Assembly: GCF_001194135.2 (NCBI RefSeq)
Contig: NC_068981.1
Span: 167,229,234 to 167,293,233, forward strand
Length of the DNA: 64,000 bases
Source of the DNA: Octopus bimaculoides
Taxonomy: Eukaryota
Reading direction: 5' to 3'
Shown here in pieces: positions 1 through 64,000 of this stretch. The translations under genes and the position numbers were made by a program. Each line of letters opens with the position of its first letter. Positions within the stretch are counted from its first letter, which is position 1. The notes beneath the pieces were generated by a model. It was not told the origin of the DNA and searched no databases. It saw nothing but the letters and a program-made list of their open reading frames with translations.

Positions 1-570
1 CATCATCTGTGGTGGTCTTGGACAATGGTGCGTGTGGCGTTGACTCTGTACCCTCTGCATCCACGTTAACTGTTGTACCATTTTCTGGGCCACGCTTAAA
101 AAAGCTTGCTGCTCGGCTACTGCAGTTCGTACAGCTTCTGCATATCGCCTTTTTTTGGGAGCAGAAGGAATATACGGACTTCTCTCTTTGTGAGTCCTGT
201 TGGTATTTGGTGGATTATGTGTACGTAGATTTAAGCTTTCTGGTCTCCCTTTTCTGCGCTCCCGCTTATTTTGTTGTAAGTGGTTATCAACCTTGTTTAG
301 CTGGTTGTGTTTGGGATGGGCAAATTTGCAGTTTCGTCCCTTTTCCCCGTGCCAGCAGGTACCATTTAGGTAGAATTTACAGATCTGTTTCTTTTTCTTT
401 TTATCTGTGTGACGTGTTTGGGCTTGAAGCCTGTTTGTGTTTACCGTCTTCTTGTCTGTTCTCCTGTCTTTGTCGTTTGTGGTGTAGCGTTGACTGTATT
501 CACCATGGTCATTGCATCCCTCATCAGTGGCTACAGCACTGGTGGCATCTGTCTTGTCTTGGTGATATAT
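1..570 (-). CDS. Open frame with a CCCH zinc finger, probably LINE (CR1/L2-group) ORF1 C-terminal part; runs off the window start
   Basis: Manual minus-strand translation is stop-free from ~570 to base 1: ...HTDKKKKQICKFYLNGTCWHGEKGRNCKFAHPK...RRYAEAVRTAVAEQQAFLSVAQKMVQQLTWMQ. The C-x7-C-x8-C-x3-H motif is at 316-381. The 9..596 + ORF in the track is its antisense shadow. ORF1 assignment is inference. Confidence 0.6.
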   Translation of the reverse strand, partial: MYHQDKTDATSAVATDEGCNDHGEYSQRYTTNDKDRRTDKKTVNTNRLQAQTRHTDKKKKKQICKFYLNGTCWHGEKGRNCKFAHPKHNQLNKVDNHLQQNKRERRKGRPESLNLRTHNPPNTNRTHKERSPYIPSAPKKRRYAEAVRTAVAEQQAFLSVAQKMVQQLTWMQRVQSQRHTHHCPRPPQMM

Positions 571-655
571 ATATGTACATATATGTATATATATGAACAC
601 AATTGTCATGTGGTGAAGCAACTGTTGCTGATCCCTTAATTTTGTTTATACACAC

Positions 656-900
656 NNNNNNNNNNNNNNNNNNNNNNNNNNNNNNNNNNNNNNNNNNNNN
701 NNNNNNNNNNNNNNNNNNNNNNNNNNNNNNNNNNNNNNNNNNNNNNNNNNNNNNNNNNNNNNNNNNNNNNNNNNNNNNNNNNNNNNNNNNNNNNNNNNNN
801 NNNNNNNNNNNNNNNNNNNNNNNNNNNNNNNNNNNNNNNNNNNNNNNNNNNNNNNNNNNNNNNNNNNNNNNNNNNNNNNNNNNNNNNNNNNNNNNNNNNN
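656..900. other. Assembly gap (first of 12)
   Basis: N runs at 656-900, 7029-7569, 15094-15115, 29278-29472, 37665-38021, 40309-40404, 43947-44499, 46771-46892, 48806-48966, 51957-51982, 58270-58847, 61842-62498; most abut microsatellites. Confidence 0.98.
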
Positions 901-919
901 TATATATATATATATATAT

Positions 920-2200
920 CATCATCATCATTTAACCTCCGCTTTCCATGCTAGCATGGGTTGGAAGCTTTGACTGGGGACTGGCGAAGCGGATGACTAC
1001 ACCAGACTCCAATCTGATCTGGCAGAGTTTCTACAGCTGGATGCCCTTCCTAGCGCCAACCACTCCGAGAGTGTAGTGGGTGCTTTTTACGTGCCACCGG
1101 CACGAGGGCCAGTGCGGTGGTACTGGCAATGGCCACGCTCAGATGGTGTTTTTTATGTGCCACTTGCACAGGAGTCAGCCAGTGTTTTGTTCACATACAA
1201 CCGGCACAAGTGCCAGTAAAGCGAAGCTGGAAACGACCGCGCTCAAATGGTGCTTTTTACGTGCCACCGGCACGGGAGCGAGACCGCTGCTTTTGCAGTG
1301 ATTCCCCTCGGATGGTGCTGTTAGCGCTCTACCGGCACGGGTGCTAGTCATCGAATTTGGTTAAGTTTCGATCTCACTTGCCCCAACAGGTCTTCGCAAG
1401 CTGAGTTTAGTGTCTATTGAGGGAAGGTTGGCATGGGTGCCAGTGATCAAATTTGGTTCAATCTCGATTTCGATTTCGATTTCACGTGCCTCAACAGGTC
1501 TTCGCAAGCAGGAAAGGTACGCATAAGTGGGCTAACGACACCCCTGGTAAAAGCCACGGGTTATGGTCTCACTTGTCTTGCCGGGTCTTCTCACGCACAG
1601 CATATTTCCACAGATCTCGGTCACTAGTCATTGCCTCGGTGAGGCCTAATGTTCGATGGTCGTGCTTCACCACCTAATCCCAGGTCTTCCTGGGTCAACC
1701 TCTTCCACAGGTACCCTCAACTGCTAGGCTGTGAAACTTTTTCACACAGCTATCCTCATCCATTCTCGCCAAGTGACTATACCAGCGCAATCGTCTCTCT
1801 TGCACACCACAACTGATGCTTCTTAGGTCCATCTTTTCTCTTAAGGTACTTACACTCTGTCGAGTATGCACACTGACATTACACATCCATCGGAGCATAT
1901 TGGCTTCATTCCTTACGAGCTTACGCATGTCCTCAGCAGTCACGGCCCATGTTTCACTGCCATGTAGCATGGCTGTTCGTACACATGCGTCATACAATCT
2001 GCCTTTTACTCTGAGCGAGAGGCCCTTTGTCACCAGCAAAGGTAAGAGCTCCCTGAACTTTGCCCAGGCTATTCTTATTCTAGCAGCTACACTTTCAGCG
2101 CACCTTCCCCCGCTACTGACTTGGTCACCTAGGTAACGGAAGCTATCAACTACTTCCAGTTTTTCTCCCTGGAATATAGCAGAAGTTGTTCTCTGTACAT
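920..2200 (-). mobile_element. RTE-clade LINE, 5'-truncated: ORF2 C-terminus, 3' UTR and (ATG)n tail
   Basis: Minus frame gives VDSFRYLGDQVSSGG...ARIRIAWAKFRELLP, then ORF 1695-2039 KGRLYDACVRTAMLHGSETW...RRLRWYSHLARM, typical of the RTE ORF2 end. Tail is seen as (ATC)n at 920-931 on +. Confidence 0.9.
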
Positions 2201-3022
2201 ATTCAGTGTTGGTGGACCCCTACCTCTACCCGGAATTCTTCACTGTACTCAATGCCAACCCTCATGCATACTGCATAACATGTATGTTTTCTATCTATTT
2301 GTCTATCATTTTTGTTGTTGCTAGAAATTAGTCCCTGTACCAAATTTCGATTGTCATCCCCCGGAAATCAAGATTTATACATGAATTTTATAATTACACA
2401 CGAAATGATATATTATATATAGAAAGGTTTTTGTTCAAAATTGCGTTACTAGAAAACATATTTACTGTTGAATTTCTTTCGCCATATCAATAATGTTTAT
2501 TGCAGTTGTTATTTTTGACTTCGGAAAATAACAAATATTTAGAGACTCTTTCGCTGTTCCATTGGTTAATCCTAATCCATGTTTTGACTCTGTTAACACA
2601 AAAACGTATATAATTCTTTGTTGGTATCAATAGGTCAAACATCAATAAATCACAACATTTTTAGAGTGTTGGACTCCATCCAATATTCAATATGTGCAGT
2701 CGTGAGAATGTCAAGGATTGCTATCCAAAACTTTGCTGAGTTAATATTGATTTCGTTGGTTTAGAGAGAAGGTTATTTTTTTAAAAATAAGAGTAGGGTT
2801 TTTAGTCACTTCAATCGACTCTAGTATAAATATTATTTAAATGTCGATAAGCTGAAAAGTAACATTAACCCCAGATGAATTTGATCTCGAAAGAAGATTG
2901 AGTGATGAAAAGGAATATTATAAGCAATGTACCTGACATACTACAGAAACGGCAATCCACTCTTCGATTTAATAGTTTTCAAAGAATATTGGCAAACATT
3001 TTCTTAAAGCAACCTTTTCTTT

Positions 3023-3095
3023 ATGTATGTATGTATGTATGTATGTATGTATGTATGTATGTATGTATGTATGTGTGTGTGTGTGTGTGTGTGTA
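3023..3095. repeat. (TATG)n(TG)n microsatellite, representative of dozens in the window
   Basis: Direct reading. Other long tracts include (TATG)n ~12190-12268, (TG)n ~15500-15620, (CA)n(CT)n ~20966-21070, (TA)n ~26035-26130, (CA)n ~31020-31133, (AAT)n ~39046-39113, (TATC)n ~48713-48785, (GA)n ~54563-54675, (TTC)n ~55467-55550. Confidence 0.95.
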
Positions 3096-3788
3096 TTCAA
3101 GTCTTTCTTTCGCTGCTCTATGGGTAACTTCCTGACTGTTTTTCAAAGGAAATTTGATTATAGATAACATAAAATAGGCAAATAACTTTCTTTAAAACTT
3201 CATACTAGAAATTATGGATATGAAAATAACGCTCGACTTATACGCAGTAGTCAAAGTTAAACTATTTATACTGAGAAAAAAGAAAAATGCGAAGAAATAA
3301 TTATGTAATATAAAAAAAAGACGATATTAGTGAAGTAGATGAAGTTGATGTTTCGCTGATAAGGTTATAACAATATCAAAGCATACCCAGAATTATATCC
3401 CCTCCTTACTAAACCAAAATAACAGTAGTCTTTGACTAACATTCTTTTTTCTGCAAAGCATAATTTTTACGAGTTAAATAGATTTTTTTTCATAGTATTT
3501 GTAGTGATTATGTTAACATTAACCTACTAATACTAACGATGTCTGAATCTCGCTTGAGTAAAATATCAAATGCCTTTTCATCTAAACTATTTTCTTTATC
3601 ATTTTTTAAATTATATAATGCTTTTATAATAAAAGCATGACATATATTACGGTTATGTATAACTTTCGCTCTTATATCTTCATTTTAAAACCAATAGAAT
3701 ATGCAAATTTCCTTTGTTTTAAAATCCATTTACTTTACCGTTCTCTCTTTTTCGATCCACAGTTTCGTTTAATCACATATATATATAT

Positions 3789-4720
3789 ATGTATCAGAAG
3801 CATGCAGAGTCTTTGCTTGACTTCACTGACGCACTCTTTATGGAGCAGATGGTACATCACCCCACAAAGGGAAAGAATATGCTGGACCTATGTTTCACAA
3901 ACGGCTCAGCACTCATACATGACGTGAAAGTGACACCGACTCTTTTTTCGGACCATAATTTAATAGAGCTAGTGATGTATGGACCACAAAAGACCACGGA
4001 CATACGAAATACTAGAAACGCTCATCTCATCTCTAGTCTGAATTTCCACAAAGCTGACTGGAAGGGCATTGAGAAAGAGGTCCTGAAATGTAACTGGTCC
4101 ACCATCCTCTCGAGGGAAAACATCGACATGAAACTACAGAACTTCTTGGCAACCATATATGACATCTACAGTAAGTTTACCCCAAAGGGAGCACCAAATC
4201 AACGGGCGAAGAAATATATAATACCCAGGGATAGGAGGGTACTAATGAGACTAAGAGCAAAAATCTCAAACCGTCTAAATGGACATCTAAAAGATTTCAA
4301 ACCAATCCACCACGAATGCACTTTGCTTGAGATTGAACACGCACTCAAACTTTCCCATGAAAAGGAAAGGGCAGAAAAGGAAGCCTGGGCTGTCAAAAAC
4401 ATTAAAGCGGACCCTAAGGCCGTCTATAGATATGCGAAAGAATCTGCTTCAGTGCGTTACAAAATAGGACCGCTACTAGATGAAAATGGCTCACCAACAG
4501 TGGACCCCCAGAGGATCAGTGAATTACTGAATACACAATACAAGAGTGCTTTCAGTATACCGCTGGGGAAGCTACGAATGAATGTGCCGGATGGGTTCTT
4601 TGACCCCGAATACACACATTGTGAAATGGCAACTATTGATAACATCAACATAGAGGAAACTGATGTGATATCGGCCATTGAAGAGCTGAGCTCGAATTGG
4701 GCAACGGGCCCTGATGGATT
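3789..4720 (+). mobile_element. CR1/L2-group LINE ORF2 fragment (end of APE endonuclease, linker, start of RT region)
   Basis: 319-aa ORF with PTKGKNMLDLCFTN and TLFSDHNLIEL (APE C-terminal motifs), LNFHKADW, and ATGPDGF just before the junction with an unrelated repeat. Confidence 0.85.
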
Positions 4721-4948
4721 CCTGTCGACCTTGACACATTTCCTGTAATCAGTGAATGTGCTTCACTAGAAATATAATTGTTTGTAAGAGCTTGACAGGC
4801 ATCTTCAGCCAGCTAGTCATGCTACTTCAGGCTGATGACGAGCAAAAACTCAGAAACATGTCCCTGAATGCAGGCTTGGCTGGGTGGAGGTGCTTGTCTC
4901 CCCCTTGTAAACATAAGAACACAAGAAATGTGTCAAGGCCGACAGGAA
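4719..4948. mobile_element. Penelope-like terminal remnant bounded by a 24-bp inverted repeat
   Basis: 4719-4742 TTCCTGTCGACCTTGACACATTTC is the reverse complement of 4925-4948 with 1 mismatch. It encloses a minimal hammerhead motif. Family assignment is inference. Confidence 0.45.
4826..4868 (+). ncRNA. Minimal type I hammerhead ribozyme motif with one stem II mismatch
   Basis: TTCAGG-CTGATGA-C.GAG-caaaaa-CTC.A-GAAA-CATG-TC-CCTGAA: perfect 6-bp stem I, intact core, palindromic ACATGT stem III, GUC cleavage triplet. Confidence 0.6.
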
Positions 4949-6137
4949 GCGGTCCAGCTTCCTAGGGCTAAATAGCAGTAGTATAATTCCCTTATTGGGA
5001 CTGTCATATTAAGTTGACAGTATACAACTACTTTATCGTAACACTGCTGCTTAAGTCTCTCTGTGAGATTTAGAAATGGATCATTTCTAATTTTTGTAAT
5101 CAGAGAATATGTATATATATATATTAAACAGATTTTGTTTTGGTCGTTATGTCCTACTTTATCCCGCTTTTACGTTTAAAGTGATATCTTCAAACAGTAA
5201 CTTGAGTTTTTCTTCTGCATTCAATGATACTAGAATGTTCTCTCTGTGTAGACCTCCGACAGTTTTGGCGCATTTGATGTATGCAGAACTAGTAAAAAAT
5301 ACCTATTTGACTGTCGCTGTACTTAGGTATTCCACTTTCTGTATTATATTACATATTTTTATCATGAGTCAACAAAAACGAATGAGTATTCCGTTTTTAA
5401 ACGAGTTTATAATAATTTCTCTTCTCATATACGGCTTCTAAAACTTGAGAGAAAAGCATGAAAGTTACAAAATCTCAATATCCTTGCTTTAGATATTTAT
5501 CACCTTGTGCCTAAGTAGCTAAATCAATATTCAAAACATGTACGTTAAATAGGTCAAAACAAAACAAAATATAAAGTTTAATATTTTCAAGTTACGAATA
5601 AGTCATCATTAAGTAGTCCACTGAGAATATTGAGAAGGCTCCTGGACTAAATTAGATTATGGACAGCTTCCATTGGAATGTTTATGTTTTACTCTATTCA
5701 ACACAAAGGCTTCTAACTTTAATGGTTATTATAACACTATTAAGCTAATCAGTATTCGAAGATATTTCACAACTGGTAAACAATTTCGTTCATCTTCATT
5801 TATGCAGTCATCAATAAAATATTTTTTTCTAAACGTTTCGTCATGTTTCTTCATTAAGTTTATACACTTGTCAACCATTCTTGATGTTAGTATCGAGATG
5901 ATGGATGGCAAGTGCTGCAGAGTAGGAGGTAAGTTTATAATGAAAGGAACTTGTAACGTGTGTTTAATTCCATGTTGCAGCTACAACACTTTGCTTTTCT
6001 TCGCTGATACATTCGCGAAAGGAATGGGTGGGTTAGTTTCTCTTCGTCCTCCATCTGGAGTTCCTAAAATTCATTGACTATTCAAAGATAGTCTTGTCCC
6101 TGAAAGAGTCAACAAAGCCCGTTTGTAGCACCAGGGC

Positions 6138-6505
6138 GCAGTAAGAGAAAGTAAAACAGCTTCAGCTGGAAATCGACACTGAGTAAGCGACTTAATTCGA
6201 AACCTCGCAATTCGATACTGCCAATTGTTTCTTTTGAGAATATAAAGGAAGGACATTGAATACTTTGGCAGTCACATCCTGCTTAAGAGCATGGGCAGCA
6301 AAACTAAAAGGAAATGGATTCAATAATCGATCGAAGTCGAATTGTGGAATCGGATCGGTGGGGTCTTCTTTCTTTTCACCTTTCGCTTGTTTATATTGAT
6401 GAACACTGTAGAGTTGACAGTATAAAATTGAGAGAAGGTATCGAATTAAGTCGTTTACTCAGAGTCGATTTCCAGCTGAAGCTATTTTCTTTTCTTTACA
6501 CTGCT
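6138..6505. repeat. Imperfect foldback (inverted duplication)
   Basis: 6153-6200 versus reverse complement of 6441-6488: 45/48 identical; weaker similarity continues inward and outward. Confidence 0.75.
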
Positions 6506-6682
6506 AAAGGCATTTGGAAAACTTTAAGAATCACAATGTCTTAGAGACCTTATAGAGTGACGTAGGGTAATGTAATATAGCATAATTACGCAAAGCAATT
6601 TGTATTTATTCTAGGTCTTAGGTTCAAGCATTTGATTGTATTACGTTAAATCTCACCAAAACGAGATTGAGTGCTCTCATCA

Positions 6683-6995
6683 CTTTGTTGCGCTGTTTCA
6701 TCTGTCGTTTTACGTTGAATTCAAATCTCGCCAAAGTCACCTTTTTTCTTTCATCCTTTCAGGGTTCATAAAATAAAGTACCAGTCAAACACTGTAATTA
6801 ATGGCATTGACTAAAACCCATCCCTTACAATTGCTGGATTTGTACTTAAATTAGAAACTACAATGTAGTGGATTGGTAAAAACGTTAGACAAAAGTTCTG
6901 GGTTGAAATTCCGACGACCTTTACTTTTCCTTTCATCCCTTTAGGGTCGACAAAATAAAGTGCAAATCAAATATTGGCGTTTTTAGGGGGTTAGC
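6683..6995 (+). mobile_element. Two decayed copies of SINE family A
   Basis: Family A body motifs GAATTCAAATC..CTTTCATCCTTTCAGGG..ATAAAATAAAGTACCAG and TTTCATCCCTTTAGGGTCGACAAAATAAAG. Confidence 0.65.
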
Positions 6996-8851
6996 TTTGA
7001 GAGTTGCATTCCCTCGCGTTCGGTAAAANNNNNNNNNNNNNNNNNNNNNNNNNNNNNNNNNNNNNNNNNNNNNNNNNNNNNNNNNNNNNNNNNNNNNNNN
7101 NNNNNNNNNNNNNNNNNNNNNNNNNNNNNNNNNNNNNNNNNNNNNNNNNNNNNNNNNNNNNNNNNNNNNNNNNNNNNNNNNNNNNNNNNNNNNNNNNNNN
7201 NNNNNNNNNNNNNNNNNNNNNNNNNNNNNNNNNNNNNNNNNNNNNNNNNNNNNNNNNNNNNNNNNNNNNNNNNNNNNNNNNNNNNNNNNNNNNNNNNNNN
7301 NNNNNNNNNNNNNNNNNNNNNNNNNNNNNNNNNNNNNNNNNNNNNNNNNNNNNNNNNNNNNNNNNNNNNNNNNNNNNNNNNNNNNNNNNNNNNNNNNNNN
7401 NNNNNNNNNNNNNNNNNNNNNNNNNNNNNNNNNNNNNNNNNNNNNNNNNNNNNNNNNNNNNNNNNNNNNNNNNNNNNNNNNNNNNNNNNNNNNNNNNNNN
7501 NNNNNNNNNNNNNNNNNNNNNNNNNNNNNNNNNNNNNNNNNNNNNNNNNNNNNNNNNNNNNNNNNNNNNATATATATATATATAAGCATATATCTATATA
7601 TATTTATATATGTATATATATAAGCATATATATATCTTTATATGTATATATATATATAGGATCGATTCAGTCGACATATACAATTGTAAATGAGTTTTGG
7701 CTTTATGTCATTGTAAGAAATCGTTAATTACTCTTACGTAATTCATCGGATGAAACTGTTTTGAAATACTACTTTTATAGTTTTTTTTTGCTTTAGCTTT
7801 ACTGTATTATTTACAATTTTATTTAGAATTAATTAACGATAAATTGAAACACTAAAAGAATGTACCATGAAATAAATCAATAATGGACTATAATAGAATT
7901 AAGTGAAATAGTTTTTCACTGTTGTTTTGATTTATAAAAATCTGGGTACTTTTCTTACAACCTCGCAATTTACGTAATTTAATAAATTCAAAAATTTCAT
8001 TCATCAAGCTATTTCTTATCTAATAAAAACAGTATCGCTGTTTCTTATTAAGCATCACTATCATCTTCCGTCCAATACAATATATCTAATCACATGAAAA
8101 TTAGGTGGCTCTGTTTTCATCTAGGCTGTTTGCTTGATAGATTGCTAGAATGTCTGCTCTTCTCTGTCAGAAATAACGAAAACCAGGAAACTTGATTATT
8201 TTTATGATTGATTACTGAAGAGAATTAAATAAACTTGTTTGTTTTGTTTCTCGAAATAAATTTTGCATTTTAGGAAGTTGTTGTTGAAGCCCAGATGAAT
8301 GCTGATTCAGCATTCCTTCGATCGAGGTTATTCCATTTATGACCGTACCATCTTTATATCCCGTCAGTTTTATATAGGGGTACCATGTTCAAATGTGATC
8401 CTTCCTTAAAACCGTGACGTATCGTTTCAGCAAGATTTCGTTGCTATTTCTGGTAGATCAAACGACTTCTTGGCGTCTTTTTTGTCAACCTTAACTTAGG
8501 ATGCTAAACATTGTCACTTGATACTAACACACGGACGTAGCGGGGAACTTAAAAAAATTTTTAAGATCAATCATGTGACTATTCTCTACCAATCAAACCC
8601 TATTCAAAACATTAATTTGAGACAGGAACTCCCTATAAAAATAGGGCAAACTTCAAACACTAGTCAGAAGCAAAACAGCTGCATCATAAGGTACGTCTTT
8701 CTATTTCAAACTTTTGAAAATCTGTGTAAACTGTGGAACCGGTTAAATCTTTAAATATAATGGTAACAAATATTTTAACACTATTCTCAGTGCATTTTCA
8801 ACTTCTATATTTCCTATATTTCTACCCGTGTAGAATAAAATAACTTTGTTT

Positions 8852-8888
<37 letters not shown>

Positions 8889-8905
8889 CTATATATGAGT
8901 ATATA

Positions 8906-9040
8906 TGTATGTCTCTATGTATAAACATATGTATGTGTATGTATTTCAGCCATGCGGCTGCCGTCATGCTGAAGCACCGCCGTGACTTTGTACCCTTTCC
9001 ACAGCCCTCTTATGCGATTGATTTGTTTTATATGATTGAT
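8906..9040 (+). repeat. 135-bp segment duplicated in inverted orientation at 14571-14705
   Basis: Direct comparison: 7 mismatches in 135 bp. Confidence 0.9.
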
Positions 9041-11780
9041 TTGTTTTTATATGTAATGATTGACGCTGATTATGCATAACATTAACAAGATATTTACAGC
9101 CCTCACTTATAAAAGCATGTTAGCTGAACCATGAAGAAAGTACTCGATCAACTTCAGTGGGAAATTTATGTTGGTCAATAGATTTATTTAACAAAGGACA
9201 CGAATATCTATTCAAAACTGCCGGCTGTAGACTGACCTGTAACTTTTTTGTTATAGATTGCCACAATGCATTGCATGGATAGCTTACTTATAGGTAACAC
9301 TGATTCCTTTATTTGCCCCCAGAGCACCCAATTTATAAATCGTTAATGATAAGAAAACATAGATGATTATAAAATAACAAGGCAAAAAATAAACGAAAAC
9401 ACCGATCATTTTTTTACTCTCGTACAATAAAGATTTGAATATGCGCACACTAATGGAAATAAAAATACAAAAATAAACATACAAGTAAACAAATAAAATA
9501 AACTATACATATACACTATCAAACAGGCGTGTTCATTCATATGCTTTCCTTCACATATGTGTATACTTTTAGAGGAGTCGCATACAGTCATGTGCAAGGT
9601 ATGTATTTATGTGTGCATGTATATCCACATTGTGTTATAAACATATGCATAAGTATACACTGTTTCACACCAATATATAAAGGTAATGCGTGAGATATTG
9701 ATACATGCGCACGCATATACAATTACAAACGCGCGCACACTCACATCCACACGCATAGGCACATAAACATATCAAAGTACTCTTCAAGAGACAAAAACAC
9801 ACTCAGTAATATTGTGGACATACTTGTACCAACGTGAAAAACAATCAATATTGAGGACACACAATATAGTAATAAGCCTTAATTTTTCATTGTTGTCCTT
9901 AGATAATGAAGAGTGTCAGACACACCCTTGTTTCAATAGCTGTTGAAAAACCCTGAAATAATATTAATACAGAAATAACATTATCTTCGCTAAACCATTC
10001 TTTGCAATGGAATTAATTCCCTCATTTTCAGCCTGAAGTGTTTTCTATTATGTGTCCGTAATGTATTGAAATGGCATTCAGCTGTGTTTAATAGGTTCCT
10101 TTTACACACTTTTTGTAGGCGACAATATTATCGATCACAGCTAATAAATTAAGAAACAAATGAAAATGAAAATAAAACAACAAAATAATACAATACAAAA
10201 CAATCTTCAGATATATTGTTGCAAGCTGCTAGCTTTACTTTCCACTGCAACATATTCTTCCATGACTATACTGTTTCAAGCTATAAAATAATAAAAACAT
10301 AAATTCTGGCTGTAAACTTCTCAGTTCTCTTTATATATTTGAATGTGTCATATGTTATATGGTCTATCGTGCGATAAAGTCGAATTGTGTAATGATAAGT
10401 TTTATCACATATCTTAGCCAAAATTTAATGAAAGTCCATTTAAAGCTTCTTCGTTATTTTCGTTCAGCGAAGTGGTGTGCAAGCCATTTAAGTAATTTCA
10501 TCTTGAAAACATTGCAAGTAATACATTCCACCTTTTTTTTATCAAGTAATATTTAAATATCGTTAGTACTGAATTTAATATTGAATATCTTGTTATTGAA
10601 GACATCGAAGAAAAAGATATTGAAGAGAGAAAGAGAGAAAAAATCCTATAGTTATGGTGAAAAAAAAAAAATTTTATTCTTGAGTTTATTACGTGTAAAT
10701 TAGTTGTAATGTTACGTTTTTGATTATAAAGCTGAATCTAAACATCGAAACATTGGATAGTTGGGGGTGTATTAAAGACAATAATCAATAAAATTAATTT
10801 CATTGGACAAAAGATCTACATTTGCTGTCAAGAGATCATAACAAAAATAGAAACAAAAAAGTTACTACCGATATCGTTACGAGACATACAGAAATATAGC
10901 ATTTTGTTCCATATTCAGTCGTATTAAGAGCAGGACAGTCAAATTTCCCGTGAGGAAAAACTATATCAGATATAAAGATTATAAAATATATTAATGTTGA
11001 TTGCTTTTGGATATGATGAAGGCGTAAATGTGGCCGCCTACCTAAGAGAGAAATAATTAGCTCATAGCTATTTATAATGCATAAACTAGAACAAAGCTAA
11101 ACTGGTCTGTCTAATTTGTATAACAGTCCATGCGCCGACAACGTGAATTAATAATGCACATGTATAGCGTTCTGTTTTGAATAATTTGAAATGTAAAGCA
11201 GTAACTTTTCGATGAAACTATAACTTAGCTTCCCTGTGAAATGGAAAATAAAGTGGTTATACAACAAACTTTGTCTTTTAGGAGCGAGAGAAAGTGATTA
11301 ATTTATGTAGTTTCTAGTCTTGTACCTTCATCAAAAAAAAAAAAAAAAAAGAATATCCAACGTCTGATTACTATTGTTAATAATATCTCTTATGTAGACG
11401 GGTTTTACTTCTCTGCTGAGGTTTTAACAAGAATAGAAAACAGTCAAATTGATGTCTTCTATATATGGATGAATAAAACGTATGTAACAACTTTGATTAC
11501 TTTTCATAGTGACGTTAAATTTTATATTTATTAAAAAAATTCATAACTTACCTTTCAAATCATCTAAAATATGTTGTACAAGGGACTACATATATTCATA
11601 CATACATATATACACACATTCACATGTATGCATATATGTAATCTTAAATTAAAAACCACAAATCTTGCAATTACAGCTACCCAGGGTTTCCTGGTCAAAA
11701 TAATACTTTATTCCGCCATTTATCAAGCTGAAAACAAGACCGTTTGTCAGTTGTCGTTCGAGCAGATTTGTATGTATGCA

Positions 11781-12177
11781 TCTCTCTTCTATTTTTTAAT
11801 TATCATAAATCTTCAACTGAAGAGGGAGCCAATTTCCAACAAAGATACTGGGCTCAATCCTTGGGATGTAGCTAACAGACAAATTCACATTTGGAACTTG
11901 AGAAAAGCCTTGCATATTTTTACTGTTCCACTCACAAACTGCACTTGCAATGTACAAATTAGCTGGTCGATTTCTCATTCTGAAAATCCTAGTTTATCCA
12001 GATTCTCCTTTAAGCATTTACTAACAAAACCTAGTGCTCCAATTCTTATTGGCATGAATATGAATTCATAGTCTGGATTCAGAAGCTGGAGGTTTCGAAG
12101 CAATTGTCCGTAGACATCCTCTTTTTCTTTAATTTTCAAAGAGATATTTATATCTGCAGGACAGCTGACCTCTATGA
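11781..12177 (-). mobile_element. RLE-type (R4/Dong-like) non-LTR retrotransposon 3' end
   Basis: Minus translation IEVSCPADINISLKIKEKEDVYGQLLRNLQLLNPDYEFIFMPIRIGALG...VSGTVKICKAFLKFQM*. Same family as 45669-46603. (TATG)n on both sides. Confidence 0.8.
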
Positions 12178-12707
12178 CGGTAATACTTGTATGTATGTAT
12201 GTATGTATGTATGTATGTATGTATGTATGTATGTATGTATGTATGTATGTATGTATGTATGTATGTGTGCCTCTTAATTCTACTGATAGCCATCGGCGAC
12301 TAAACAGGCATCTTTACCAAGCCTGCTTGGTAAGGAGAGTGGTTTTCATTGGATGACCTACAGGATGTAATAAAGCCCACCAAAGGACAGATGAATTCAG
12401 TAGATTAAACGGTTACCTAACAATCGAGAGCGAGGGACCCCTTGCCTTTGTTTAGACATTTCTCTCGGAGAAGGAAATTCTGAAATAACACACGCCTCAT
12501 TGCGAGACTGGAGGTCTTGATCGTTTCTGGACTACTTGACTTTGCATTGACTTTAAATTTCAGCACGGGCATTCGTTGTTTTTAACATCAAGGTTAAGAT
12601 AATTTGTCTGTGATAGTCATATTCATCTACGAGTTGACAGGCACTGTGCACGTGTGTATGAGTGTAAAGATCAATATGCAATATTTTGCTGCTTATTGGA
12701 CTATACA

Positions 12708-13150
12708 TACGAGGGGTTACCGAAAAGAAAGCGGAATTTTGCAATATTTTATTCACTCTATTTTACATGCTTAAATTTTTATCGTCTTCAAAGTATTCTC
12801 CCTTTGAAACAATGAATCGGTTCAGGCGCATTTTCCTCTATTCGAAACAGGGCTAGGACTCTTGCAGAGTGATACCTTTTAACGCCTCCGTCGTTTTTCT
12901 CTTCATCTCTTCCACATCTGCAAATTCCGTAGCACCAACTTTCGTCGCCACTGAGGACCTTTGAAAAGAGATCCGGATCAACTTCCAACTGTTCTTTCAG
13001 TTCAAGACATGCATTCGGTTGTGACTGCTTCTTATCTTGCGTGAGCAAGCGAGGCACAAATTGTGCTGTAACTCCTTTCATTCGCAATTCCTCGCTCAAA
13101 ATTCGTTGGCAGGAGCTCCAGGACACACCAGTGATATCAAGTTCGTCAAA
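12708..13150 (-). mobile_element. Mariner transposon remnant, internally deleted
   Basis: ORF 12788-13126 has RILSEELRMK..AQFVPRLLT (WVPRxL-like) and LFSKVLSGDESWCY. TA-CGAGGG terminus at 12708. Confidence 0.85.
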
Positions 13151-13151
13151 A

Positions 13152-13478
13152 ACGTAAAATTTTCACCGTTGAGATTATTTTGCAAGGACCTGAATAAATA
13201 AAAATCCGAAGGAGCAATGTCTGGTGAATATGGTGCAAAATAATCTCAACGGTGAAAATTTTACGTCTTTGAAGGACATAAAAACCACCTTAATGGGTTT
13301 TTTGCCAAGAAACTACCGAAACTCTGGGAAGACGGAATCTTTAAGTTCAAGTAAAGATGGAGAAAGGTTGTGCAACAAAATGGTTCATATTTAGTTGAAT
13401 AAATATCTGATGGCATAATTTTGCTTTGTCTTTTAATTTCCCTTAAAAATCGGCATGAAGTTCCTGGACAACCCAATA
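13152..13478 (+). mobile_element. Second mariner family: transposase C-terminus and right TIR, with an inverted YSPDLAP segment
   Basis: + strand 13234 onward reads LQNNLNGENFT...FFAKKLPKLWEDGIF..RWRKVVQQNGSYLVE*, and TIR GGACAACCCAATA ends at 13478. Minus 13152-13233 reads PYSPDIAPSDF..FRSLQNNLNGENFT. Confidence 0.85.
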
Positions 13479-14570
13479 GTTCCGTATTTTGTCAAAAGAA
13501 AAGGGATTTTCTTTTTGAAGGAAACACCATATCAGCAAGTGTCATCTGAAACTATGCGTCAATTACTGTTGCTTTTGCTGTTTACCCCAATGTCAGTCCT
13601 CGTCTTGCAAATCTAGTTTTAAAGACATTTCAGTCTTTTTCCCAGGCACACTTCAAAAGGCCACGTTATTCAACGTGCTTTTATTGCTCTTCTTCAAAGA
13701 ATGTGATATGAGGAAATTTTACTGCCATTTTTAGAAGATCGAGTGAATAAGAACAGGCTGTTTCGTGTCGGCTAGATTAATTTCATTTCTCTTATGTTAA
13801 ATTCAAAGGAAATCAAGCAGAATCAATTGTGCGTCAGATCATGTTTAGCATTAAATAATCACTGGCACCATACGATACACTGCCGTATCAACTTATCTCT
13901 AATATTTAAGCCTGAAGAATTATAGTATTATTGATGTACAGTTAGTATCGCTTGAGATTCAGATTTTTGCTTTCTGTAGTTTTGAGATAATTTTTTTCTT
14001 TAAGATCTCCAAAAACAAAGAATTTGATCAGCGGATTTTTTTTCCAGTGGAATTTATTGATTAGTTGTTTTAATATACCTTAGACTTATCGATATTTTGT
14101 TTCCATAATATTATATCTCTGCTAGAATGCCATATCGGTCTTAATGTTGTCATTTAGACACAAATCAGCCTTTAATGAACCGAAGAATAGCATTATCAAG
14201 TGCGACGTATATATTCACTCGCTATTCGTTTTATTATAAAATAAAAAAATTTAGGTTTTGGTCAACGAAAGCTTACAGATTGATTGCTATATTTATTGAC
14301 AATATTTTTACTAATATTTACAATTCAAAGTAGCAAGCATAGCCCTTAATCTTTTTTCAACTGAAGTTTGAATAATGAATAAATTAATAATCAGTAAATG
14401 TATACCTCCCACCCGATAAGTAATCAGTCAAAAATCTAGATCATTGCTGCCAAACATAGGACCAAACAGTGGCTTGTCTATCATCTGACGTACGGTGTGA
14501 CAGTGCAACGGTGTTAACTTTTACTATTCTTCAATCTGTTTCTCTACAGATGTAAGTTCTAATGGTAGCC

Positions 14571-14705
14571 ATCAATCATATAAAACAAATCAATCGCATA
14601 AGAAAGCTGTGGAAAGAGTACAAAGTCACGGCGGTGCTTCAGCATGACGGCAGCCGCATGGGTGAGATACACACACATACATATGTTTATACATAGAGAT
14701 ATACA
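14571..14705 (-). repeat. Inverted copy of 8906-9040
   Basis: About 95% identical to 8906-9040 in reverse complement. Confidence 0.9.
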
Positions 14706-15268
14706 TGTAAAAACAAAAGTAAATGAGTATATGCATATATACGTACAGGTATGTGCATACCGACATCCACCTGTATGTATAGGTGCATATCTGGGTACAG
14801 GACATTGCAAACAAACGTAGACGAGAACACACGAGCCACATAGAGAACATTCTACTTCATCAGCTACCCACGTTTTAACACCGGCGTTTCGACGAGCTTC
14901 GGGCAGGACGCAACGTTAAAACGGCTCGTCCCATGGATCGCAGATTAAATCTGTATACGCAAATTAAATCTAGCCATGGAGGAATGTAGTGGCGGACAAA
15001 AAACAAGACAGAAAAACAAACAGAAGGCTTTACGGCCAGACGAGAAAAATTATGTGTGTATGAACGCGATGAGGCACGGAACCGAGAGAGACANNNNNNN
15101 NNNNNNNNNNNNNNNCAAGGAAGGAAAGGATTATTGACCGGAAGCATGTGACCATGCCGGTGTAAAGGGAAGAGAGAGAGTGGTAGAGGGAGAAAGAGAG
15201 GGAGGAAGTAGAAGAATGGTGAGCAACGAGAGGAAAAAAGAAAAAGAGGAAATACGAGGGGGAAAAAA

Positions 15269-15381
15269 GAGATACGTAGTAGTAACAGAGGAAGAACAAG
15301 AGGGGTAAGGCGAGATACGTAGTAGTACAGAGGAAGAACAAGAGGGGTAAGGCGAGATACGTAGTAGTACAGAGGAAGAAC
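15269..15381. repeat. 42-43-bp tandem repeat, about 2.7 copies
   Basis: Unit GAGATACGTAGTAGT(A)ACAGAGGAAGAACAAGAGGGGTAAGGC starts at 15269, 15312 and 15354. Confidence 0.9.
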
Positions 15382-15386
15382 GAGGG

Positions 15387-15548
15387 AATGAATATGAGTA
15401 ATATTTACTCATCGATACAGTTAACTATACATGTACATATATACACATATATATATATGTATATGTACATGTATATACAGATACGTACGCGCGCGCGTGT
15501 GTGGTGTGTGTGTGGTGTGTGTGTGTGCGTGTGTGTGCGTGCGTGCGT

Positions 15549-15620
<72 letters not shown>

Positions 15621-15799
15621 ATAATGAAACTATAGTGGAGAATTCTCGACAGCAGAATGCTGAGACGAGTGGCTTTCCGCAGTTAATTGTAAACTACGTT
15701 GCTATAATTCCAAAGCCTGTCTGTTGACTCCTCTCCAATGTTCATAAAATGCATTCTAATGAATATGAGTAATATTTACTCATCGATACAGTTAACTAT
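15387..15799. repeat. Perfect 42-bp direct repeat flanking a microsatellite-rich block
   Basis: AATGAATATGAGTAATATTTACTCATCGATACAGTTAACTAT at 15387-15428 and 15758-15799. Confidence 0.9.
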
Positions 15800-16079
15800 G
15801 CTTTCCCTCTGCCCTTTTTATATCATGCCCTTATAATGGCTTCTTATTCAGCACATTTAAATCAGCTTATTGCCAAGGAAGACTCACTTTGCCACATGAA
15901 GACGCATCACTCATCCGATCTGACATCAATAACCCGTACATATGTGTGTGCGCGCGCGCGCGCGCGTGTGTTTCATAGGCACTAAAGCAGCCTACATTAA
16001 CTGAATGAAGGACTTAATACAAAAGTAACGACTGATATCTTTTAATGATACTATTATTACCTCATGCTCTGTATCTAGC

Positions 16080-16296
16080 GAGATTGGAAAGGAATCCTGT
16101 ACTATGAGCTTCTGCCAAGTAACCAGTCAATTAATTCTGAGAAGCACTGCTTGCAACTGGACGATTTAAAGGCGGCAATTCAAGAAAAACGTCCAGAATT
16201 GGCGAACAGAAAAGGTATTGTTTTCCATCAGGATAATACCAGACTTCACGTTTCTTTGGCGACCCGTCAAAAATTGTTGAAGTTTGGCCTGGATGA
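16080..16296 (+). mobile_element. Mariner transposase catalytic-domain fragment
   Basis: DWKGILYYELLPSNQSINSEKHCLQLDDLKAAIQEKRPELANRKGIVFHQDNTRLHVS matches the HQDNARPH region. Confidence 0.85.
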
Positions 16297-17166
16297 GTGA
16301 CGTCATTAATCTAGGGTATAATGAGTAGATAGCATACATGAGACTCATGGGAATATAGAACAGAATAACACTAACTTAGAACTAAATGAATAACTTACGA
16401 ACTTTGTGTTCCGTCACATGTACTTACATATTCACCTATCATGAAAGAGTTATCGTATGATAGTGTCAGTGGAATTAAAAGAAAAAAAAACTTGAATTCA
16501 TTGGCAGCTGTTGGTTTTCCATAAACATACTATATTCAGGCTTGCACTTTGGAGAAGAACTTTCTAGGTGCCAGTTCATAATTTCTCATGGTACAGGTCC
16601 ATGGAGGCTATCGATTTATTAAATGAGATAGTAGATATGTTTTGTATTTTCTCAAGTGAGAAGCACAACGGCATCATCGAAATATGAACTGAGGAGCCGG
16701 AGATTTTTTTCGTCGTAAGACACACACCTTGGACACTCGTATAAACACTTGTGATATTATATGTCACGACGAGTTATAAATTGTATGTATGTAAAGCAGA
16801 AATAAGTTGTAGGTTTAGAAGTCAATGTAACATAAGAAAAGAATTAACATTATATTTAATTATCTCATGGATCAATTCCAATATTCGTAGAATCTGAAAC
16901 TGATTGCATACTACAGATATATTATATTCAGAGTTTGGAAGGAAACTAATTCTATTAGATTGTTCAATTAAGAATCTGATCTTAAATTAACATTTCAAAC
17001 ATGAGAATATTTACAGGAAACCTGCAATCAGTTTGACTAAACATGAATTGCAACATAATATATTATATTCCAATATAGTTGGGGAAATTTAAGATCTTCA
17101 ACAATAATTTTGTCGAAGATTTTGCAAGTTTTGATAGATATTCACTCCATTATTTGTTTGGACAAC

Positions 17167-17370
17167 GGCGGCGGAGTAGCAGAATTGTTAGAAAATGTCT
17201 TGCAGTATCACTTCTGGCTTTTTACATTCTGAGTTCAAATCCTACCGAAGTCAACTTTGCTTTTTTTTTTCAGCGTCGATAAAATAAAGAACCGTTAGGT
17301 ATAGGGGTCGATATTATGGATAAAACCTTCCCCTCGAAATTGCTTGCCTTGTCCCTAAATCAAAAATCAT
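17167..17370 (+). mobile_element. SINE family A, diverged
   Basis: GGCGGCGGAGTAGCAGAATTGTTAG head, then TTCTGAGTTCAAATCCTACCGAAGTCAACTTTGC body. Confidence 0.75.
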
Positions 17371-17767
17371 TAATATTTTTACCATAAAGTTCCTAAGTAT
17401 TACAAAATCTCCATCGCACTTGATAATTTTTCAGGTACAGGAATTCCTTTGAAGGACAAAAATGAGTAGGTGGAATGTCAAGATAGCATAAGAATATATC
17501 CAACATTAACAATCACAAGATAACATAAGAACATATCCAACATTAACAATCACTCTGGCTACTTGTAATTTCGAGTTTAGAACCATCCATAATTAGCATA
17601 AAATTTCCCGAATTGTAAAGCAGAGTAATTGTATGCGTGTTACCAATTGAATAAACTTACCATTCCAATACGTCCTCTTGTTTGTTATTGTTGTATTTGA
17701 TGTTCGATTGTTAATGTTCAACTTTTAATATTCGATTTGACTATGCGTGGCTGTATGATAATAATCC

Positions 17768-17923
17768 TTAGGGTTTTAGGGTTAGGGTTAGGGTTATGAG
17801 TATTTTTGCCAAACCCAAACCCTAACCCTAACCCTAAAACTCTAATCCAAACCCTAATCCTAACCCTAAAACTCTAACCATAACCCTAACTCTAAAACCC
17901 GAACCCTAACCCTAAAACCCTAA
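17768..17923. repeat. Interstitial telomere-like repeats, (TTAGGG)n facing degenerate (CCCTAA)n
   Basis: TTAGGG units at 17768-17796; CCCTAA/CCCTAAAA units at 17812-17923. Confidence 0.85.
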
Positions 17924-18948
17924 AGTTAAAACCAGTACAAATGCACGAACAATGTCATAAATAACAGTACTGCCGATAGTTGTTGTTGACAAACAACAGC
18001 ACTAATTTTATTCAAAGGAAAAGATTCCATTACACCGCTAGAACGTCTTGTTTACATTCCACAGCAGTAATTGTTTTCACCTCAATAGACGTCAGTGATT
18101 GCTTGAAATTACCGAAATACGACAACTTTTAACATGAAATAACTTCGAATATGAAATTTTTTTCTCTGAAGACAAAATATACAAGTATACGAAGTTTTAA
18201 AGTGTTTCGGTAGAAAACACTAAATAAAACATAAACAAAAATTGGCGCCCGCCAAATCAGAAAGATCCCACATATACACATGGAGACACACATATCAGCT
18301 GAACGTCTATGTAGTCTTTGATTAGAGTTTCTTAACGATCGGGCAATCTTCAAATGCCACGTGAATAAAGGATACTTATTAAAAACACACCAGCAAAAAA
18401 AATCGATAACATGCTTAGCAATCACATTCAGATGTACAGATGAGTATATTACATACTTGAAATATCAATCACAAAACTCCAAATTAGAATCAGACAACAC
18501 ACCCTCACTCGTAACACCCAGCACTATCACTGAACCGGATTATTTTTCTTTTAAAAAGAAAGAACTTCATCCTTGAAACAACTATTTCAAGAACACCTGG
18601 TTGACGCAAATGTAAAAACAATAAATACATTCAACAAACTACATACATTGGGTAGTCTTTACTTTCTTCTCTATTTAAAATTCCGAAACATTAAATTAAC
18701 ACCAGGCGGCGAGCTTGTAGAATCGTTATTATTGTCCTTGTGTCAGAATCACATGTTCATGCGCGCGTGTATGCGTGTGCGTGCGTACGCGTGTGTGTGT
18801 GTGTGTTTGTATATATGTGTACCTGCATATAAGTCTATGTATGTGCACTAGTGTGTGAACATACCATTTTACAGTTTATATTCTTTAATAGACTAAGGCT
18901 TAGATAACACACTGGAAAGTGACCTGATATTGATTAAATCAATTAAGG

Positions 18949-19203
18949 CAGTAGTTCTCAATATAGACTTGATTCTAATTTTACTCTAGTGGACACTAAT
19001 TTTACTCTGGTGGATACTTATAACCATCCGATGTTTAGAAATCCTATTGTATTTTTATCAAATATTATTAGGAATTGTATTTAAAAAATTGTTAAAATAT
19101 TCGGTGTATTGTAGAAATATAAGAAATTTATTGCTCATAAATTTGAACAAAAAAACTTATATGGAACCCCAAGAGCCATATGGACCTCGATTGAGAACCA
19201 TTG
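18949..19203. mobile_element. hAT (Charlie-like) MITE
   Basis: TIRs CAGTAGTTCTCAA and TTGAGAACCATTG resemble the Charlie-type CAGTGGTTCTCAA. The 8-bp flanks AATTAAGG/ACTTGAAG match only 5/8. Confidence 0.55.
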
Positions 19204-20962
19204 ACTTGAAGAGTCTCAAAGTGGTTTCAACATGGCTGTTAGAAATAACGGCCAAATTTTCTTTAAACCACATCCTACTGTCTTAAACGAGGAAGAGCAT
19301 AATGGTTAATTCAGCTCTAGACATTTTATGCTTGAAAATAAGATGTGAGAGTCACAGCTAGATTGTCTTTGATAATAAATCTCTTTGATCAAGGCTGAAC
19401 GTAAAGTAAAGGATTAATTCTTCGGTATAGTTGTTTTACTGTTTCTAATTTTGAAATTAACTTTCATTTTGCAACGATTAAAAGAAATACTTCCCTGTTT
19501 ACTATAAGTATCTCATGTTTTTTGTTTTAAATAATGGAACAGTCTCCAGACAGTCATGCATAGAAACGAATGGTGATCATCGCAGAAATTAACTTAGCAC
19601 TCGACGAAAATAATTCACTAATCAGTCTTGATCCCTGGATGGTGCTAATTCATTTTAATTATGTTGTTAATAATGACATGCACATCATACATACTAATTT
19701 CTCCTTTTTCTTTAAAACCAGGGAGACTTGTATCTAAGTAAGAAGATGTAGGTCATAACTTTAATATATGTGCATAGATATTTGGATTTCCTTCAAGCCA
19801 GTTGTTATAATCTAATTCTGCCATATCAATAACCATAACTATCGCAGAATGACTAATAATTCATTTCTATTCGATTATCACCAACCCTATGGACGTAAAA
19901 GCATTGTATATCTAAAGAGTGTGGAGACAACGTTTATTCGATTTCTGTAGGTACCAAGAAAGTGTATTGTGTATTTCTACTAATCAAACTAATGTTCGTT
20001 GTGAGATTCAAAAATTTCGGAGGCAATACGTCAAAATGATGAATGAGAGACATGACATATATGCTGAGAGGAAAACAGTTTACTATTAAAAAAAAATTTC
20101 TATAGACCATCAATTGCTTCCACGCTATTAGGTTCGACAACCCGTGAGAAGAAACCGAATCCTAATAATTCTATATATTAAAGACAAATATGCCAACACA
20201 TATGCATATTGAGTAACACACGTTTACAATGGCATTTACTTATGTGTAACCTTAGCTATAGAATACATTTCTTTATATCTGCTTTTATCTATTTCTCGGT
20301 CTCTCACTCTTTATTGTAGTTGTAATAAAAGCGAAAAATTATGACGTTGGGATATTTAAGAGAAAATTTATGACTCATTTTGAAGAGATTTTGGACATTC
20401 TTGGGGTAGAATAAACGAAATTTTGCCCTTTATTGGTCAAACAAAAATTTTTAGATTCATGGGATTAATTTGATGCTATACAGTGGCAAAGCTTTTCAGT
20501 AAAATCTATCTTGAACGTCTGGATAACGTCATTTCTTGTGGGCATCGCGAAACGTTCATTGCTCGAGTTAACCGATAATTGAACTGGAATTGACTTCGAA
20601 GAAGCCTACATATAGTTGTGGGTAAAGCGTGTAAAATATGCTTGGATATTCCAATTGACTGATGAATGAAACCATATCTGTGAGGAATATTGTGTACCGC
20701 TATCCACTGGATATGATATAATATGTATGTAAGAAATGACATTGAATTATTTTATATTGTAACTATAGTTGACATATGGACATGGTTAGAAAATAATGAC
20801 AGCAATACAAGAAAAAGAGAGGAAATAGTAAGGGAATTTTTAAAAGATTCTTTAATTCGAGAAATGAGACATACTTAAAATGTTTCATCTCTTCATTACT
20901 TTAAACGACACGGTTGTCTATTTTATGGTATGACTGACTCAAACATTCAATATCTGAACTGC

Positions 20963-21069
<107 letters not shown>

Positions 21070-23476
21070 TCTCGTATATATCGTATTTCATTTCACAGAG
21101 AGCTCTACTGGAGATTTTTTTTTTAATATTCTAAACATGTTTTTCCATAAAAAGACTACTTCTGCAGCTGTTTTCAGCCGCGCTGATCTGTTAAGAAATA
21201 ATGAATTATATTTGATTATCGCACATTTTTGACGACTGCTCATTTTTTTACTTCCGATAAAGTATTGCTATCCTCTAAACGCACGCCAACTACAGACATT
21301 ATGTTTAGTATGTTTTTTCCAAGCACGTAATCAAACTGTAATCTTTCGGATTAGCAGTTGTAGTGAGAATTTTAGTTCTTAATTCCATTATCCATTCTGA
21401 TGTTGTTTATAAATCTTGTTGTTATAGTCTAGGTCAGTTCTGTTCGAGCCGATCTTCGATAAAAGGCTTTCCAGTTGTGATGATACTGCTAGTTTTTATT
21501 CAAGTAGAGTATATCTCGGATTACGATACATTATGATAGCAAAGATGCTCTTCCAAGGGTTAATTGTTCTGTTATCCTATATTTCATCCGTTTTTTTAAA
21601 CCAGAGCATTTTCGTGTTAAGACATCATGCATTTTTATATCTTTTGAAATAGTTTTCCGTTATTATTTTCATGTGTATTTATTATGTATGTTTAGTTTCC
21701 TGTAATGCAGTTCTATCCTTTAAATAGATATTTCTGTCTGAACAACCGCTCATGATTTTCAATTTCGCCGGATTAGTTTGGTTTTGATTTGCTTTCTCTT
21801 TTACTTCCGAAATATTTTTTTACTTACTATATTTTCTAAATATTATAACAATTTTTGTTTTCGTTGTTCAATTCTGTAAATCTTCTCTGCCCATATCACT
21901 AAATATTGACAGTTTCCATATTTTTCTATATTTTCTAAATCCGAGAGAAGCTGATATATTTTCTTAAAGGCGTACGTAATCATTTTAACGTGACGTGACA
22001 ACCTCTGCAGTATAGATTATCATGTTTTCTTTTTGATATTTCTGAACTTTTCTCTATACACTGATACTGATGTAACTGGACATATAGTTTTATCAGACAT
22101 TCATTGATGAAGATTATTTTAGAAACAACTTTTTCTTACTTGAACTCTCAAAAATTCGCCTATAGCCTTGTATGTCACTATTTTAATATCCTTTGTGTCA
22201 GCATTTTACTGCTTCAGGTTCACTGGTTTGTTGGTGAATTGCTTCTCGATTTGATACCAAAGAACGAAATAATTACAGTTGCTACTTCTTCTGCCACTCG
22301 CCGCTCCGTTTTCGTTTTCTTTTGTTTTCCTAGTTCATCTGGGCAGAAATCCTTCAAGAAAATCTTACTTCAACTCGTATAGAAATTGGGCTTTCTGCTC
22401 TGCATCACCAGTCTAATTTTCCTCTTTTATCTTTTTCACAATGGATTACATCTTTGGAACAATCTTATATTCTTCAGGAGTTACCAGTTCTTGTATTTCT
22501 CATGCATTTCCCATCCAACGATTTGCTATCTCGAAAGACCTCCTTGCTCACCACCTACCCGTACTGTGCTGCAAAAGTAGGTTAGAGGTTAAAGGTTAAG
22601 TCATTGCCAATATATCTTTGACTTTGCAATTTATATTCTGTCTCTTCATAGTTTCAGCCTGTGGGAAGGGATTTGTTGCATCATTCTACCCGTTGCCTTG
22701 CCGCCTTCTCAATTTTAAAGACTAGGCATATACTTCTATATGTTTTACTACGATAAATGGAACAGTCATCGTTCTACACATCGGCCTGGGCTTCTTCCAA
22801 CTGCTCTTTTGTGGGCATATGAAGGCCCTTCCGTTTTGGTAAAACTAAATTATGTTATTTCCCTCTTTGGTTGCTTCTAGTTGTATTCAAAGTTTTTATT
22901 CGAACTGGGATGTGCTTGATTTAAAATCTTTATCACTGCCATTAAAGAAGCCCACTTTCGTTTGGTGAGTTTTAACTTTTATTTCAACTCCCTGAAGTGG
23001 AGAACTGTCAGGTCTTAAATTTTGTTTTGTAAAATTCTGTTTTTACTCGAAAAAATAGGCATTCGTGAAGAGATACTAGTGTTTACCGTCTAGAAATGTA
23101 ATGCAGAGATAAAGAGAGAGCGTTTAAATGAAACCGAACTAGAGAGAGACAGAGAGATGCATAGGTCAGATGACTCTTTTATTAGGAACATTGCAGTAAG
23201 TACCATGGAAACAACATACGACGTTAGAAGGGAAACAAACATCCCTGTGTGTCTGTTTCTGATTTTAAAGAGAAAATAAAAACAATAACAGTAACTGTAA
23301 GAACAACATCAACGACAATAACGACAACAACAAAATTAGACGAGAACTTCGTTTGTTGCGATAACCAGATAAAGAATCTGAGTCACTCGATTGCCAGGAA
23401 AAAATATGTTAAAAATATAAATTACGCGCCCAAATTTGATGAAAGTTCTAATCACTAAGTTACAAAATACTCCATA

Positions 23477-23525
<49 letters not shown>

Positions 23526-23929
23526 AATTTTAAACATAGTATATAAGTATATAAACATTAATGGAAAAAAAACCTACTGTATCCCCTTCATCAACAACAC
23601 AAGTAAAATAACCCTTTGAAATTTGGTGGAAGGGATTAAATCGATTACATGCCTACAGGAAGTGTGGTCTTATAGTAAAATATATAACAAGAGGTAAGCG
23701 GCACGGGACAGGCTGTAACAGGAGCTAAAATTAGTTAGAAAAGTCGGTGGGACTGTAGCTCGGCACCTTGAGAAGCAGGTCCATGTTCAACAGAATCGTG
23801 GAATTGTGGATAGACAGACTGATTGAATTGCTCGGTGTCTGTTATGGTTTTGATCTCCAGGTGGAAAAAAATTGGAACAAGGTGACTTTCAGAGTAGTGT
23901 GGTAAGATCTCTATTAAAAAAAAAAAAAT

Positions 23930-24112
23930 GCCAGGTAAAGTGCTTAGCGGCATTTCGTCTGTCTTTACATTCTGAGTTCAAATTCCGCTGAGGTCGACTT
24001 TGTCTTTCATTCTTTCGGGGGCGATAAAATGGCTACCAGTGAAACAGTGGGTCGATGTAATCGACTAGTCCCCTCCCACGAAATTTCAGGCCTTGTGCCT
24101 ATAGTAGAAAGG

Positions 24113-24186
<74 letters not shown>

Positions 24187-24635
24187 GGCGGTGAGCTGAC
24201 AGAATCGTTAGCACGCCGGGCGAAATGCTTAGTGGTATTTCGTCTGTCGCTACGTTTGAGTTCAAATTCCGCCGAGGTCGACTTTGCCTTTCATCCGTGC
24301 GGGGTCGATAAATTAAGTACCAGTTGCGTACTAGGGTCGATGTAATCGACTGCTTCCTCCCCCAAATTTTCAGGCCTTGTGCCAATAGTAGAAAGGATTA
24401 TTATTATCAAGGCGGCGAAATGGTAGAATCGTTTGCATGCCGGACAAAATATTTGGCGGAAATTTTTCGGGCTCTCCTTTTTGAGTTCAAATTTTGCCGA
24501 TGTCGACTTTGCTTTTTAACCTTTCGGCTTCGATAAAATAAGTAGCAGTTGAGTACTGGGGTCGATCTAATCGACTGGTTTCCCACCCCCAAATGTCAAA
24601 CCTTATGCGTTTAGTAGAAAGGATTATTATCATTA
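23930..24635 (+). mobile_element. Three head-to-tail SINE family A copies joined by (TTA)n tails
   Basis: Copies at ~23930-24113, 24187-24396 and 24411-24622; each has GAGTTCAAATT..GTCGACTTTG..GTCGATGTAATCGACT..AGTAGAAAGGATTATTA. Confidence 0.9.
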
Positions 24636-25872
24636 TTTTAATGTTTATAGCATCCTAGCAGATATAAAGGGTATTGACAAGGAGGGAAGGAGGGATGGAG
24701 GGAGAGAGAGAGAGAGAGGAAACAGGAGAGCAAATACATGAGAGGAAAGAAGGTAAGCAAGAAAGAGAGAGAGGGAGAAAGAGAGAGAGGTAGAAAAAGA
24801 AAGGACATGCATGGCACCAACAAGGCTTGTATACATAATCGACATACATGGTGCAAGGCTTCATGCAATCCAAGAAATTATTAAAACTATTAAGACGATT
24901 CCAAAGCCTGTAATGGATATCCACATCATCTAGCATGTTAGCCCTGTCTCCTAACAGGGGGGAAACTAAAGAAAACTATAAGAAATAATTATCTAATTTT
25001 GAATAATGCTATCAAAATTACTTTCTGTGTAATTTGATTCAAGTTTCGAATATGCAATCTTCTAAATCTTTCACAACTAAGAAGAATTTTGTATTTTGAT
25101 GAATGGCTTCATATTCAACTCCTGCAGCTAGCAATTGAATACAGATTTAAACACGAAGAACTTATGAAAATATTCCAGCGCAAGATCTCAATGCGAATCT
25201 CTTTTTGATTTATGCAAATGCAGCCTGTCATATATATTGGTGTCTTCATAAAATCAGCTGTGCTTTGTAATTATTTACATTGCTTCTAATATTCGATATT
25301 CCCAAGGACTTTTATAATTCGATACTTATATCCTATCCAGATACTGTTTGTGTATGCGACAATAACGTCACAGATCATATATACACATGCATATATACAC
25401 ACGTCTATTCTTACACGTGTGCAGACACGCATGGAATCCAATACACGTATATGCACATAAATACACACACATGTATTCATACACATACGCACGCATACGC
25501 ACACACTGAGTGACACACAGGCATACAGATAAGAACATGGATACTTATATACATATATATACGCGCTTGTACACACACTCACACGTACATAGACATATCC
25601 ACTGCGATGGTAATAGACAGGAAACTACTTATACTTACTGCTATTGTGAAAAATTACAACGAGCTGCGAGCTAACGAGGAATCTTCTGCAAAAGACAGTA
25701 GCCAAATACCCCTCAAATTTTACTTATTTAAGCCACTCGATCTCTATTGACATTTGGCCATCGAAGACTTTTCTCTACTGTTTTCGACTCTGGACCGTCT
25801 TTTGGCCTCTCCTGGGTCTTGTTGGCCTTGAACTGTCATCGATGCTTCTGTAACTTTGATCTTTCCTACATA

Positions 25873-26340
<468 letters not shown>

Positions 26341-26468
26341 ACGAAAGATAAATGATAAAAGATACCCGTAATGAAAACTCTAATTATTAGTGTTAATGAT
26401 AATTCTTGTCAAGAAAGGTAAGTGAGACAATTCCGAAACATATCCGAAGTTCTCACTGTATTTATTGA

Positions 26469-26521
<53 letters not shown>

Positions 26522-26583
26522 TCTCTAAACTCCAACACACCTGCTAGATTCTGCCACATTCTGCAAGTGTATACATATGTTAA

Positions 26584-26803
26584 GGCGGCGAGCTGGCAGA
26601 ACCGTCAGCACGCCGAGCAAAATGCTTTGCAGCATTTCGTCCGTCTTTACGTTCTGAGTTCAAATTATGATTATGCCGAAGTCACCTTTGCTTTTCATCC
26701 TTTCAAGATCAATAAAATGAATACCAGTTGAACAATGGGGGTCGATGTAATCGACTAGTCCCCTCCCCACAAATTTCAGGCCGTGTGCCAAAATTTGAAA
26801 CCA
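26584..26803 (+). mobile_element. SINE family A
   Basis: GGCGGCGAGCTGGCAGAACCGTCAGCACGCC head and full body. Confidence 0.9.
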
Positions 26804-26849
26804 ATCTGTGCATATGCAATCTGCATGAAATTCAGGCCATCAAATTTCA

Positions 26850-27210
26850 ACGGCGACGTTGTGTCCTACTCATCTCTGTCCTTTTTACCACTATCATAAC
26901 GGCCTCTGCCCCTCGCTTCTGACTGAGCTCATGTCACACGCACTCTGTCACTACCGATGCACTTGTCTCTCCTCCTACCATCCTCTTGTTGTGTGCACCC
27001 TTCTCAGGCTCCACACTAACTCAGTATTTCCTTCCCAGAACGTCGGTCCCCTGGAATGTCCTCCCTGTTCATGTTATTCTTGCAATTGCTGTGACTTGTT
27101 GACTTTCAAAAATCCAAGAGGGACATTAATGGTATTAACCTTACCGGTCTCGGAGATACTCTGAAGGCTATGGGCCTTGTCCCTCCCTCCGGTCATAACA
27201 AGTAAGGTAT
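26850..27210 (+). mobile_element. L2/Crack/CR1-group LINE 3' end, frameshifted
   Basis: Across frameshifts: RRCV..LFYHYHNGLCPSLL, HPLVVCT, FLPRTSVPWNVLPVHV..DLLTFK, resembling the FYxYYxGxC...PRTxxLWNxLP...FK terminus. Confidence 0.65.
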
Positions 27211-27276
27211 GTAAGTGTAAACGGCTTAATTCAATAAAAACTAACTGCTAGAATAATAAACATATATACAATTATG

Positions 27277-27332
<56 letters not shown>

Positions 27333-27477
27333 ATACATGCATACTTACATACATACATGCATATTCCCCACATCTAGATAATTCTTGTTCTCTCCACTTT
27401 TCCCCTAATTGACACCGAACAATCATTATAATTATTATTTTAGAAAAATTATTTTCAGTTTCAGAAAATTAAAATAG

Positions 27478-27750
27478 ACTGGCATTCCCTCGGTTGCGAT
27501 GACAAGTGTTCCAGCTGATCCAACCAACGGAACAGCCAACTCGTGAAATTAACGCTGAAGTGGCTGAGCACTCCGAAAACGTGAGTTGTCATAACGTAGT
27601 TCTCAAGGGGATTCAAGGGAACACACTGAATATGACAAGACTGGCTCTTTCATTGCTAGCTGACTGAAGCGGAGCAACGAAAAATAAAGTGTCTTGTTCA
27701 AGACACAAGGCGCCGCCAGGAATTGAACTCACGACCTTACGACCGTGAAC
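27478..27750 (-). mobile_element. SINE family C, diverged
   Basis: Reverse-complement match to the 57143-57529 copy (CAGCTGATCC, CTCGTGAAATTAACG, GTGGCTGAGCACTCC, GGAATTGAACTCACGACC). Confidence 0.75.
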
Positions 27751-29472
27751 CAATCAGAATTTCCAGCCTAATCCCTACTCATTCCTTTTGAGAATCTTTT
27801 GATTTCTAGCAGTGTGCTTGCCTCTTCCAAAAAACAACACATTTCGCCAGAGTCGAGAAGTCTAGTTCTTGGTGGTGTGTTTGAGATTTTTACCCGGATC
27901 ATTCATCGTCCCAGTTAGAAGGTAGATGAGTGTAAAATCTTCAGTTTTTTGTGTGACAGTGGAGTGCTTCTGTGTTAGAGATTCTGAGTAGAAAATAACT
28001 TACATATATGATATTTATTAGCGACAGAGAGGTAATATTTATCCCCACTTAAACGTGGATGTTGATGTTGAATGTTCTATTAGAACAAACTATACTGCAG
28101 TAGTTTCCATGAGAGAAACCCTTATATTGGCTTTTTGGTGCAAAATGCAATCTTGCTTATATCGCTAGTGGAGAGATATATCCCCACCATCTCCAGTGTT
28201 GAGACTACCAGAACATGTGATTTCGACCTTCCTTGGTCTCGTCAATGATGGATGTCCGACTATTAAAGATAGGAGTGACCTCATCTCCCCGCCAGCGATA
28301 TATGGAAAAAAAAAACAGTGCCGGAATAGGCGCTGGTATCGCTCACTGATTAATAGCGACTTACTTTTTGCTCTCGTCTGTTGAAGTATATCTCCGCCTC
28401 TTCTAAATATCCAAGCTTTTTGCAGAGTGAGATGAGATCGAAAACATTTATGATCTTGGTCGCAGAAATAATTTTCGCTTTATTTTCGCTGCTACAGATG
28501 TTGTCAGTATCATCCTAGTCGCTGCAGTTATTGTTTCTTATTTGAGTGGCGGTGGATTTGTTTGTGCTGCTACATTTAGTTGCCATAACAGTGGCAATGC
28601 ACAACTGTTTGCTGTTCATGATTTTGTGAGTTTCTTTGTTTGGCATGTCATTGGTCTCGGTGCTGCTACTATTGTTGTTGCAACTGTTTTTGCTGCTATT
28701 AGAGTTGTTACTGTTGTCGGTGCTACTAATGCTGAAACTACTATTTTTAATTACCTCGGCTGTAGTATTGGGTGGTAGAAGATGATTGCAAAAGACGGTT
28801 TCACTTTCAAAATCTCCTCTCACCTTCACCTCTTGCTAGCTGGTTGACAAAGGGGGCGTCATTCTGAGATTTTATTATGCTTCGAAAAGTATTTTACTTG
28901 CTCATCTATCAAAAGGTTACATAAAAACATACATACATACATACAAACATACATAATGTCTGTATATATGTGTGTGTGTGCTTCTGTGCGGTTTTCCCTT
29001 TGTCTTGCTTTTGTCGATGCATAGTTATTTTTTTTAGCAAAAAATAGAAATATTACTATTTTCTTCATAAAATATGAAAAATTTGCAAGCTACACGAAAT
29101 ACGCACATGGACGTTAACAAAGCGTTTGTACACACTCTTCCAGCCACTTACATGCAAGTTTAGTCTACTCGTGCTTTGTTGTTCAAATTTCAGTTTGCTA
29201 TGTGAATGGGCTCCCAGTCACTCATACGCCTGCGCAGTCTGGTCGTTGATTAAATTTCAGCTTATGTGCGTTTAATTNNNNNNNNNNNNNNNNNNNNNNN
29301 NNNNNNNNNNNNNNNNNNNNNNNNNNNNNNNNNNNNNNNNNNNNNNNNNNNNNNNNNNNNNNNNNNNNNNNNNNNNNNNNNNNNNNNNNNNNNNNNNNNN
29401 NNNNNNNNNNNNNNNNNNNNNNNNNNNNNNNNNNNNNNNNNNNNNNNNNNNNNNNNNNNNNNNNNNNNNNNN

Positions 29473-29518
<46 letters not shown>

Positions 29519-30766
29519 TATACACACACACATATATATATACATATACATGCATATATATACATATATATATATACATATATATATGTATATATATATA
29601 TATATATATACACATATATATATACATATACATATATATACATCTATATACACACACATATATATATAAACACACATACACACACATTTATGTATGCATA
29701 CATACATTTAAACAATTACTTTCTTAACGCCTATCTCTCGTTTTGTTTATTTGGTTCATTACATATATTGCTCTACATCGAGATTATAAGTATATTCCAG
29801 TGGATTCCTTTTATTAGGAGTTCTTTTGGTATATTTTAAGAAATTACATACATATATCTATGTATATAATTTCTATATATACAAGTATATATTTATGTGT
29901 TTATATACGTATGCATACTCACCCACATACCTACATACATACATTCACACACACACACATGCACATATATAATTTATGCCATATATTTTCGTGAATAGAT
30001 TCACTGAAAGTTTTCCCCAATGAACATTCAAATAAATTAAATAAAGTTGATCGCACGGACGTTAAACTTGCAACAGTGTGTTGCAAATGTCGGAATATAT
30101 TGATTGTAAGAGCACCGGTTGTCATGATGCAATGTAGCTATACGATGCCTTGTAGAAATATCACACTTGGTCGACAAGAGACAAAGAAGAAAGTTCATCT
30201 AGCTGCTTGACTTATATTTGTTTCTTGTAACATCACTTAAAGTAGAGAGAGAATCTTCAATTTAGCTTTATACAAAAATCACAAATAAATATTCATATTT
30301 TAAATAACTGAGTGGTGATCTTGAGCACTTTAAGTGTGGGATTATGAACACAGCTTCCATGCTGATGAATTTGTTAGATGAAAAACGAGCTGTGTGTTCA
30401 AATCTATAGTAGCGTTACATAATATCTTCAAGAAGGTCACTTGTTTTTTTTTATTTTCTTTTTAATTATTTTAATTTTCTTACCTTTCGGGAATAAAATA
30501 TTTGTTATTACTCTTATACAATCACTGATAAGTCCAGATGTTCAGGCACTGCTGGCTACACTAAACTTTTAGACAGGGGTTTGTTATGAAAACTAGAAAG
30601 GACGTAATACATTTTGGAAGCCCGACTCACCCACAAAAACACTAATACGGATTATGTTTAAGTGAAAAGTGTACTAAATACCAAGTAGGTAACATTTGGT
30701 TTAATTATAAACGGAAAATTTTAGGCATTTCTCCGCAGACTGAAGAAAAATATTGATGAATAACAT

Positions 30767-30801
30767 TAATCGATTTTCGAACTTTATTGGGCTCTCATCA
30801 G
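30767..30801 (-). ncRNA. Damaged minimal hammerhead core (stem I not formed)
   Basis: Minus strand CTGATGA-GAGC-ccaataaa-GTTC-GAAA-ATCGAT-TA: intact core, 4-bp stem II, palindrome AATCGATT; flanks do not pair. Confidence 0.35.
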
Positions 30802-31035
30802 AGGCGTCCACATCATTAAGACAATCTCTGGAGAAACGAGCAGCCAAACTGTTTATATACTCAACAAATTCAGCAGTTACTCTATGAAGGAGTCCCTAAT
30901 TTGCATACTGAAAGTGTTTAACACTATAAATTCAAACGTAAATCTGTGTGTGTCATTATTTGCAGTTTCTTGTATTCGTACCTAATATATGTATATATAT
31001 AACACGCGCGCACACACACTCACGCATACATACAT

Positions 31036-31133
<98 letters not shown>

Positions 31134-31261
31134 CATCGAATTTCTGTCTGTTTGTTTGTCTGTCAAAATGAAAGTAAAGACAGCAAATCTGTAGGAGTAG
31201 TCTCACCCTGGTTCAGATTCGAAACTGGATATTTCAATTCTCCTTGGGAATACGTTAAAAA

Positions 31262-33434
31262 ATAACCAATTAGGGAGATATATAAGCAGTACTGAGGCCT
31301 CCTGGCGCATATTTGGAATCCCAATCCACGAAAGACACCCAGCCATTCAACAACTTCCTGTGCATTTAGAAAATGATCAAAGGGCTTATTTCACTGCTAA
31401 GACAGCTGCAAATTAAGTTTCAAATCCAAAGGATTCCACTTTAACACCATTTTTCAATCTTTTTCGGGGAGACAATTATGCAAAAACGCTGCAATATCAT
31501 GAGGTTCCTTCTTATTACACATGGAGTAATAATAAATGGAATAGACGAAAAATAGATACAAAGGTTCAAGGTCATTCTGGGATTAAGTTTGGTACAACAA
31601 TTGGTAGAGTGTATACTGTACATCCCAACGAAAATGTATGCTTTCATTTCAGAATGCTTCTTCATGTAAAAAGCTGACCGACTTCATAGGAAAACTTGAA
31701 AGAAGTTGATGGTGCGATTTGCAGAACATATCGAGAAACGTGTTTGAAGTTAGATTTGCTTGCAAATGATCAGAAACGGGAAGCAACACTGGAAGAAGCT
31801 TCAATATCAAAATACCAAAGAGTTTAAGAAGTCTTTTTGCTATTATTCTCAAAAATTATGAAGTAAGTAATCCTGCTGAACTGTGGAATAAGTCCAGAAA
31901 TGAGCTTGCTGAAGATTTCAGGCACCAAATTCAGTTGAGTAATTCTGAGCAAGATATTGGTTTCACTGATGAAACAATACAGCTTTGATTGAAATAGAAG
32001 ACCAAAGTATTTCAACGGGAGGTGAACCTTTAGAAAATTTAGGTCTCCCACTAACTAATAGAGGGGGTCTTAACAGTCTGTCCACTGAATTAATGAAGGA
32101 AATTTCCTATGAAATGGAGGAACTGACCATGCACATAAATGATAATCTTCCCAAGCTTCTACCTGATCAACGTCGTGCATATTCCGCTGTCATAGAAAGT
32201 ATTAACAATAAAGTAGGATGACTTTATTTCTTAAATGCTCCAGGAGGTACTGGGAAAACATTTGTAATTAAACTCCTCCTGACTAAAGTTCGTCAAGAAA
32301 ATAAAATAACTTTAGGTACTGCTAATTCTGGGATTGCAGCAACATTACTACCCGAAGGTCGGACTGTTCATTCAACATTCAAGTTACATTTAGATTTATC
32401 TAACAAAGAAGATCCAGTTTGAAATATATCTAAACATTTTGGAATGGGTGAACTAATACAATGATGTTAATTGTCTGGGGGGAATGTACCATGGCCCACA
32501 AAAAGCTTTTGAAGCTGTGGACAGAATATTAAGAGACATTAGAAATTTTAATTCCATGATGAGGAATGTCACAGTATTATTGTCAGGAGAGTTCTGATAA
32601 ACACTACCAGTTGTTCCGAGAGGAACAAAAGTGAATGAGCTCAAAGCTTCAATAAAGTATTCTGTATTATTGCACCATGTAAAAGCATTTCAACTTTCGA
32701 CAAATATGAGATCGAGGTTTTCAAGAGATCAATCAGCTGAACTATTTGAAGAGCAGCTTTTGGAACTCGGTGAAGCGGGAGTTGCGATTGATGAATAACA
32801 GTTTCTTACACTCAATCCAATATGTAATTCAGCTGATTCTATCGATGATTTGGTGAAATCTTTCCGAATCTTCTTCATAATTACAACAATTCAGATTGGA
32901 TCTGTGAGCAAACTATCCTGGCCCCTAAAAGTGTTACTGTAAATATTGAATAAACTTCGAGGAGAAGTATTCACTTATAACTCAGTCGACAGTGTTGTTG
33001 ATGATCAGGATAGTTTTAACAACCCCATCGAATTTTTGGACTCACTTAAACCATTAGGTACAGCTCATTATTGTCTTCAGTTGAAAAAAGGGACTCCTAT
33101 TATGCTATTGCATAATTTGTTTCAACTAAAATTATGCAATGGTACAATACTAATTGTGCACAAATTTATGAGGAACTGCATTGAGGCAAATATTCTCACT
33201 GGTTGTGGTAACGGTGAGACCTTCTACATTCCTCGCATACCAGTTATACCATTTAATCTCCCATTCCAGTTTAAGCGGTTACAGTTTCCTGTCCAAGTTT
33301 CTTTTGTTACAAGTTTTCTCTTATAAATTACACACAAACAGGATGAGTAAATTATATATATAATACTACTTTGAAAATGGCTCCTGAGAAAGAGTAAAAG
33401 TAATTACCCGATCAACGACGGGTATTACTGCTAG
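31262..33434 (+). mobile_element. Helitron remnant: end of Rep, PIF1-like helicase pseudogene and intact 3' terminus
   Basis: GRYISSTEASWRIFGIPIHERHPAIQQLPVHLEN; IGRVYTVHPNENVCF; YFLNAPGGTGKTF (Walker A); SGIAATLLPEGRTVHSTFKL; LQLKKGTPIMLLHNL..LCNGT..IPRIP..FKRLQFPV. Many stops and frameshifts. Hairpin TACCCG-atcaacga-CGGGTA at 33405-33424, then CTAG at 33431-33434 followed by T. Confidence 0.95.
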
Positions 33435-34275
33435 TATATACCTATATATATCCTGTATATGTGACAAACATTATTTAATTAAAACAGCGATCTATGTACT
33501 ATACTTAAAATATATACACCGTCAATAGGTCAGTTATTGCAGTATTTGTTTTGAGATAAATCCTCCAATGGACTTGTTGCACTAAGAACACAATAAATAT
33601 CAGAAAGGACGAAAATTAATCCCAGTAGTGGTCAGCGAGAGTGCCAGGTGCATTTCAATCCCTCTGGGCCTTTTCAATGGCACGCATTCGCAACCAGCCT
33701 GATGCTCCAACGAGAACTCGTCGTCTCTGATGAACCGGAATGGATACCACAGAATAATCTATCCGAATATTTGACGACTTGGCTAACACAGTTCCACAGA
33801 ATTTTAGGACGAAAATGTTTCTGAAGCGCTTTTTCGAGCTGAATCCAGATATGCTATTCATTTTCACTAATCATGTCAAGATCATTGCATACACATTACA
33901 TTGATTTTTTATAAAGTTTTCCTTGATTTTTATGTCCTGGTCTGTCTTTGGAACAGGGGGCGGGGTCAAAGTGTGAAAAATGTTTCATTGCCACCCTTCC
34001 CTTGCATAAAGAATAGTAAAATTATGAATAAGCTGATTTCGTGCATAGATAGTTTAATTGCAACAAGATTTCAGTTAGAAATGGGGATGTTTTTTTACAT
34101 ATGATAGAGAAAATATAAAAGGAAGTATAGTGTCGCTTTATTCTATTGATACAGAGTCTTAAATACAAAATCTACAAATTATATGTATAGCAGTTAAAAT
34201 ATGTCACAAACGTATTTTAATTAACCTAAAGTTCGTATATATACATATATATATATATATAAGAATATATTAAAA

Positions 34276-34406
34276 ATATATAAAGGAGGCCATTAGGTGG
34301 ACTGCTAATGTGCTCCCCTTTGAGAATTATTTGGTCTTAGTAGACACATGACATGTGATCTTCTTCTAGCACATTAGCAGTCCACCTAGTGGCCTCCTTT
34401 ATATAT
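34276..34406. mobile_element. Small TA-flanked MITE/foldback with 39-bp terminal inverted repeats
   Basis: 34276-34314 versus 34368-34406: 1 mismatch (TATAAAGGAGGCCATTAGGTGGACTGCTAATGTGCT core), embedded in TA-rich DNA. Confidence 0.75.
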
Positions 34407-34548
34407 ATATATAGTTATATTTTCTTATATATACATACAATAATCGTTTGAGATCTCAGATTTTCCTGAATCTCCCTGATTCTTTTCATGTGCTTGTTAC
34501 CTGGTATTAAATTGATATTAATTAACATCCAATTATTTTACCCTATTG

Positions 34549-34583
<35 letters not shown>

Positions 34584-35200
34584 TGGATCCTGCACAGTTT
34601 CCTTGCATCTGATTACACTCAGAATCATTCGGTTGATACGCTTGTGGTAGAAAATATTTGCTGCATTTGCTCCGCAGTGGAATCGAAACCAAAGCTGTCA
34701 ATTGAATTTCTTAATCAATAGTTGTTTACACCTTTTTAATGATGCATGTTTATGACTTACAGTTAGTCTTATGCTACATCATTAAAATGCATGAACAAAA
34801 GCACAGATATCACCTTTTCAGTCTGGTACTAATATAACTTATCATTTTGATACTAATATATATTAATGAAGACAACTGCCAGTAACAATTATGCAATTTT
34901 GACATCTTTAAAACATTACCGTATCTTTGTTGGTGTTATTGTTGTTGTTATTGCTGTTGTTGCTGTGGTTTAGCTGCAGTTCAAGACAGACAGAGCAGAC
35001 CTATGATAAACGCAATCTAGCTGCGAACTATCTTGTATTATCAATGATATTTTTAGGACTACATTATTTATGGTACCCTTTTCCATATTTAAGACAGACG
35101 GGTACGATGTAATGGAAATTTGGTTGCTATTTCTGGCATGCCGAACGAATACATTGATTCTGAAAAATTCTAACAAATGCGATTAAAATCACATGATAAA

Positions 35201-35498
35201 GGCATGGCTGTGTGGTTAAGAAGCTCACTTTGCAGCTACAAGGTTTCGGGTTCAGTCCTTGGGCAAGTGTCTTCCACTATAGCTTCGAACCGACAATTAC
35301 CTTGTGAGTAGATTTGCTTGACGGAAAGCTATGTAGAATCCAATCTATCTATCTATCTATCTGTCTATCTATCTGTCTGTCTGTCTACCTGTCTACCTGT
35401 CTGTGTTAGTGTTTTGAACCTACCTACTGTCGCTTGGCAACAAGTGTTGGTTTGTTTATGTCCATGTAACATATCGACTGGGCAGTGGAGACGGATAG
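35201..35498 (+). mobile_element. SINE family B, diverged, with internal (TATC)/(TGTC) repeats
   Basis: GGCATGGCTGTGTGGTTAAGAAGC..GGTTTCGGGTTCAGTC..GGGCAAGTGTCTTCCACTATAGC. Confidence 0.75.
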
Positions 35499-35787
35499 TA
35501 TAGGCGCAAGCGTAGCTGTGTCGTAAGAAGCTTGTTTCTCAACTACATAGCTCAGGGTCCAGTCCTACTGTGTGACACTTTGGGTAAGTGTTTTCTACTA
35601 TAGTCTCGGGCCGACCAAAGCCTTGTGAGTGGATTTGGAAGACGGTTACTTGTACACATACACGCAAACACACAGACCCATGCGGTTGCACGCACACAAG
35701 ATAACACATACATAGACATGCCCATACGCGCACACACACACCTGTCAGTACATGGAATGCATATCACTCTACATAATGTACACACTG
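35499..35787 (+). repeat. 289-bp segment (5' half of a family B SINE plus non-SINE flank), inverted duplicate at 41739-42027
   Basis: 5 mismatches in 289 bp; also visible as twin ORFs 35539-35739(-) and 41787-41987(+). Confidence 0.95.
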
Positions 35788-36173
35788 GGTTACTTATACG
35801 CATACACACACACAGGTCCACATAGTTTTCAGCCCACCCACACATACATACTCACACGATCGCCCCCATTCACACATGCACACTCACACATGCACACTCA
35901 CACACCATTCTCACATACACACATGCGCTTGCGCACCTTAGTTCGTTGGGTTCACCGTTATCGTTATTATTATTATTTCCCTTTCATTCAGCCTCTTTTT
36001 TCTGGTCATCTCGTCACGTTGGACCGTTGAACACTGCATATCTTTTCTCTCTGTCGAAGAGCATAGGTTCGAAACGTAAAAGACTTTTCCATTCTTCCCG
36101 CGCGTTAAACTAATACACATGCTTGTTGTTCCTACACCTGTCTTCGTCTTATGTTTTCCGTAAATTTGAACTA

Positions 36174-36286
<113 letters not shown>

Positions 36287-36749
36287 CGTAAACATACTCT
36301 ATTCGAAATTCAAGATATTCATGCTTTTCACAAAACCTATTAGTGTAATGACTTAGGATAGATACAAATGGAAATCGAAGCAACGTTTTGAACTCGATTC
36401 GCCGAAATCTAATCTTTAATGCTACGAACTAGTTGAACCAAGTATTTTTCAACTTTCGGTTTTTTTCATTATCAAATCCTGTACAATAGGAAAACAAAAA
36501 CGATTCTCATGAGTAATGAACTAAGAACACTGAAGATTTATACTAGTCGACAATAAAAACAGCTTGTTCAACTCAGTCGTCCAAATAATGACAACAATAC
36601 AATTTCCAATAAAGTTTTGTTATAATTTCATGAGTTTTGGTTTTGTCCTTGAAAACAATAGTAAAAAAGACGAACTTGTTTTATTCCGCTATATTGTTTC
36701 CAATGAATAGCAAGCAAATCGTAGCATTTTCAAATATTTTATCAGTGGA

Positions 36750-36925
36750 GCTTGAATGTGGCGGATGATACTAAATGCCCACCAGTTTCGAGTTCAAAGG
36801 TCTGCTTTCACTTTCAATTTCCGAGAACTATAGAAGGAAGAAAATGAATACCAGCAAAATGCTAGCGGCGATTTAATTGTCTACATCTCTACTCCTAGTT
36901 TATGGCCTTGTATCAATGTTAGAAA
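36750..36925 (+). mobile_element. SINE family A, strongly decayed
   Basis: CGAGTTCAAAGG..TTTCACTTTCAATTTCCG..AATACCAGC..TTTATGGCCTTGTATC. Confidence 0.5.
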
Positions 36926-37184
36926 CTGTTTTATTTGTTGGAAGGCAAGTGCTAATAGGAAAGAGGCAAGCTTCCGCAATGACAAAGCAGCAAGCTTGTT
37001 TGGAGTCCCCGGTTTAAGAATACCACCCTCTTGATGAATATATTTGCTTGAGAAAGGAATCAGCATCACACAGTCATCACACTGCCTTTCTTCTCTCTCT
37101 CTAAATTAAAGCATACAGTATTATAGATCCATTACAGCGGATCTATATACCCGTATAGTTTGATTAATATACCAACTCTATTGG

Positions 37185-37465
37185 CGTGGCTCTTCGTTAG
37201 TTGCAACGACGATTCTTTCAGTTGATAAGATCAACCAAACAACCTGCTCGTGAAATTAACGCGCACGCGATGAGCACTCCACAAACACGCTTACACTTAA
37301 CGTAGTTCTCAGGGAGATTCAACATGACACAGAGAGCGAAATGGCTAGCCCTTTGAATAGCAGATACAACTCGTTTTTGCCAGCTGAATGGACTGGAATA
37401 ATGAGAAATAAAGTATCTTACACAAGGAAATAACTCACAGCCTTACGATCGTGAGCTGGGAACAC
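37185..37465 (-). mobile_element. SINE family C, diverged
   Basis: CCTGCTCGTGAAATTAACG, AACGTAGTTCTCAGGGAGATTC, CCTTACGATCGTGAG match family C. Confidence 0.75.
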
Positions 37466-38021
37466 CTAGCCACGCATCTTCAACCCAATCTATTGACGAA
37501 TATCAGAGTGCATACATACATACATACATACATACATAATACATACATACATACATACATGCATACATACATACATAGGTATATATGTATGTATATATAT
37601 ATATGTGTGTTTATGTATGTGTATGTATGTATATATATGTGTGTTTATATATATATATATATATNNNNNNNNNNNNNNNNNNNNNNNNNNNNNNNNNNNN
37701 NNNNNNNNNNNNNNNNNNNNNNNNNNNNNNNNNNNNNNNNNNNNNNNNNNNNNNNNNNNNNNNNNNNNNNNNNNNNNNNNNNNNNNNNNNNNNNNNNNNN
37801 NNNNNNNNNNNNNNNNNNNNNNNNNNNNNNNNNNNNNNNNNNNNNNNNNNNNNNNNNNNNNNNNNNNNNNNNNNNNNNNNNNNNNNNNNNNNNNNNNNNN
37901 NNNNNNNNNNNNNNNNNNNNNNNNNNNNNNNNNNNNNNNNNNNNNNNNNNNNNNNNNNNNNNNNNNNNNNNNNNNNNNNNNNNNNNNNNNNNNNNNNNNN
38001 NNNNNNNNNNNNNNNNNNNNN

Positions 38022-38055
<34 letters not shown>

Positions 38056-38602
38056 TTGATTGTGTAGACAATTACCTATCTTGAAACCAGTTGTCTCATC
38101 CATTGGCCATTGGATGGCACACGTGCTGTTGCATGTTGGGAGAATTACAGTATTTGTATAGAGAGAGATAAAGGCAGTTTCTGTGCGTTCGTATTCAGAT
38201 ACATAAGAGGTGGTTATGTTTAACTGTTGCATCACTTGGAATCGCAGCAGGAAGAAAATTCGTCCAAATGCTTTGGTTGCGCCGTCCAAAAGTGATAGAT
38301 TTAATTCTCCCACAATGCAACACCACGGCGTGCGCACACAGTGGCCAATAGATGAGACAACTGGTTTCAAGGGAGGTAACTGTCTACAGTTACTTTGGGC
38401 AATATTTGAGTTTAGCCCATGCACAAAACGACAGCTCCATGACCGCAAGTTTATAGCAAAAGAGGATGAAATTTTGTAGATTTCATGACATGTTCAAGAG
38501 CATTAGCAACGCATGTAGGTTCCGATCGGGATTCGAAAAAAGCTTATGGTACTAGATTGCTTAGGCTGTCCTCTTTCTCTACAATGATTTGTATTTCATT
38601 AA

Positions 38603-39005
38603 ATGCTTAGTGGCATTTTTTCAGGCTTTACTAGCAAAATTCAAACACTGCCGAAGTCTACTTTGTTTTTCATTCTTTCGGGGTCGGAAAAATAAATACC
38701 AGATGAACACTGAGGTCGATGCAATCAACTTACTCCTCCCCCTAAATTGCTGGCTTCGCGCCAAAATTATTATTATTACTATTAATATTAAGGGTAGCGA
38801 GCTGGCAGAATCTTTAGTACGCTGGGCGAAATGCTTAGCAGTATTTCGTCCATCTTTCCGTTTTGAGTTCAAATTCCGCCGAAGTCGGTTTTGCCTTTCG
38901 TCCTTTCGGGATCGATAAAATAATTACCAGTTGAATACTGGGATCGATGTAATCGACCATCCTCCTCCCCCAAATTTCAGGGCTTGTGCCTATAGTAGAA
39001 AGTAC
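38603..39005 (+). mobile_element. Two tandem SINE family A copies
   Basis: Partial copy at 38603-38770, (TTA) spacer, near full copy at 38790-39005. Confidence 0.85.
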
Positions 39006-39045
39006 TATTACTATTAGTATTAACAACCATAGCAACAATGACAGC

Positions 39046-39104
<59 letters not shown>

Positions 39105-39773
39105 TAATAATAACGAAAATCCGAGATTATTCACAGAAAAATAGAACTATTTTATGCTAGATCGAAACATAAATCAATGAATTATTGTAAAACACTAATA
39201 AAATTCTGCGTAGATTATAAAAATATAGATCAATATGTTATTTAATGAGATTTCTCAAATACAATAACACATCCTTAGTTTCATTGAATTTTTAATGTGT
39301 GTAAATATTTCATTTGTGTCAAATCTTATTCCTTAGAGCAATTCACAAGCAGCAAAATTGGAATATATCAAAATAATCCCAGAAAAATACAATATAAAGA
39401 AATATACAATATAATTGTATAATTAATTTTGTTGTTCATAGATTAATTGTGTGTATATACAATCAGTGGTTTATATATATATATATATATATATATGCAA
39501 TCTAATTATTCTAGTGACTTGTAAGATGCGAAAAGGTGGTGGGTTTTATGCTCTGAGGTCAAAATAGTCCTGCTAAGAATAGTCCACATCCTACACAAGA
39601 CACTATCAATTCAATAAAGCAACCCACAAATACAAGACAAACTCTACACAGTAATTATCGATGCAATACAATACCGGGAAGAGTTTGCGGACTCCCAATA
39701 ACAAAACAGAACACACCCCAACAACACGGAGGTGTAGCAGGCGATGCTGTAGAAATTTACAACTATAATAATC

Positions 39774-39830
<57 letters not shown>

Positions 39831-40308
39831 TTTGTCTTGGTATAAAAGATGAGATACAGCAAATATTCTGTTTAATACCACAGATTTGCTTGTCAGTTGT
39901 TTGACCTTAACCAGTTGAGCATGTCCCTTGGTGGCTGATGATATGTGCATCTCTGGTCACGAGTAGAAGTAGTGGGAGAGCATCATAGCCATGTGTTGAG
40001 AGGAATTATTTGGAGTTTGAATAATTCCCCTTGGGAAACATGGGTGTTTTGCTCAACATCCTTAAACAAACCTTATTCAGGGACCTTTTGAGCGGGATGG
40101 GCTACTCGACCTGAAGAAAATTCTAACAGGGCCCCACCTGCGAGGTCATGGGCTGTTTATCTTGATATGAGATCACCATGTCGCGTACATATGTTTGTGA
40201 TGCATGTGCCTGGTGTACCCTTATCAGACGGGTAGTCATGATGGGTATATTGGGCTTCGTATATTTTACCCCAGTGTCACTTTGATGGCATGCACTGCTC
40301 TCTCACTC
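39831..40308 (+). mobile_element. Family D non-coding element (full length about 550-600 bp), inserted in (AAT)n
   Basis: Reverse complement of the copies at 51766-52385 and 55555-56101; preceded by (AAT)n, ends at ...CTCTCTCACTC before a gap. Confidence 0.85.
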
Positions 40309-40404
40309 NNNNNNNNNNNNNNNNNNNNNNNNNNNNNNNNNNNNNNNNNNNNNNNNNNNNNNNNNNNNNNNNNNNNNNNNNNNNNNNNNNNNNNNNNNNN
40401 NNNN

Positions 40405-40714
40405 AATACAAAGACCTGGAAATAGAGGTAACTCGAATGTGGAATCTAAAAACAGAAACAATCCCTATCATAGTAGGTGCCTTAGGCATAATAAAAAAAA
40501 TATTCAGACAAATACATAACAAAAACACCAGGACTTACAAATATATATAACATACAGAAAATTGCACTACTGGGCACTGCACATATCCTACGCAAAACAC
40601 TTTCAATACAGTAACCATAAGAGCACCACAGCAAACCACAGGACATACCCAAGGCGCACAGAGCTGCGCTCGGTAGTGAAGTGAAAGCACTTTATAAAAA
40701 TAAAACTACTGAAC

Positions 40715-40715
<1 letters not shown>
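40405..40715 (+). mobile_element. R4/Dong LINE 3' end with 3' UTR and (AAT)n
   Basis: YKDLEIEVTRMWNLKTETIPIIVGALGIIKK and NIQKIALLGTAHILRKTLSIQ*, then UTR and (AAT)n from ~40714. Confidence 0.85.
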
Positions 40716-40748
<33 letters not shown>

Positions 40749-41738
40749 TGGGAAGTAACCGCATCTCATGGGCATGACGATTTCACTAATCTTGGTCGAT
40801 AATCGTCTTGGAGGTGGTATCTTGAACAAAATATCCCTTGGCGTTACAATACAAAGCGCAAAAGTAAACAACAAAAAATTCCACAGTGTCTGGAGACTAA
40901 AACACATGACCGCTCTGTCGTCACTCGGGTCAACAAGGGCTGCTTCCCTCAACGAGGAATCAGTTTGGAGTCGAAAAGTTTACAGCTAAAACAAGCTCTT
41001 CTCCAAGTACGGACTTGAATGGTCACTTGAACAAGATTAATGTCAATTCAAGCCCTTCAAGTTCAGCAGCACAAGGAAAAGAAAATTCTAAATGAATCAG
41101 AGAAGAGTATAAAGAAATGATATACGTATTATTTCACTCACTGGGAAAACCAACGGCTGAAAAAATGCGCAGATGTGCTATTTGGTATTATCTCCAAAGA
41201 TCCGATTCTCAAAGGTATTGTTGTCGTTCTTAAATGCCATATTTTTTAGACCTCTATTCCAAGGTTCTTTTATTTACGTCACTGGTGCCAAGTTGTATCA
41301 ACTTTTGTCTTTCCTTTGGATAACATCGGTGGCGTAGAGAGGTGAGGCGGTTATGCATGAGTGACTGCTGGTCTTCCATAAACAACATTGCCCGAACTTG
41401 TACCTCAGAGGGTTGCTTTCTAGATGCAATCCTATGGTCATTCATGACCGAAGGGAATCATTACCCTTTGTACTTACTCAACTTTTCATAGGTTTTCTCA
41501 GAGGTACTGCAGCACAATATCCAGTCTATTGGCTTGAGTAGCTTGATCAGTTTGAATACTAAAGTCTCAATGAACAGTGAGGTTTTTATTTTCTAGTACT
41601 TCAGCAGGCCTATGTTCCCGTGAAAATACTGAACCACGTCTGTCGTGCAGATTGAGTGGTCAATTATTTCTCCGGTTGTATCACAAAAGCGGCGGATAGG
41701 ATCAGCATCATTTAAAAAAATGTTGGCTTGGTAAATTT

Positions 41739-42027
41739 CAGTGTGTACATTATGTAGAGTGATATGCATTCTATGTACTGACAGGTGTGTGTGTGCGCGT
41801 ATGGGCATGTCTATGTATGTGTTATCTTGTGTGCGTGCAACCGCATGGCTCTGCGTGTTTGCGTGTATGTGTACAAGTAACCGTCTTCCAAATCCACTCA
41901 CAAGGCTTTGGTCGGCCCGAGACTATAGTAGAAAACACTTACCCAAAGTGTCATACAGTAGGACTGGACCCTGAGCTATGTAGTTGAGAAACAAGCTTCT
42001 TATGACACAGCTACGCTTGCGCCTATA
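41739..42027 (-). repeat. Inverted copy of 35499-35787
   Basis: About 98% identical in reverse complement. Confidence 0.95.
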
Positions 42028-42616
42028 TATACAGCCTCTGTTTCTGATTTAAGTCTAGATGCAACCAGCCCTGATTTGTTTCATTATCAGAATCGCTGGC
42101 CCTTATAGGGTATTTATCATATAATGACTTACTTTTTTTATCTGTTATGCAGCTCTGAGGTTCTATTTGATTTGGCTAGTGCTTTATTTGCTTCCACAAT
42201 AGGGTTTTCTGTTTCATCTACTTGCGTTAAAATCTCACCGATCTTTACAAATTTATTTGTTTCTTCCGATATTGAGTGCAGTTTTTCGTTACTTTCATGC
42301 TTGCAGACCATTTCAAGTTAGTGTTCTTCAGATAGGTATCTGACCCTATAGTTGCTATCTTTACAGACAGTTGCAATTGCATCAGAACCGACGTTTATCT
42401 TTTCGTGGAATGAACTATCGCCTTCGTCTTTATTACCCCTTTAGTAATTAAGCGAAATCAACTTTGCCTTTCATCCTTTCGTTGTGAGAACTGGAGTCGA
42501 TGTAATTGACTTCCATTCCCTCGAAATTTCTGGACATGTGCCAAAATTATTATAATTAGTGACAGAACCAGTATTAATACCAAAAGGTGGTCATTACATC
42601 CAATTTAACATACTGC

Positions 42617-42685
<69 letters not shown>

Positions 42686-43709
42686 GAATGATACAGCAGC
42701 AGCAGCAGCAGCAGCAACAGCAGTAGCAACAGTAGTACTGTTCCATTTGTGTTAATAAGAGCAACGTTCTATGGTAGAATGAATGGGCGCTTGAATGGAC
42801 CTCACTATAAAACTTAATTTTCGAAATGTGAAAGTATATTTTATATTTGAAATAATCTTACTTTCTTATACTGAACCATATAAACTATATTACTGTAAGT
42901 TAAATGAATTTATATAATTTTATTTCTTTTTATTGAATCCCGTAAGTATAACTAGCAACTTCGGAAGAATTTTTGAAATAAAAAGAAAACGGTCTACGAA
43001 CCAAATTCAAAGAAAAAAGGTTTTTAAATGTTTTTGTTACCTCAAAAGCTGTAAGCACGAAAAGTTTGACAGAAATAATAACATGGAAGTCATTTTGAAA
43101 ATGATTTTGAAATAACTAGGAAGAAATTCTTTTGAGTTGGCACAGCACTAGCTTTAGTTGGGATAATGTGTTGTCAAATGAATCCACCTCCTTAATGGAA
43201 AATGCATGTCGAAAGCGTCCTTCCAAAGATCTGATACAAGAGCAACAGACGGACTTGAAGTGACATGTATAACGTTAACAGATATAAGCAAAACCGCTAT
43301 ACGTTAGATATTCACTCATTCAAAAACAAAAATAATAACACATCACCATCACAACGTATATAGAATTTCATATATATCAGCATCACAACGTATAGGGAAA
43401 TAAACAACAACTTTATAAAATGCAGTATTGCAAAAAAAAAAAAAATACCAAGTCATACAATGGGGACATAAGTAGATGCAACTTGTGGACCACTAAGAAA
43501 TTTATTGAATATATGGTTGTATACATGTATGTATGAAAATATAATATAAGATCAAATGTACATATATATATGCATTTACGATATATCTAATATACATATA
43601 TATTATATGTATTATATAATGTATGCCCGAAATTACACACACACACACATACACACGCACACACACACATGTATACGTATGTATATCTATAGAAGTACAT
43701 ATATCTACG

Positions 43710-43741
<32 letters not shown>

Positions 43742-43882
43742 AGTCTAGAGAGATATAATATACAAACGTGTATATATATATATACATGCATAATACATAC
43801 ATATATATGCATACATATATACATGCATATATACATACATATATATATGGATATAATTCATGATGTGATATGATATATATAT

Positions 43883-43946
<64 letters not shown>

Positions 43947-44511
43947 NNNNNNNNNNNNNNNNNNNNNNNNNNNNNNNNNNNNNNNNNNNNNNNNNNNNNN
44001 NNNNNNNNNNNNNNNNNNNNNNNNNNNNNNNNNNNNNNNNNNNNNNNNNNNNNNNNNNNNNNNNNNNNNNNNNNNNNNNNNNNNNNNNNNNNNNNNNNNN
44101 NNNNNNNNNNNNNNNNNNNNNNNNNNNNNNNNNNNNNNNNNNNNNNNNNNNNNNNNNNNNNNNNNNNNNNNNNNNNNNNNNNNNNNNNNNNNNNNNNNNN
44201 NNNNNNNNNNNNNNNNNNNNNNNNNNNNNNNNNNNNNNNNNNNNNNNNNNNNNNNNNNNNNNNNNNNNNNNNNNNNNNNNNNNNNNNNNNNNNNNNNNNN
44301 NNNNNNNNNNNNNNNNNNNNNNNNNNNNNNNNNNNNNNNNNNNNNNNNNNNNNNNNNNNNNNNNNNNNNNNNNNNNNNNNNNNNNNNNNNNNNNNNNNNN
44401 NNNNNNNNNNNNNNNNNNNNNNNNNNNNNNNNNNNNNNNNNNNNNNNNNNNNNNNNNNNNNNNNNNNNNNNNNNNNNNNNNNNNNNNNNNNNNNNNNNNC
44501 ACACATTTACA

Positions 44512-45019
44512 TATAAAGTAACGAAGGTGGCTATACACAATATAAAACCAATAAGGAAAATTTCAGTGGTGACTAATCGTGACAGAGGGTGCAGGGTAGC
44601 ACCTACATTGCTAGAAATAAAAGTCAAATACTCTTATAACCACAAAAGCACAATATACTGGCAGGGGAGATAACCACCCCATAGCGAGTGAGTTCACTAT
44701 ACTATAAAGCTAGTTTTGCTTGGAATTAAAGCTCATCAGTAGTGATAACTCCATCGCGTATGGTGAAGCTAAATCCTGCCTGTCAATATATTGCATTTAC
44801 CATATGAATCAATAGATGATTCAGCAAAATGGTAATGCGAAAATTATAAAATAACGAAGATGGCTATGCGCAATATAAAGCCAAAACGGAAAAATTAAAT
44901 TGTCACTAATAGTAACTGAGGGTGCAGGATAGCACCTACACTGTTAGACACAAGAATCAAAGACCCTTATAGCCACAAAAAGCACATTGCCTTTGTACTG
45001 ACAGGGAAGATAACCACCC

Positions 45020-45022
<3 letters not shown>
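44512..45022 (-). mobile_element. Retrozyme-like or Penelope pLTR-like element: ~1.5 head-to-tail copies of a ~335-bp unit carrying a hammerhead
   Basis: 44512-44683 repeats at 44845-45022 (offset 333-340, roughly 80% identical); hammerhead lies between the copies; no ORF; left end runs into the gap 43947-44499. Confidence 0.65.
44684..44757 (-). ncRNA. Type I hammerhead ribozyme with G12->A substitution
   Basis: Minus: GCGA-tg-GAGT-ta-TCACTA CTGATGA GCTT-taattcc-AAGC AAAA CTA-gcttta-TAG T A TAGTGA-ACTC-ac-TCGC. Stems I, II and III all pair; GUA cleavage triplet; cut predicted between +44700 and +44699. Confidence 0.8.
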
Positions 45023-45050
<28 letters not shown>

Positions 45051-45391
45051 AAACAAGAGAGAAGATGGAGATAAGATTAATAAAAGTTTATTATCATTGG
45101 CAAGACCAGACATACAATTGTTTTAATTCATCATTTGCAGCATAAAAATTAACCAAATTCAATTTAATTTAACTAGATTAATTTGGTTAATTACTACAAG
45201 TGAGAATATCTTCAGTGACGGATGCACAAAGAAATCTATTATATTTAAAGCAAAATGAAAATCTAAAAACAGGAAGGATACAGTGTACCATTATAGTTAA
45301 AAATATATACACAGTTATGAAAATATATAGTTAGCTATAAATTAGTATAAATAATGATAATGCAGACATACCCATGCAAGATACGAAAAAT

Positions 45392-45546
45392 ATATATGTA
45401 TGTGCCTACTTTGCTAGGCATTCAACCAGTCTAATCTTGGATATTTTTATCCCACCGAGGTTTATATCCTCACTTATACCTTTATATATATATAATGGTA
45501 TAAGTGAGGATGTTGAATGCCTAGCAAAGCAGGTACATACATATAT
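45392..45546. repeat. Two-part hairpin with (TA)n loop
   Basis: 45392-45426 pairs with 45512-45546 (33/35) and 45466-45480 pairs with 45497-45511 (15/15); the left arm carries 39 extra nt between the two parts. Confidence 0.85.
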
Positions 45547-45625
45547 GTATATTTAAATACCCAAATATTTGTCAATATATCTGTCTGTCTGTCTATCTGT
45601 CTGTCTGTCTGTCTGTCTGCATGTA

Positions 45626-45660
<35 letters not shown>

Positions 45661-45668
45661 ATGTATGT

Positions 45669-46603
45669 ATCTCCTATTTTTTTAATTATTATAAATCTTC
45701 CACTGAAGAGGGAGCAGGTTTCCAACAAAGATACAAGGCTCTATCTTTGGGATGTAGTTAACACAGACGAATTCACATTTGGAACTTGAGAAAAGTCTTG
45801 CATATTTTTACTGTTCCACTCACAGATTGAACTTGTAATGAACGAGTCAACCGGTTAATTTCTCTTTCTGAAAATCCCAGTTTATCCAGATCTCCTTTAA
45901 TCATTTACTAACAAAACCTAGAGCTCCAATTCTTATTGGTATGACTATGAATTCATAGTCTGGATATAGAAGCTGGAGGTTTCGAATCAGTTGTCCATAG
46001 ATATTCTTTCTCATTGATTTTCAAGGAGATATTTATATCTGTGGAGCAGCTAACCTCTATGGTGGTACATACCTTTACCCCTCTGTTCCAAACAACAATA
46101 TTCGGCCTGTTATGCTTACATTTGACAGAATTTTTGATGGGAATATTCCACCAATATTCCTTGAATTGGTGTTTATGAATGTATTCCGTAACTGGGATTT
46201 TCTAAGTTTATTTCAGTACAGTATTTTTGTGGATGGCATTGTAAATTGTTTTAGAAACAACATCATGCCGCATAGGGAGGTAGTACCGTGACGACATTTT
46301 AGGACAGTTGCTAATCACATGCGTAATGTCTTTCACGGTAACATGACATAGCCTACACGTTCGGTTGCACCTTGAGATTATAAGAGCATCATTGTCTCTC
46401 TTGTTCACTAGGTACTTTGTGACAATCTCCTTTTTCCTGGATTGCAAACGCATATCCTTCAAAGTGTGATGTGATGTAGTGGTCTTGTGTCCAAGAGAGG
46501 CTGCGCTTCGTGTCAATTCTACTGCCTTCTTCAAGCTTCCGGGCAACATACCCATGCATAGTCTTTTTTTGTATGGTGAATGTTTGCCATCCAGGTCTTC
46601 TCT
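45669..46603 (-). mobile_element. RLE-type (R4/Dong-like) LINE C-terminal fragment with CCHC finger, internally deleted
   Basis: IVTKYLVNKRD..RTCRLCHVTVKDITHVISNCPKMSSRYYLPMRHDVVSK; 45669-46060 is homologous to 11781-12177; (TATG)n on both sides. Confidence 0.85.
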
Positions 46604-46892
46604 ATGTATGTATGCATGCATGCATGCATGTATGTATGTATGTATGTATGTATGTATGTATGTATGTATGTATGTATGTATGTATGTACGTACGTATGTA
46701 TGTGTATATGTATATATATAAATATATGTATGTTTATATATATAAATATATGTATGTATTTGTATATATANNNNNNNNNNNNNNNNNNNNNNNNNNNNNN
46801 NNNNNNNNNNNNNNNNNNNNNNNNNNNNNNNNNNNNNNNNNNNNNNNNNNNNNNNNNNNNNNNNNNNNNNNNNNNNNNNNNNNNNNNNNNNN

Positions 46893-46920
<28 letters not shown>

Positions 46921-46924
<4 letters not shown>

Positions 46925-47040
46925 AGCCTTTGAATGGAAACTGTAAGCTCGATCAGGATTACTTTGCTTAACCTCTTCAGCCCACAGAACCACGTCTGGC
47001 CTCAAGGTTGTCTGGACAACTCGAGGAAAGCAACCAGTCT
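46921..47040 (-). mobile_element. Short RLE domain fragment (HERO/NeSL-like)
   Basis: FPRVVQTTLRPDVVLWAEEVK, frameshift, KVILIELTVS: PD..E restriction-like endonuclease motif. Confidence 0.55.
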
Positions 47041-47484
47041 TGCTTTGGTTAATTAATACTGAAAATGAATATAATCACACGAAGTCTTTTTAGTTTGGAT
47101 AAATTGCTGACAGTTTTCAATTGGTGCGTGAATGTTGATTCATTATGAATTATTGAATGCAAGCATTTGGCAGACAGTTTGAGTTAAATAAAAAAACGCA
47201 GGAAAAGAAAGAAATATAGCACCTAGAATGATATTTTAACGTTTTTATTTTCTGCTTAAATAATTCCTTTCAAAATACTGTGCTAATTTGCATAATTATT
47301 GTAAATTAATTATTTGTCTGATCGATAACTTACTCTATATCCGTTGCAGTGTTTTGCATAATCAGTATGCTGCGTTTTTCTCAGATTATAGGAAAAAGTT
47401 AGTGAAATAAATACTATATTTTAAAACAAGTACTGGAGTTGTTAGAAAACTAAAACGAAAAAAAAAAAGAAACCCCCCAAAAAC

Positions 47485-47715
47485 TGGTACTCCGTCGGTT
47501 GCGAAAACGAGGGTTCAAGTTGATCCGATCAACGGTTCAACCCGCTCATGAAATTAACGTGCGTACCTATAACGTAGTTCTCGAGGAGATTCAGTATGAT
47601 ACAAAGTGTGACAAGGTTGGCCTTTTGAATTACAGGTACAGCCCATTTTTGACAGCTGAATGTGCTGGAGCAACGAGAAATAAAAGACACAACGCGCCGT
47701 CAGGTGTCGAAATCA
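47485..47715 (-). mobile_element. SINE family C, partial
   Basis: GAGGGTTCAAGTTGATCCGATCAACGG, GCTCATGAAATTAACGTGC, AACGTAGTTCTCGAGGAGATTCAG. Confidence 0.75.
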
Positions 47716-47732
47716 CTACTCTGAGATCATGT

Positions 47733-47815
<83 letters not shown>

Positions 47816-48106
47816 CACACAATTGCAGCGTGAAAGATGTTTGTAAGCCATTTAAGAACACACACGCACATACACACACACATATACCCTAACCACTAAG
47901 CCACGCGCCTTCACACTTGTGGATACAATGTAGAAAGCCCATCATAGTGGTATTGCATTATGGCCGTAGCGCAATGATGGAAGCAGTAATTGAGTAAATT
48001 GTCACGTAATCTGTGAGCTTCTTGAGAAGATGAGCAAAAATTCAGTTGTGTGCAAAACTATCCTTTTCTGTTATACGCGTATTGAGATTATACGTATATG
48101 CGTATA

Positions 48107-48318
48107 TACGAGGTGGTGCTGAAAAGTTCCTGGCTTTGGGTAAAAGAAAATAAAGAAAGATCACTTAATTATGATTTTATTCAACATACACCCCTTTCAG
48201 ATTCACACATTTATTGCAGCGGTCCTTCACCTTTTCGAGGCCCTGTAAAAGAACTCGAACGGTTGGGCCTCCAGGCCTGATACCCTTAAAGCCAGGAACA
48301 TTTTAGCACCCTGTCGTA
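48107..48318. mobile_element. Mariner-type MITE with TA ends
   Basis: TA-CGAGGTGGTGCTGAAAAGTTCCTGGCTTT ... AAAGCCAGGAACATTTTAGCACCCTGTCG-TA, about 26/31 inverted match. Confidence 0.8.
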
Positions 48319-48339
48319 CATGCCTTCATACAAACACAC

Positions 48340-48405
<66 letters not shown>

Positions 48406-48710
48406 TATGTAGGAATGTATATTTGTATGTATTGGAGTTGAATGCATTAGAGTTGTATGCATAGCTGTCCTCCCCGTGAATCGCATATTAAACAATTGTG
48501 AATTTCATTACAAAGAATATATATTGTTCTGTTACGGTCTTTCAAAATCTCAAGCGGCGAAAACAACTTTTATCTTTAAATATTGACTTATGTATTCTTT
48601 TTATATAAAAGTAAACAAAAACTAACGGCATTCATTTCATAACTTAAATATATCTAATTTGGATATGTGTAATTACCCATACAATTACTCACGCAGACAC
48701 TCTAACATAA

Positions 48711-48784
<74 letters not shown>

Positions 48785-48789
48785 CCTAT

Positions 48790-48805
48790 AGATCGGAAGA
48801 GCGTC
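48790..48805 (+). other. Illumina TruSeq adapter remnant (assembly artefact)
   Basis: AGATCGGAAGAGCGTC, the start of the standard adapter read-through sequence, sits exactly at the edge of the gap 48806-48966. Confidence 0.9.
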
Positions 48806-49057
48806 NNNNNNNNNNNNNNNNNNNNNNNNNNNNNNNNNNNNNNNNNNNNNNNNNNNNNNNNNNNNNNNNNNNNNNNNNNNNNNNNNNNNNNNNNNNNNNN
48901 NNNNNNNNNNNNNNNNNNNNNNNNNNNNNNNNNNNNNNNNNNNNNNNNNNNNNNNNNNNNNNNNNNTATATATATAAATATATATATATACATATATACA
49001 TACATACATATACATATACATATATGCATACATACATCCATATATATGTATCCTGAC

Positions 49058-49101
<44 letters not shown>

Positions 49102-50629
49102 AGACTCTTATGAATTTCTATGATTATAACAAATTACAGTGAACGATAGATATATAGACAAACAGAGATAAGGAGAGATCGAACGAAATGAATATAAATA
49201 TGTATGAAAATCAATATGAGATCTTTTGAAATCTACTGGAAGAAAGGAAAATACTTGAGTATAACAGTATTTATTCATAACATTATTCTTCCCTGCTTTC
49301 CTTTATCTTCACATGATAATTCCTACTTTATTTTCTAGATAATCTTTCGGCGAGCTTGCCCAGAACATAAAGAAAGAATTTTGTTATTTATAATGTATTT
49401 CTTCTTCCATCTATGGATGGTCCACTTCCCTCCCCTGACCAGTAACCTCTTTAATTGAAGAATCCACACAAACAGACATAACACGTTGAGCTATAACAAT
49501 AGCTGCAAACGAGGAACGTGTAGGTGTGGATATATCAACATTAATCTGTGATCTAGTGATGATAGATTATCGAATCAAAAGAAGAAAAGGAAACAATGTT
49601 TGAAAATATATATTTTATTATATGTATAATTGATATCAAAATCTCTATTTACTATCCAAATACTTTTCTTGTAGCTGTTGAAAGTAAAGATGGTCGGTGT
49701 AGGTCACGATTAACATCTTATCTTAACAAAACTAAGCTTGGAGAATTTTCAGGGGAAAAGGCATTGAGGTTTAGTTTATACAATTTTTATTGGCTAAGAA
49801 TTCAAATTAGCAAAGTTTTTAGAGCATTAGATCGAATACTCTGAGGTATCTGTTCTGATTCTCTGCTCTCTGAGTTCAAATCTGGTCGAGGTCAACTTTA
49901 CATTTCATACTTTTGGGTCTCGATAAAGCGTACCAAATGAAGAGCGCCGTATTAGTTGAGCTGTTTGAACGGCGGGCAAGATGCTTTGTGGTGTTTGTTC
50001 TAGCTCTTTGCGTTCCAACTCCTGCGATGACACGAGTAATAAGTTCTATCGGGTCAAGCCAGCGGCTTTCCTTGGATAACACCAGTGGCACGGTGAAGAG
50101 GAAGTTGCATGCGTAGGCACTGCTTTTCTTCCTCAAAAATGTTGCTGCACAAAATAAATAATCCTTTATTGACGAAGGCCACCCCCGCTAATCTGCTACT
50201 GATTTAGGTGATTTAGATTATTTATGGCGAAGTCGGATACAACTGGTAGTAGAGTAGTCAGTTTGTTCTTTGTCAGTGGTTGGTGCTGCGCTTGAACTAT
50301 TTTCTGGTTACTTTACTCTCTGTTTGCTCAATCCATATGTTGTAAATGCGTAAGATGAGAAAGTAAAAATTTCTGTAAGCACTATATAGATATTGAAATT
50401 AACGAGTGTTTTATTAATTTCAATACTGATTTCAAATCTGATAGGCAAAGAAAAGTCACAATAGTTCTCGAAGTCAGATCAATCCTTTTAGTCAGCTTTA
50501 TCATTAATCTCAGTCGAGAGGCTGTGATAGCTAGCGTCTGACAAGCCATCTTTAACTCAACACAAAGTAAACATTTTTTCCATCTTTGAAGGATTTCACG
50601 GCAATGAATGTTTTACACTATGATGTTTG

Positions 50630-50760
50630 CAGAATTATTAGCATATCGGAAAAAATGCTTCGCAGCATTTCTTCTGGCTCTTTACGTTCTGAGTTCAAAT
50701 GCCGGCATGGTCTATTTTTACCTTTCATCCGTTTGGGGTCGATAAAATGAAGTACATCTC
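50630..50760 (+). mobile_element. SINE family A, partial
   Basis: GCAGAATTATTAGC..TTACGTTCTGAGTTCAAATGCC..CCTTTCATCCGTTTGGGGTCGATAAAATGAAGTAC. Confidence 0.75.
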
Positions 50761-51249
50761 TATCATTCGTCCCGCAACTTTTTGTTTTCTTTTAACTCCG
50801 CATATGTATCTTCTTTTTCAGTGTATACTGTGTATACTTACTATATCTTTTTATCATTTCATTATATGTAAACCCCAACACTTTACGTCTGTTTTGTATT
50901 TCCTCCTCATCCTTCGCCCTTGTGGCAAATAAATGAAATCATTATTATTATATTAATTATTATTATTATTGTTGTTATTGTTGTTGTTATTAATAGTAGT
51001 AATTGTAGTAGTAGCAGCAGCAGCAACAATAGTAGTAGTAATAATAGTAGTAGTTGTTGTAGTAGTAGTAGTTGTTGTAGTAGTAGTAGTTTTTCTTCTT
51101 TCAGTTTTGTTTCCCTTTCTTACCGAGTGTCTTCCCGAAACCTAGGACAAATTATCATTACTGTTGTTTGATGAAAACTCTCAGCTTATTTTATTGGGTA
51201 TGATAGAAAGTGTCAGCTGTCTGTAGGCTGCAGACTAAAGTGACACTTG

Positions 51250-51765
51250 TTTACTGATCGTGCTTCAAGGACTCAGCGGAGAACTCTTGCAGTTCCAAGC
51301 AATGAAGATTTTTGTAGATGTTTTATCTTTACATTTGTACCAATCTTTTTGACCACGCTGGTAGTTGAGTGTTGATACTTCCAAGCGCGCAAATCCCAAT
51401 TGATATTACCGCCACTCTCTTTATTGCCCACAACCTGCGTATTTCCCACTTCAGTTTATTATAATTGTTCACTTTTTCTTCTTTCTCTTCGATCTGTTGT
51501 CACTAGGACATGCAATGTCGATTATCAAGCATTTATTTCTTTTCTGTTCACCACAACAATGTCAGGTTTCCGCTCACTAATCTAATGGTCACACTGAATC
51601 ATTGCATATCAAAAGATTTTCCAATCCTTTTTCCCAGTACCTCCTTTTGAGATTTGGTCATTCCGCGTCTTTGATCTTTCTAGGCCATATTTTCCACAAA
51701 TTTCCAATGGATCAGTCTTGTCACATTGTCATGTCGTCTTTTGTATTCACGATTATTATCATTAT
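51250..51765 (-). mobile_element. R4/Dong LINE C-terminal fragment including the RLE motif
   Basis: REYKRRHDNVTRLIHWK; CDH..ERKPDIVVV..IIDIACPSD..KLKWEIRRLW..ALGSI..HLQKSSLLGTARVLR, with stops and frameshifts. Confidence 0.8.
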
Positions 51766-52383
51766 TGAGTGAGAGAGCAGTGCATGCCATCAAAGTGACA
51801 CTGGGGTAAAATATACGAAGCCCAGTATACCCATTATGACTACCCGTCTGATAAAGGTACACCAGGCACATGCATCACAACCATATGTGCGCGACATGGT
51901 GATCTCATATCAAGATAAACAGCCCATGACCTCGCAGGTGGGTCCCAGTTAAAATTNNNNNNNNNNNNNNNNNNNNNNNNNNCGAGTAGCCCATCCCACT
52001 CAAAAGGTCACTGAATAAGGTTTGTTTAAGGATGTTGAGCAAAACACCCATGTTTCCAAAGGTGAATTATTCAAACCCCCCAAAATTCCTCTCAACACAT
52101 GGCTATGATGTTCCCCCACTACTTCTGCTCATGATCAGAGATGCACATATCGTCAGCCAACAAGGGACATGCTCAACTGGTTAAAGTCAAGCAATTGACA
52201 ACCAAATCTGTGGTATTAAGCAGAATATCTTTTTATACCCAGACAAAACAATGTACATGATAACACTTCCAATCAGTTAAGACCAGAAGCCATGAGAGCC
52301 ACTGCTTGGTACTGCATCCGGGCATTTGTGGTACTGCATCTGGGCATTGGTACTGCATCCGGGCATTGGTAGTGCATCCGGGC

Positions 52384-52386
<3 letters not shown>
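51766..52386 (-). mobile_element. Family D element, full length, with four 19-bp terminal repeats
   Basis: TGAGTGAGAGAGCAGTGCATGCC...GGTACTGCATCCGGGCATT x4 (52308-52386), then (TTA)n. Confidence 0.85.
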
Positions 52387-52465
<79 letters not shown>

Positions 52466-52592
52466 TCTGGTTTCCTTTCATTATAACTTTATTTCAGCTG
52501 CCTTAGTAGCAGGCATCCTCCGGAGGCCAAGAGTAGCAAGGGCACTTTTGTTTTGCTATGCATGCTAAAATTATCACCATATTTATTCCATT

Positions 52593-52860
52593 TTAGACGG
52601 TGAGTGCTTTCTGTAGTATATGGGCTGTACCCATCAAGGTTATCTTTTGTAGTTTGGAGTTACCAGGGAGTTGCTTAATATACTTCTCAGCTCCCTTCTT
52701 TATCATCCCCAATGCACCAATTACTACTGGTATTTTTGTAGTACTAAGCTTCCACATTTTTGTGATTTCAGTTTGCAGATCTTTATAGGGAGAAAGTTTT
52801 TCGTATTCCTTTCTTGAGACATTTTGATCTTGGTCGAATGGAATCGATTTTTCTCTTTTT
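52593..52860 (-). mobile_element. R4/Dong LINE extreme C-terminus
   Basis: KEYEKLSPYKDLQTEITKMWKLSTTKIPVVIGALGMIKKG...LQKITLMGTAHILQKALTV*; (AAT)n at 52867-52990. Confidence 0.85.
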
Positions 52861-52902
52861 TTTTGCATAATAATAACAATAATAATAATAACAATAATAA
52901 TG

Positions 52903-52963
<61 letters not shown>

Positions 52964-53059
52964 TAATAATAATAATGATAATAATAATTATTATTTCATA
53001 TGCAAACGACAGATTAAACTGTTGGTAAAGGAACATTCCCAACATGGGGTTACAAGAAG

Positions 53060-53490
53060 TAACCTTAGATATTAAGAACATTCCTAAGTATCTTAGTTGT
53101 CATTAATAAAACTGTTTTCTGGAGCGTCACTACACTATGCCTATTTCTTCTATCCATCTGTTCAAATCTTTAGGGATAGTTTCTAATGCACCTAGTTTCC
53201 AATGGATCAGTCTTGTCACATTGTCATGTCGTCTTTTGTATTCACGATTATTATCATTATTGAGTGAGAGAGCAGTGCATGCCATCAAAGTGACACTGGG
53301 GTAAAATATACGAAGCCCAATATACACATCATGACTACCCGTCTGATAAGGGTACACCAGGCACATGCATCACAACCATATGTGCGCGACATGGTGATCT
53401 CATATCAAGATAAACAGCGCATGACCTCGCAGGTGGGGCCCAGTTAAAATTTTCTTCAGGTCGAGTAGCCCATCCCACTCAAAAGGTCCC
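53060..53490 (-). mobile_element. Deleted Dong C-terminus joined to a truncated family D element
   Basis: REYKRRHDNVTRLIHWK fused to LGALETIPKDLNRWIEEIGIV; 53261-53490 is the first ~230 bp (on +) of family D. Confidence 0.75.
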
Positions 53491-54325
53491 TCGTATTTTG
53501 TAACTCAATGGTTAAGCTCTGGTACTTTGCTATTTTCTATACCTCTTATATTGATTTTCTCATCATTTGGGACTGCAAAGTCAAATTACCTGGCACTTTC
53601 TATTCTCTTTTTCTACTACTACTAAATCAGACTTTCTAACTTGTATTACTCTGTCAGTATGAATGTTAAAATCCCTCAGCATCTTATATTTCTTACTTTC
53701 TAGCACTTTACTAGTTCATGTTCATACCATTTATCTGTATCCTATCTATCTACATAACTCCCAGTGGATTATTTTCCCTAGGATGTCATGTTCCTTCTTT
53801 TATTCTTTCTGTGCAGCATACTACATTACCTATACTATATGAGTAATACTTTTCTCTTTTGATTTATATAACCTACATTGGGAATCTACCTGGTTTTGGC
53901 TTTTATCCAATTATTTCTTAATGCTTGGCTTTGTGCTGCTACTAACACACTTTCTGTCTTTCCCCTTCAGCTTTCCTTTCTGTAACCATAACCAAGTCTC
54001 ACTATTATTATTTCCTGCAACTATCTTTAGGAATCTACCATGCACAGCCTTCTCTTGCCAGTTATATAATCTTTTCTTTTTTGCACTTTTTAACTTCATT
54101 TGGCCTTTTGATTTCCCTATGTTATACTGTTACTATAGCAGTTCTTAATAAACTTTCTTCTCTATTACCTACGCAGGAGGCTATATATCTACTCTAGTTA
54201 ACTCCACACAGTCTTCTACTGATATTAACCCTCTACTACCTCCCTTTCTAGGCAAGTATAATCTTGCTATTCCTGCTTTTGGGTTAAGCCCTCTATTCAT
54301 ATTGAATTCATTCCTGGTTCTTCTG
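53491..54325 (-). mobile_element. R4/Dong LINE post-RT, zinc-finger and RLE region, decayed
   Basis: RLYLPRKGGSRGLISVEDCV; WQEKAVHGRF..WLWLQKGKLKG..ESVLVAAQSQAL; HDILGKIIHWELC; DFNIHTDRVIQVRKSDLVVV. Confidence 0.8.
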
Positions 54326-54335
54326 TCTAGATGTG

Positions 54336-54382
<47 letters not shown>

Positions 54383-54393
54383 TATTGTTGTTG

Positions 54394-54431
<38 letters not shown>

Positions 54432-54560
54432 GTTAGAGTTCATGTTTGGCCGGTTCAAATAACATATGTATGAAAAGAAGTTGTTTGCTCCTCGCTCAAC
54501 TGTTTTCCATTTCTGAAGAATAGACTCTTCTCATATCGTAACATAACTGATTCCAAGAGA

Positions 54561-54674
<114 letters not shown>

Positions 54675-55259
54675 CACACACACACACACACAAAGAAGAT
54701 AATAGAAGGAGAAGAAAGAAAAACTGTTTCTAGTATGTACACTTTATTTACTGCCTCCATAAAAATGAATGGTAAAGTTGACTACAGTAGGATTTGAACT
54801 CAGCGTACAGGGAGCCGTAACAAGTACCGCAAGGCGCTAACAACTCTGCTTCGTTAGCTGTTCATAGCAATAACGATCATTAACTCAAACCGAGATCTTA
54901 CTTTACTCATTGTAAGAGTTTTAAATAGGAAAAAAAGCAGTTTTGTTTCCTAGCAGAATGGTAGTGTTTGATTAAATGCAGTTAGCAAGCCTAACGAAAA
55001 TTGTTATACGTTGAAAATAACGGATTTTTGGATTGTCATCCGTTTATTGTATGTGAGAAGCTAATAACTGACGCTATCTCATTTAACTATGGGCAAACTT
55101 TGTGAAACAATTACAGCATATAATGGTGTTGAATATGAAGATATTTTACCTCCAGCATTCATTTATATATTCTTCACAATGGTCTTCAAACGAAATACGA
55201 TATGGTGTTTACATTTGTCATATAATTTCTGAATAATTTCCTATAGTTCAAACATTTTC

Positions 55260-55349
<90 letters not shown>

Positions 55350-55554
55350 ATGTATGTATATATGTATGCGTGTATGTAATTTTGGCTCTAGGCCAGCAAT
55401 TTCGAGGGGGGAGGGAAGTCGCTTGCATCGATCTCAGTGTTCAACTGTTATTTATTTTATCCAATATTCTTCTTCTTCTTCTTCTTCTTCTTCTTCTTCT
55501 TCTTCTTCTTCTTCTTCTTCTTCTTCTTCTTCTTCTTCTTCTTCTTCTTCATAT

Positions 55555-56101
55555 TGAGCGAGAGAGCAATGCATGCTATCAAAGTGACATTGCGGTACAA
55601 ATATACGAAACCCAATATACCCGTCATGACTATCCGTCTGATAAAGGTGCACCAAGCACATGCATCTGAAGCATATGTGCATGACATGGTGATCTCATAT
55701 CAAGATAAACAGCACATGACCTTGCAGGTGGATCTGAATCAGAATTTTCTTCAGATAGAGTAGCCCATCCCACCCAAAATGTCCCTGAATAAGATTTGTT
55801 TAAGGTTGAGGAACGAAAAACCCATGTTTCCAGATGTGAATTATTCAAACTCCAAAGAATTCCTCTCAACATATAATTATGATATTCCCCTGTTACTCCT
55901 GCTTGTGATCGTAGATACACATGTTATCAGCCACTAAGGGACTTGCTCCAACGGTGAAGGTCAAGTAAATCTGTGGTATTGAGCAGAATATTTGTTGTAG
56001 CCAATATTTTCATATCAAGACAAAACGCGTACATAATAACACTTCCAATCAGTTAAGATCAGAAGCCACGAGAGCCACTGCCTAGTTCTGCATCAGGGCA
56101 T
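55555..56101 (-). mobile_element. Family D element, near full length
   Basis: Same termini as 51766-52386; (TTC)n on the left, (TTA)n on the right. Confidence 0.85.
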
Positions 56102-56270
56102 TATTATTATAATTATAATTATAATTATTATTATTATTATTATTATTATTATAACTGAGTGAGTCACTAATGTAAGCTGGAAGGAATGTCTCCTATATGT
56201 AACGTGTCCGAGTTGTATCATATTGTGTGTTGTTAGCATTTTTTAAAAGACACTTCTGTGATTTCTTGAA

Positions 56271-56470
56271 GAATCGTTAGCATGTTGGGTGAAATGCTTA
56301 GCGGTATTTCGTCTGCTACGTTCTGAGTTCAAATTCCGCTGAGGTCGACTTTGCTTTTCATCCTTTCGGGGGTCAGTGAAATAAGTATTAGTTAAGCACT
56401 GGTGTCAATGTAATCGACGTACTCACTCCCCCAAAATTTCAGGCCTTGTGCCTATAATAGAAAGGATTAT
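56271..56470 (+). mobile_element. SINE family A
   Basis: GAATCGTTAGCATG..TTCTGAGTTCAAATTCCGCTGAGGTCGACTTTGC..GGCCTTGTGCCTATAATAGAAAGGATTA. Confidence 0.9.
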
Positions 56471-56473
56471 TGT

Positions 56474-56510
<37 letters not shown>

Positions 56511-57142
56511 GCTAGTAAATACCAAGAATTTTCTTGGTAAAATTCCGAGTTTTTCGGAGATGGGGTGGTGTCAAAAATAAAGCAAACTCTGAAAGTGCTA
56601 AACTTTCCTAATAACAATATTCTCAGAGACACTAGATGCCGTTATTGCAAATTTACCGCCGCTACAGTTTAATTTTGATGCAAATAATACGTAGCATTAA
56701 TGTTTTCTGTGTGTGTATGTGTGTAGCTATTGAGATATATCCCAGTCTACTGCTGCAGTAACTGGACTATATTACATGGACAGTGACGGATATCTTCGTT
56801 TCTTGGTTCCCATTATTATGAGTGACAGATTTCCTATTACGGTCGCTATAATTGTACTCATGGGGTAAAATATTCGTGAGAATATGAAAGAGGTTTTCTT
56901 TTCTTTTTTGTTTTACAATTTCTTTTTTTTGGAAGAGAGACAGCAAACTTACAACATCATACTGAAGATTAAAATTATAATTAAATGTTCCATAATGTAT
57001 ACCATAAGAGTGACCACAAAAAGCAGAGGCATTCATAAGGATACTTCATCATGAATAACAGACAGGCATGTGGAAAAGCGGTTGAAGCTGGAGCCGAAAA
57101 ACTAACCAATCAGCTATTATTTATCTATATATATTGTAAATT

Positions 57143-57529
57143 GTCGAGGCGCAATGGCCCAGTGGTTAGGGCAGCGGACTCGCGGTCATAGGATCGCGGC
57201 TTCGATTCCCAGACCGGGCGTTGTGAGTGTTTATTGAGCGAAAACACCTAAAGCTCCACGAGTCTCCGGCAGGGGATAGTGGCGAACCCTGCTGTACTCT
57301 TTCACCACAACTTTCTCTCACTCTTACTTCCTGTTGCTCTTGTACCTGTAATTCAAAGGGTAAGCCTTGTCACACTGTGTCACGCTGAATATCCTCGAGA
57401 ACTACATTAAGAGTACACGTGTCTGTGGAGTGCTCAGCCACTTGCACGCTAATTTCACGAGCAGGCTGTTCCGTCGATCGGATCAGCTGGAACCCTCGAC
57501 GTCGTAAGCGACGGAGTGCCAACAACAAC
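57143..57529 (+). mobile_element. Full-length tRNA-derived SINE (family C) with (AAC)n tail and 12-bp TSD
   Basis: A box TGGCCCAGTGG, B box GCTTCGATTCC, tail CCAACAACAAC; ATATTGTAAATT at 57131-57142 and 57530-57541. Confidence 0.92.
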
Positions 57530-57682
57530 ATATTGTAAATTAAGTATTTTGTGAATAAGAGTAATCTTGTATTTTGGTTTCTTATAGGACAGTTACTGGT
57601 TCACTCTTCCTATCTCCCTCTCTCTCCTCTTTTTCTTTATGTGTATGTGTGAGTTATACATATGTATAAATCTCACACCTAC

Positions 57683-57720
<38 letters not shown>

Positions 57721-57759
57721 GTGTGTTTGTGTGTGTGTGTGTATTTGTGCGTGTGTGCG

Positions 57760-57791
<32 letters not shown>

Positions 57792-58096
57792 TGCATATAT
57801 GTATGTATGCATGTATGTATGTATGTATGCACGAAAAAGTTTCTACCATGCTTTGAAGGGCATTATAAGAAATATCCCTCGGGCAGACAAAACATTTAAA
57901 CACATAAGATGTATCACTCATACGATTCCCTCACGCTAGAAAGGACAGCTAAGTTCCAAACCACTATTAGGGATAAAATTTCGAAGAGAATGAAAAATAA
58001 AAACATTTACCATCTACCTCCTGAACCATGGTTTCTGACTTGGGGGAATCCTATGATGGATACCGCTTATGTGTTTAAATGTACACTATCTATATG

Positions 58097-58136
<40 letters not shown>

Positions 58137-58940
58137 TGTATTTATATATATCCATTTATATATATCTATATATATATGTATTTATATATATTTTTATATA
58201 TATATATGTATTTATATATATGCATATATATGTATATATATACGTGTATATATATATATATATATATATNNNNNNNNNNNNNNNNNNNNNNNNNNNNNNN
58301 NNNNNNNNNNNNNNNNNNNNNNNNNNNNNNNNNNNNNNNNNNNNNNNNNNNNNNNNNNNNNNNNNNNNNNNNNNNNNNNNNNNNNNNNNNNNNNNNNNNN
58401 NNNNNNNNNNNNNNNNNNNNNNNNNNNNNNNNNNNNNNNNNNNNNNNNNNNNNNNNNNNNNNNNNNNNNNNNNNNNNNNNNNNNNNNNNNNNNNNNNNNN
58501 NNNNNNNNNNNNNNNNNNNNNNNNNNNNNNNNNNNNNNNNNNNNNNNNNNNNNNNNNNNNNNNNNNNNNNNNNNNNNNNNNNNNNNNNNNNNNNNNNNNN
58601 NNNNNNNNNNNNNNNNNNNNNNNNNNNNNNNNNNNNNNNNNNNNNNNNNNNNNNNNNNNNNNNNNNNNNNNNNNNNNNNNNNNNNNNNNNNNNNNNNNNN
58701 NNNNNNNNNNNNNNNNNNNNNNNNNNNNNNNNNNNNNNNNNNNNNNNNNNNNNNNNNNNNNNNNNNNNNNNNNNNNNNNNNNNNNNNNNNNNNNNNNNNN
58801 NNNNNNNNNNNNNNNNNNNNNNNNNNNNNNNNNNNNNNNNNNNNNNNATATATATATATATATATATATGTGTATATATATATACGTATATGTATATATG
58901 TATATGTATATATATATGTGGATATGTATATATATATGTG

Positions 58941-59015
<75 letters not shown>

Positions 59016-59879
59016 ATATGTGTGTGTATATACATATATGTGTTTGTATATATATATATATATATATGTGTGCATATATATGTATATGTATATATACATG
59101 TATATATATTTATATGTATATCTATATATATATCTGTTTATAGACATATGTGTATGTATGTATGTGTGTGTATGCGTGCGTGTATGTGTGAGTGTGTCTA
59201 AACCATGAAGTGATATATTATAGATTATGGCATTTAATTGGTCAGAATGTTACCGTCGGTTTCGCACCGACATCTTCTGGCATGATGACCGGTAGAGTTG
59301 TCAATTTTGTGCATTTTTTTTTTGTAGTTGGAAATTTTACAGAAGTAATTATGTGTATGTATGGGAAATATTGTCAATTAGATGGGTTCAATTTTTGCAT
59401 GTTATCTCTTAGTCTGTGGAGTTGTTCCAGGGCAGTAAATGGAGAGAAATGGTGGAGTACACCTGAGCACTGTATGCAATAAACTCGTTATTACTATTCA
59501 ACGAAATGAGCTCGTTCAGTTTATATTGATAGTTTCATGATGATTGAAATATTTCTGGGCTGCATCTTTTATTTCATTGTTCTCGAGTGACTGACATACT
59601 TTCTATCTATAGAAAATTGATTTTAATTCATTATGGACCATTTATAGCTCTTGGTTTTGTGTCCAGTATACGGTGAAGATGATGATGGTAGTGGTAGTGA
59701 TGAAGATAATGATGGTGGTGATGACGCTGCAGCTGTCGTTGCTCGTGTCATTCTTGTTGGTGATGTGATTGTTGTTGCTGTTGCGAAAGAAAAAGCAGCA
59801 AACTGGTGGAATCCCCGAAGCATTAAGAAAAAAAAAATGTTTTGCAATATTTTTTACTCTTTACAAACCAAGTGCAAAT

Positions 59880-60085
59880 TCCACTGACGTCAACTTTGTC
59901 TTTCATCCTTCGGCGTGGAAACGACATTTCGTTCGTCTTTACGCTCCGAATTCAAATTCTGCCGTGGTCGACCTTGCCTTTCATCCTTTGGGAATCGAGA
60001 AAATAAGTACCAGTTGAACACTGAGGTCGATGTAATCGACTTACTTGTTACCCCGAAATTGTTGGCCTTGTGCCAAAATTTGAAA
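59880..60085 (+). mobile_element. SINE family A (short fragment followed by a near full body)
   Basis: GTCAACTTTGTCTTTCATCCTTC, then CCGAATTCAAATTCTGCCGTGGTCGACCTTGCCTTTCATCC..GGCCTTGTGCCAAAATTTGAAATC. Confidence 0.8.
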
Positions 60086-60183
60086 TCAATATTTACATTG
60101 TTGATTAAAAATCTATTGATATGTTCTGTAGTACATCGTACAACTGAAAGAAAATATACAGACATATGCATACATACGTAATA

Positions 60184-60650
60184 TGCAGGGTGCAGTGAAT
60201 AAACTGTTGTCTAAATTACGCAAAAATTAAAATAACACTGACATCTCATTTTAACATATATATTTATCAAAATTACATAAAAATATTTCGAAATACTAAA
60301 GAGTAAATTTATTGTATAAAATCGCCATTGGCTTCAACCACAGCCTCCAGACGACTTCGCAAATCTCTTGCAAGTCTTCTGGGCGGTCTCCTCGTTTAAT
60401 TTGATGAATGCTATCATAATCCTTGCCTCCAGTTCATATTTGGTGTTACAAGGAGTTTTGTTGGTCTCTCACTCAACTGCGCCCCACACATAATAATCAA
60501 GTGAGTTGCAGTTTGGGGAGTTAGGTGGTCTGATATTAGGGGTGAGGTGGTCGTAGAAATTGTCTGACAGCCATGATTGGATTCTCTTGCTTGTGTGGCA
60601 TGGTACAGAGTCCTGTTGTCAGACATAGGTTTCTTCCAGCAGCTACCCTC
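60184..60650 (-). mobile_element. IS630-Tc1-mariner superfamily transposase C-terminus (maT/DD37D-like) and terminus
   Basis: QQDSVPCHTSKRIQSWLSDNFYDHLTPNIRPPNSPNCNSLDYYVWGAVE..TNKTPCNTKYEL; CAGGGTG terminus near 60186. Confidence 0.8.
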
Positions 60651-60759
60651 TTGACCTAGGGCAGCATTACCTTCCCCATTTTTTAAGGAGGGGGTAGCCA
60701 CAACAAGACACACATCAGGCATTCCATTTATTTCTCAGCTCAAAGAGGCGAGCCCCGTT

Positions 60760-61790
60760 CTATGCTCGGATCAAAGCATAGGACACAACCCTCAATATCA
60801 GCAGCGGAACCCGACAGCATATGCTGGTTTACCCCTGCTGCAGCATGCTAGTTTCGTACCCCTTTGAGCATTTCACTCATCCGTCCACAAACACTCTCCA
60901 AGCTTTCCTATCATTTATAAATTATCTTGCCTCTCTCACTCCAACACCTCTAACCACAAAATCTTTCCTCACTCCATCCATCCACACAAACCGAAGTCTG
61001 CCTCTGGTTCTGCTGCCTACCACTTCTGTCTTCATCACCCTCCTTACCATCCGCCCCTCATCCATCCTCTCCATGTGGCCAAGCCACCTCAACATTCGTC
61101 TATCCATTTTGGTTGTTAGTTTTTCTCTCACTCCTGCTCGCCTTAGTACCTCCTCATTCTTCATCCTGTCCTTCTGTGTTACATCAACCACAGCTCTCAA
61201 ACATCTCATCTCAAAAATATCTAGTCGCCTCTTTTCCGCATCTCTCAGCTCCCACGTCTCTGCACCATATAACATTGTCGGCACAATTACACCCTTATAC
61301 ACACCTCTTTTCGCTTTCATACTCAACCATTTATCTCTCAGCATACCTTTCACAACTCCCCTCCCTCACTCTATATCCCATTTCCTCAGCCAACCTCCCA
61401 TCCGCCGTCACATGTGATCCCAGATACTTAAAAACACTAACCTCCTCTAACATCTCACATCCACCCTACCAGCCATTCCATCTCTCGAACATCTCATCAC
61501 CTTACTCTTAGCTACATTCACTTTCAGTTTCCTCCTCTCACACACTCTTCCAAACTCTATCACCAGTCTCCTCAGTTGCTCTTCCGAATCCGCCACCAGT
61601 GCCATATCATCAGTAAACAACAACTGACTCACCTGCCATTTCTCTCCATTTTCTCCCACCATTTGGGTTCCTCTACCAAAGGTTCTATCATTTACCTCTC
61701 TCACTACACCATCCATATATAAATTAAACAGCCACGGAGACCTCACATAACCCTGTCTTAACCCCACCTTCACATCAAACTACTCACTTC
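60760..61790 (-). mobile_element. Second RTE-clade LINE: RT domains, C-terminus and 3' UTR
   Basis: KVGLRQGYVRSPWLFNLYMD..LLFTDDMALVADS..LKVNVAKSKVM (61447-61773) and GVIVPTMLYGAETW..LRWLGHMERM (60922-61353). Confidence 0.9.
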
Positions 61791-63129
61791 ACCACCCACC
61801 CTAACACACGCCCTACTTTCTCTATAATATATATATATATANNNNNNNNNNNNNNNNNNNNNNNNNNNNNNNNNNNNNNNNNNNNNNNNNNNNNNNNNNN
61901 NNNNNNNNNNNNNNNNNNNNNNNNNNNNNNNNNNNNNNNNNNNNNNNNNNNNNNNNNNNNNNNNNNNNNNNNNNNNNNNNNNNNNNNNNNNNNNNNNNNN
62001 NNNNNNNNNNNNNNNNNNNNNNNNNNNNNNNNNNNNNNNNNNNNNNNNNNNNNNNNNNNNNNNNNNNNNNNNNNNNNNNNNNNNNNNNNNNNNNNNNNNN
62101 NNNNNNNNNNNNNNNNNNNNNNNNNNNNNNNNNNNNNNNNNNNNNNNNNNNNNNNNNNNNNNNNNNNNNNNNNNNNNNNNNNNNNNNNNNNNNNNNNNNN
62201 NNNNNNNNNNNNNNNNNNNNNNNNNNNNNNNNNNNNNNNNNNNNNNNNNNNNNNNNNNNNNNNNNNNNNNNNNNNNNNNNNNNNNNNNNNNNNNNNNNNN
62301 NNNNNNNNNNNNNNNNNNNNNNNNNNNNNNNNNNNNNNNNNNNNNNNNNNNNNNNNNNNNNNNNNNNNNNNNNNNNNNNNNNNNNNNNNNNNNNNNNNNN
62401 NNNNNNNNNNNNNNNNNNNNNNNNNNNNNNNNNNNNNNNNNNNNNNNNNNNNNNNNNNNNNNNNNNNNNNNNNNNNNNNNNNNNNNNNNNNNNNNNNNAT
62501 ATATATATCCATGCACATTTGTATTCATACCTACATCATATGTGTACGTACATAAATACATGTAGATATGCAGTAGCATTCTCTACATACTCATATACAG
62601 GCACATGTTCATACACAGACGCCTTTATATACGTACGTACCCACCTACATACATATCTACCTACCAACACACACAGACACACACGCATGTGTATGTGTGC
62701 GTGCGTATGTATGTACATATACATATTGACACATTTCTATATATATGCAAATGCATTATATACACATACACGCGTTTATGCGCATATAAATTTAGCACCG
62801 TAGTGAGACAGTTTGTGGAAATTATTGTAAAAGTGCAATACATGTATCAATGAACTTGCTTTTGTCCTTAATTATTCGATTTATTTCCATATAGAAAGAG
62901 TTGTTTTTAAGATGGAAATAAAACCCAATTTAGAAATTTAAATCCTAACAGTGAGAACGGTTAGATGCTGAACTATAGTAGAGTCTTGCATATTTTTTAC
63001 GGTTCCATTTTTAGATTTTATTTGCGAAGTATTTGTTAGCTTCCCATATTTTTGTTGAATGCTCTGGCGTTTAAAAATTGTTGCTTAGATGTTTATTTAA
63101 ATGTTTACCAACATAACCAAATATTCTTA

Positions 63130-64000
63130 TAGTTTAGACATCAAACATTATATGTTTGAGTTTACAATCTGGGTAGAGCAGATGCAGGTTTCGTAAATAT
63201 TCTCTTTGTCACCGATTTTGAAATTAAAAAAAAATTTCCTCTGCTGAGTAGTTGATCGCAATAACTGTACGTAAAGGTTTCTTTTCTGTTCCATATAACA
63301 ATATCAAGTTTGCTATGTTTAAATTTGGCGAAATTTTGACGGATATATTCCACCAATAATTCTTGCACATGAAACGTTTGTATATCCTCAAAAAGAGAAA
63401 TGTTTTCTATTCATGAGTAGTCTTTTCTACACTTGTTTACCAACAGCATCAAGTTGCATTTGAAGGTCGTATCTTAATGACATTTATGTAGCTGCTGATC
63501 TCACGTATAATATCATTCACCAACATGTTGTATAATCGACATTTTCAGTTGCATCTTCCAGATTTGAGGGATTCGCTGTTTCTTTTGTTCTTTACGTATT
63601 CTGTAGCTAGCTTTCACCTGCTTTTGAATCGCAAATGAGATATGATGTAACTGTTATGAATCCTAGAGTGGTTACACTTCTTGTCGATATTAGCATCATA
63701 CTCAATTTTACGAAAAGCATACACGTTCTTGGTATGAAGATTTTCACTTCAAAGTATTTTTCGAGGTAAGCTATTTTAGTAATTCTGCGATAGTATGGAA
63801 TGTCATTAGAAAAAGAAGACTTCTTGAGTTCACTTCCGACGCAAAGAGTGTTATTCTCTTTAGCTTGGAGTACTTGATTGACGTAATTGTTTTTGCGGCT
63901 GTTTAACTGATACCAACGATACTCAAAGGCTGTCTAGACTAATATGAACCCCTTTCATTCCTCTTTTCTTTTCTAAGACCGAGCCTTTGACTTTCTGTGG
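63130..64000 (-). mobile_element. Heavily decayed RLE-type LINE of the 45669-46603 kind
   Basis: KCRLYNMLVNDIIREISS / MSLRYDLQMQLDAVGKQV aligns by eye to CRLC..DITHVIS..MSSRYYLPMRHDVVSK; KHSKLDIVIWNRKE resembles HNKPDIVIW. Confidence 0.6.

Follow-up and report, generated by a model that had tools for sequence, protein, structure and literature searches.

A 508-base non-coding insertion on the minus strand of Octopus bimaculoides contig NC_068981.1 (45019-44512 of the 64,000-nt stretch analysed here, hereafter the window) appears on balance to be an old, inactive copy, 1.5 units long, of a metazoan non-LTR retrozyme-type element. By analogy with described retrozymes, that element was probably mobilised by Penelope-like elements. 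The insertion has the layout A1-B-A2: a segment A that occurs twice flanks a segment B of 165 nt (44844-44680) that occurs once, and the last part of B is a type I hammerhead motif of 74 nt (44757-44684) with the canonical metazoan architecture (Table 1). We favour the retrozyme reading because of the quality of the motif, its canonical architecture, its repeat setting, the predicted fold of the unit and the insertion site at a microsatellite. We regard the copy as a relic because A occupies position 12 of the ribozyme core and because only 1.5 units with a single ribozyme are present.

The two copies of segment A align over 175 nt at 79.4% identity by blastn (E 1e-38) and are likewise recovered by nhmmer (E 5e-25), and their global alignment comprises 139 matches, 18 transitions, 11 transversions and 7 gap columns (82.7% identity). 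An earlier note on this DNA had reported a 172-bp recurrence, which is real (79-83% identity) with limits that have to be redrawn to 45019-44845 and 44679-44512, the TAT at 45022-45020 belonging to the flanking (TA)n. The non-coding monomer of about 339 nt that it proposed agrees well with a repeat period of 333-340 nt and an A + B unit of 340 nt (37% G+C) that is crossed by no open reading frame above 48 codons. The locus is not a tandem array: it comprises only 1.5 units with a single hammerhead. Retrozymes are defined as non-coding repeats with G+C below 45-50%, which describes the octopus unit; by the same definition they are devoid of LTR, PBS and PPT and form dimers or longer arrays with a hammerhead in each unit and two cleavage sites round the monomer, an arrangement that the octopus locus lacks. 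Because only 1.5 units with one ribozyme are present, no monomer is releasable from this locus, even with G12 restored.

Table 1. Features of the octopus insertion and its flanks, in minus-strand order (window coordinates)
Feature	Coordinates	Strand	Basis or remark
5' flank (minus-strand sense): (TG)5(TA)10T compound microsatellite	45020..45050		abuts first repeat base
Repeat segment A, copy 1 (A1, 175 nt)	44845..45019	minus	blastn, nhmmer, global alignment, fold
Segment B, 5' part (87 nt, single copy)	44758..44844	minus	fold; no second copy in window or L001
Type I hammerhead motif	44684..44757	minus	sequence reading, descriptor scan, Rfam alignment, folding
Helix I, 5' strand	44757-44740	minus	
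CUGAUGA box, intact	44739-44733	minus	
Helix II and loop	44732-44718	minus	
A instead of G12	44717	minus	sequence reading
A13 A14	44716-44715	minus	
Helix III and loop	44714-44701	minus	
A17	44700	minus	
Predicted cleavage site	between 44700 and 44699	minus	
Helix I, 3' strand	44699-44684	minus	
Repeat segment A, copy 2 (A2, 168 nt)	44512..44679	minus	blastn, nhmmer, global alignment
3' flank: ATGTAAATGTGTG, 553-N gap (44499-43947), (GT)31, AT-rich repeats	43885..44511		sequence reading

Every element of a type I hammerhead that had been listed for the minus strand is present on re-reading. From 44757 to 44684 the motif runs GCGAUGGAGUUAUCACUA-CUGAUGA-GCUU-UAAUUCC-AAGC-AAA-ACUA-GCUUUA-UAGU-A and continues, past the predicted cleavage site, with UAGUGAACUCACUCGC. 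Helix I is composed of three segments (GCGA/UCGC, GAGU/ACUC and UCACUA/UAGUGA; 4 + 4 + 6 bp, the 6 bp adjoining the core), which are interrupted by a 2x2 internal loop (UG/AC) and by a 2-nt UA bulge on the 5' strand. Helix II (GCUU/AAGC, 4 bp) has G10.1-C11.1 as its first pair and carries the 7-nt loop UAAUUCC, and helix III (ACUA/UAGU, 4 bp) opens with the pairs A15.1-U16.1 and C15.2-G16.2 and carries the 6-nt loop GCUUUA. Pairing is of the Watson-Crick type in 22 of the 22 stem pairs of the motif. The cleavage triplet, GUA at 44702-44700, is of the required NUH form and is known from at least some natural hammerheads (PMC1636495). With a UA bulge 6 bp into helix I and a 7-nt loop on the 4-bp helix II, the motif has a geometry that would suit a loop 1/loop 2 contact as described in PMC4209133.

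By its architecture the motif at 44757-44684 is a hammerhead, with a core that is not intact: ten of the eleven conserved core bases (CUGANGA...GAAA) are present, and AAAA replaces GAAA. To our knowledge, G12 is an invariant core base of hammerheads, in which it acts as the general base. In full-length hammerheads, the G12A change slows cleavage 1e5- to 1e6-fold (PMC2553840). Because A replaces this catalytic G, the native octopus copy is predicted not to cleave itself at any useful rate. The sequence around 44717 (AAGC-A-AAA) matches the product of a CpG-to-CpA transition in AAGCGAAA, and CpG observed/expected within the element is 0.5. We infer that the A at 44717 arose by a CpG transition (CG to CA), as the earlier note had proposed.

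The insertion is flanked by (TG)n/(TA)n microsatellite on both sides: its 5' end adjoins (TG)5(TA)10 and its 3' end TGTGTG-gap-(GT)31. Both junctions share short TA microhomology with the unit. Specifically, the 5' flank ends in TAT, in agreement with the UAU that stands before the start of the repeat within the full unit. Positions within 3 nt of a TA/TG run of at least 16 nt make up only 2.2% of the window. Microsatellite targets are preferred by Penelope-like elements (PMC8557442), and the flanks observed here fit mobilisation by Penelope machinery, without being specific to Penelope pLTRs. At the 3' end, repeat homology stops at about 44512, the following 12 nt (the ATGTAAATGTGTG region) being unlike the start of B, and the gap at 43947-44499 has (AC)31 on one side and CACACA on the other (plus strand), both of which are (CA)n. 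Judging from these sequences, the 553-N gap most likely stands for an unresolved (CA)n microsatellite, not for further units. With repeat homology stopping short of the gap and (CA)n on either edge of it, sister units are unlikely to be hidden there, and the suggestion that active sisters might lie in this adjacent gap was rejected.

Microsatellite flanks and a partial repeat would also be expected if the locus were a fragment of a Penelope-like element, that is, a pair of pseudo-LTR (pLTR) pieces from a 5'-truncated or internally deleted copy, with no separate non-autonomous retrozyme involved. Penelope-like elements insert as partial tandems that form hammerhead-bearing pLTRs, with a bias towards microsatellites (PMC8557442), and a 2026 preprint derives animal retrozymes from pLTRs, which blurs the line between pLTR and retrozyme (10.64898/2026.07.22.740005). 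Furthermore, the Penelope-like elements of octopus went through an expansion at a JC distance of about 0.2 (PMC13282606), and the JC distance between A1 and A2, computed from the global alignment, is about 0.196. However, no Pfam match to a reverse transcriptase (RT) or GIY-YIG domain was obtained at E <= 1 in six-frame translations of 41900-43946 and 44500-47300 (2-2.8 kb on each side, the 553-N gap being unreadable); a check for adjacent Penelope RT/GIY-YIG ORFs had been recommended, and with none in this range there is no sign of pLTR attachment here. In addition, the 340-nt period is too small for such an ORF, and the ribozyme is canonical, with a stable 4-bp helix III and without the long helix II of pLTR hammerheads (PMC4209133). 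We consider it unlikely that the locus is such a fragment. The earlier assignment to either a retrozyme or a Penelope pLTR is partly supported: the canonical motif, the non-coding unit of about 340 nt and its 37% G+C agree with metazoan non-LTR retrozymes as published (PMC7229834), and the definition of a retrozyme array does not extend to this locus.

The other main alternative is that DNA duplicated locally in tandem, or an unrelated repeat present in two neighbouring copies, happens to contain a hammerhead-like motif that was never a ribozyme. One core base is wrong, no covariation is seen between A1 and A2, and Rfam scores lie far under threshold. Comparison with the Rfam hammerhead models, also recommended earlier, gave no match in the whole window at the curated gathering thresholds; the best alignment, to Hammerhead_HH9, scores 16.6 bits where the cut-off is 52 (search of 601 nt only; E 0.35). 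No hammerhead appears among the 150 of 165 matches listed from an E-value search of the whole window, and these 150 are only microsatellite-driven miRNA false positives. The chance explanation also draws on the size of the genome, given that about 100-300 near-motifs fitting a loose descriptor (helix I of at least 5 bp, helix II of at least 4 bp, helix III of at least 3 bp and at most one core mismatch) are expected by chance per 2.7 Gb.

In the window, scanned on both strands, the motif at 44757-44684 is the sole match to that descriptor. First-order Markov simulation yields 0.007 descriptor matches per window, with a perfect core in 0 of 293 simulated windows, and an analytic estimate for the same loose descriptor is 0.0025 chance matches per window. 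Under stricter criteria (G10.1-C11.1, C15.2-G16.2, helix I of at least 6 bp and helix III of at least 4 bp) the estimate falls to 2.6e-6 per window, or about 0.1 per 2.7-Gb genome, and to 8e-7 when a closing helix beyond loop 1 is added, but these criteria were picked post hoc, with the motif already seen, and the resulting estimates are therefore generous. Once the flanking pairs that are conserved and the lengths of the helices are required, the expectation falls below one such motif per genome. The chance explanation has in addition to accommodate a helix I that runs on through its loop into two more helices, a sole defect that is the change expected from CpG decay, and a position inside a retrozyme-sized head-to-tail repeat. 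That repeat, the only one of its kind found in the window, covers only about 0.8% of it, which puts the joint chance of such a motif inside such a repeat at some 0.007 x 0.008 per window, or lower. Because of the motif estimates and the location inside a head-to-tail repeat of typical retrozyme size, a chance origin of the hammerhead motif is unlikely, and we regard the alternative built on it, duplication or unrelated repeats included, as unlikely as well.

The absence of relatives from the DNA compared is a further point on the side of the chance explanation: blastn and nhmmer recovered no second copy of the unit from either the window or 22 kb of O. sinensis DNA. The latter is a chromosome stretch (L001) that is not orthologous to the window and shares interspersed repeats with it at 70-94% identity. 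Twelve N gaps interrupt the window, mostly with microsatellites at their borders, and it contains fragments of LINEs, Helitrons and other transposons, the LINE and Helitron fragments lying far from the hammerhead locus. In a protein database, its transposon ORFs have matches among octopus proteins alone, at 81-85% identity: a single Octopus sinensis protein for a LINE ORF and just two O. bimaculoides proteins for a concatenated query of transposon ORFs. These matches and the repeats shared with L001 fit the cephalopod origin that the earlier note had inferred. Exact searches with a conserved 23-mer of the repeat and with ribozyme patterns gave 0 matches in metagenome and viral contigs and in prokaryote genomes, collections that evidently hold no cephalopod DNA and have no bearing on the family. 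The same applies to the spurious reading frames of the repeat, for which 0 matches were obtained in a protein database whose content is annotated cephalopod proteins only. Pieces of the element sequence gave only chance matches in literature text, namely in PEDV primer papers. The idea of a SINE with a tRNA-like or pol III head was discarded, as ARAGORN finds nothing in the window. No description of cephalopod hammerheads or retrozymes was found in the literature searched, and recent octopus repeat annotations mention neither hammerheads nor retrozymes (PMC13282606).

Folding predictions extend the picture from the ribozyme to the whole unit. The canonical hammerhead fold has a predicted energy of -17.2 kcal/mol and the predicted minimum one of -18.9 kcal/mol; the minimum retains all of helix I and re-pairs the core region otherwise. 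A predicted minimum that differs from the canonical fold is common among hammerheads and decides nothing. For the 340-nt unit the predicted energy is -97.4 kcal/mol, compared with -74.6 +/- 4.7 kcal/mol for dinucleotide shuffles (z -4.9). About 61% of the bases of the unit are predicted to be paired (z -4.9 to -5.5), but z <= -4.5 is likewise attained by 3 of 32 unrelated segments of 340 nt taken from the window. In the predicted structure, the first 24 nt of segment A are partnered with the part of B that lies immediately 5' to the hammerhead, and the remainder of A forms a long imperfect hairpin. The 5' part of B is predicted to contribute a local hairpin and the strand UAUUGACAGGCAGGAUUUAGCUUCACC, the partner of the start of segment A, whereby helix I would be extended into a rod. 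The minus strand of the unit folds 14 kcal/mol better than the plus strand. Among 42 pairs of the predicted helices, comparison of A1 with A2 reveals 0 compensatory changes, 7 one-sided changes that kept the pairing and 9 broken pairs. Because 3 of 32 control segments fold alike and no compensatory changes distinguish A1 from A2, the predicted fold of the unit lends weak support to the retrozyme reading.

If A1 and A2 were identical at the time of insertion, the distance between them would correspond to roughly 25-30 million years on the calibration of PMC13282606. The same assumption implies about 10% substitutions per copy, yet in the 74-nt ribozyme a single core base is altered and the stems are free of mismatches and G-U pairs. 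Two explanations of this odd preservation can be envisioned: either A1 and A2 differed already in the template, or, among numerous decayed copies, this one lies at the well-preserved end, which is why it drew attention. A functional host or element RNA that tolerates A12, be it a very slow or cofactor-dependent cleaver or a domesticated structured non-coding RNA, would suit stems that are unusually intact compared with the divergence of the flanking repeat and a motif-bearing strand that folds better than its complement, but it is very improbable given the 1e5- to 1e6-fold cost in rate of G12A in full-length hammerheads (PMC2553840), the lack of covariation between A1 and A2 and the location of the locus between microsatellites in transposon-rich DNA.

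Several observations also run against the retrozyme reading. At the level of the locus and its relatives, these are the sub-threshold Rfam score, the lack of a second copy in the DNA compared and a structure that falls short of the definition of a retrozyme array. At the level of the RNA, they are a canonical fold that is not the predicted minimum, a fold z-score that is not exceptional, the absence of compensatory changes between A1 and A2, and a ribozyme that is over-preserved.

A route to the observed insertion under the retrozyme reading can be proposed from what is published on retrozymes. A transcript longer than one unit would be cut by the type I hammerhead after GUA, releasing linear RNAs of roughly 340 nt with 5'-OH and 2',3'-cyclic phosphate ends, and host tRNA ligase would close these into largely self-paired, rod-like circles. 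The RT/GIY-YIG machinery of Penelope-like elements would then copy a circle or a multimer at a nicked (TA)n/(TG)n microsatellite, producing insertions that may exceed one unit. Copying of a circular or multimeric template would account both for an insertion of 1.5 units and for ends that lie away from the cleavage site.

Taken alone, the locus is a single dead relic that leaves the knowledge of hammerheads and retrozymes unchanged. More tentatively, it may provide a first glimpse of an undescribed family of octopus retrozymes, with intact members that would cleave themselves as monomers, aided by their unusually stable helix III, and would give rise to abundant 340-nt circles (approximate size), and with Penelope-mediated mobilisation into (TG)n/(TA)n microsatellites, a prospect that we consider possible rather than probable. 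If a family with intact copies exists, the range of ribozyme-bearing circular-RNA retroelements would extend to cephalopods. Such a family would also offer a stable helix III in a type I hammerhead and clearly document insertion into a compound microsatellite, and would bear on how Penelope-like elements choose their targets and prime on circular or multimeric templates.

Among known hammerhead-bearing repeats, Schistosoma Sm-alpha and newt satellite 2 are non-coding, have a length of about 330 nt, occur dispersed or in tandem and carry a type I hammerhead with a 6-bp helix I. The octopus element resembles them, by description only, in repeat size, in the 6-bp helix I and in the loop 1/loop 2 arrangement; they comprise thousands of active copies, whereas the octopus locus is a single dead one. 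In Rfam, the motif aligns over its full length with Hammerhead_HH9 (RF02275; clan CL00010; model positions 1-77), with which it shares an identical order of helices and the loop in helix I after 6 bp, and from which it differs in its stem sequences, in a longer helix III loop and in the A at G12.

The hammerheads of Penelope pLTRs (PMC8557442) are comparable to the octopus motif in their type I topology, in their occurrence within a partial tandem repeat and in insertion beside a (TA)n/(TG)n microsatellite. Animal Penelope hammerheads are minimal variants, however, with a helix II of 7-8 bp, a helix I of 4-5 bp and little or no helix III (PMC4209133), and these minimal pLTR motifs act as dimers. 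The octopus motif, by contrast, is canonical (helix II of 4 bp, helix I of 6 bp plus extensions and helix III of 4 bp), and no RT/GIY-YIG ORF is seen between or beside the octopus repeats. The canonical metazoan type I hammerhead combines a 6-bp helix I with a 4-bp helix II, interacting loops and a usually very short helix III (PMC4209133); compared with the usual 1-2 bp, the octopus helix III is long, with 4 bp and a 6-nt loop.

Metazoan non-LTR retrozymes are non-coding head-to-tail repeats of monomers of 150-450 bp with G+C below 45-50% and type I hammerheads (PMC7229834), examples being found in the mussel Mytilus galloprovincialis (repeats of 350-390 bp) and in the coral Acropora millepora (220-245 bp; Cervera and de la Pena 2020, PMC7229834). 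Their expression yields circular RNAs of 170-400 nt, and their mobilisation by Penelope-like elements has been proposed (PMC7229834, PMC7761336, preprint 10.64898/2026.07.22.740005); the published shape of their circles is a long rod (PMC7229834, PMC7761336). Unlike retrozyme arrays, which range from dimers up to 62-mers, the octopus locus holds 1.5 units with one ribozyme, its G12 is mutated and the element is known here from one copy alone. Its RNA may resemble theirs in being highly self-paired, the ribozyme lying at one end of the predicted fold. Features shared with these retrozymes are a canonical type I hammerhead, a non-coding unit of about 340 nt with 37% G+C in head-to-tail arrangement, and a host whose genome, in common with other octopus genomes, carries Penelope-like elements (PMC13282606, PMC8967140).

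Remnants of several classes of transposable element occur in the window (table below). LINE sequence survives as three fragments, and across 60-62 kb GC skew is strongly negative and G+C content exceeds that of the surroundings. The fragment encoding a Pif1 helicase 2B domain probably represents a Helitron remnant. Two reading frames resemble fragments of mariner/Tc1-type transposases; a Pfam search of 12788-13126, in the region of the second frame, returned no match. In addition, one conserved C-terminal peptide (…IPVVIGALG… / …PIRIGALGFVSK…) recurs in three copies, for two of which (scanned at 46208-46450 and 52596-53081) no Pfam family was found. This peptide, which is abundant in the O. 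bimaculoides genome, probably derives from the tail of a retrotransposon ORF. Transposon inverted repeats are probably also contained in three of the control segments (unrelated 340-nt stretches of the window folded for comparison with the retrozyme-like unit), which fold much better than their own shuffles (z, the predicted folding energy relative to shuffled sequences, -4.7 to -6.1). The open frame at the window start includes a CCCH zinc-finger-like stretch, CKFYLNGTCWHGEKGRNCKFAHP.

Features of the window and of one O. sinensis locus
Feature	Position	Strand	Remark
Open frame	1-645	-	215 codons; extends beyond window start
LINE fragment	1698-2219	-	
LINE fragment	3723-4745	+	endonuclease-RT region; weak Exo_endo_phos_2 match
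LINE fragment	60925-61779	-	RT domain RVT_1 at 61450-61779, E 1.5e-14
Pif1 helicase 2B domain fragment	32946-33326	+	E 7.8e-12
Mariner/Tc1-type transposase-like frames	16079-16297 (+), 12791-13162 (-)		resemblance judged by eye
C-terminal peptide copies	11978-12313, 45956-46201, 52596-52850	-	
Strongly folding control segments	about 6132-6471 (+), 4844-5183 (-), 26063-26402 (+)		
SINE-like repeat copies	24193-24351, 38799-38957, 56270-56418, 23930-24066, 26590-26756, 59926-60042, 24421-24576, 38601-38731		
SINE-like repeat copy, O. sinensis	L001 3915-4074		

Among the Rfam matches listed, every sub-threshold match to a miRNA model (mir-3149, mir-297, mir-568, mir-1277 and others) coincides with a microsatellite, as at 36198-36286 and at numerous (TA)n/(TG)n runs; these matches were rejected as low-complexity artefacts. 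(TA)n, (CA)n or (TATC)n borders one or both edges of 8 of the 12 N gaps (including 43947-44499, beside the retrozyme-like insertion); in this assembly, N gaps stand mainly for microsatellites that could not be resolved, and the lengths given for the gaps are probably estimates. An exact match to the Illumina adapter core AGATCGGAAGAGC (48790-48802, plus strand; chance expectation 0.03), followed by GTC, adjoins the N gap at 48806-48966, 3' of a (TATC)n run, and is a scaffold artefact from assembly or read trimming.

A SINE-like interspersed repeat of ~160 nt is present in at least eight copies in the window and in one copy in L001, a non-orthologous 22-kb O. sinensis locus, at 72-90% identity.
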